DNA from: Thermodesulfobacteriota bacterium
Lineage (GTDB): Bacteria > Desulfobacterota > WTBG01 > JAGOGO01
DNA length: 32,000 nucleotides
NCBI GenBank assembly: GCA_026625185.1
Contig: CP113000.1
Location: forward strand, 390,001 to 422,000
Direction: 5' to 3'
How positions within the stretch are numbered: position 1 is the first letter of the stretch; every line of letters starts with the position of its first letter. Positions 1-32,000 of the stretch are shown piece by piece. The notes under the pieces are model-generated. The model was not told where the DNA came from. It did not search any database and worked only from the letters and a program-made list of their open reading frames with translations. Made by a program: the position numbers and the translations under genes.

Positions 1-130
1 AGCCGGTGGGAAGGTCTTGACTCCATGCCCCCGGCATAGCATAGAGATGAAAGTCGGTGATTGCGTGTCCTTTATTGGGCAAACAAATAATTAGAATGAA
101 ACATAATAAAAAGGTTAAAATCAGACCCAA
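1..130 (-). CDS. 5' end of an ORF running off the left edge, with a hydrophobic N-terminus (possible exported or membrane protein)
   Basis: Own minus-strand translation: TTG at 130-128, then GLILTFLLCFILIICLPNKGHAITDFHLYAMPGAWSQDLPTG, open to position 1. It is shorter than the ORF-track cutoff and has no clear RBS. Confidence 0.2.
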   Translation of the reverse strand, partial: MGLILTFLLCFILIICLPNKGHAITDFHLYAMPGAWSQDLPTG

Positions 131-342
131 GGGAAAACCGGTATTCTTTATACTTCCGGCAAATAAAAACCCCGCTCAATCTAAAAGAAGGAGCAGGGCA
201 ATATTTCTAATCTATAATAAATAAGCAGCTACTGATTTGATTTTGAATTGGAGTGCATAACGCTTATTGTTTTGTTAAAAACTGTTAACTAAATAGAGCC
301 AGGAGTGAAATTAAATTTCTCCTTTAACCTATAGGCCTAATA

Positions 343-400
343 GGATTCCCTCTCGGGTTGGTTTTTTCATTGGGTGAAATTTTCAAGAAGTATTTCTTTC
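343..400 (+). repeat. Copy 1 of a ~58-bp dispersed repeat (partner at 12544-12601, same orientation)
   Basis: Hand alignment: ggattccctctcg...ttttttcattgggtgaaattttcaagaagtatttcttt versus ggagtccctctcg...tttttcattgggcgaacttttcaaaaagtaattcttc. About 45 of 57 positions match, and a 31-bp core has 4 mismatches. Confidence 0.6.
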
Positions 401-422
401 TTTGCTACCATTTTGCTACCAT
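401..422. repeat. Perfect 11-bp tandem duplication (tttgctaccat x2)
   Basis: Read directly from the sequence, in non-coding DNA just after repeat copy 1. Confidence 0.7.
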
Positions 423-761
423 AACAACCCAAAACAGGATAAAACAAGGGACAACAAGAGAAAGTTAACTAATCAATTTCTTTCTTATTGTTTTTTCCTG
501 TTATCCCTTTTTGGGTGTATGCAAACACCTGAAAATCCGTTTGTCGACAGTCCGATTCTTTCCCTAAGCATTAATTGTTTCAATGGGTTATCTGAATTGA
601 ATTAAGTTTTTTTTTGTTTCTCGATTAATTTTGTCGCTAAATTTTCCCACTTTTTTGGTTAAACAACCTGAAGAGTGGGTAGTGAAGTACTTATCCCACT
701 ACCTTAACAAAGCATTCTCTCTTCACCGGCTGCACTCAAGCGTGAAAGGAGGGTCAGGAAA

Positions 762-914
762 ATGGCTTCCTTGAACATCCGATTAAGTGTGGCAGAAAAA
801 GAAAAGCTAATGCGCATGGTCCAGGAGGGCAACACGATTTTAAGCAACCTAATAAGAAAGTCCTTGTCATTGACACCACCGACGGTTTTAGAAAAAAGGA
901 AGCCTTTTATATAG
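762..914 (+). CDS. Small ribbon-helix-helix protein, MobC-like (50 aa), orphan with no relaxase nearby
   Basis: Own translation: MASLNIRLSVAEKEKLMRMVQEGNTILSNLIRKSLSLTPPTVLEKRKPFI. AGGAGG lies about 8 nt upstream of the ATG. The pattern (beta strand IRLS, then xEKxxL, then a helix ending LIRK) matches RHH/MobC mobilisation accessory proteins. The track ORF 704-1045(-) is its antisense shadow. Confidence 0.55.
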   Translation: MASLNIRLSVAEKEKLMRMVQEGNTILSNLIRKSLSLTPPTVLEKRKPFI

Positions 915-1294
915 ATTTTTATATAATTTTTTGTAAGAAAAAACCAAAAAATAGTATGCCCTTTAAAAAATTCACTTTTAAGCCCCAGCCCGCGGTATTT
1001 TTTAGCATCTCTCCCCTTTTTTAGGTTGCTATCATCAAAAGCCAAAACCTCATAAATTTAACTTAATAGGTCGGTGTGGTTTCTTGTCTGAATTTTAGTT
1101 GAGTTTTAGCCTGTTATGGTTTAATCTTTCGTAAATTAGACTGAAGTATCAGTTGTTGAAAAGCAAAAAGAAATAACCGGAGGTAAACGGAAGCACAATT
1201 CATGTGAATAAAGAAGGCCAGCTTGTCAATTAAAAGGAGATGTGCCTTTTTTGTTTTGGTTCCCTAAATCTCCATACATAGGGGTAAAATTGTT

Positions 1295-4200
1295 ATGCAT
1301 CAAAATCCTTCTGCCCCCACGGAGCTCACCCATCTCAAAAGTCTCTCCGGCCTATCTGCTCAGGTGAACGCCAACGGTTCCATCCGGCGCATAGATTACG
1401 GCGATATCACCCTCAATTTGTTCCTTGGAAATGAGATTGAAGGCGGACCTGCCAATCTCTACTTGCGCAAGCATGGGGGGGTATTTGAGGCAATTCCCTT
1501 GCTTGGCCCCCGAAGCCCGGCCATTGTGCGGTGCGATGAGCGGCGCCTGACAATCAGCGGCCAGTGGCAGTTTATCCGTTTCGCGGTGTCGCTGATCCTT
1601 GCTGAAACAATACCTGCCTGGTTCTGGCTGGTGGAGATTGAGAATGCGGGAAATGCCGTCCAAATCCTGGACCTTATCTACTGCCAAGACCTGGCCCTCG
1701 CCCATTATGGAGCGGTGCGGCTAAACGAGTATTACGTGAGCCAGTATGTAGATCATACGCCCTTGTCTCACCCCAAACGGGGCTGGGTGCTGGCCTCTCG
1801 GCAGAATCAGTCCATGGGAGGCCGCAATCCTTGGTGCATAATCGGCGCCTTGGAAAAAGGCGTTAGCTTTGCAACCGATGCACTGCAAGTCCATGGCCTC
1901 GACACTCGGGCCGGTGGGCTGCCATCCGGAGTAATTCAAGGGCTGCCGGGAAAACGACGGCAACACGAACATTCCATGGCCGCGATTCAGGATGCCCCGT
2001 TTCAACTGAAACCGGAAGAGCGGACCTGTCGCGGTTTTTTCGGGTGTTTCGAGCCGGATCATCCGGCCGCAACTTCGACCAGCGATCTGGTCTTTGTTGA
2101 TCAGGCCCTGTCCTTGCCTGAGGCAGCCCCCAGCCAGGCAACCAAAGCGTGTACTGACTTAACACCCGCCGCCAGCCTGTTTTCTACCGCTCCGTTCCTT
2201 ACCACTTTGGATCTAACCGAAACTGAACTTGTAGCTCTTTTTGGTGAAGATCTACGCGAGTTTGAGCGTGAGGAAAACCAAATCCTATCCTTTTTTGTCC
2301 AGGACCGCAGTCATGTGGTGCTTAAGGCCAAGGAACGGAAGGTTCTGCGGCCACATGGCCATATCTTGCGCACTGGGAGTGTGTTAACGCCGGAAGAGGC
2401 ATCACTCACCTCCACCGCCTGGATGGCGGGTGTGTTTCACTCCATGGTGACCCAGGGCCACGTGAGCATCAACCGGCTTCTGTCAACAACCCACAGCTAC
2501 TTGGGTCTGTTCAGGTCACATGGCCAACGGGTATTCGTCGAACTGGATAACGGCTGGCAATTGCTCGATGTGCCTTCTGCCTTTGAAATTACACCCGAGG
2601 CATGCCGTTGGTTTTATCGGTATGCAGGCGGGCTAATCAGGATTGAAAGCCGGGCCTTTACCGACCGCCACGAGCTTTCCTTTTCTGCAGAAGTAATGTT
2701 AGGCTCGGCCGTAAGATTTCTTATCTCCCACCATGTAGCTATCAATGGCGATGATGGCTCCAATGCTATACCCGTGCGTTATGTACAAGATGGACCAAGC
2801 GTTTTCGTCCGGCCGATTCCTGATTGCGACGTAGGTTGGCGCTTTCCCGAAGGCGGTTTCCGAATTGACCCGTTACCGGGCACGATCATTGAGCGGACGA
2901 GTGGGGATGAAGTGCTGTTTAACGACGGCAATTCACGCAATCAGCCGTTTCTTTGCCTGGTCACAGCACCGGCAAAATCCATTGGGCTTCGCATAACCGG
3001 TTGTCTGGTTTCGGCCGTTGAAATCGGGTCCAAATCAGCGGATGAATTTTGGAATGAGGTAACCGCAGGCTTAAACGTACATCCCCCCAGCGCAAGCTCT
3101 GCGGCAGGTAATACGGCTCGGCTTGGCGAAATTTTGCCTTGGTTTGCCCAAAACGCCCTCATCCATTATTTGGCCCCACGAGGGCTGGAGCAATATTCCG
3201 GCGGCGGGTGGGGAACTCGGGATGTCACCCAAGGGCCCGTAGAACTGCTTCTATCTCTGGGCCTTTTTGCCCCTCTGCGCGATCTTTTGCTTCGCGTTTT
3301 TAAAACTCAGAACCCCGATGGCGATTGGCCCCAGTGGTTCATGTTCTTTGAAAGGGAGCGGAACATCCGACCCGGGGATTCCCATGGGGACATCGTTTTC
3401 TGGCCGGTCTTGGCCTTGGCCCAATACCTGACGGCTTCTAATGATAAGTCCATCCTCGATGAGGTAATGCCCTTCTTTCATGCTGACGGCGACAAACAGG
3501 CGGATCAGGGGACGATCTGGCGACACATTGAAAAGGCCATGGCCCTCATCGACAAGCGGCGGATCCCCGGTACGTGCCTTGAAGCCTACGGCCAGGGGGA
3601 CTGGAATGACTCGCTTCAACCGGCAGACCCTGCCATGCGCGAACGATTATGCAGTGCCTGGACTGTGACCCTCCATTACCAGACCCTCACCACCCTTGGC
3701 AACGCTTTAGCCCACTTGGGCTCGATGGCGCAGTCGGCAGAATTCCTGAGGCAAGCGGACGAAATTAAGAAGGATTTTCAACGTATCCTTATGGTTGATA
3801 ACATTCTGACTGGGTTTGCATATTTCAACGATGACGGCAGCATCGATTATCTGCTTCACCCGAGAGATTCTGCTACAGGTATCCGTTACAGCATTTTGGC
3901 CATGGTGCATGCTATCATTAATGGTCTTTTCACCCCGAAGCAGGCTGAGTACCATATCGAGGTTATCAAGCGTCATCTGACAGGTCCCGATGGTGCCCGG
4001 TTGTTCGACCGACCCATGGTTTATAACGGGGGTCTCCAGAAATATTTCCAGCGGGCGGAAAGCAGCACCTTCTTCGGTCGGGAAATCGGCCTCATGTACA
4101 CCCATGCCCATCTGCGTTATGCAGAAGCGCTTTGGTTTTACGGAGATGCCGATGCCTTCTTCAGCGCCCTGTGCAAGGCCAATCCCATCGGCATCCGTGA

Positions 4201-4675
4201 CCTCGTTCCTATGGCCACCCTACGCCAAGCCAACTGTTACTATTCAAGCTCAGACGCCGCGTTCCATGACCGTTACGAGGCTTATTCGCAATACGACCGG
4301 GTGATGCGGGGCGATATCCCCTTGGACGGCGGTTGGCGAATCTATTCAAGCGGCGCGGGCCTCTGTATTGGCCTGATCCTGCGGTGTTTACTCGGATTGC
4401 GTCAGGGAAAATCGATATTAACAGTTGACCCAGTAATGCCGAAAAGTCTGAATGGATTGCGAGTGGAATTGAAGCTGTTCGGTCATTCATTCGAAATCAC
4501 TTATCGGATCGGGGACTCAGGTTTCGGCCCAGCCGCTATAGTTCTGAACGGCGTCACTCTACCCTTTTCCCGGGGTGAAAATCCCTACCGCCTTGGCGCC
4601 GCAAAAGTGCCGATGTCAACGATCCGCGAACGACTTATTGACGGTGTGAATCATTTGACCCTACTGATCGGATAG
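1295..4675 (+). CDS. GH94-like glycan phosphorylase/synthase (cellobiose- or 1,2-beta-oligoglucan-phosphorylase-like), cytoplasmic
   Basis: 1126-aa ORF. Motifs recognised from GH94/NdvB-type catalytic domains: GGGWGTRDVTQGP, NPDGDWPQWF, EAYGQGDWNDSL. The C-terminal half looks like an (alpha/alpha)6 barrel. No signal peptide. Substrate not assignable. Confidence 0.75.
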   Translation: MHQNPSAPTELTHLKSLSGLSAQVNANGSIRRIDYGDITLNLFLGNEIEGGPANLYLRKHGGVFEAIPLLGPRSPAIVRCDERRLTISGQWQFIRFAVSLILAETIPAWFWLVEIENAGNAVQILDLIYCQDLALAHYGAVRLNEYYVSQYVDHTPLSHPKRGWVLASRQNQSMGGRNPWCIIGALEKGVSFATDALQVHGLDTRAGGLPSGVIQGLPGKRRQHEHSMAAIQDAPFQLKPEERTCRGFFGCFEPDHPAATSTSDLVFVDQALSLPEAAPSQATKACTDLTPAASLFSTAPFLTTLDLTETELVALFGEDLREFEREENQILSFFVQDRSHVVLKAKERKVLRPHGHILRTGSVLTPEEASLTSTAWMAGVFHSMVTQGHVSINRLLSTTHSYLGLFRSHGQRVFVELDNGWQLLDVPSAFEITPEACRWFYRYAGGLIRIESRAFTDRHELSFSAEVMLGSAVRFLISHHVAINGDDGSNAIPVRYVQDGPSVFVRPIPDCDVGWRFPEGGFRIDPLPGTIIERTSGDEVLFNDGNSRNQPFLCLVTAPAKSIGLRITGCLVSAVEIGSKSADEFWNEVTAGLNVHPPSASSAAGNTARLGEILPWFAQNALIHYLAPRGLEQYSGGGWGTRDVTQGPVELLLSLGLFAPLRDLLLRVFKTQNPDGDWPQWFMFFERERNIRPGDSHGDIVFWPVLALAQYLTASNDKSILDEVMPFFHADGDKQADQGTIWRHIEKAMALIDKRRIPGTCLEAYGQGDWNDSLQPADPAMRERLCSAWTVTLHYQTLTTLGNALAHLGSMAQSAEFLRQADEIKKDFQRILMVDNILTGFAYFNDDGSIDYLLHPRDSATGIRYSILAMVHAIINGLFTPKQAEYHIEVIKRHLTGPDGARLFDRPMVYNGGLQKYFQRAESSTFFGREIGLMYTHAHLRYAEALWFYGDADAFFSALCKANPIGIRDLVPMATLRQANCYYSSSDAAFHDRYEAYSQYDRVMRGDIPLDGGWRIYSSGAGLCIGLILRCLLGLRQGKSILTVDPVMPKSLNGLRVELKLFGHSFEITYRIGDSGFGPAAIVLNGVTLPFSRGENPYRLGAAKVPMSTIRERLIDGVNHLTLLIG

Positions 4676-4723
4676 TATCCGTCAATAAAAATTTTATTTA
4701 TCGATGGGAAACAACGTATTAAT

Positions 4724-6451
4724 TTGGCTGAAAGAACTACAACTATGAAACATCAAAAGCTTCTTATCCACAAGGTAACTGGGGCTATCTTTGTCCGGGC
4801 AGTCAAGAGATTCATAACTTCCGAGTTCGGATGGAAGGCCAAATTAATGTTTGCCGGGCTTATCATTCTGCTGTTTTGTATTAACGGCCTGAACGTCGTC
4901 AACAACTACGTTGGCCGGGATTTCATGACCGCAATTGCTGAACGTAACCGGGCGGCATTCATCCGGCAAGCCTTTTTTTATATAGGCGTTTTTGGGGCTT
5001 CCACGCTAGTCGCGGTCATCTCCCGATTCATTGAAGAACGCCTGGGACTTCTTTGGCGGGAATATATCACCCGACGGACCATTTCACATTATCTAACCCA
5101 GGGTACTTACTACCGGTTGGAATCAAAGTGGGAGTTAGCTAACCCTGACCAGCGGATTGCCGATGATGTCCGAACATTTACGGTCACCGCCCTGTCTTTT
5201 GTACTTATGCTGTTTAACAGCACTTTTACCATGGTGGCCTTTTCAGGCGTGCTTTGGTCTATCAGCCCTTTGCTGTTCGGCGTTGCAGTCGGTTATGCGG
5301 CATTCGGCTCATACCTCACCATTGTCTTTGGACGGCCGCTGATCAAACTGAACTACGATCAACTCGACAAGGAGGCCAATTTTCGTTCTGGCCTGATCCA
5401 TGTGCGGGAGAACGCCGAATCAGTGTTCCTGGCGCGACGCGAGGGACGACTTATCAGACTGTTGGTGCGCCGGCTTGAGGAGTTGCTGATCAATATGCGC
5501 CGGATCATATCGGTGAACCGCAACCTGGGGTTCTTTACCACCGGCTATAACTGGATGATTCAAATCATCCCGGCCTTGATTGTGGCCCCTTCCTACATCA
5601 ATGGAAAAATCGAATTCGGGGTGATCACCCAGTCGGCCGCCGCCTTTATGATGCTCGTCGGCGCATTTTCATTGATCGTCACCCAGTTTCAATCGATCTC
5701 CAACTTTGCCGCTGTGGTAACCCGACTAAGTGCCATGGTGGATGCTATGGAGAAACAACCTTCATCAGGAGAAGCCGGAATCGAAATAAGCGAAGAAAAT
5801 AACCGGGTGGTCTATGAAAATCTGACCCTGGTGTCGCCGCAAGACGGCCAGGATCTACTCAAAGCACTTTCCCTAACCATTCCGTCCGGAACCCGGGTGT
5901 TGATCTCGGGCACAAACGAGGACGGAAAAATCGCTCTGTTCAAAGCAACCGCAGGTATTGCCGCTACCGGAAAAGGCCGGATTATCCGTCCATCCGATGA
6001 GCAAATGTGTTTTTTGGCCGAGCGTCCTTACCTCCCGCCTGGCACCCTACGAGAGGCGCTTGTTCCCACCAGGTTGAGCAGTAAAATTTCAAACGACCAA
6101 CTTTATAGTTTGCTCAGGGAGTTGAATCTCGAAACCGTCTTGGAACGAGCGAATGGACTTGATGTCGACCAAGACTGGGACACCCTTCTCACTTTAGGCG
6201 AACAGAAGCTCCTCGCTTTTATTCATATTTTCCTGGCCGCTCCTCGTTTCATCGTTTTTGATCATCCCAGCTCCTCTTTAAGACCTGATCATGTTCGAAT
6301 GATCTTTGAGTTACTAAATAGACATTCCATCACGTACCTTACGGTTGAAAATTCCGAGGATACAATCGAATTCTACGATGCGCTTTTGGAAATCAACGAG
6401 AAGGGTAAATGGGCCTGGAGGCCTTTTAGTGCCGGGATTACAGCCGCATGA
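4724..6451 (+). CDS. ABCD/SbmA-BacA-family half transporter (ABC_membrane_2-type TMD) with a degenerate nucleotide-binding domain
   Basis: 575-aa ORF (TTG 4724; alternative ATG 4745). The TMD has the family motif EANFRSGLIHVRENAESVFL. The NBD-like C-terminus has diverged motifs: Walker A SGTNEDGKIA, Q-loop FLAERPY, signature LTLGEQK, Walker B FIVFDHPSS, H-switch TVENS. Its stop overlaps the next start (ATGA at 6448). Confidence 0.85.
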   Translation: MAERTTTMKHQKLLIHKVTGAIFVRAVKRFITSEFGWKAKLMFAGLIILLFCINGLNVVNNYVGRDFMTAIAERNRAAFIRQAFFYIGVFGASTLVAVISRFIEERLGLLWREYITRRTISHYLTQGTYYRLESKWELANPDQRIADDVRTFTVTALSFVLMLFNSTFTMVAFSGVLWSISPLLFGVAVGYAAFGSYLTIVFGRPLIKLNYDQLDKEANFRSGLIHVRENAESVFLARREGRLIRLLVRRLEELLINMRRIISVNRNLGFFTTGYNWMIQIIPALIVAPSYINGKIEFGVITQSAAAFMMLVGAFSLIVTQFQSISNFAAVVTRLSAMVDAMEKQPSSGEAGIEISEENNRVVYENLTLVSPQDGQDLLKALSLTIPSGTRVLISGTNEDGKIALFKATAGIAATGKGRIIRPSDEQMCFLAERPYLPPGTLREALVPTRLSSKISNDQLYSLLRELNLETVLERANGLDVDQDWDTLLTLGEQKLLAFIHIFLAAPRFIVFDHPSSSLRPDHVRMIFELLNRHSITYLTVENSEDTIEFYDALLEINEKGKWAWRPFSAGITAA

Positions 6452-9400
6452 AAAGTGAATTATTGGATAATTTTGTAGATTTGTCCGACTGGCAGGCCAT
6501 CGCCTCGGGACAGGCTCAAATTCACATCACTCCTGATCAGGGCCCTCATGGCAAGGCCATGCGGGTTGATTTCGATTTTAAGGGTGGTGGGGGGTTTGTG
6601 GTGGCCCGTAAAGCATTTTCCATGACCCTTCCGGAAAGTTACGCTTTTTCGTTTGGGATCAGGGGAGCGGCTCCCAGCAACATTTTTGAGTTCAAGCTGA
6701 TGGATGAGTCAGACAAGAATGTCTGGCGTTACCGAGAGGAGGCATTGAAATTTTCTGAAAACTGGCAGACTTTGAGAATCAAGAGCAGCCAGATCGCGTT
6801 TGCCTGGGGCCCACTGGGCGGCGGCCCTGCCCGGGAGGTCGTTGCGATCGAATACGTGATTGCCTCAGGCCCCGGTGGTAAAGGTACGGTTTGGATTGAC
6901 GACTTACGCTTCGAAGATCAAACCTATTGCCTTACCCCCAAGGTTCAGGCAAGCTCGGCTCAGCCCGGTTTCGAGCCACAGAATGTCATCGACCCTTCCG
7001 GATCGACCAGTTGGCGAAGCATAGCCTCGGATGGTCCCCAGCAAATTCTTATTGACTTTCAAACTGAACGGGAATACGGCGGTCTGGTTGTTCATTGGGA
7101 AAAGGATTTGCGGCCGCAATATTTTGATATCCAACTCTCAACAAATGCCAAGAATTGGAGCACCGTCTGGACTACTCAAAACGGCGTCGGTGAACGTACT
7201 TATGTCTACCTCCCTAATGCGGTCTCTCGTTTTATCCGGCTCAACCTGCGTCAGAATTTGAAAGGCCGTGGGGTCGGTATCATCGGCATCCAGGTCAAAC
7301 CCTATGATTTTTCCCGTTCCATCAATGCATTTTTTGGGGAGATCGCAAAGGAATCACCCAAGGGATTTTACCCGAAATATCTGTTTGCCCAACAGACTTA
7401 CTGGACCCTGGTCGGCACTGGTGAGGATATCACCCAGGCACTGTTCAACGAAGAAGGTATGGTGGAAGTCGACAAGGGGGCCTTTTCCATCGAACCTTTC
7501 CTTTATGTTGATGATCGCCTGATCACCTGGGCGGACGTCTCTCTTAAACAGGATTTGAAGGACGGATACCTGCCGATCCCATCCTCGGTATGGCAGACCG
7601 ATGAGTTGAGTTTGATAACCACGACCTTTGCTACTGTCAATTCCGATAAGTCAGTGCTTTACATTCGCTATCGACTCAGAAATACCTCGGCAAAATCAAG
7701 GCGAATGCGCTTTTTTGTCGGAATTCGGCCTTTCCAGGTAACACCCACATGGCAAAATTGGCATGCTTTCGGCGGTGTTAGCAAGATAATGGATTTAGAG
7801 CAACGAGCAGGCGAAATCTGGGTCAACAAATCCAAGCAAGTCATTCCATTGACAACCCCCAGCCAGTTCGGTGCGGTGACCTTCGTTCAGGGGCCCATAA
7901 CAGAATTTCTGAAAAACGGTGAACTCCCTGCGCAAACGGTTGTTAGCGATGACTTCGGTTACGCCTCCGGCGCACTTCGTTACGACCTGGATCTGACCAC
8001 AGACGCCGTAAAAGATATATTTCTTGCGATTCCCTTCGGAACTGTTGATATGGCGACCGTCCAAACCGCTTCTTCTGCAGGGGGGTCTATTGCTGCAGAG
8101 CAGTTCGACATTGCAGTACGAAAGTGGGAAGACAAGCTAAGTGCTTTCGAAATTCATCTCCCGGCCGAGTTCCAGGAAGTTGTTCATACCCTTAAAACCG
8201 CGGCCGCCCATATCCTGATCAATCGTGATGGTCCGGCCTTCCACCCCGGCCCGCGCCGCTATTCTCGTTCATGGATCAGGGACGGTGCCATGATGGGTGC
8301 GGCACTGCTTCGAATGGGCTTTACTTACGAAATGCGGGATTTCATCCGCTGGTATGCTGCCTATCAAACCGACGACGGAAACCTGCCGGACTGCGCAGAT
8401 CGCGAGGGTTGTGAGTGGTTACCGGAGTATGATTGCTGGGGCCAATTCATCTTCGCCATCATGGACTACTACCGGTTCAGCGGGGACAGGAAATTTTTGG
8501 TCGAGATGTGGCCCGCGGTGTTGAAGTCGGTGGGATTCATGGAAAACCTGCGCGGTCAACGTCTCACCCCGGCCTTTCAAACACCCGATAAAGTGGTCTA
8601 CTACGGGTTGTTGCCGGAGTCAATGAGCCACGAAGGCTACATGGCCCATCCGGTCCATGCCTTTTGGGATGATTTCTGGGCCCTGCGGGGACTCAAAGAT
8701 GCAATCACTATAGCCGAGGTCCTAGGCGATCAATTTCAGGCCCAACGCCTCTTGATCTTCACAGAATCATTCTGTAACACGCTGTTTAGATCATTAAACA
8801 AGACGATTCAGGATCACAACCTGGATTTCGTGCCCGGCTCGGTTGAGTTTGCGGATTTTGACCCTGCCGCCACCTCTGTGGCCATCTCCCTCCTTGACCA
8901 ACTGCATCATTTTCCCCAACCCGCAACCGACCAGACCTTCGACAAATACCTCATCGGCTTTCGTGATCGCGCCAGCGGCGGTATTTCTTGGAACAACTAC
9001 AGCGCTTACGAGATTCGCGTTATTGCTGCCCTCATTCGTCTCTGCAGAAGACAGGATGCTCATGAGTTGCTGGATTTCTTTTTGTCCGACCGTCGCATAC
9101 CTCCCTGGAATCAGTGGCCGGAAATCTCATGGTGTGACCCCAAAGGGCCCAGTTTCATCGGCGACATGCCCCATAGCTGGATCAGCGCGGAATATATCTT
9201 GGCAATTCGCAGTATGTTCGCTTACGAACGGGAAGAGGATCATGCCCTTGTAATTGGCGCAGGTATCCACGAAAAGTGGCTCACCGACACCAGAGGAGTA
9301 GTGGTCAAAAATCTCCCGACCCATTACGGCAAGCTTAATTATACCCTGCGTCGAGATGGGCCTTACACCCTGCGACTGATGCTTGGCGGCGATCTTACTT

Positions 9401-9543
9401 TGCCCCCCGGAAATATAGTCATCAAACCACCACTGCCGCGCCCCCTGATGCAGGTCGAGGTAAATGGCAGAAGGACGGATGCCTTTGACTCGGAAAGCGC
9501 CATCTGTGATGCGTTCCCGGCAGAAATAGCCATGAATTATTGA
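6448..9543 (+). CDS. Multidomain glycan-binding and glycosidase-like protein: N-terminal CBM-like beta-sandwich, F5/8 type C (discoidin) domain, and GH15/glucoamylase-like (alpha/alpha)6 domain
   Basis: 1031-aa ORF. Discoidin-like stretch: NVIDPSGSTSWRS...QILIDF...YGGLVVHWE...RFIRLNL. Six-hairpin glycosidase-like stretch: RRYSRSWIRDGAMMGAALLRMG. No signal peptide. 4-nt overlap with the upstream gene. Confidence 0.75.
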   Translation: MKSELLDNFVDLSDWQAIASGQAQIHITPDQGPHGKAMRVDFDFKGGGGFVVARKAFSMTLPESYAFSFGIRGAAPSNIFEFKLMDESDKNVWRYREEALKFSENWQTLRIKSSQIAFAWGPLGGGPAREVVAIEYVIASGPGGKGTVWIDDLRFEDQTYCLTPKVQASSAQPGFEPQNVIDPSGSTSWRSIASDGPQQILIDFQTEREYGGLVVHWEKDLRPQYFDIQLSTNAKNWSTVWTTQNGVGERTYVYLPNAVSRFIRLNLRQNLKGRGVGIIGIQVKPYDFSRSINAFFGEIAKESPKGFYPKYLFAQQTYWTLVGTGEDITQALFNEEGMVEVDKGAFSIEPFLYVDDRLITWADVSLKQDLKDGYLPIPSSVWQTDELSLITTTFATVNSDKSVLYIRYRLRNTSAKSRRMRFFVGIRPFQVTPTWQNWHAFGGVSKIMDLEQRAGEIWVNKSKQVIPLTTPSQFGAVTFVQGPITEFLKNGELPAQTVVSDDFGYASGALRYDLDLTTDAVKDIFLAIPFGTVDMATVQTASSAGGSIAAEQFDIAVRKWEDKLSAFEIHLPAEFQEVVHTLKTAAAHILINRDGPAFHPGPRRYSRSWIRDGAMMGAALLRMGFTYEMRDFIRWYAAYQTDDGNLPDCADREGCEWLPEYDCWGQFIFAIMDYYRFSGDRKFLVEMWPAVLKSVGFMENLRGQRLTPAFQTPDKVVYYGLLPESMSHEGYMAHPVHAFWDDFWALRGLKDAITIAEVLGDQFQAQRLLIFTESFCNTLFRSLNKTIQDHNLDFVPGSVEFADFDPAATSVAISLLDQLHHFPQPATDQTFDKYLIGFRDRASGGISWNNYSAYEIRVIAALIRLCRRQDAHELLDFFLSDRRIPPWNQWPEISWCDPKGPSFIGDMPHSWISAEYILAIRSMFAYEREEDHALVIGAGIHEKWLTDTRGVVVKNLPTHYGKLNYTLRRDGPYTLRLMLGGDLTLPPGNIVIKPPLPRPLMQVEVNGRRTDAFDSESAICDAFPAEIAMNY

Positions 9544-9737
9544 GTCCAGACCCTTTTTTATTAATGGCGAGACTTAAAACCTTTTTTTGGAGTAATAACT
9601 TTTTGTTACAATATTTCTTGTAAACTTAAAAATTTCAGGTCATAATAACCTGAGTTAAATTAAATTGTTCCCCTTAACAAGGCAGATTAAAAGGTGAAGC
9701 AAAAGAATAATTCAAGCCTAGGTAAGGAGATTGAAAT

Positions 9738-10100
9738 ATGAAAAAAAACCAAATTGTACCAGGAATATTTTTGGTATTTTTTATTATTAGTATAATTCTT
9801 GCCAAAACCTCTTATATTTTTGCAAACGAGGGGGGAAGTTCCCAACAAGCGTCATATTCGGTTGAGGTTTCCCAGGTAGATGCCCGCCCGTCATTTCCGG
9901 ACGTCCTTTGCGATCTTATTTTCATTCGCCCGGCAGGTGTGGTCGTCCTGGGAATTGGCTTGGGGGCCACAGTGGTAGCAACGCCTTTCGCACTGCCAAC
10001 TGGAACCATGAGCCAAGTATCACAGGCGCTAATTATTGACCCGTTTGATTACACCTTTGTACGACCTTTAGGAGATTGGCAGGATGGCTTGGGGGACTAA
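9738..10100 (+). CDS. Hypothetical exported or membrane protein
   Basis: 120-aa ORF with a strong RBS (taaggagattgaaatATG). N-terminal signal-like segment MKKNQIVPGIFLVFFIISIILA plus a second hydrophobic stretch. No family recognised. Confidence 0.55.
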   Translation: MKKNQIVPGIFLVFFIISIILAKTSYIFANEGGSSQQASYSVEVSQVDARPSFPDVLCDLIFIRPAGVVVLGIGLGATVVATPFALPTGTMSQVSQALIIDPFDYTFVRPLGDWQDGLGD

Positions 10101-10173
10101 GGTTAAAACCTCTGAACCTGTTGTTTTAGTAAGCCGTCCACCTGTGTAATGCCACCCGTTTAGCAAGCATTTT

Positions 10174-10470
10174 TTAGGTAAGAGATGGAGTCATGTAAAT
10201 AGGTGTGTAAAAAGAATTTAGTCGGCCAACCTTTTCGGTTTTTTTTGACTCCCTTTTCAGCACACCATCGACATACGTTTTCCCTCTGTAAACATCAGGC
10301 AACAGCCAATGACCTTTTAACGTGCTGAAGTTTTTCTTCGAAACCTGCAACATTTTCCAGATCATTGCGGTGGCTTTGTGAACTTTCTCGAAGCGCTTCG
10401 CTGCATCGGTCATCAGTCTCACTGAGCTTAAGGGGGACTCAACCACATTCGTTGCCCGAAGGTGCACCCA
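10174..10470 (-). pseudogene. IS256-family (mutator-type) transposase, C-terminal remnant only
   Basis: The ~97-aa tail RATNVVESPLSSVRLMTDAAKRFEKVHKATAMIWKMLQV...LLPDVYRGKTYVDGVLK matches the conserved TNxIES...VRxRT...W...G..Y.DGV C-terminus of IS256 transposases. The upstream ~300 aa are absent. Confidence 0.6.
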
Positions 10471-10785
10471 GTGCTACTTCGTAGTGAGTAATATCATTTT
10501 ATCTTTGAGTTGACCATATTGGCGATAAAAACTGCTTTATAATCGAATTGAGGTCATTACTTATTCGGGTTATCGAGATGCCTGACGGAACTCTTTTCAC
10601 TTTTATCCTTCCCAAAACATTTGCTTTTTTAAGGTCAATGTTTTTTGTATTTTTAACTTTAAAAAAAGTCAATCAAAACTTATCCTTACTTTTCAGGCAC
10701 CTTAATACGCCGCTTAAAGAGCATAAGATTTTCGTGCTGATTTTGATTCCTCTTTATTGCCTTACCGTATCCTGAATACTCGCGA

Positions 10786-11264
10786 AAGTTTCCACTTTCT
10801 GAAACTACTGTATATGTATTTAAAAAATCCAGGTTTTTAACCATTTCAATCCAAACTCGAAAAAAGGAAGAAAACATACTAATCGATAATCGTTTGGGTT
10901 CTATTCCCACTAAGCGAATTCCCATCAAAGCAGATAAGGTTTGGCTTAAAATTGTATTTCGAAATCTTTTCAATAATGCCATCAAATATGGCGGCAAGGG
11001 ATGTGGGGTAGCCTTTGGTTGCGAAGACTGCGGATCATACTACAAACTTAATGTTTATAATAGTGGAGCGCCGATTGCGGATGATATCTGCGAAAAACTG
11101 TTTACAAAATTTAATCGGAATGGAGTGGAGGGGAATTGCCTTCTGAAGGCATGGGCCTGGGGCTGTATCTGACCAAAAAGATCATTCAGAATCATGGCGG
11201 TGAAATAAAGTATGAACCCAAAGAAGGGGGTGCCAATTTTGTTCTAACCCTTCCGAATGAGTGA
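10786..11264 (+). pseudogene. Sensor histidine kinase remnant: HATPase_c domain only, 5'-truncated and frameshifted
   Basis: N box KADKVWLKIVFRNLFNNAIKYGG, G1 region LNVYNSGAPI and F box LFTKFNR lie in frame 1. The G2 box and end, EGMGLGLYLTKKIIQNHGGEIKYEPKEGGANFVLTLPNE*, lie in another frame (shift near 11112-11125). No HisKA or sensor part upstream. Confidence 0.7.
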
Positions 11265-11449
11265 CTATGAGGGCTTAACTTGCTAAGAATAATTTTTTTT
11301 GCCTCTTCACGCATAGCCTGAAGGGTTTTTTTATTTAAGGATAATTATTAAACAAGGTTTTAATGAAACAGTACCCCAACACAGCAATTCTATACCAAAA
11401 TCCCAACATTAAAACTGGATCGGTTTTCGGTGGGCAGGTACATTATCTT

Positions 11450-12205
11450 TTATCTTTTTATCAAGTCTTCACGATGTTGGTTATAAGCATCTCTAACCGA
11501 AACGTATGGGTCAAGGGCAGCACGCTTAAGTCCCTCATATTCCCCGATCCGCAAAGAAGTCCGATTGACTGCCGCCAATATCTCTGCTCCATAAACATAG
11601 GGAAAGCTATAATGGGTTAGAACATAAAAAGAAGGAACAATGCACCTCTCAACAAAACTTCCAATGCCGTCGCGGAGGCTGGTTGATCCAGCAAAAGGAA
11701 GAGTGAGGTAAAACCCTGGTCCCTTGTAACACCCGATGGTTTGACCAAAATCTTCATCCTTCATTTCAAGATGGAAACATTTTTTTGCCGGGTCAAACAA
11801 ACCAGCCACTCCGATGGTGGTATTAATCCCAAACCGTGATAGTTCAACCGATGCTTCTTTAAATTCACCTTGTAACCCGCAGTTAATCATGCGAACCGGT
11901 GAAAATACATTCCAAAAAAAATTTTGAACCGATAGTCGAGCGCTTCTCGGTAAAACCCATCCATATCCTTGCGCCACTGGTTTTAATACCCAAAAATAAA
12001 GTTTGTCGTTGACCTTAAAAAAAAATCGGTTAAATCGCTCGATCGGGTCAGGAATGGGTTGAACAGCTTCGGCAGTGTTTTCCAACGGTATTTCCTTACC
12101 CATCGAAGGCGTAATTACTTTGACGGTATCTGAAGCCAAAGAAAAATCGATAAAAAACATCAAAGCACAAAGGAAAACTATTATACCCGATAGATTTTTT
12201 TTCAT
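11450..12205 (-). CDS. mlaA: MlaA/VacJ-family outer-membrane lipoprotein (phospholipid asymmetry maintenance)
   Basis: DPIERFNRFFFKVNDKLYFWVLKPVAQGYGWVLPRSARLSVQNFFWNVFSPVRMINCGLQGEF...FGINTTIGVAGLFDPA is the canonical MlaA core. Start placed at MKKNLSG (12205), preceded by GGGGG; the track ORF starts at 12232. Confidence 0.9.
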   Translation of the reverse strand: MKKNLSGIIVFLCALMFFIDFSLASDTVKVITPSMGKEIPLENTAEAVQPIPDPIERFNRFFFKVNDKLYFWVLKPVAQGYGWVLPRSARLSVQNFFWNVFSPVRMINCGLQGEFKEASVELSRFGINTTIGVAGLFDPAKKCFHLEMKDEDFGQTIGCYKGPGFYLTLPFAGSTSLRDGIGSFVERCIVPSFYVLTHYSFPYVYGAEILAAVNRTSLRIGEYEGLKRAALDPYVSVRDAYNQHREDLIKR

Positions 12206-12503
12206 CGTTGCCCCCTTTTGAAATTTCATCATTTTTCCCTAAAGCCGAAGGTTAAGATTAACTGCACAGCTTTATTCTAAGGGATTAAGAAATGGTCACT
12301 AGTCTTGTTCAGCCAGGGGGTCACCAAGCGTCAAGCCCGTTGCTTTACCATCCCAAAAAATACCCACACCCCAACCCACTTGGTTTCATTGACCTGCCCC
12401 AAAAACTGTCCCACCTTTATTTTTAAATTTTACCATTTTTTATTTCTTAATGCAAATATGCCTCTGGCGCCCGAGGAGGGTGAACCAATGGTTTTTTTAT
12501 TTG

Positions 12504-12534
12504 CCTTATATATAAATAACCTTATATATAAATA
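12504..12534. repeat. 15-bp direct repeat ccttatatataaata x2 (period 16)
   Basis: Read directly; lies immediately upstream of repeat copy 2. Confidence 0.6.
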
Positions 12535-12543
12535 GCTTAGAGC

Positions 12544-12601
12544 GGAGTCCCTCTCGCCTCTAAATTTTTCATTGGGCGAACTTTTCAAAAAGTAATTCTT
12601 C
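12544..12601 (+). repeat. Copy 2 of the ~58-bp dispersed repeat (partner at 343-400)
   Basis: See the feature at 343-400. Confidence 0.6.
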
Positions 12602-12745
12602 ATCAGCTCAAAGCAATAAAATGGGCATCGAAGTGAGGCCCTTTTTTAATGACCCAAAAAGTCTAACATCACCTACTTAAAAACCAGCCAGCATGACTAC
12701 CCTGATAATGATCTCCCAATAGCGTGTATCAAGTTACAAAGGAGG

Positions 12746-13243
12746 CTATCTTAAAACGCAAAAAAAAATTTGCTTTGTCACGCAGGAAGCAATATAAATA
12801 TGAACAAAAATGAAATGCTTGAATGATAGGGCTACGAAAAGACCGAATAAAAAAAAGACAAAGTAATCGAACAGCTGTCCCCACCCTTCCGTGAATTCGG
12901 TGCTGTGTGTGCTTGCGTCGCGAAAGCCTGCTTGTACCGCCAGGCCTGCGATGTAGGCTGCAATGAACATTCTCCCCCCGACAGTTTCACAGGCGAGTAC
13001 GCTGAGTACTGGTATCGCTACCAGCCCAAATTGTTGGGTGGATTCAACCATCCACTCTTTGCATCGGGCTGTGGCTAGGAGCAGACCACCAATCAGCCCC
13101 ACGAAAAGCCCCACCAACGCGCCCATCCCCAATTGTTCAAAAACAAAGTTTAGTAGGACTCGGCCGGCCCCCTCTGTGCCGATCTGGGACACTACGATTA
13201 AAAACATGAGAAAGGGGACTGAAAGCCCATCGTTTAGCCCTGC
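12746..13243 (-). pseudogene. Cation:proton antiporter (CPA1, Na+/H+ exchanger family) internal fragment
   Basis: The open frame reads AGLNDGLSVPFLMFLIVVSQ...GALVGLFVGLIGGLLL...FIAAYIAGLAV, typical central TM helices including the (E)SGLNDG motif. The N-terminal ~150 aa and the C-terminal helices are missing. Confidence 0.65.
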
Positions 13244-13299
13244 TTTTTTGTCTAACTTTGCGTTAGTGTTTTTGGATGTGGATTTGTGATTACCCTTTA

Positions 13300-14205
13300 C
13301 TAAATTAAACGCTTCTTCCTTAACCTGATAAAAGGATTAAGGCCGGTAACCACAAACAACAGGGTTGCAGGAATCGGCAACGTAGCGGCTCCCGGGGTAA
13401 GCAACCCTCCTCCGTTCAGGCTAAAAATCCCTCCATTTAGCGCCAGCATGAGCGGACTGTTCGGATCGTAATAGAGCGTTAACCCATTGCCCCCCATAAT
13501 ATTGGTGATCTCCGAGTTGCTGATTACAAGTCCCATTATTTCATCAACATACAGTGCCCCACCCGGGATACCGTTGCCGTCAAAAAGAAAGATGCTTTGG
13601 CCGGTAATATCGAGGGTTTGCCAGGCAAAACTTTCGCTGCCGGGACCGCTATCTGCTCCCGGGAGGTAAAAATTGTGTTCACTGTCCGTACCGAAAATAA
13701 AGGCGAGCATGGCCCCATCAGTGTTCCAAAGGGGATTGGTGCCTTGGTTGATAAAGTCATTGCTGATGTTAAACACATCACCTGTTCCGCCCACAAGGTA
13801 CCCTGTCGGATCAACAATTAGGTCCGTAAAGGTCTGGGTGGCGGGGTCGCTGACGTAAGCGCCGTTGTTGGTAAACGTACCGGTATACGTAGCAGCGGTT
13901 CCGGTGACCTTCCAGGCGCCGTTGTTTTCCACGCTGCCGTTGACGACCCGGGTTCCGGCCCCACTCAGTGTCGTGGTGCCGGTGGCATTATTGACGATAT
14001 TGGATAAGCGGCAAAACCCTCTTTCTTTTGCTTGGGAATTTTTCTTCTTTGCTGGCTCAGGAAAATCTACCGGCCTTATCAAAAAGGTTTCCCCATCGGT
14101 AGGTTCAATTATCACCAACACTCCAGGCGGTAAGACGCTCGGCCTTGAGTGTTTACCCACCCAAGAGTTGACCAGCCACCCCTTCCCTCCCTTAGTGCTT
14201 TTCAT
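13300..14205 (-). CDS. PEP-CTERM-type (variant PIP-CTERM) surface protein with a Gly/Thr/Asn-rich beta-repeat body and an aberrant N-terminus
   Basis: The C-terminus ATLPIPATLLFVVTGLNPFIRLRKKRLI has the PEP-like motif, a TM helix and a basic tail, as in exosortase sorting signals. The body is NNATGTTTLSGAGTRVVNGSVENNGAWKVTGTAATYTGTFTNNGAY. The first ~65 aa have no signal peptide. Confidence 0.6.
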   Translation of the reverse strand: MKSTKGGKGWLVNSWVGKHSRPSVLPPGVLVIIEPTDGETFLIRPVDFPEPAKKKNSQAKERGFCRLSNIVNNATGTTTLSGAGTRVVNGSVENNGAWKVTGTAATYTGTFTNNGAYVSDPATQTFTDLIVDPTGYLVGGTGDVFNISNDFINQGTNPLWNTDGAMLAFIFGTDSEHNFYLPGADSGPGSESFAWQTLDITGQSIFLFDGNGIPGGALYVDEIMGLVISNSEITNIMGGNGLTLYYDPNSPLMLALNGGIFSLNGGGLLTPGAATLPIPATLLFVVTGLNPFIRLRKKRLI

Positions 14206-14255
14206 GAATCGTTTAAATAGAATCTGAGAGGAAAAACTTAGTAAAAAACAATTAA

Positions 14256-14276
14256 AGGGTAGTTATAGGGTAGTTA
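14256..14276. repeat. Tandem agggtagtta x2 (period 11) in the upstream region of the PEP-CTERM gene
   Basis: Read directly. The GGGTAGT core also occurs in a hairpin at 673-698. Confidence 0.5.
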
Positions 14277-14326
14277 AGCAGGAAATAGGAAACTGACCAT
14301 TTCTGTTAACCATCTGAAATCATTAA

Positions 14327-14368
14327 TGCGCCCAGGGCGACTCGAACGCCCAATCTACGGATTCGTAG
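14327..14368 (-). pseudogene. tRNA-Arg(ACG) 3' fragment, anticodon loop to discriminator; att-site-type remnant
   Basis: The minus strand reads CTACGAA (loop, anticodon ACG after U33), TCCGT, AGATT, GGGCG-TTCGAGT-CGCCC (T arm), TGGGCGC (acceptor 3' strand), A. The 5' anticodon-stem partner and the 5' acceptor strand GCGCCCA are absent, so the tRNA is not intact. Confidence 0.7.
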
Positions 14369-14393
14369 TCGCAACTAATGGGGTTCTAAGTTT

Positions 14394-14480
14394 TTAAGTT
14401 TGTTTGGAACTGATTAAGTTTGTTTGGGGAAATTAGCTTCCGGGAATGATTCATTTTTAGTCTGTTTTGGTCTGTTTTGG
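14394..14480 (+). repeat. Cluster of four direct repeats: ttaagtttgtttgg x2 (14394, 14414) and tctgttttgg x2 (14461, 14471)
   Basis: Read directly. All copies share the core TGTTT(T)GG in one orientation and lie 25-110 bp from the tRNA fragment. Confidence 0.7.
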
Positions 14481-14745
14481 ACTGTCTACTTGACAAAAAC
14501 CTTACAATTTGACTCTTGAGAGGTTAAGGCATTTTTTTTAAACCCCGTCTAATACCATTTTTGCACAGCTTTTTTTACCACCCTTAGGATAAACTCCTAC
14601 CTCTGGGAATTTTTCCTCAAAAAATGAGGTAATTCCCCTATAGACATGAAGTAAAATTCTTATTATTAAAAATAGAAAAACAGGACATTTTATCAGTAGG
14701 TTTCTAAAGGCCATGGGAAAAAAGATAAAAAAGGGGGAAAAAGAA

Positions 14746-15162
14746 CTACGCCGGAAAGATTTTGTAAAAAAAATGGCGTACGTGGCTCCAGCTATTGAAA
14801 TACTGGTTATCCCCAAATATACCTCTGCCCAAACCACAAGCTGTCCTTCGAGCTCTGGGCCCTCCTGTCGCAAACATAAATAGACTAACAGGACAATTAA
14901 CTGCCTTCCATTGCCTCCTCATCCCCCAAACCCTTATCGAGAAATCGGTAGGGGTTTTTATTCCCTGAAAATAAAGGCCTTGCCCTTCTTTGATGGGAAT
15001 ACCCAGATAATCGGCGATCTCTTTTCTGAAAATGGAAAACGTGGCCCCGGAATCAACTAAGGCTTTGACCTTCAGGCTCCCTTTGGGTCCGTTTAGCTCG
15101 ATGTCCACCATGGGATAGGACAGGTCTCCTTTTTTAAGATACGGGAATTCTTTCTCCATCAT
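14746..15162 (-). CDS. Retropepsin-like (clan AA) aspartic protease
   Basis: 138-aa ORF with the catalytic motif KALVDSGATFSI (D-S-G-A) at the usual distance from the N-terminus. A possible LLGR-type flap/C-terminal motif is CGLGRGIFGDNQYF. ATGA overlap with the upstream DUF5678 gene. The C-terminal third is less convincing. Confidence 0.7.
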   Translation of the reverse strand: MMEKEFPYLKKGDLSYPMVDIELNGPKGSLKVKALVDSGATFSIFRKEIADYLGIPIKEGQGLYFQGIKTPTDFSIRVWGMRRQWKAVNCPVSLFMFATGGPRARRTACGLGRGIFGDNQYFNSWSHVRHFFYKIFPA

Positions 15163-15362
15163 ATATACGGGCCTTCGCTTTTCCTGGGGATCAGGAGCAC
15201 TGAAGGCTTGTTTTTAAGGTTTTTAACTTTCTTCATCAGTTTTTTGAGAGTCCCCTGATGAGCTACGACCTTTCCATGGGCAAATGCCACCCACTCACCC
15301 GCATATTGGCCCAGCGAAACCGTCTTATGATTGGTTTTAATCGCAATCTTTGGTTTTTCCAT
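15159..15362 (-). CDS. DUF5678-like small protein
   Basis: The 67-aa sequence LGQYAGEWVAFAHGKVVAHQGTLKKLMKKVKNLKNKPSVLLIPRK fits the DUF5678 pattern (y.gkWVAi.dgkVva.g..l.el....p.i..vP). Confidence 0.6.
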   Translation of the reverse strand: MEKPKIAIKTNHKTVSLGQYAGEWVAFAHGKVVAHQGTLKKLMKKVKNLKNKPSVLLIPRKSEGPYI

Positions 15363-15861
15363 ATTTGTTATATTTAGTGATTATCATCCCTAACCCCACC
15401 GCATCGAACATGTTCTGGTGGAATTCTTCTTTCCAGGCCCGATCCTGAGTCAGGTAAACTTTAAGCTCCGGATATTTGGCCACCACCATCCGGGCCACTT
15501 CCTTTTTGCTCGCGTGGCCGTTGCCACAGATTATTTTTTTCATGGTGCTCGGGGCAAAGCTTACCACTCTAATCCCCTTCCTTCTTCCGATGGCCCTTAT
15601 CTCATCCACCAGGACATTTAAAAGGGAGGAATTCCGGTTATTGAAGAAAAAGGTCTTTTCCACCACCAGGATTTGAGGCCTAAAGCCATTGATCAATTTC
15701 AACACGATCTTTCTTCCCGTCCAGAGGATGTCATGGGGTGATCTCCGGTTTTAAATCACCTTAACCCCGGCATAAATAAGGGCACTGTTATCGAGGAACG
15801 CTACCCCCATGTGTCGGGTGCCGGGATCAATGGCCAGGATTTTTAATTTGTTTTTGAACAT
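15337..15861 (-). pseudogene. RuvC-like Holliday-junction resolvase with catalytic residues present, interrupted by one in-frame TAA
   Basis: Own translation from ATG 15861: MFKNKLKILAIDPGTRHMGVAFLDNSALIYAGVKVI*NRRSPHDILWTGRKIVLKLINGFRPQILVVEKTFF...KKIICGNGHASKKEV...FDAVGLGMI. The stop is at 15753-15751. The D (DPG), E (VVEK) and D (FDAV) positions are conserved. Confidence 0.75.
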
Positions 15862-15913
15862 GGATTTTGGGGTGGATGGGGAAGGGAGATCACTCCCCTC
15901 CCGCACAGAGTGA

Positions 15914-16411
15914 TTAATTATCTAAGCGATTGAAACAGACGACGCCTAAGGCAATTGCCTCAAACATCCTGACAAAGTAGGAGTTCTTGTTTTTCTTTTC
16001 CTTGCTTAATTCGTTGACCAGGAAGGGATAGCGGGAAACAACTGCTTCTTGAAGCTCCCTTTTATTCTTTATGCTTTTCTCTATGGAGAGAAACTTCTCC
16101 AGATCTTTCATGGGAAACTCAAATACCTTAAGTCTCTTTTGTTTTGAAAATTCCTTTAATCTGGTCGCCAATCGGTTCAAATTCTGAGAGCTCCGGGAAG
16201 GATGGAGTTTCTTGATGGCTAGGATATTGGGTTCGTAGCGGGCAATAAGATCGGAAAGAATGGCTTTAGTCTTTTTAAGCTTTTCTTTGAATTCCCTTCC
16301 CTCGATAACTTTTATTCTCAAATCTTTTAGTTCCGGACCTTGAAAGAAAGCTACACCTACGTATCGTGTTCCCGGATTAATTCCCAGGATCTTGGGAGAT
16401 TTCTTATGCAT
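15914..16411 (-). CDS. RuvC-like paralog with substituted catalytic residues
   Basis: 165-aa ORF: KILGINPGTRYVGVAF (Asn replaces the first catalytic Asp), ILAIKKLH (Lys replaces the Glu), MFEAIALGV (Glu at the last acidic position). Its ATG overlaps the upstream Rep-like stop by 8 nt. Confidence 0.75.
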   Translation of the reverse strand: MHKKSPKILGINPGTRYVGVAFFQGPELKDLRIKVIEGREFKEKLKKTKAILSDLIARYEPNILAIKKLHPSRSSQNLNRLATRLKEFSKQKRLKVFEFPMKDLEKFLSIEKSIKNKRELQEAVVSRYPFLVNELSKEKKNKNSYFVRMFEAIALGVVCFNRLDN

Positions 16412-17090
16412 ATTTTTGGATGAGATGATTGAACAATGCGCCTCGGCTTTTCTTTATTTTTTTATCGGGTATCTGCTTTACTTCTGATAGTACTCTTCTT
16501 AAAAGAGGCTCGGGAAACTTGTTGGAATACGAGATATATAATCCCAGCCCTTTGGGGTCTTTTAATGCTTCGGCTAATTCTAAGGCAAGGTACTCTGTTC
16601 TGGTTTTTGGTTTAAATTCTTTAAAAGAATTAAAAGTCGAATGAAAAAATTTTTTATTATCGATATCGTTTTTTAAAAAAGCTTTTTTTATCATTATATC
16701 GTTAGGAGAAAAACTCGCCTTTGATTCCTGGCTTGCTATAAAGGAATTTCGGCTCTCCGAGAACTTCTCTAAAGTATGATTTTTGATTCTTCTAAAGTAT
16801 GATTTTTGATACTTCTGAAGTTCCATATTTGGAGCACCTGGCAAGGCTTTCCATTTTTTTATCTGGATGGAGAGGTATCTTCCAGTGTTCTTAGTGGAGA
16901 TATAGTCATGCTTTTTAAGTAAACTTAACCACCGTAAGATCATTCCCCTTCTTAAGCACATATCCCGGCTTAGGGTTTTGATTTTTCTTAACAGATGTCC
17001 ATCTTCCCTGCTTGCATGAAGCAAAAGGTAGAGAAAAAGCCAGATGGCATTTTTCATCCTCCGGTAATGTTTGGCTTCCTGATCAACCAC
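16404..17090 (-). CDS. wHTH protein, putative replication or initiator-like protein of the element
   Basis: 228-aa ORF. The N-terminal segment AIWLFLYLLLHASREDGHLLRKIKTLSRDMCLRRGMILRWLSLLKKHDYI is winged-helix-like. The C-terminal segment LALELAEALKDPKGLGLYISYSNKFPEPLLRRVLSEVKQIPDKKIKKSRGALFNHLIQKY resembles tails seen on plasmid and phage replication-associated proteins. Function is inferred only. Confidence 0.55.
   Translation of the reverse strand: MVDQEAKHYRRMKNAIWLFLYLLLHASREDGHLLRKIKTLSRDMCLRRGMILRWLSLLKKHDYISTKNTGRYLSIQIKKWKALPGAPNMELQKYQKSYFRRIKNHTLEKFSESRNSFIASQESKASFSPNDIMIKKAFLKNDIDNKKFFHSTFNSFKEFKPKTRTEYLALELAEALKDPKGLGLYISYSNKFPEPLLRRVLSEVKQIPDKKIKKSRGALFNHLIQKYA
16765..16810. 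repeat. 23-bp tandem duplication inside the Rep-like ORF
   Basis: tctaaagtatgatttttgat is perfect at 16768-16787 and 16791-16810. The period is 23, not a multiple of 3, so the two copies are read in different frames (YQKSYFR versus IKNHTLE). Confidence 0.8.
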
Positions 17091-17153
17091 CAGTCCTTTC
17101 CAGACCGGTGTCCACCAATCTTTTTAGCTATTTGTAGTATTGGTCATAGCCCG

Positions 17154-17441
17154 TCATGCTCTTATTTTTCCTTCATGCCCGTTTTTAGTTTTTAAGCTTT
17201 CTTCTCTCATTCTGATCTCTCTTTTTAATTGCCCATAAAGTTCTCGAAATAAAAAAGCCACCGGTGTGCGGTAGACAATTTCAAGTTTTAAGGCATTAAT
17301 CAATCCGGGAAGTTTGACTCCGTGCTCATAACGAGAGAGGTTATTTGTCTTTTTCCAACCCATAAAATAGGCGGCGCTCTTTTGGGAGTGTCCCAGTTTC
17401 TTCCGGTAGGTCCTGGTAGAATCAACTTCAAAGTGCACCAT
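17154..17441 (-). CDS. XRE/Cro-CI-family helix-turn-helix transcriptional regulator
   Basis: The 95-aa sequence YRKKLGHSQKSAAYFMGWKKTNNLSRYEHGVKLPGLINALKLEIVY shows the HTH_3 pattern (lglSq...A..lG.....s.yE.G...P). It is the first gene of the minus-strand module. Confidence 0.75.
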   Translation of the reverse strand: MVHFEVDSTRTYRKKLGHSQKSAAYFMGWKKTNNLSRYEHGVKLPGLINALKLEIVYRTPVAFLFRELYGQLKREIRMREESLKTKNGHEGKIRA

Positions 17442-17480
17442 TTGAGAAAAGCATGCGACATGACAGGAATTCTGGTATGT

Positions 17481-18560
17481 TGAGAAGAACGACCAACTCG
17501 CAACCAGAAAGAGCCTGCCATGTCATATATACATTTAACAGAAAACGAACGATATGTCATCAGCCATTTAAATGTGGCTGGATTTAGTAAACGAGAAATT
17601 GCCCGCCGGATAAACCGAGATCACAGCACGGTCAGTCGTGAACTTAAACGCAACGGGCCGGAATATGATTGCACTGTTTATTGGTATGACTGGACGCATC
17701 CGGTAGCTCTAAAACGACGGCATCAGGCCAGGCATTATCGTCGGGAGGGCAACGAGCGCCTTGTTGATTATGTAAAAACAAAACTGAATCTGCAATGGTC
17801 TCCAGAGGAGATAAGCGATTATATGCGGATTAATTATCCTGATGATGAGACGATGCGAGTGTGCCATGAGACAATTTATCGCTGGATTTATAAGGATGCG
17901 AAGGTTAATGGCAAGCTTTATCTAAACCTGCGGCGGGGGAGGAAAAGGCGACGGCGCCAGAAACGGTATGGTTTGGGAAGGCGGTTTCTTGCCGGGCGCA
18001 AGAGAATTGCTCAACGACCTGAAATCGTGGAAGGGAGAAAACGATTTGGAGACTGGGAGGGCGATACGATCGAAGGCAAAAAAAGCAGTGGCTATATCGC
18101 GACGTTAGTCGAACGCAAGAGCCGCTACCTTTTGGCTGGCAAGCTGGAAAATAAGAAAGCTACGACATTGACAGATAAAAGCACTCAAATTTTCAGGCGC
18201 ATTCCTGGAATAATGCGGCAAACTTTAACGGTAGATAATGGAACAGAGTTTGCCCAATTTAAAGAACTTGAGGAAAAAACCAAACTCAGTATTTACTTTG
18301 CCGATCCTTATGCTGCATGGCAGCGAGGAGCCAATGAAAACACCAACGGATTACTGCGGCAGTATTTTCCGAAAGGAACTTACATGAGAAAAATTACCGA
18401 ACGTGATATTTCTCGTGCTGTTAAAAGGCTTAATAATCGGCCAAGAAAATCTCTCAACTACCGGACACCCTATGAAGTGTTCTGGAATGCAGCTCGTGGT
18501 GCACTTGCAATTTGAATTCACCCCAGAGATCATTTTTAATTGAGTTCCAACCTCTTCTCA
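17481..18560 (+). mobile_element. IS30-family insertion sequence (boundaries tentative)
   Basis: Imperfect terminal inverted repeats: TGAGAAGA-N6-AACTC at 17481 and its complement ending at 18560. The 1080-bp length is typical of IS30. No convincing target duplication was seen. Confidence 0.5.
17520..18515 (+). CDS. IS30-family DDE transposase, apparently intact
   Basis: 331-aa ORF. N-terminal HTH: LTENERYVISHLNVAGFSKREIARRINRDHSTVSRELKRNG. DDE region: GDWEGDTI, LTVDNGTEFA, ANENTNGLLRQYFPKG. Confidence 0.92.
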   Translation: MSYIHLTENERYVISHLNVAGFSKREIARRINRDHSTVSRELKRNGPEYDCTVYWYDWTHPVALKRRHQARHYRREGNERLVDYVKTKLNLQWSPEEISDYMRINYPDDETMRVCHETIYRWIYKDAKVNGKLYLNLRRGRKRRRRQKRYGLGRRFLAGRKRIAQRPEIVEGRKRFGDWEGDTIEGKKSSGYIATLVERKSRYLLAGKLENKKATTLTDKSTQIFRRIPGIMRQTLTVDNGTEFAQFKELEEKTKLSIYFADPYAAWQRGANENTNGLLRQYFPKGTYMRKITERDISRAVKRLNNRPRKSLNYRTPYEVFWNAARGALAI

Positions 18561-18880
18561 TATCCCTTCTCTATTTATAGTTTAAGAATAGCAGAGAGGA
18601 GACAGGGAAAAAGCAGGGAGAATTTGCCTAAAGAGGCAAGTTAGTTACTAGTTTAAAATTTATGGTAAGACTTATGAGAATGAACTGGTGATAATGGGAA
18701 AATGGATACTCGGGGCAGCTGGCCGTGGCCAGAAGGGCTCCTAACTAAAGACTGATCACAATAAAAAAAGGCCACTACATATAAGTCTTTTTTTGTTTTT
18801 ATTAAAAATATTTATTTTTTATTCTTCAAATCATCCTAGCAAATAGGCGGAGAAATGCAAGAGAAGTACGGACACGGTTC

Positions 18881-18896
18881 AAGTTTGTTTTGGACT
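18881..18896 (+). repeat. Fifth copy of the AAGTTTGTTT(T)GG(ACT) motif (also TGTTTGG at 19002-19008)
   Basis: aagtttgttttggact shares aagtttgttt with 14396 and 14416, and tgttttggact with 14473-14483. Same orientation. Confidence 0.55.
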
Positions 18897-19066
18897 ATCG
18901 GCTATAAAACTACATGCAAAAAAATCCTCTTTTAAATTTTTTTGCGCTTGATTCGGGAAACATTTAATAAATATTTAAAACTGGATATTAGAGTAGTTAC
19001 CTGTTTGGATAAATTATCCCTCCTTTTTGTTATGGTTCTTTCCTCTATCCTAAATGGTAAAAGAAA

Positions 19067-19273
19067 ATGAAACTCAACAATGAAACAATTGAGAAATTCC
19101 AAAGGATCTATTTTGAAGAATTTGGCGAAAGGATTTCGAAGGAACAAGCGCAGGAGAAGTTTTTGCGATTGGCCAACTTTTTAAGAGTTATTATCCAGTT
19201 CCCGGCAAAAAAGCTGGAACCAAAGAGCTCCCAATCCTCCGGCTTGACCAAACCCCTGCAAATGGTAGAATAG
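19067..19273 (+). CDS. Small helical hypothetical protein upstream of the recombinase
   Basis: 68-aa ORF, MKLNNETIEKFQRIYFEEFGERISKEQAQEKFLRLANFLRVI..., with a weak RBS. Position and size resemble small accessory proteins next to serine recombinases. Function unknown. Confidence 0.4.
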   Translation: MKLNNETIEKFQRIYFEEFGERISKEQAQEKFLRLANFLRVIIQFPAKKLEPKSSQSSGLTKPLQMVE

Positions 19274-19344
19274 AAAAATCTCTTATTTAGTATTCTCCCT
19301 GGAGCATAGGATACATTTCATCCTTCCTCTGGGGACATGAATTT

Positions 19345-20975
19345 ATGTCCCACTATCTCATTTACTGCCGTAGGTCTTCAGAGTCGGAAGAGCGGCAGAT
19401 TCTTTCCATTGAATCCCAAGAAAAAGAATTAAAAGAACTGGCCAAAAGACTAAAACTGGATATTTCTGAAATCCTCACTGAGTCCCAGTCCGCCAAATAT
19501 CCGGGGAGACCGGTTTTTAACAACCCAATGAAACAGGTTTATAAAGGCCAGGTAAAAGGGATTATCAGCTGGAAACTGGATCGTTTGGCACGCAACCCGA
19601 TTGACGGATCCGCCCTGATCTGGGCCTTGGACCGCGGGAAGATTTCTGAAATCATCACTCCTCATAACACCTTTTTAAACAACAGCAACGACAAGTTCCT
19701 CATGCAGCTTGAATTCGGAATGGCCAAAAAGTACGTGGACGATTTGAGTGATAATGTCAAGCGGGGAAACCGGACCAAGCTAGAGAATGGCTGGATTCCC
19801 GGGATTCCGCCTTTGGGGTATCTCAATGAGCCCAAAGAAAGAACCATAATAAAGGACCCGGAAAGATTCGCGTTGGTGAGGAGAATGTGGGATCTCCTGC
19901 TGCAAGGTACAGCGCCATCAAGAATCCAAAAAATGGCCACTAACGAATGGGGGCTTCGAACCAGGGTCCATAAAAAAACCGGGGGCCAACCTTTAAGTAT
20001 AAATAGTCTATACAAGATCTTTGGCACCCCTTTCTACTACGGGCTAATTAAACGAAAAGAGGGCGTGTTTAAGGGAAAACATGAACCTATGATTAATGAG
20101 GAGGAATTCTGGAAAGCTCAGGAAATCCTCGGAAGGAAAGGAAGACCACGGCCAAGAAAACACCAGTTTGCCTTTACCGGACTTATCCGCTGTAGTGAAT
20201 GCGGATCCATGGTCACTGCCGAGGAAAAAGATAACCAGTACGGCTCCCATTACATCTAATATAGGTGCACAAAAAAGAAAAAAAATTACCGCTGCCGTCA
20301 ACCGTACATCAATCTTGATGACTTAGAGACCCAAATTTCAACCTACCTTACTAAGATCCATGTCCCGGAGAGATTGCTCAAGTTTGCTCTCGACTACCTG
20401 AAAGAAGGAGAAAAGGAAGAGCAAGAGAAACACCATGATATTGAGAGATCTTTGAGAAAAGCCCTCGGTGACTGCCAAAAGAAAATTGAGAACCTGAACC
20501 AGATGAGAATGAGAGAACTCATTGATGATGGGGAATACCTTACGGAAAAGAAAAAACTTCTTGAAGAAAAAATCAGGCTTGAGGATAGCGTAAAAAGTGG
20601 AAGCCAAAAGGGAGAAAAGGCTATTCAGCTTACCGAAGAAATGTTTATGTTTGCGAGCCAGGCTAAGGAACGCTTTCAAAATGGGTCTTTGGAGGACAAG
20701 CGGTCAATCCTTCTGGGACTTGGCTCGAACTTTTTTCTAAAGAACAAAAAACTCTTTATCCAAACGGAAAACCCTTCCTCATCCTGGAGGAAGGATTGAA
20801 TAAGATTAATGGTGGAATGACCAGGCTCGAATTTACGAAAAATGCCTTATCAGAAAAGAAAAATGAACTATCTTTACCTTCATTTCAACACTTGTGGACC
20901 CTAGTGGAGGACGTTCGAACTTTTTACAAAACTACAAAATCAGCTTGCTACCTACCGGAACTGGAACGGTATTGA
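19345..20975 (+). pseudogene. Large serine recombinase with one in-frame TAA and one frameshift
   Basis: Resolvase catalytic N-terminus YCRRSSESEERQILSIESQ; recombinase domain; zinc ribbon LIRCSECGSMV...GSHYI*YRCTKKK, with TAA at 20257-20259 where Tyr is expected. The coiled-coil continues in the same frame to 20799. The tail KPFLILEEGL...ELERY* is in the -1 frame (shift in the gaaaa run near 20766-20772). Confidence 0.85.
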
Positions 20976-21119
20976 TTATAACAATTATCGATGTTCAGCG
21001 CAAGGTCTGGTACGCACGAGACATCAATTTAATCCCTTTAGGTTAGTTAAGTTCTCTTAAGAGGAAAAGAAAAAGGAAGCAGGGTACATTTTACTCCTAC
21101 TTCCTTAGGTGATAAGGAT

Positions 21120-21893
21120 CTAACCTCTTCCATTTTCTCCCCACCTCCGGCACGGAGCTTCATACTCGCAATCCTTACAGAGGAAGCTTGACCGGGGGAA
21201 GAAAATCCCTGACCGGATGCCGCGGAGCACCTGACTGGCAAGGTGAAAGAAGCGCTGGTAATCAGCCCTGGTTCTCGTGGTCTCAAACATGATCATTTTT
21301 GGCTTTTTGGTCTTTACAAACTCAATGAGCTTGAGAAGTTTTGGCGGCCTTTGGTAAAGCATCTCGTAGGCGTAGCTATAAATCGTAAGCTGGAGATGGT
21401 CATGAACCTCCCGTGCATCCATGGTCTGGCCGGAGGTCTTAAATTCCGCGATAATCTCATCTTTTTCCACCGCATCAAAGAATCCTTCCAGATTTATCCC
21501 CAGGCTCTCCTTTTTGGCAGGATTGATAAGAGGAATGTTAAAGTGAACATCCGTTGCTTTTACATTTTTTAGGGGATCCTCAAAATAGCGAGCGAGCATT
21601 TCCTTGCCCATAACCGTGACCTTCATTTCATCCTCGCCTTCTTTGAAGCGAAGCTCGGCATCCACCTTCTGGCTGTACCAATCAGCCCGGAAGATCCGAA
21701 AAAGCTTATCCAGGGTGACTCCGTTTCCGTTCATCTTTTGTTTGTGAAACCAGGAGATGCTGGAATGGATGGCCCCGCCCAAGGCCAAGCCTGAACCCTT
21801 AAAAGGTTTGGGGATTAGATCAATGTACTGAAATTTATATTTCAAACTGCACTGGAGATAAAGGTTTATCTGGCTGTTAGAAAGGTGCTCCAT
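21120..21893 (-). CDS. PD-(D/E)XK nuclease, Cas4/RecB-exonuclease-like, with a 4-Cys cluster
   Basis: SNSQINLYLQCSLKYKFQYI (N-terminal Cys), GFFDAVEKDEIIAEFKTSG (D...E.K), QLTIYSYAY (QxxxY), and C-terminal CKDCEYEAPC. Start placed at MEHLSNS, preceded by AAGGAGGTGAGG; the track ORF starts at 21932. Confidence 0.8.
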   Translation of the reverse strand: MEHLSNSQINLYLQCSLKYKFQYIDLIPKPFKGSGLALGGAIHSSISWFHKQKMNGNGVTLDKLFRIFRADWYSQKVDAELRFKEGEDEMKVTVMGKEMLARYFEDPLKNVKATDVHFNIPLINPAKKESLGINLEGFFDAVEKDEIIAEFKTSGQTMDAREVHDHLQLTIYSYAYEMLYQRPPKLLKLIEFVKTKKPKMIMFETTRTRADYQRFFHLASQVLRGIRSGIFFPRSSFLCKDCEYEAPCRRWGENGRG

Positions 21894-21942
21894 CTTCCTC
21901 ACCTCCTTTGGCTTCCGCCAGCAGGCGTTCAATCACCTTGAT

Positions 21943-22572
21943 ATGCTCTACTGCTCCTTGAATGAACTGCAAGCCCATGAAGCTGAGTTTGAGGATTGTT
22001 TTCTTTCGGAAACCGAGATGAATTTAAAAGTAAAGAGTCTTCAGCTTCGAGACTTTGTCCGGCATAAAGACGACCGGATCATCGGCGGGCTCCTGCTCAC
22101 CAATTCGGAAACCGGGCACCGGGCCTTGCGGGTGGAACCGCGTGTATTTCGGGTCCGGTGCACCAACGGGATGGTGATTGAGGAGTTTTTGACCCGGCAG
22201 ATCCATCTTGGCAATGGCAATGATGAAGGCGATGAGATGGTTTATTTATCCATCCGGCGTTCCATCAAAGAGCTTTTCGGAAGATTCGGAGAAATCATTG
22301 AGATCTTGCGGGAGACCACTGAAATCAAGGTCAAAAACGCAACCAAAGTGATTAACAATGTGGTGGAGCACTACCGCCTGAGCGAAACCCAGAAAGAAAA
22401 CATCCTCATTGCTTTTGGGGCGGAGCCGGAAGAGGACAAATACGGGATTGCTAACGCCGTAACCCAAGCCGCCCAAAGAGAGGAAACTTGGGAAAAAAGC
22501 CTTGAGCTTGAGCGGATCGGCGGGAAGCTCGTTACCCTCTCCCCGGAAACCTTCAAAACCTGGGATGAGTAA
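21943..22572 (+). CDS. DUF932-family protein (phage/plasmid-associated), probably N-terminally short or truncated
   Basis: GGLLLTNSETGHRALRVEPRVFRVRCTNGMV...QIHLG matches the DUF932 core (NS.DGs.a......fR..C.NG.v...H.g). Only ~55 aa precede the core, which is less than I would expect for this family. Confidence 0.65.
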   Translation: MLYCSLNELQAHEAEFEDCFLSETEMNLKVKSLQLRDFVRHKDDRIIGGLLLTNSETGHRALRVEPRVFRVRCTNGMVIEEFLTRQIHLGNGNDEGDEMVYLSIRRSIKELFGRFGEIIEILRETTEIKVKNATKVINNVVEHYRLSETQKENILIAFGAEPEEDKYGIANAVTQAAQREETWEKSLELERIGGKLVTLSPETFKTWDE

Positions 22573-22588
22573 AAGAAATGAGAACGAA

Positions 22589-22879
22589 ATGAAAATCGCG
22601 ATAAAAAGAAAAGTATTGTTGGAAGGTTTTGAAATTGCCAAGGACTCAGTGGGAAAACAAACCGCTTTGCCGGTTCTTAAAAATGTCAAACTGAAAGCCC
22701 GGGGCGGAGTCCTTGAACTTTTTACCACCAATCTTTCCATTGGGACCATGATTTCGCTTAAAGATTTAGCTATCGCCTGCGAGGGTGAGGCCTTATGCGA
22801 CGCAATAAAGTTTATGGCCATCGTGAGGGAACTTCCGGAAAATGACGTGAAGATCGAGACCGAAAAAAAGGCCACCTGA
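22589..22879 (+). CDS. dnaN: DNA polymerase III beta sliding clamp, domain-I part (0-frame product)
   Basis: MKIAIKRKVLLEGFEIAKDSVGKQTALPVLKNVKLKARGGVLELFTTNLSIG... has the DnaN N-terminal pattern. It ends at TGA 22877-22879, two codons after the A7 run. An alternative start at 22565 overlaps the DUF932 stop. Confidence 0.8.
   Translation: MKIAIKRKVLLEGFEIAKDSVGKQTALPVLKNVKLKARGGVLELFTTNLSIGTMISLKDLAIACEGEALCDAIKFMAIVRELPENDVKIETEKKAT
22864..22870 (+). promoter_or_regulatory. A_AAA_AAG heptamer in the 0 frame: candidate -1 ribosomal frameshift site, or a homopolymer indel
   Basis: The 0-frame codons are gaA AAA AAG gcc acc TGA. A -1 slip reads GGC CAC CTG ATG GTA..., which restores a continuous clamp (..IETEKKGHLMVKCEKSHFKL..). 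Confidence 0.4.
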
Positions 22880-23757
22880 TGGTAAAATGCGAGAAATCTC
22901 ATTTCAAGCTCATGACCATGCAACCGGAAGAATTTCCCTGCCCGCCAACGGTTCCGGAACAGGATTTTTTCCCTGTCGGAGAACAATTCTTTCAGTATCT
23001 AAGTAAAGTCAAATACGCTGCTTCAAAGGATGAGCTAAGGCATAACCTCAATGGCGTCTTTCTGGGAGCAGAGGTAGTGGCCACCGACGGTCACCGGATG
23101 GCAATAATCAAGAAAAGTCTGGGGTTTATGGATGTTCTCGTTCCTCTGGATTTTATCAGCCTTATTTTGAAACTCAAAAGCAGAGATGAGAGGAACACCT
23201 TTCAAGCCGGGTGTTCCAACAACTTGATTATCATCCGGTCCCATGGCCTCACTTTGTTTAGCCGATTGATTGATGCGGAGTTTCCCGATTACTCCCAGGC
23301 GATCCCTGATGATCCTTCCCGATACGCCCTAATGGCAAGAAAGGACTTAATGCAGGCCCTAAAAAGGATCATGCTCATGAGCGGAAAAGAGTGCGCGGTG
23401 AAGTTCGAATTTAACCCCGGATCCCTCGTTCTTTCGTCCTTTACTCCTAACCTGGGAAACGCCTCGGAAAAAATGGAGATTGAATACCGGTCAGAGAGTT
23501 ATGAGACTTCTTTTACTGTCGGCCTTAACGGAAAGTTCCTACTGGATATGCTGGAGGCCTTGGATGAAGATCAGGTCAAGCTTCAGATGATAAACGATGA
23601 ATCGCCCTTAATGATCGAAGAGCATGGTTCCCTTCACATCCTTATGCCCCTTCATCTCTTGGAAGCTGAACCCGAGGCTCAGTCTGAAACTGAAATTGAA
23701 CTTGCCACTGAATCCGAGTCAGAACCGGAGTTTGTTGAAGAGAAGGAAGCAGCTTAA
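22879..23757 (+). CDS. dnaN: DNA polymerase III beta sliding clamp, domains I(end)-II-III with an acidic C-terminal tail
   Basis: The 292-aa sequence KSHFKLMTMQPEEFP, LNGVFLGAEVVATDGHRMA, RLIDAEFPDYSQAIP and SPLMIEEHGSLHILMPL matches DnaN throughout. The extra tail is EAEPEAQSETEIELATESESEPEFVEEKEAA. Confidence 0.85.
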   Translation: MVKCEKSHFKLMTMQPEEFPCPPTVPEQDFFPVGEQFFQYLSKVKYAASKDELRHNLNGVFLGAEVVATDGHRMAIIKKSLGFMDVLVPLDFISLILKLKSRDERNTFQAGCSNNLIIIRSHGLTLFSRLIDAEFPDYSQAIPDDPSRYALMARKDLMQALKRIMLMSGKECAVKFEFNPGSLVLSSFTPNLGNASEKMEIEYRSESYETSFTVGLNGKFLLDMLEALDEDQVKLQMINDESPLMIEEHGSLHILMPLHLLEAEPEAQSETEIELATESESEPEFVEEKEAA

Positions 23758-23785
23758 ATGTTTAATAGTTCTTTTGAAAAAAATT

Positions 23786-23814
23786 AGGAGATGTTAGTTG
23801 ACATCTCCTTTTTC
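23786..23814 (+). terminator. Rho-independent terminator after the clamp gene (possibly bidirectional)
   Basis: Perfect 9-bp stem AGGAGATGT / ACATCTCCT, 6-nt loop, then TTTTT. An A-run precedes it, so it could also serve the convergent hepT gene. Confidence 0.7.
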
Positions 23815-23928
23815 AGCTGTTCTTTATTCGCTCCGGGTTTATATCACGTCCTCCTCAAGAGGCAGCCTGGAAGTGAGCGGTGCGGCTGCAGGGTTCCAAA
23901 AAATCCCAAAATTATTCCCCCCGTCCGG

Positions 23929-24294
23929 TCAACTGTCGTGTTGGCATTTTCCGGTTGCCTCAAGGAGCGTCTGGAGTTTCGCACGAAGATCAGGCAGCTT
24001 AGTTGTTGCAACATCCCAGACGATGGTGTAATCAACTCCAAAATAATCATGGATAAGCCTATCGCGCATTCCAGTGAGCTTACGCCACTCGATATCCGAT
24101 TGCATCCTCTTGACATCTTCTGGTAGTTTTTTTGAAGCTTCGCCGATAATCTCAAGGCTTCGAACAAATGCCCTCTTTAGCGACGGATTCCTGACAAAGG
24201 AACCATAATCCATACCCGATATTTGGGTTAAGATGTAGTCAATCTCGTCCAGGATGTGATGGATGCATTCATGCGGCGATAGGAACACGTTCAA
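23929..24294 (-). CDS. hepT: HepT-like (DUF86) RNase toxin
   Basis: 121-aa ORF with the Rx4HxY motif in GMRDRLIHDYFGVD. It overlaps the upstream MNT gene by 26 nt. Confidence 0.9.
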   Translation of the reverse strand: MNVFLSPHECIHHILDEIDYILTQISGMDYGSFVRNPSLKRAFVRSLEIIGEASKKLPEDVKRMQSDIEWRKLTGMRDRLIHDYFGVDYTIVWDVATTKLPDLRAKLQTLLEATGKCQHDS

Positions 24295-24586
24295 CCTCTC
24301 TGAGAATATGTGGACCGATGTATGGACTGAGAGCCTCTAACGTAATCAATTCGACTTTGCGCCCTAGGAGTTCTTCAAGTAGAAATGCGACTTCCATAAA
24401 ATTGTCGAAGGTGTGCTTTTCAGGCATGAATTCCACCAGAACATCAATGTCACTCAAGGGCGTCTGGTCACCTCGAACAAATGAACCGAACAATCCAATA
24501 TTTTTAACACCATAGAATGCAAGTTGTTTTTGGTTCTCTAAAATGCGCTGAAATATTAACTCTTTAGTGTTAGTTTTTTTGACCAT
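24269..24586 (-). CDS. mntA: MNT-type nucleotidyltransferase antitoxin
   Basis: 105-aa ORF with GLFGSFVRGDQTPLSDIDVLVEF (the GSxxRG...DxD polymerase-beta-fold NTase motif). Confidence 0.9.
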   Translation of the reverse strand: MVKKTNTKELIFQRILENQKQLAFYGVKNIGLFGSFVRGDQTPLSDIDVLVEFMPEKHTFDNFMEVAFLLEELLGRKVELITLEALSPYIGPHILREVERVPIAA

Positions 24587-24775
24587 GGGTTATCCTCCGC
24601 AATCTCTTTAATAAAACCAGAATACAATAAAATTCAGGAGGATGCAATGGGATCTTGTCTTTAATTAATATGTATTGCCAACATTACATTTTAACTAACT
24701 TTAGGCTAAAATGTTTTTTTTTGGAAAAATATTATTATAGAATCGCAGCATTACTCAATATGCTATGTGCCTTTT

Positions 24776-25603
24776 TTATATGTTAAATTCCTTGCCATCC
24801 GCTACTACCCTTACATTTGCAAAATGATCAAGAAACTGGAGAGGGTGGAAGCTATGAATAGGAATTGTCATTTTGGGCGACAATTTATTCACGAATTCCT
24901 TTAAATCACTGAGGAGAGCATGACCGCTGGTATGCAGATACTCGTAACGTACTCCTTGCTCCTGGAGAAAAGATTTCAATTTCCGTAATGATTGACTACG
25001 TTCAAAGTATCCGGGCCACATGGAATAGATCCATGTTGCTCGGCTTAAATCAATAAAACGTTTGAGCTCCGGCATGAATCCGGGACGAACAAGCATTGCT
25101 ACCTTATCCCTTTTTTCATTGATACGTGTCCATTTTATCCTGTTTTTGCGGTGATGGGTGAGGACATCATCCCAGCCTTGTTTTTCAAACTGATGAGCCA
25201 AAAGTTGTGGATAGCATACCCTTATTCTTGGCCAGGTAACGTTGGGCAACCTACCGTATTCTTTTAGTATCTCTAATATTTCTGCTGTGTAAAAATCAAT
25301 GATGAACATACGGTCACAACGTTTGGCGGCTTTAAAAATAGTTACTAAACGATCGATGTTCTGACTGGAAGTTGTCACCAAAACAATTCCCTGAGTCTTC
25401 TCTATAATTTTTGCGAATTTATCTTCAAGCTCGGATTCACTGGGCTGCATTTCGTCACTTCGGTTGCCAATAAGTGTACCTTCCATGAGTAGGGCATCAA
25501 CATGAGGAAGCGACTCGGGGAGTTGAGAAAGCAGTTTTGATTTACGCCCGTGCCCGCGGAAGTCACCGGTATAAAATATGTTTTTTCCACCAGCCTTTAA
25601 CAG
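24776..25603 (-). pseudogene. MBL-fold metallo-hydrolase, 5'-truncated (HxHxDH region missing)
   Basis: The in-frame open region starts LLKAGGKNIFYTGDFRGHGRKSKLLSQLPESLPHVDALLMEGTLIG and continues to YEYLHTSGHALLSDLKEFVNKLSPKMTIPIHS. A stop lies at 25604-25606 and there is no upstream metal-binding motif. Confidence 0.7.
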
Positions 25604-25753
25604 TTATGAGGGGGATGGAGTGAAACCACTTAAAAATACTGGATTACTTTTTGAAAATTCTCAAAACGCGGTGTCACATATTATACTGTTTTTTCTTTAC
25701 CGTTAAGAAAATATTCTTTATAATCGGGGTGTCCTTTAACGAGCCGAGGCCCA

Positions 25754-26392
25754 ATGTTTGCACGAGTTAAGAAGTCAGGGAAGCACCAATACCTTCACAT
25801 TGTAGAAAATCGCCGGGAAGGAAAGAAAACTGTTCAGCGAGTCGTTTCAACCCTTGGCCGCATGGATCAGCTTACCGCCAAAGGGGAGATAGAAGTCCTG
25901 GTACGATCCTTAGCGCGGTTTTCGGAGAAAGCGCTTCTGGTTCTTTCGGGGAAAAGCGAGGTAAATGTTCAAACAAAAAAAATCGGTCCGGCCCTGATCT
26001 TTGACCGACTCTGGAAGGAACTGGGTATTGATAAGGTCATCCGCTCGCTTGTTTCCGAGCGGAAGTTTGAGTTTAACGTGGAGAGGGCCATCTTTTTAAC
26101 GGTGTTTCACCGGCTGTTTCCTTCTGGTTCGAACCGGTTCTGTGACCAGTGGCGCCGGGAGTATGTCATTAGTTGGGTAAAGGATCTTTTACTGCACCGT
26201 CTTTATCGGGCGATGGCCTTTCTGGGAGAGGAGATTGAAGACCAGAGGGATAAAACCCCTTTTGCCCCTCGATGTATCAAAAACATAGTAGAAGAGGGGA
26301 TGTTTCGGATTCGTCGTGATTTATTCACCGGGCTTGATCTGGTCTTTTTTGATACCACCTCCATCTACTTATCTGGATGTCAAAAGAAATAA
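25754..26392 (+). pseudogene. IS1634-family (IS4-like) transposase, N-terminal ~210 aa only
   Basis: MFARVKKSGKHQYLHIVENRREGKKTVQRVVSTLGRMDQL is the family N-terminus. The sequence reaches the first DDE Asp (LVFFDTTSIY), then similarity stops and the ORF ends. Full-length proteins are roughly twice as long. Confidence 0.75.
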
Positions 26393-26405
26393 CGGGTGAG
26401 ATTAA

Positions 26406-28154
26406 ATGAAAACTTTAATGCTTGGTAATGAGGCGGTTGCACGGGGGGCATATGAAGCCGGTGTTACAGTTGCTACTGCATATCCCGGCACTCCCAGCAC
26501 CGAGATAACTGAGAATATTGCAAAATATGATGAAATATACTGTGAATGGTCTCCAAATGAAAAAGTTGCCCTTGAGGTTGCTCTTGGTGCATCGATAGCA
26601 GGAGCAAGGTCTATTTGTTCAATGAAGCATGTAGGCTTGAATGTTGCCGCTGATCCGCTTTTTACGAGTTCATATACAGGAATAAACGGCGGTCTTGTTG
26701 TTGTTGTGGGGGATGACTCAGGTATGCACAGTTCTCAGAATGAACAGGACAGCAGGTTCTATGCCAGGGCGTCAAACGTGCCCATGCTTGAACCCTCTGA
26801 TAGCAGGGAATGCAAAGAATTTATTATAAAGGCTTTTGAGATAAGTGAAAAATATGATTCCCCTGTACTTGTGAGGTTGTCCACTAGAATATCGCATTCC
26901 CGGAGCATAGTAGATAAAGGTGGAAGATGCGATTATAATTTAAAGAAATATAAGAAGGATTTCAATAAATACGTTATGCTGCCTGCAATGGCAAGGAAGA
27001 GGCATGTTGAAGTCGAGAAAAGAATGGTTCAACTGAGAGAATATTCAAACAGCATTGAAATAAATAAAGTTGAATGGGGTAGTAAGGACATTGGCGTTGT
27101 AACAAGCGGCATAGCATACCAGTATGCAAGAGAAGCATTCGGTGACGTTTCATATTTAAAGCTGGGTATGGTCTATCCTTTGCCAGAGAAACTTATCAGG
27201 GATTTTGCCAAAGAAGTAGGAAAATTATATATTGTAGAAGAACTAGAGCCTTTTCTGGAGGATTATATAAGGAGTTTCGGAGTTCATGCGATTGGAAAGG
27301 AATTACTTCCTGTTCTTGGAGAGTTAAGTGCTTCAATTATCAAAGAGAAGGTTTTGAATATTAGAACCGGCCCAAATAAATCAATCAATGGGGAAGTTCC
27401 GGTCAGACCACCCGTTATGTGCCCTGGCTGCCCGCACCGGGGAGTTTTCTATGTATTAAAGAAGTTGAAACTGACTGTGAGTGGGGATATAGGTTGTTAC
27501 ACGCTTGGTGCGCTGCCGCCCAATGAATCCATCGATACGTGCATATGCATGGGGTCGAGCGTAAGTGTTGCCCATGGCATGGAAAAAGCCAGGGGAAGGA
27601 AATTCGGGAAGAAAACCGTAGGAATAGTCGGAGATTCTACCTTCATACATTCTGGAATAACCGGGTTGATTGACATAGCCTATAATAAAGGGAATTCAAC
27701 CATCATTATACTCGATAACTTCACTACCGGGATGACCGGGCACCAGCATAATCCGGCAACAGGATATACAATAAAAAATGAACCGACAAGGAAGGTTGAC
27801 CTTGTCAAACTGGCGAATGCCGTTGGTATTGACAGGGTAAGGATTGTTGATCCATTTGATTTAAAGAAACTGGAAGAGGTTGTAAAAGAAGAAACTTCCG
27901 TTGATGCGTCTTCGGTTATTATTGCCCGGAGACCCTGCGCAATGCTCAAGCCTGTCAGCTTTGATGGTCCCATAAGAATTATTTTTGACAAATGCAAAAA
28001 TTGCAACAAACTTTGTCTGTCTGTCGGCTGCCCGGCAATTACCGATATGGGTGAATACCTGGAAATAAACGAGGAAATATGTGTAGGGTGCGGACTGTGT
28101 GCAAAAGTCTGCAACAATGACGCCATAGAGAAAGCTGGTAGGGATAATGCATAA
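26406..28154 (+). CDS. iorA: Indolepyruvate:ferredoxin oxidoreductase alpha subunit
   Basis: 582 aa. MLGNEAVARGAYEAGVTVATAYPGTPSTEI; TPP region GDSTFIHSG; C-terminal 2x[4Fe-4S] motifs CKNCNKLCLSVGCP and CVGCGLCAKVCNNDAI. Confidence 0.9.
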   Translation: MKTLMLGNEAVARGAYEAGVTVATAYPGTPSTEITENIAKYDEIYCEWSPNEKVALEVALGASIAGARSICSMKHVGLNVAADPLFTSSYTGINGGLVVVVGDDSGMHSSQNEQDSRFYARASNVPMLEPSDSRECKEFIIKAFEISEKYDSPVLVRLSTRISHSRSIVDKGGRCDYNLKKYKKDFNKYVMLPAMARKRHVEVEKRMVQLREYSNSIEINKVEWGSKDIGVVTSGIAYQYAREAFGDVSYLKLGMVYPLPEKLIRDFAKEVGKLYIVEELEPFLEDYIRSFGVHAIGKELLPVLGELSASIIKEKVLNIRTGPNKSINGEVPVRPPVMCPGCPHRGVFYVLKKLKLTVSGDIGCYTLGALPPNESIDTCICMGSSVSVAHGMEKARGRKFGKKTVGIVGDSTFIHSGITGLIDIAYNKGNSTIIILDNFTTGMTGHQHNPATGYTIKNEPTRKVDLVKLANAVGIDRVRIVDPFDLKKLEEVVKEETSVDASSVIIARRPCAMLKPVSFDGPIRIIFDKCKNCNKLCLSVGCPAITDMGEYLEINEEICVGCGLCAKVCNNDAIEKAGRDNA

Positions 28155-28722
28155 GTTGAATATATTGATTGTAGGGGTTGGCGGACAAGGGACTTTACTG
28201 GCCAGCAGGATTATAGGCAATGTAGCTTTAAAAAAGAACTATGCCGTTAAGGTTTCAGAGGTACACGGTATGTCCCAGAGAGGGGGAAGTGTTGTTGTCC
28301 ATGTGAAAATAGGACAAAAAGTTTGTTCGCCATTGGTTGAAAAAGGTGAGGCCGATGTAATACTGGCATTTGAACAACTGGAAGCTTGGAGATGGCTTGA
28401 GTATCTCAAACAAGGCGGAAAAATTATAATAAATGAACAAAAAATCAATCCAATGCCTGTGATAATAGGAAAAGCTAAGTATCCGGACGGGATTATTGAT
28501 AGAATAAAAGAGACTTATGGCAATGTGGTTTCAGCCAATGCGCTGCAAATAGCCATGGAAAGCGGAAGTATAAAGGCGGTGAATCTGGTTTTGCTTGGTA
28601 TAATGGCTAAGTCAATCAGCATTGAGAAGGAATTATGGCTGGATACAATTAAGGAAACTGTTCTTCAAAAATTCCTTGGGGTTAACATAAAGGCTTTTGA
28701 GGCAGGTTATTCAATTAGGTAG
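28147..28722 (+). CDS. iorB: Indolepyruvate:ferredoxin oxidoreductase beta subunit
   Basis: 191 aa, with NILIVGVGGQGTLLASRIIG and EVHGMSQRGGSV. 8-nt overlap with iorA. Confidence 0.9.
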   Translation: MHKLNILIVGVGGQGTLLASRIIGNVALKKNYAVKVSEVHGMSQRGGSVVVHVKIGQKVCSPLVEKGEADVILAFEQLEAWRWLEYLKQGGKIIINEQKINPMPVIIGKAKYPDGIIDRIKETYGNVVSANALQIAMESGSIKAVNLVLLGIMAKSISIEKELWLDTIKETVLQKFLGVNIKAFEAGYSIR

Positions 28723-28815
28723 AATGAGTTCGGAAACAAATTTCCAGCAGGCAAGATGTAAAATTGTTGGATCTCTGTATTTGGTTTTAGAACATAAACA
28801 GGTGGATTAACTAAC

Positions 28816-30009
28816 ATGCACAAAAGAATCGCCTTAATGAAAAAGGTTGCCTCTTACGAAGTCCCCAAACAGTTCAAGGCCAGGGGTATTTACCCGTTTT
28901 TCAGGGAAATTTCTTCTCCTCAGGCACCTCTTGTTACATTGAACGGAAAAGAGGTGGTTATGTTTGGTTCGAACAATTATCTCGGGCTTACCATGCACCC
29001 CGAGGTAAAAAAAGCATCTATTGAAGCAGTTGAACGGTACGGTACTGGATGCGCTGGTTCCAGGTTCTTGAATGGCAACCTTGACATTCACAGGAAACTT
29101 GAAGAAGAGCTGGCGGAGTTGGTCGGAAAAGAAAGCGCCCTTGTTTTCTCAACCGGTTTTCAGACGAACCTCGGAATAATATCATCCCTTGTAAGCAGGG
29201 AAGAATATGTTGTTACTGATAGCCTTGATCATGCCAGTATTATCGACGGAGCAAGACTGAGCTTTGGCAAAAAAGTCAACTTTAAACACAATGATATGGT
29301 CGATCTCGCAAGGTGCCTTGGAAATCTACCCCCCGGGAAAGGAACACTTATCGTTGTCGATGGTATTTTCAGTATGGAAGGTGATATAGCGAAACTTCCA
29401 GAAATCGCGGCCTTGTCCACGAAATTTGGGGCTGCGCTGATGGTTGATGATTCGCACGGCATCGGTGTGCTGGGCAAAAATGGCGCCGGTACTTCAGATT
29501 ACTTCGGCCTTACTGAAAATGTCCATATTATTATGGGGACTTTCAGCAAATCCCTTGCTGCGATAGGGGGATTTGTGGCTGCCGACGCAGACACAATTGA
29601 ATACCTCAAACATTTTTCGAGGCCCCTGATTTTTAGTGCAAGTATGCCACCGGCTAATGTTGCGGCGGTGAGAGCAGCCCTGCGAATTATTAAGCAAGAG
29701 CCAGAACGGATTGGGCGTCTATGGGCAAATACGGAAAAGATGAAACAGGGGCTTGAGCAACTTTGATTTAACACCGGAAAATCTGAAACCCCCATTATTC
29801 CGCTGAAGACAGGTGATATGCTCAACACCTTTAATGTTGTCGTTAAGTTGCAAGATGAGGGTATTTTTGTGAATCCGGTCGTGACCCCCGCAGTACCTGA
29901 GGGAGATTGTCTCATAAGGATAAGCTTAATGGCGACTCATACCTTTGAACATATCGACTTTGCATTGACCAAAACTAAAAAAGTTGCATTGGAACTTGGG
30001 ATTTTATAA
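28816..30009 (+). pseudogene. Alpha-oxoamine synthase of the serine-palmitoyltransferase/KBL/BioF family, with an in-frame TGA at 29764-29766
   Basis: YPFFREISS...[15 protein letters not shown]...[18 protein letters not shown]...[10 protein letters not shown]...DSHG...[12 protein letters not shown] (PLP lysine). The same frame continues after the TGA as FNTGKSETPIIPLKTGD...VNPVVTPAVPEGDCLIRISLMATHT. Confidence 0.85.
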
Positions 30010-30015
30010 AGAAGA

Positions 30016-30942
30016 GTGCCTTTGAAAATTGTTGAAGTCCACCCATCCTCAAAAAAAAATTTCTCACGATTTGTAAAATTCCAATTAAATGCAACCGACA
30101 AAATAACTATACTCTATAACTTCATTCTTGTTATTTTCATTATTATTTTCAGAGTAAAGATCCCGCCATACCCTTGCCATCTCGCTTTTAACCTCTCTGT
30201 TATCTTTTTAGTCCTTTTATTAAGCTTTATGAGGAGGAGAAATTCGACGGTTTTCATTGTGAGCCTGTGGTATCCATTAATACTTTATACTCCAGTTTAC
30301 TTTCAGACCGGACTGATCAACAGGGTTGTCATACCCCAGTTCCTTGATGGCTTTTTTATGAATCTGGACGTCCAAATCTTCGGCCAATTTCCCGGCTTAT
30401 TCCTCAGCGGGAAACACGGCAATGCCTTCCTCGACGAGTTTTTTCATTTTTCTTACCTTAATTATTTTCTGATAATTCCCCTGACTGGCATTTTGCTCTA
30501 CCGCAAGGAGGTAAAACTGTTCGAGAGCTTCTTTTTCCAGCTTTCCTCCCTGTTCTACTTGTGTTATTTTATTTACATATTCCTGCCGGTTGAGGGACCG
30601 ATCACTTTGCGAAATGAATATTTTCATCACGATGGTTTTTTTCGGGCAATAGCGGATTTTATTTACGCCAAGGGAGAAAATCCTGGCGCAGCTTTTCCAA
30701 GTTCCCACGTTGCAGCTATGTTGCTTACAGCGTGGTGGGGGTGTAAACATTTTGAAAGGATGAAAGCGTTTTACTGGTTGACTTTTCTCTTACTGTCTAT
30801 TGCCACCGTCTACTGCATGTTTCATTACGCGGTCGATGTTATTGGGGGGTTGCTCCTTGGGGTTCTCGCAATATTTGCGTTTAACTGGGTAGACAGAAAA
30901 CGCAATTATGAGAAAACCCTCCAAGGAAAGTGTAAGGAGTAG
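30016..30942 (+). CDS. Polytopic membrane protein of the PAP2 superfamily (PAP2_3 / inositol-phosphorylceramide-synthase-like)
   Basis: 308 aa (GTG start) with multiple TM segments. PAP2 C2/C3-type motifs: AAFPSSHVAAMLL and MFHYAVDVIGGLLLG. Confidence 0.65.
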   Translation: MPLKIVEVHPSSKKNFSRFVKFQLNATDKITILYNFILVIFIIIFRVKIPPYPCHLAFNLSVIFLVLLLSFMRRRNSTVFIVSLWYPLILYTPVYFQTGLINRVVIPQFLDGFFMNLDVQIFGQFPGLFLSGKHGNAFLDEFFHFSYLNYFLIIPLTGILLYRKEVKLFESFFFQLSSLFYLCYFIYIFLPVEGPITLRNEYFHHDGFFRAIADFIYAKGENPGAAFPSSHVAAMLLTAWWGCKHFERMKAFYWLTFLLLSIATVYCMFHYAVDVIGGLLLGVLAIFAFNWVDRKRNYEKTLQGKCKE

Positions 30943-31003
30943 AGGTATTTTTTTTGAGTGGATATATGTGGTTTCCATTTGCAAGCTCTTTTACTGGTGA
31001 TAT

Positions 31004-32000
31004 CTATTGCTTTCCCATTGGGTTGGAAGTCCCTGCAAATGGTTGTGGATTCTTCAGGCCTTTGAAATAACGTTTACGGGTAGATAGATTGAGCCCGGCG
31101 TACACCTGGCAACCGAACAGAGTTCGTTTCCATGGGCTCATGCCAAAAAATCGTTTTGTCATTGCGCGGAAAGAATAGGCTTGTCTGTTCAAGCGGGCGA
31201 AACCGCTAATAAGCTCGTCAGCAGTCATGCCCGTGGGTTGAAAAAGGAGTGTATCCGGAGGATATCCACGGAGCCACCAGTCACTCACGAACAACCTGCC
31301 TTCGCTTAAGAGACGCTTGTATAAACGTGTTCCCGGATAAGGCGTGAGAATCCTTAGCTGCGCACAATCCATATGGCTCTTCATTATAAACTCAAGGGTC
31401 TGTTCAAACACATCCTTGTTTTCGTAATCAAAGCCAAAAACAAAGCAGCCCAGTATACCGAAACCTTCGCCATGGAATCGATGCATAGCCTCATAAAAAT
31501 CGATGCTCAGGTTCTTTATTTTATGCACTTCATTCTGTGTGTCTTTTTGCACCGATTCGAATCCAATCAAAAGCCCCAGGCAGCCCGCGCGTTTCATTAA
31601 ACCCAGTAGTTCCAAATCCTCAGCTAATGACACTGTGCCTTGCGCCAGCCACTGCCGCCTTAGAGGCATCATTTCCGTAAAGAGTTTTTTAGCTGCATTC
31701 CGGTTCAGTCCAAGGGCATCATCGACGAAGAAGAGGTGAGGGGAATCAACAGACTCTATCTCGGCAATAACCTCCTGAACCGGTCGGACTCGATATTGAG
31801 ACCCCAAGGTCTGGCCAATGCAACAGAATTCGCAATCGTACGGACATCCGCGGGATGTCTCGACACCGACCGGGATTGGAATATAACAACTATTTTTTGT
31901 TCCGGAGAAGAGATCTCGCTGTGGTTTGGGCAGACCATGGAGATCTGTCATTTTAACGGCCCGATATATTCTTTGCATCTGTCCCGAGGCGGCATCCGAT
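31004..32000 (-). CDS. B12-binding-domain-type radical SAM enzyme, 5' partial (continues beyond the right edge)
   Basis: ETSRGCPYDCEFC is the CxxxCxxC cluster. The LPKPQRDLF linker is typical of class B rSAM enzymes. The frame stays open upstream of the track ATG through position 32000. Confidence 0.85.
   Translation of the reverse strand, partial: SDAASGQMQRIYRAVKMTDLHGLPKPQRDLFSGTKNSCYIPIPVGVETSRGCPYDCEFCCIGQTLGSQYRVRPVQEVIAEIESVDSPHLFFVDDALGLNRNAAKKLFTEMMPLRRQWLAQGTVSLAEDLELLGLMKRAGCLGLLIGFESVQKDTQNEVHKIKNLSIDFYEAMHRFHGEGFGILGCFVFGFDYENKDVFEQTLEFIMKSHMDCAQLRILTPYPGTRLYKRLLSEGRLFVSDWWLRGYPPDTLLFQPTGMTADELISGFARLNRQAYSFRAMTKRFFGMSPWKRTLFGCQVYAGLNLSTRKRYFKGLKNPQPFAGTSNPMGKQ

Follow-up and report, generated by a model that had tools for sequence, protein, structure and literature searches.

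Integrative mobilisable elements (IMEs) and ICEs are among the closest described systems to the locus analysed here. The family to which it belongs resembles them in chromosomal integration, serine and/or tyrosine recombinases, a coupling-protein-like ATPase, a predicted initiator of its own and variable cargo between the backbone genes, and pSAM2-type actinomycete elements, which integrate, replicate and move by one DNA translocase, are like it in spirit. A second likeness is with the modules by which lambdoid and Gram-positive temperate phages replicate. In lambdoid phages and Gram-positive siphophages a CI/Cro-type repressor, an O-like or DnaD-like replisome organiser with an in-gene origin and its iterons (lambda O/ori) and then a Holliday-junction resolvase (RusA/RuvC) form the classic order. 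The core of the family has this order, with an XRE regulator, a winged helix-turn-helix (wHTH) protein of predicted initiator type that has DnaD/O-like PHROG similarity and whose gene contains tandem repeats of a length that is not a multiple of three, and a RuvC-type resolvase downstream.

In contrast to IMEs and ICEs, the family has no recognised relaxase, oriT or mating-pore genes, a RuvC pair is not known from the backbone of such elements, its hosts are uncultivated anaerobes, and the copy studied here lacks the ATPase altogether. The initiator is wHTH/DnaD-like and is neither RepSA nor a relaxase. In contrast to the phage modules, genes for virion, packaging or lysis are absent from the family, which also lacks relatives in phage collections; it adds a catalytically dead RuvC paralog, and next to its core stand a TraD-like ATPase and recombinases of the serine or tyrosine type. 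With a probability of roughly 0.7, we read the region as the inactivated remnant of a chromosome-integrated mobile element from an undescribed family that spans many bacterial phyla and would work as proposed below. We propose to classify this family as an undescribed variant of integrative mobilisable element.

Gene content, linkage and decay

The window, by which we mean the whole stretch of 32,000 nt that was analysed (Thermodesulfobacteriota bacterium, GCA_026625185.1, CP113000.1:390001-422000), contains six co-oriented minus-strand ORFs at 14538-17441 (Table 1), as an earlier note on this DNA had described. The overlaps that it gave are exact: 8 nt between wHTH and RuvC#1 (16404-16411), 26 nt between RuvC#2 and DUF5678 (15337-15362) and an ATGA between DUF5678 and protease (15159-15162). 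Its family assignments for all six genes also hold. Pfam matches are HTH_3 for the XRE-type regulator (E=1e-5), HTH_36 for the wHTH protein (weak, E=0.014, below the cut-off), RuvC for RuvC#1 and RuvC#2 (E=2.2e-4 and 2.1e-8), DUF5678 for the small protein (E=1.6e-11) and Asp_protease_2 for the retropepsin-like protease (E=3.9e-5). Both RuvC proteins lie far under the NCBIfam RuvC equivalog cut-offs and the wHTH protein has no NCBIfam match.

Table 1. Features of the window, numbered from its first nucleotide
Feature	Coordinates	Strand	Basis
tRNA-3'-half-like fragment, T-arm GGGCG/TTCGAGT/CGCCC and acceptor strand; candidate att remnant	14325..14383	-	read from sequence
Conserved non-coding block with AAGTTTGTTT twice and GTCTGTTTTGG twice ('iteron-like repeats' of the earlier note)	14385..14500	.	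repeats; homology
Retropepsin-like aspartic protease, truncated	14746..15162	-	Pfam Asp_protease_2; homology only 14956-15162
DUF5678 small protein, intact, ATGA overlap with protease start	15159..15362	-	Pfam; conserved relatives
RuvC#2, active-type RuvC, pseudogene	15337..15861	-	Pfam RuvC; in-frame stop
RuvC#1, RuvC-fold paralog, intact	15914..16411	-	Pfam, predicted fold, residue alignment
wHTH DnaD/O-like replication initiator gene	16404..17147	-	Pfam HTH_36 (weak), PHROG match of paralog
Two tandem 23-nt repeats, 96% identical, within wHTH gene; candidate origin iterons	16768..16813	.	repeat search
XRE-family regulator, 3' part	17154..17441	-	Pfam HTH_3; homology break at 17413
IS30-family insertion sequence; transposase 17520-18515; 26-nt terminal inverted repeats	17415..18522	+	HTH_38 + rve
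Displaced original XRE 5' end (18523 to ~18561) and conserved upstream region	18523..18644	-	blastn
Third, partial repeat-motif copy (AAGTTTGTTTTGGAC)	18874..18899	.	repeat search
Conserved 68-aa protein preceding serine recombinase, divergent from core	19067..19273	+	conserved neighbour
Large serine recombinase pseudogene	19345..20975	+	Pfam Resolvase/Recombinase/Zn_ribbon_recom
PD-(D/E)XK nuclease, DUF932, DnaN-like clamp	21120..23757	.	domain matches

The order XRE–wHTH–RuvC-like–RuvC recurs in more than ten phyla, across 27 species-representative genomes and 333 metagenomic stretches coding for relatives; from the latter, 80 loci were retained. The hosts belong to many anaerobic, mostly uncultivated bacterial phyla, and carriers include Planctomycetota, Aminicenantes, Actinomycetota, Saccharibacteria, Syntrophobacteraceae, Bacteroidota, Nitrospirota, Clostridia, Paceibacterota and Elusimicrobia. 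An XRE gene lies upstream in all 62 loci with room for it, the wHTH gene is adjacent in 56/74 loci and RuvC#2 in 65/87. Because the linkage is conserved in this way, the possibility raised earlier that the genes are scattered singly over other genomes falls away. The full six-gene order is found in at least seven independent loci, besides an intact six-gene paralog (L001) elsewhere in the same genome assembly.

The copy in the window is a broken, dead relic of a mobile element's control, replication and junction-cutting block, and at least six lesions inactivate it. The ORFs are present, but not as the earlier note described them: damage affects four of the six genes, and only RuvC#1 and DUF5678 are intact. 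The XRE gene is split at about codon 13 by the IS30 element, so that its apparent first 10 codons (17412-17441) are IS30 end sequence; the displaced segment at 18523..18644 matches L001, L004, L038, L040, L091, L107 and other related loci by blastn. In the wHTH gene, codon 8 is changed from R to TAA (17124-17126) and a 228-aa ORF restarts at a GTG at 17090. RuvC#2 has one in-frame stop (K37, AAA to TAA, 15751-15753). Protease homology is confined to about 69 codons (14956-15162) that include the DSGA motif, and DNA homology to the paralog ends at 14956. No homolog was found for 14538-14955, the remainder of the protease ORF being unrelated sequence, and the alignment shows that the invariant C-terminal motifs GYLH and ILGRNNFF are missing.

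The proposed integrated element and its cassette

In relatives the core lies within integrated elements of 10-20 kb, together with recombinases of the serine and/or tyrosine type, a TraD/VirD4-like ATPase and variable cargo between the backbone genes. Among the loci with both flanks available, the ATPase is present in 20/28 and a recombinase in 19/28; in 17/37 loci a serine recombinase and its small partner protein lie upstream. Tyrosine integrases occur in L001, L004 and L122-124, the last of these being a compact example of the element of about 10.5 kb, and a tRNA-Thr adjoins the integrase of L004. The earlier note's statement that the module has no integrase is wrong, because a serine recombinase pseudogene, with its 68-aa partner, lies directly upstream of it (19067-20975). 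This gene is intact in relatives; the window copy, 73% identical to an intact 533-aa protein of L038, has a stop (TAT to TAA, 20257-20259) and a frameshift near 20730-20800. The 68-aa protein adjoins the recombinase in 16-17 related loci and has no family match. The mobile-element origin of the genes is borne out. The window has no TraD-like ATPase, relaxase or VirB4-type gene, and the precomputed Pfam lists of the relative loci contain neither a relaxase nor a mating-pore (VirB4-type) gene. No att direct repeats were found.

The preferred reading implies the following working for intact members, as judged from sequence. The XRE-type repressor would control the operon. The wHTH protein, an initiator of the DnaD/lambda-O type, may bind the 22-23-nt iterons in its own gene and start replication of the element after excision. 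A dead RuvC paralog, translationally coupled to the initiator, would come next, usually followed by an active-type RuvC, and the pair may bind branched or multimeric intermediates of replication and recombination and resolve them, with the dead paralog as a junction-binding partner or modulator. Excision and integration would be carried out by the neighbouring serine recombinase (a tyrosine recombinase in some relatives), and transfer by the TraD/VirD4-like DNA translocase. DUF5678 and the protease would form a two-gene cassette that is optional, moves separately and is most likely of an addiction or defence type. The observations cover the integrated context, the gene identities and their conserved linkage, the lost catalytic residues, the repeats and the lesions; binding to the iterons, replication of an excised form, junction processing and the parts played by the dead paralog and the cassette are inferred.

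An alternative is that the DUF5678-protease end, if not the whole module, works in anti-phage defence or as a toxin-antitoxin system and not in element housekeeping. Both genes are small, overlap by ATGA, are strongly conserved (55-80% identity) and travel together between contexts; in L126/L127 they are found away from the RuvC core, and the carrier elements hold defence-like cargo in their variable regions. As two small ATGA-overlapping genes that move as a unit and are often decayed, as in the window copy, they resemble type II toxin-antitoxin cassettes, but neither DUF5678 nor the protease matches a known toxin or antitoxin family, and we know of no retropepsin-like protease that is an established toxin. 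None of the core proteins has a PADLOC model (HTH matches for XRE and TrmB are generic), and the protease has only a marginal match there, to PDC-M52B (E=0.005). A literature search on DUF5678 found nothing, and the fold search, with no structural match in the PDB, was uninformative. Moreover, the pair follows RuvC#2 in a minority of loci (7/51), and the homologies of the four-gene core are of a replication type, not a defence type. We consider this alternative less likely than not.

The wHTH protein and the RuvC paralogs

The suggestion that the wHTH protein is of a replication-initiator type is supported by the intact paralog of the window protein (79% identical), which matches the PHROG family phrog_7498, 'DnaD-like helicase loader' (E=6.7e-12), and more weakly O-like initiators (about 1e-3). 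HTH_36 is among the precomputed Pfam domains of the relatives. Tandem repeats within the wHTH gene are also found in relatives (3 x 23 nt in L004, 3 x 22 nt in L122 and 2 x 23 nt in L012). Counting only genes that pass a repeat threshold, repeats with a period of 22-23 nt occur at nt ~300-380 in 16/62 unique wHTH genes, against 0/188 RuvC genes. The period is not a multiple of three and the repeat sequences vary between loci. Tandem repeats of 22–23 nt at one position in wHTH genes are a new observation, and they look like origin iterons, to which the wHTH protein may bind. The overlap of the wHTH and RuvC#1 genes, 8 nt in the window, is 35 nt in 40/56 loci.

The gene order and the candidate in-gene iterons fit the layout of the early, lysogeny-replication region in temperate phages or phage satellites, and the module could be a remnant of such a region. 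The initiator has PHROG matches, as has RuvC#2 (phrog_159, E=2.5e-18), and the XRE protein is weakly RstR-like. Against this, no capsid, tail, terminase or lysis gene was found in about 120 loci with flanks of up to 10 kb, and the neighbours are TraD/VirD4-like ATPases, not packaging genes. A tblastn search of a phage collection of 50,697 records gave no relatives, IMG/VR no confirmed match, and PLSDB no match for RuvC#1, wHTH or protease, which agrees with the view that this is not a well-known prophage or plasmid family. A phage or satellite origin is improbable.

The integrated element is the preferred reading, and the conserved partner in its block is a RuvC copy whose catalytic residues are gone. 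RuvC#1 and RuvC#2 are both element-borne, in contrast to the host ruvC. The predicted structure of RuvC#1 (pLDDT 87.9) has the RuvC fold, with TM scores of 0.68-0.78 to the RuvC structures 7xhj, 6lw3 and 1hjr, and the sequence of RuvC#2 matches that of RuvC chains (E=3e-8). Thus bacterial RuvC, represented by structures from E. coli, T. thermophilus and D. radiodurans, has its fold in common with RuvC#1 and its sequence similarity with both paralogs. The catalytic residues set the two apart. In the window RuvC#1, N12/K67/R148/E151 replace the catalytic D/E/D/D. Throughout its family, numbered by an E. coli RuvC reference whose C-terminal part is provisional, D7 is replaced by N (94/96), E66 by K (96/96), D138 by R (91/96) and D141 by E (95/96), and in representatives at 50% identity the first catalytic position is mostly N or S. 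The RuvC#2 family instead keeps the catalytic D (67/69), E (69/69) and D (67/69), with N at position 138 and a His two residues earlier. A paralog with the RuvC fold but with the catalytic residues replaced family-wide is a new observation, and RuvC#1 is predicted to be a pseudonuclease.

Mus81-Eme1 and XPF-ERCC1 are eukaryotic heterodimers of a nuclease and a pseudonuclease, and an inactive paralog encoded beside an active one recalls them. An engineered RuvC (RuvCDef, D7N/E66D) traps Holliday junctions in vivo, to which it binds without cutting them (PMC5222578), and RuvC#1 naturally has a change of the D7N type. Both likenesses come from residues and gene arrangement, and a part for the dead paralog in junction processing by the pair would be in line with them. 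The pair is not universal: 22/87 loci are without RuvC#2, the active type is the only one in L125, and a single hybrid RuvC is present in L122.

One could go further and suppose that RuvC#1 and RuvC#2 pair up as a heterodimer in which a single active site remains; the wHTH protein would guide this dimer to the in-gene repeats, where it would nick the origin for rolling-circle-type replication or transfer and so replace the relaxase that these TraD-carrying elements lack. The paralogs are adjacent in 65/87 loci, and the translation of RuvC#1 is coupled to that of the initiator. The relatives commonly have the coupling-protein-like ATPase but show no relaxase. RuvC itself acts as a dimer, and its two sites cut one after the other (PMC2670506). 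However, this is inferred at every step, RuvC#1 stands alone in a quarter of the loci, and some loci have only an active or hybrid RuvC. Moreover, TraD/FtsK-like translocases are able to transport double-stranded DNA when no relaxase is present, as those of actinomycete elements do. We consider such a nicking heterodimer quite improbable. If it were true, it would be a previously unknown relaxase-independent start of replication or transfer in integrative elements that have only a TraD-like translocase.

Replicon size and flanking sequences

The earlier proposal of a self-sufficient integrated plasmid or virus-like replicon of about 3.3 kb, without a recombinase and with the wHTH protein and RuvC homologues as sole replication and resolution functions, is highly improbable and already largely refuted: the tightly packed, overlapping genes, the short repeats on both sides and the many short related contigs would fit it, but short contigs are usual in metagenomes, the core is carried on long contigs up to Mb-size chromosomal ones, the serine recombinase with its conserved partner stands directly upstream in the window and in many relatives, these reach TraD-like ATPases and tyrosine integrases within their 10-20 kb, the plasmid and viral collections gave no matches, and no circular or free form was seen, terminal overlaps being absent from all 98 loci of at least 2.5 kb, most of which are excerpts of longer contigs so that few could show circularity.

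The PD-(D/E)XK nuclease, DUF932 and DnaN-like clamp genes beyond the recombinase are probably further genes of the same element; the nuclease is found near the core in 12 loci (E~1e-100) and DUF932 in L030. On the other side, the tRNA-like fragment is a candidate element end, which we put forward with low confidence. It occurs once in the window, and neither ARAGORN nor Rfam found a tRNA there. Its homolog in L028 has compensatory T-stem changes and, oriented relative to the RuvC-like gene as in the window, lies 8.5 kb downstream of that gene. The repeats that the earlier note saw flanking the module are real, although better candidates for iterons sit within the wHTH gene. A 15-nt pattern has 2 matches against 0.09 expected, and the exact 10-mer AAGTTTGTTT occurs at 14396, 14416 and 18881. 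The non-coding block at 14385..14500 is 75% identical to positions 551-651 of L004.

Gene content and decay of the window module

Six co-oriented minus-strand ORFs lie within 14538-17441, as listed in the earlier note, and the overlaps of 8 nt, 26 nt and ATGA that it reported agree exactly with ours. Its family calls are backed by Pfam for each gene, with a weak match for the wHTH. Its gene set omitted the adjoining 68-aa gene and the large serine recombinase, which we found beyond the IS30 element. A DnaN-like sliding clamp within 21120-23757 is broken into ORFs of 96 aa and 292 aa. Scanning 14200-19100 for promoters and terminators was not informative (2 promoter-like sites vs. 9 expected).

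Features of the module and its surroundings (positions in the window)
Feature	Position	Strand	Remarks
tRNA-3'-half-like fragment	14325-14383	minus	adjoins left repeat block
Aspartic-protease ORF	14746-15162	minus	Pfam Asp_protease_2, 3.9e-5
DUF5678	15159-15362	minus	Pfam, 1.6e-11
RuvC#2 (second, active-type RuvC)	15751-15906 + 15337-15705	minus	split; Pfam RuvC, 2.1e-8
RuvC#1 (first RuvC-like gene)	15914-16411	minus	165 aa; Pfam RuvC, 2.2e-4
wHTH ORF	16404-17090	minus	Pfam HTH_36, weak, 0.014
Repeats within wHTH gene	16768-16813		2 x 23 nt, 96% identical
XRE	17154-17441	minus	Pfam HTH_3, E=1e-5
IS30-family element	17415-18522		331-aa transposase; 26-nt terminal inverted repeats
Conserved 68-aa gene	19067-19273	divergent from module	just beyond IS30
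Large serine recombinase	19345-20975	divergent from module	just beyond IS30
PD-(D/E)XK nuclease	21120-21932		beyond serine recombinase
DUF932	21943-22572		beyond serine recombinase

All six genes are intact in L001 (8960-11650; GCA_029216075.1, JARDUI010000046.1), from a Thermodesulfobacteriota MAG. L001 is a paralogous copy of the module on a different contig of the same assembly, and the two RuvC-like proteins also appear together on a single 3.3-Mb contig. The L001 module is preceded by TrmB, RecD2, PIN_12 and an intact 505-aa serine recombinase, and followed by a TrwB-like ATPase and a tyrosine integrase. DNA alignment of the window to L001 gave 84.6% identity over 14956-17413 and resumed at 18522-18644. 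Since the alignment stops at 17413 and restarts at 18522, IS30 sits within codon ~13 of XRE. The same break indicates that codons 1-10 of the annotated XRE ORF are IS sequence, and the resumption that the true XRE 5' end and its conserved upstream region were displaced to 18523-18644. The annotated ORF begins inside the end of IS30.

Codon-by-codon comparison revealed in-frame stops at codon 8 of the wHTH (Arg to TAA, 17124-17126), codon 37 of RuvC#2 (AAA to TAA, 15751-15753) and codon 305 of the serine recombinase (TAT to TAA, 20257-20259), the last of which is also frameshifted near 20730-20800. Homology of the protease stops at 14956, and the remainder of its ORF lacks the nearly invariant GYLH and ILGRNNFF...FLITFNEK motifs, which were not found in other frames either. 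Of the genes of this copy only RuvC#1, DUF5678 and the 68-aa gene are intact, and the window retains no TraD-like or integrase remnant. Four independent assemblies of the same population (L007-L010) show exactly these lesions. Judged by its sequence, the window locus is a relic, a dead copy of a mobile-element module, and would be better labelled as pseudogenes of a decayed element than as a working replicon.

Two other explanations of these lesions were rejected. Firstly, a divergent and not lost C-terminal half of the protease does not account for the absence of the nearly invariant GYLH and ILGRNNFF. Secondly, all three in-frame stops are TAA, and recoding was considered. Because RuvC#1 ends at TAA exactly where its homologs end, and the IS insertion, the deletion and the frameshift show general decay, the stops are best seen as ordinary nonsense mutations.

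Spread and linkage of the core

The protein collection search returned 217 close relatives of RuvC#1, and a profile search of 1.84 billion representatives gave 131 clusters at E<=1e-30. By pattern scan, 27 species-representative genomes and a further 333 metagenomic stretches were confirmed to encode relatives. Carrier genomes belong to Planctomycetota (including Scalindua), Aminicenantes, Actinomycetota, Saccharibacteria, Syntrophobacteraceae, Bacteroidota, Nitrospirota, Clostridia, Paceibacterota, Elusimicrobia and others.

Linkage was counted in 108 non-redundant loci from six-frame ORFs and phmmer. XRE lies upstream in every locus that extends far enough (62/62), 56 of 74 loci have an adjacent gene recognisable as wHTH, and RuvC#2 follows in 65 of 87; the wHTH and RuvC#1 genes overlap by 35 nt in 40 of 56 loci. 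By clustering, 107 of the 121 loci fetched at that stage had a wHTH-type gene. DUF5678 and the protease come after RuvC#2 in 7/51 loci. Hence the six-gene order is one recurring form of a four-gene core (XRE, wHTH, RuvC#1, RuvC#2), and the earlier view of the genes as one module, not singly scattered, holds. The related locus L122 has a lone 'hybrid' RuvC (7248-7787) with K at the first catalytic position and E and D kept, and L125 has an active-type RuvC only; the RuvC complement thus varies within the family.

RuvC-like proteins, wHTH gene and repeats

The AlphaFold model of RuvC#1 (pLDDT 87.9) has its best PDB matches in RuvC of D. radiodurans, P. aeruginosa and E. coli (TM 0.73-0.78), and by this model RuvC#1 is a RuvC-fold protein. 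HMM alignment with E. coli RuvC places INPG over IDPG and AIKKL over AIEQV. Residues at the catalytic positions were counted over unique sequences (96 of RuvC#1, 69 of RuvC#2). At E. coli D7 the RuvC#1 family has N (94/96) and the RuvC#2 family D (67/69); at E66 these are K (96/96) and E (69/69), at D138 R (91/96) and N (65/69, with His two residues before), and at D141 E (95/96) and D (67/69). The N-terminal two thirds of this alignment agree with the HMM alignment to E. coli RuvC; in the C-terminal part the E. coli reference is provisional. Representatives of RuvC#1 at 50% identity mostly have N or S at the first catalytic position, and D in two only. By these residues the RuvC#1 active site is lost family-wide, with three of the four acidic residues gone and a conservative Asp-to-Glu change in the fourth, and RuvC#1 does not have the catalytic feature that defines RuvC.

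An engineered D7N/E66D mutant of RuvC binds Holliday junctions and traps them uncut (PMC5222578). By this analogy, the simplest expectation is that RuvC#1 would bind junctions without cleavage. A dead RuvC#1 beside an active RuvC looks like a natural counterpart of the engineered junction-trap mutants, an idea that the intact copy in this genome opens to direct testing. Literature searches on inactive RuvC paralogs in mobile elements yielded nothing relevant.

The paralog of the wHTH is similar to DnaD-like helicase loaders of phages (phrog_7498, E=6.7e-12) and to O-like initiators. At nt ~300-380 the wHTH gene carries tandem repeats of 22-23 nt, which outside the window were seen as 3 x 23 nt in L004, 3 x 22 nt in L122 and 2 x 23 nt in L012. 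Such repeats (at least 80% identity) occur in 16/62 unique wHTH genes vs. 0/188 RuvC genes with that period. Their sequence differs between loci and their position is kept, which together with a period that is not a multiple of three indicates a function at the DNA level. Most simply, they are candidate origin iterons within the initiator gene. In phage lambda, origin iterons lie inside the initiator gene O.

The module is also flanked by repeats. Exact copies of the 10-mer AAGTTTGTTT start at 14396, 14416 and 18881, GTCTGTTTTGG-type words occur at 14460, 14470 and 18883, and a 15-nt repeat pattern has 2 matches vs. 0.09 expected. The left block (14385-14500) has a non-coding counterpart of 75% identity in L004, which lies inverted on the opposite side of the core there. 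Across about 120 related loci, AAGTTTGTTT and GTCTGTTTTGG gave no family-wide motif. The repeats reported in the earlier note are thus real, but as their motif is not common to the wider family we refrain from naming them iterons; a binding site or an end sequence would be possible roles. ARAGORN and Rfam scans of the window called nothing, including at the adjoining tRNA-like fragment, which folds only marginally better than shuffles (z = -1.8). L028 contains a homologous piece (18917-19046) that has compensatory changes in the T-stem and shares the conserved flank (AAAGGGTAG.TATAGGGTAG). It lies 8.5 kb downstream of the RuvC#1 of that locus, and its relative orientation is the same as in the window. 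With low confidence, the fragment may be the element's end, in which case a deletion would have removed everything between the protease and the fragment. When the ends of L004 and of L122 were compared for att-type direct repeats, only noise emerged.

The larger integrated element

Element contexts were read from precomputed Pfam annotation of related loci. Relatives have a large serine recombinase upstream, divergent and usually with a small partner, and variable cargo between it and XRE (RecD2, TrmB, PIN_12, Fic, AbiEii, HxsD with radical-SAM, Hypoth_Ymh). Downstream of the core follow a bPH_2 membrane protein, a 219-aa membrane protein and a 700-1140-aa ATPase that fits models of TraD/VirD4 coupling proteins and often carries a fused excisionase-type HTH; in some loci a tyrosine integrase comes after it. 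In 28 loci the flanks reach 9 kb or more on either side; the TraD-like ATPase is present in 20 of these and a recombinase in 19. L122-124 provide a compact example of ~10.5 kb, in the order SerRec, 71 aa, pilin-like, wHTH, XRE, RuvC, DUF5678, protease, bPH_2, 219 aa, TraD-like, Tyr integrase and host ksgA. The window PD-(D/E)XK nuclease and DUF932 protein share 55-69% identity with proteins encoded close to the core in L012 and L030, and 12 related loci have the nuclease near the core (about E=1e-100); both are probably part of the same element. Some of the carrier contigs are chromosomal and of Mb scale. The cargo slot spans 3629-8735 in L038, 1-8547 in L040, 2879-8443 in L001 and 794-5295 in L004, and its genes are defence-like (HxsD with radical-SAM, SNase, Hypoth_Ymh, PIN_12, Fic, RecD2, TrmB).

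These features suggest an integrative mobile element with a phage-like replication block. From the observed homologies, linkage, residue loss, repeats, integrated context and decay, we infer every biochemical step of the following mechanism. In intact members XRE would repress the operon, and induction would lead to excision by the serine or tyrosine recombinase. The wHTH initiator would bind the in-gene iterons and recruit host replication proteins, the co-translated dead and active RuvC would bind and resolve branched or multimeric intermediates, and the TraD-like ATPase would move the DNA into a new cell. DUF5678 and the protease may serve as an optional cassette of the addiction or defence type.

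In the related loci L126/L127 the DUF5678-protease pair is found without the core, and L040 has a retropepsin-like aspartic protease upstream of the core (Pfam-only call) with no DUF5678 called alongside; the pair is thus a separately mobile cassette. Only 16 close relatives of DUF5678 were retrieved, and its model (pLDDT 74.6) had no PDB match below E=2. A reading of the module, or at least of this pair, as a defence or toxin-antitoxin system instead of element housekeeping seems rather unlikely; PADLOC made no defence-system assignment, and literature searches on DUF5678 and on retropepsin-like toxin-antitoxin pairs brought up nothing relevant.

The core would work like the repressor-initiator-resolvase block of temperate phages but falls outside them on membership tests. 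RuvC#1, the wHTH and the protease had no tblastn match in phage and plasmid records, and none of 35 pattern matches in IMG/VR was confirmed. A prophage or phage-satellite remnant is therefore improbable, and the module does not belong to a known prophage family, consistent with the earlier note. Closest to the whole element are integrative mobilisable/conjugative elements, which share the recombinase and the coupling-protein-like ATPase, whereas relaxase and pore genes were not recognised in the element family. Paired dead and active RuvC could be imagined as a nicking heterodimer with a single active site, in place of a relaxase, and we consider this slightly less probable still. The tiny self-sufficient replicon of core genes alone, proposed in the earlier note, is highly implausible, since the core sits in larger integrated elements with recombinases and a TraD-like ATPase, and the circular form sought was seen in 0/98 contigs (at least 2.5 kb; mostly excerpts of longer contigs, few able to show circularity).

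We found no paper describing the element family, the dead RuvC paralog or DUF5678, and the earlier note likewise knew of no described element of this composition. For this unnamed family of integrated elements, XRE, an iteron-bearing wHTH and the dead RuvC with RuvC would define a conserved backbone, often accompanied by a serine recombinase and TraD-like ATPase. The family appears to move among >10 phyla, mostly uncultivated anaerobes, with defence-like cargo. These family-level features are new and testable, and the window locus itself is a dead copy.

Lastly, the window contains other genes around the module. A nucleotidyltransferase (MNT) and HepT-like toxin-antitoxin pair lies at 23929-24586 (minus; gene calls and Pfam of the identical loci L007 and L008). 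A 153-aa Na+/H+ exchanger fragment at 12746-13207 (minus) covers profile positions 166-301 of 375 only, and because of this partial match it is a truncated host gene beside the island. The region 1295-9543 encodes a SOGP/GH94-type glycoside phosphorylase (1126 aa), an ABC exporter and a 1031-aa F5/8-type-C protein, and its G+C content is 0.50-0.57 vs. 0.37-0.46 over 9.5-21 kb.

Follow-up and report, generated by a model that had tools for sequence, protein, structure and literature searches.

The window analysed here (32,000 nt; positions 390,001 to 422,000 of contig CP113000.1 from a Thermodesulfobacteriota bacterium) contains a gene for a DnaN-like beta sliding clamp that is divided between two reading frames and preceded by a shortened DUF932 gene. 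The locus consists of the following features:

21943..22572, + strand: DUF932 gene, 5'-truncated, 209 aa as opposed to 327 aa in relatives, all of which share homology with it from ~21932 onwards
22589..22879, + strand: 0-frame ORF, 96-aa stub of DnaN domain I (NCBI hypothetical protein WAC07995.1)
22846..22876, + strand: stretch of 10 codons open in the -1 frame, between the -1-frame stop TGA at 22843 and the 0-frame stop
22863..22871, + strand: A7G2 tract, site of the 1-nt deletion (A run 22863-22869, GG 22870-22871)
22864..22870, + strand: A_AAA_AAG heptamer in the 0 frame, fully matching the X_XXY_YYZ pattern
22879..23757, + strand: downstream ORF in the -1 frame, 292 aa (NCBI WAC07996.1, "DNA polymerase III subunit beta")
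23786..23809, + strand: inverted repeat with a 9-pair stem, directly past the clamp stop codon

The stub starts with ATG at 22589 and comprises clamp residues 1-94, after which Ala-Thr and the stop codon TGA (22877-22879), two codons past the heptamer, interrupt the clamp. Its 0-frame end reads ..ATC GAG ACC GAA AAA AAG GCC ACC TGA, with GAA at 22862, and the A7 run within it is the longest mononucleotide run of the gene. The 292-aa ORF, whose ATG at 22879 overlaps the stub's TGA as TGATG, supplies what is left of domain I together with domains II and III, and has an acidic tail. A -1 shift anywhere within 22846-22876 would lead to a full-length product; a slip at the heptamer, or one extra A in the mRNA on the A7 run, restores the native ..EKKGHL... 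The trans-frame peptide predicted from a -1 slip is ..IETEKKGHLMVK.., and the 0-frame alternative ends in IETEKKAT. The string AAAAAAG is not rare, with 38 occurrences in the window when both strands are counted. The inverted repeat past the clamp was terminator-like in our scan on the - strand only; TTTTTC follows it on the + strand.

Joining the two ORFs by a -1 shift yields a conceptual protein of 389 aa, with no further stops across the 389 codons. Pfam detects the three DnaN domains in it (PF00712, 1.7e-26; PF02767, 2e-11; PF02768, 1.2e-19), and only in this conceptual fusion do the three DNA_pol3_beta domains lie in one chain. The fusion aligns without a gap at the junction both to 24 family members and to solved clamps (best PDB profile match 7rzm_A, E 1e-58), and the junction residues G95-H96-L97 are near-invariant in the family alignment. 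The AF2 model of the fusion is a three-domain clamp (pLDDT 81, pTM 0.77) with a disordered stretch formed by the last 30 acidic residues; the junction falls in a loop (residues 92-96), at the beta-hairpin turn between strands 86-91 and 97-101. The anatomy given in a preliminary description, made from the letters of the window alone, is thereby borne out: the gene is split exactly at A_AAA_AAG 22864-22870, a -1 shift restores a 389-aa clamp that aligns gap-free to DnaN, the unshifted product is a domain-I stub of 96 aa that stops two codons later, and the downstream ORF overlaps that stop as TGATG.

Searches for the family turned up many proteins that are encoded by a single ORF, have 384-398 aa and are 56-83% identical. 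Among 5.8 billion protein sequences there was neither a protein identical to the fused product, the best matches being 79-83% identical, nor an intact allele of the window lineage. In a scan of genome contigs, the relatives among the matches listed were 26-34% identical, none of them close. A metagenome search with a junction-centred family alignment yielded 18 loci. At the DNA level, split ORFs were found in none of 16 homologues, and the heptamer was present in three of them, each a single ORF. These three (L001, L002 and L114) are the closest intact homologues, with 80-86% nucleotide identity, and read GAA AAA AAG GGC CAC CTG ATG GTG in one ORF, where the heptamer forms ordinary E-K-K codons. 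Their junction tract is A7G3 as opposed to A7G2 in the window, the A run being equal and the G run one shorter, which is the difference expected of a simple indel. The remaining 13 homologues lack the heptamer and read GAx GAA AAx GGx; they comprise an intact paralogue on L113 (GAA GAA AAG GGA) and 12 more distant homologues, all single ORFs, seven of which read GAT GAA AAR GGY. L114 was considered as a second frameshifted clamp on account of its 314-aa gene call and was rejected, as tblastn gives one intact frame over residues 1-372 and the database call starts too late owing to an overlapping ORF; at this locus (1763-2932) the clamp is intact and the DUF932 gene is wholly absent.

Since the window has GG where intact relatives have GGG, the split is a 1-nt deletion. 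By parsimony, the lost base would most simply be a G of GGG; the same end sequence could also have come about if AAG had first changed synonymously to AAA and the resulting A8 had then lost an A (A8GG to A7GG). The preliminary description had expected a simple error or mutation to show in reads or homologues as a single continuous ORF with a 6-A or 9-A tract; the continuous ORFs were found, but the tract is A7 followed by GGG.

In relatives, the clamp gene follows a DUF932 gene (327 aa) after a 15-nt spacer. The module on L001, L109, L111 and L113 consists of small ORFs, DUF932 and a DnaN-like clamp with an acidic, disordered C-terminal tail of ~30 aa and, as judged from these sequences, DUF932 plus clamp is a conserved module on integrated elements of Thermodesulfobacteriota. 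PADLOC gave no defence-system match for the clamp or DUF932, and a literature search returned no paper linking DUF932 with a sliding clamp. The window retains a 1.9-kb remnant of the module (~21932-23857), with homology to relatives ending at 23801-23857. Its DUF932 gene is without the first ~116 codons, and the breakpoint is the same in comparison with L001, L002 and L113. An apparent upstream extension of DUF932 homology to 21871 in tblastn was discarded as gap-ridden noise, the real start being at ..HLDMLYCS...

An intact DUF932 and clamp pair is present in the same 3.3-Mb genome, encoding WAC06769.1 (DUF932, 327 aa) and WAC06770.1 (clamp, 389 aa, 78% identical). By their NCBI accessions, this pair and the split copy (WAC07994-96) lie on a contig of the same length, 3,300,546 bp, and the DNA of the intact pair was read from L113 (JGI 3300040744, 10001-12170) via the DUF932 neighbour P0259. 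On its flanks, the intact pair has genes for IS transposases and for polysaccharide synthesis. With an intact copy elsewhere in the genome, the deletion would have inactivated a redundant gene.

The surroundings of the split clamp contain the following genes and gene fragments:

12746-13207, - strand: Na+/H+ exchanger fragment, 153 aa (profile positions 166-301 of 375)
14746-15162, - strand: retropepsin-like ORF
15914-16411, - strand: RuvC-like ORF, weak match
16404-17090, - strand: DnaD-like loader
17520-18515, + strand: IS30-family transposase
19345..20975, + strand: large serine integrase pseudogene with two lesions
21120..21893, - strand: PD-(D/E)XK (Cas4-like) nuclease gene, adjoining the truncated DUF932 gene
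23929-24586, - strand: HepT toxin / MNT nucleotidyltransferase antitoxin pair, directly downstream of the clamp remnant
24776-25486, - strand: 236-aa ORF with an RMMBL C-terminal motif only, apparent gene fragment

Lesions are found in the neighbours of the clamp as well, namely the 5' deletion of DUF932 and two changes in the integrase gene. In the latter, an in-frame TAA at 20257-20259 stands where the zinc-ribbon motif (..HYxYYRC..) has a conserved Tyr. Near 20765-20778 (GAAAACCC) the frame changes by one base, so that the final ~60 residues are encoded in a different frame; intact integrase homologues have 535-545 aa and 74% identity. The element on L111 encodes a PD-(D/E)XK nuclease, a TrwB/TraG-type coupling protein and a serine recombinase, and its nuclease homologue (51% identity) lies ~7.3 kb from the DUF932-clamp pair, with the coupling-protein gene in between. 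As the DUF932 breakpoint in the window abuts the nuclease gene, which is 7.3 kb away in L111, an internal deletion of ~7 kb is suggested. The fragments at 12746-13207 and 24776-25486 may be the borders of the inserted island. The region 13300-18515 carries cargo of phage or ICE type. On one contig from sample 3300015266 (L007), two adjacent substitutions at 2680-2681 (window 21485-21486) split the PD-(D/E)XK gene into calls of 116 aa and 136 aa, which may reflect further decay at the strain level or an assembly error; this contig has 8 differences in total, none within the clamp.

Apart from the frameshift, the clamp gene resembles a gene under selection. Pairwise dN/dS against intact relatives is 0.13-0.15, and the window-specific branch carries 38 synonymous and 24 non-synonymous changes (omega ~0.18), similar to intact relatives. 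Six departures occur at positions conserved to at least 90%; they are mostly conservative and within the range of intact members. Neither relaxed selection nor secondary lesions such as extra stops were detected in the gene. A healthy remainder implies that the lesion is very recent or that the gene is still in use.

Five samples, namely four JGI metagenomes and GCA_029216075.1, contain the split allele with identical 96-aa and 292-aa products, on 8 contigs or more; over 8-19 kb these contigs match the window at 99.9-100% identity. Judged by this identity of at least 99.9%, the split copies are one strain sampled repeatedly, and the lesion is reproducible, not evolutionarily conserved. All five samples read A7G2 at the consensus level, without the tract-length polymorphism that would mark phase variation. 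Sample 3300015266 also assembled the intact A7G3 copies L001, L002 and L114, and sample 3300040744 the intact L113 with GGG at the junction; with intact GGG copies assembled in the very samples that contain the split allele, a platform-specific homopolymer error is unlikely. The more general possibility that the break is a sequencing or assembly error and the actual gene intact could draw on the position of the site in a homopolymer tract and on the fact that one source is a single 3.3-Mb contig, maybe from long reads. It is exceedingly improbable given that the allele recurs across samples, short-contig assemblies included, that the A7G3 copies were assembled correctly beside it, and that a homopolymer error does not account for the TAA in the integrase gene nearby. 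The preliminary description had named indel mutation and sequencing error together as causes to be expected at a 7-A homopolymer; the indel is real, the error is not, and the A run is as long as in the nearest intact homologues. That description had also likened the site to the programmed -1 frameshifts of dnaX and IS transposases. An evolved signal of the dnaX/IS3 type would set a fixed ratio of 96-aa stub to full-length clamp, and such a signal would look like the site where the ORFs overlap, with its perfect 0-frame X_XXY_YYZ heptamer and the 0-frame stop two codons beyond. The stimulators that would accompany it are absent: in agreement with the preliminary description, there is no SD-like GGAG/AGGA/GAGG core in 22835-22863, and the downstream hairpin is weak, the 3' RNA folding within the range of shuffled sequences (MFE -12.1 kcal/mol for 60 nt and -6.3 kcal/mol for 40 nt; z -1.15 and -0.6). 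Downstream RNA of intact homologues folds similarly, and the sequence there is plain coding (CEKSHF). There are no tRNA genes within the window; the tRNA-Lys repertoire affects how shift-prone AAG is. In E. coli dnaX, an SD-like element precedes the heptamer and a stem-loop follows it; the site is conserved, and both products are functional. The clamp gene shares with dnaX the identical 0-frame heptamer, described there in its E. coli context (PMC5389563), and membership in the replisome family set, but it has neither stimulators nor conservation, and its 0-frame product is a domain fragment that ends at the beta-hairpin turn of the model. A AAA AAG itself is present in 68 E. coli genes (PMC9307594). 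Conservation of the heptamer together with a two-frame arrangement, which the preliminary description had proposed to look for in homologous clamps, was not seen in any of the 16 homologues, and the intact genes that have the heptamer use it as plain codons. This comparison largely refutes a programmed frameshift, which, in a decaying element, we consider very unlikely.

Slippage could matter without being programmed. Like Thermus dnaX with its A9 run, Shigella mxiE and IS elements, the split clamp would have its ORFs fused by an extra A on the run; unlike in these transcriptional-slippage genes, where one would expect a run of at least ~9 nt to be conserved along with the split of the ORFs, the A run is just 7 nt and the split is not conserved. 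Transcriptional slippage becomes evident at ~9-nt runs in many genomes (PMC1088944). In E. coli, spontaneous -1 events suppress single-bp deletions at an aggregate 1-10% (PMC10861913), and together the two values suggest a low level of full-length clamp. It is nevertheless conceivable that -1 slippage or +1A transcriptional slippage supplies a trickle of full-length clamp that is of consequence to the cell, in which case the deletion would have been tolerated or favoured and expression of the element-borne clamp turned down. Such leaky decoding is consistent with the exact restoration of the native sequence, near-invariant G-H-L included, with the absence of secondary lesions at an omega of ~0.18, with the suppression measured in E. 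coli, and with the recognised class of "savior indel plus low-level frameshifting" (PMC5009743). We consider it unlikely, since a genome that also carries an intact paralogue has no need of it, the partner DUF932 and the integrase are broken too, and A7 is below the run length of evident transcriptional slippage. It is quite improbable that the deletion was kept because unprogrammed slippage gives a small, regulated amount of mobile-element clamp; if so, the locus would be a natural savior indel with compensatory frameshifting in a processivity factor, caught early in the evolution of a programmed site. The resemblance to savior-indel and non-programmed suppression cases lies in a 1-nt deletion beside a shift-prone run at which slippage regenerates the native protein (PMC5009743, PMC10861913), and the difference in the intact copy that the split clamp has in its genome. 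A two-piece clamp, assembled non-covalently from separate 96-aa and 292-aa chains after termination-reinitiation at TGATG, would fit the stop/start overlap, preceded at 7-8 nt by a weak AAAGG, and a break that the model places in the loop 92-96 between strands 86-91 and 97-101. Both pieces, however, lack the near-invariant G95-H96-L97, no homologue has this organisation, and the context is decaying, which makes this arrangement extremely unlikely.

We therefore regard the split clamp as most probably a young frameshift pseudogene: a dnaN paralogue carried by a mobile element, redundant and situated in an eroding island, that was recently inactivated by the loss of one base. In the proposed course of events, a 1-nt deletion in A7G3 (GGG to GG) would have struck the mobile-element paralogue. 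Standard decoding would then end in the 96-aa stub, restart at TGATG would possibly yield a 292-aa fragment without the near-invariant G-H-L, and full-length clamp would arise solely through unprogrammed, low-level -1 slippage at the heptamer or an extra transcribed A. Clamp function would presumably be lost, and slippage would presumably be inefficient. The coincidence of lesion and heptamer would follow from the fact that runs slippery for the ribosome are slippery for DNA polymerase as well; A7, as the longest run of the gene, is an expected hotspot of replication slippage. Frameshift pseudogenes at homopolymers are of an ordinary kind. Like those in decaying prophages, ICEs and islands, the clamp gene has a single-base indel in its longest homopolymer tract, an intact paralogue and intact orthologues, and neighbours with nonsense, frameshift and deletion lesions. 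It differs from them in the youth of its lesion, in the lack of a signature of relaxed selection, and in the exact restoration of the frame by a -1 slip.

For annotation, this means that WAC07995.1 and WAC07996.1 are halves of one disrupted paralogue, to be marked as a pseudogene and not as a case of recoding. More generally, finding a perfect slippery heptamer where an ORF breaks off is by itself weak evidence for frameshifting, and it is the intact relatives that decide. Of minor interest is the module of DUF932 and an acidic-tailed DnaN-like clamp that is carried on integrated elements of Thermodesulfobacteriota.
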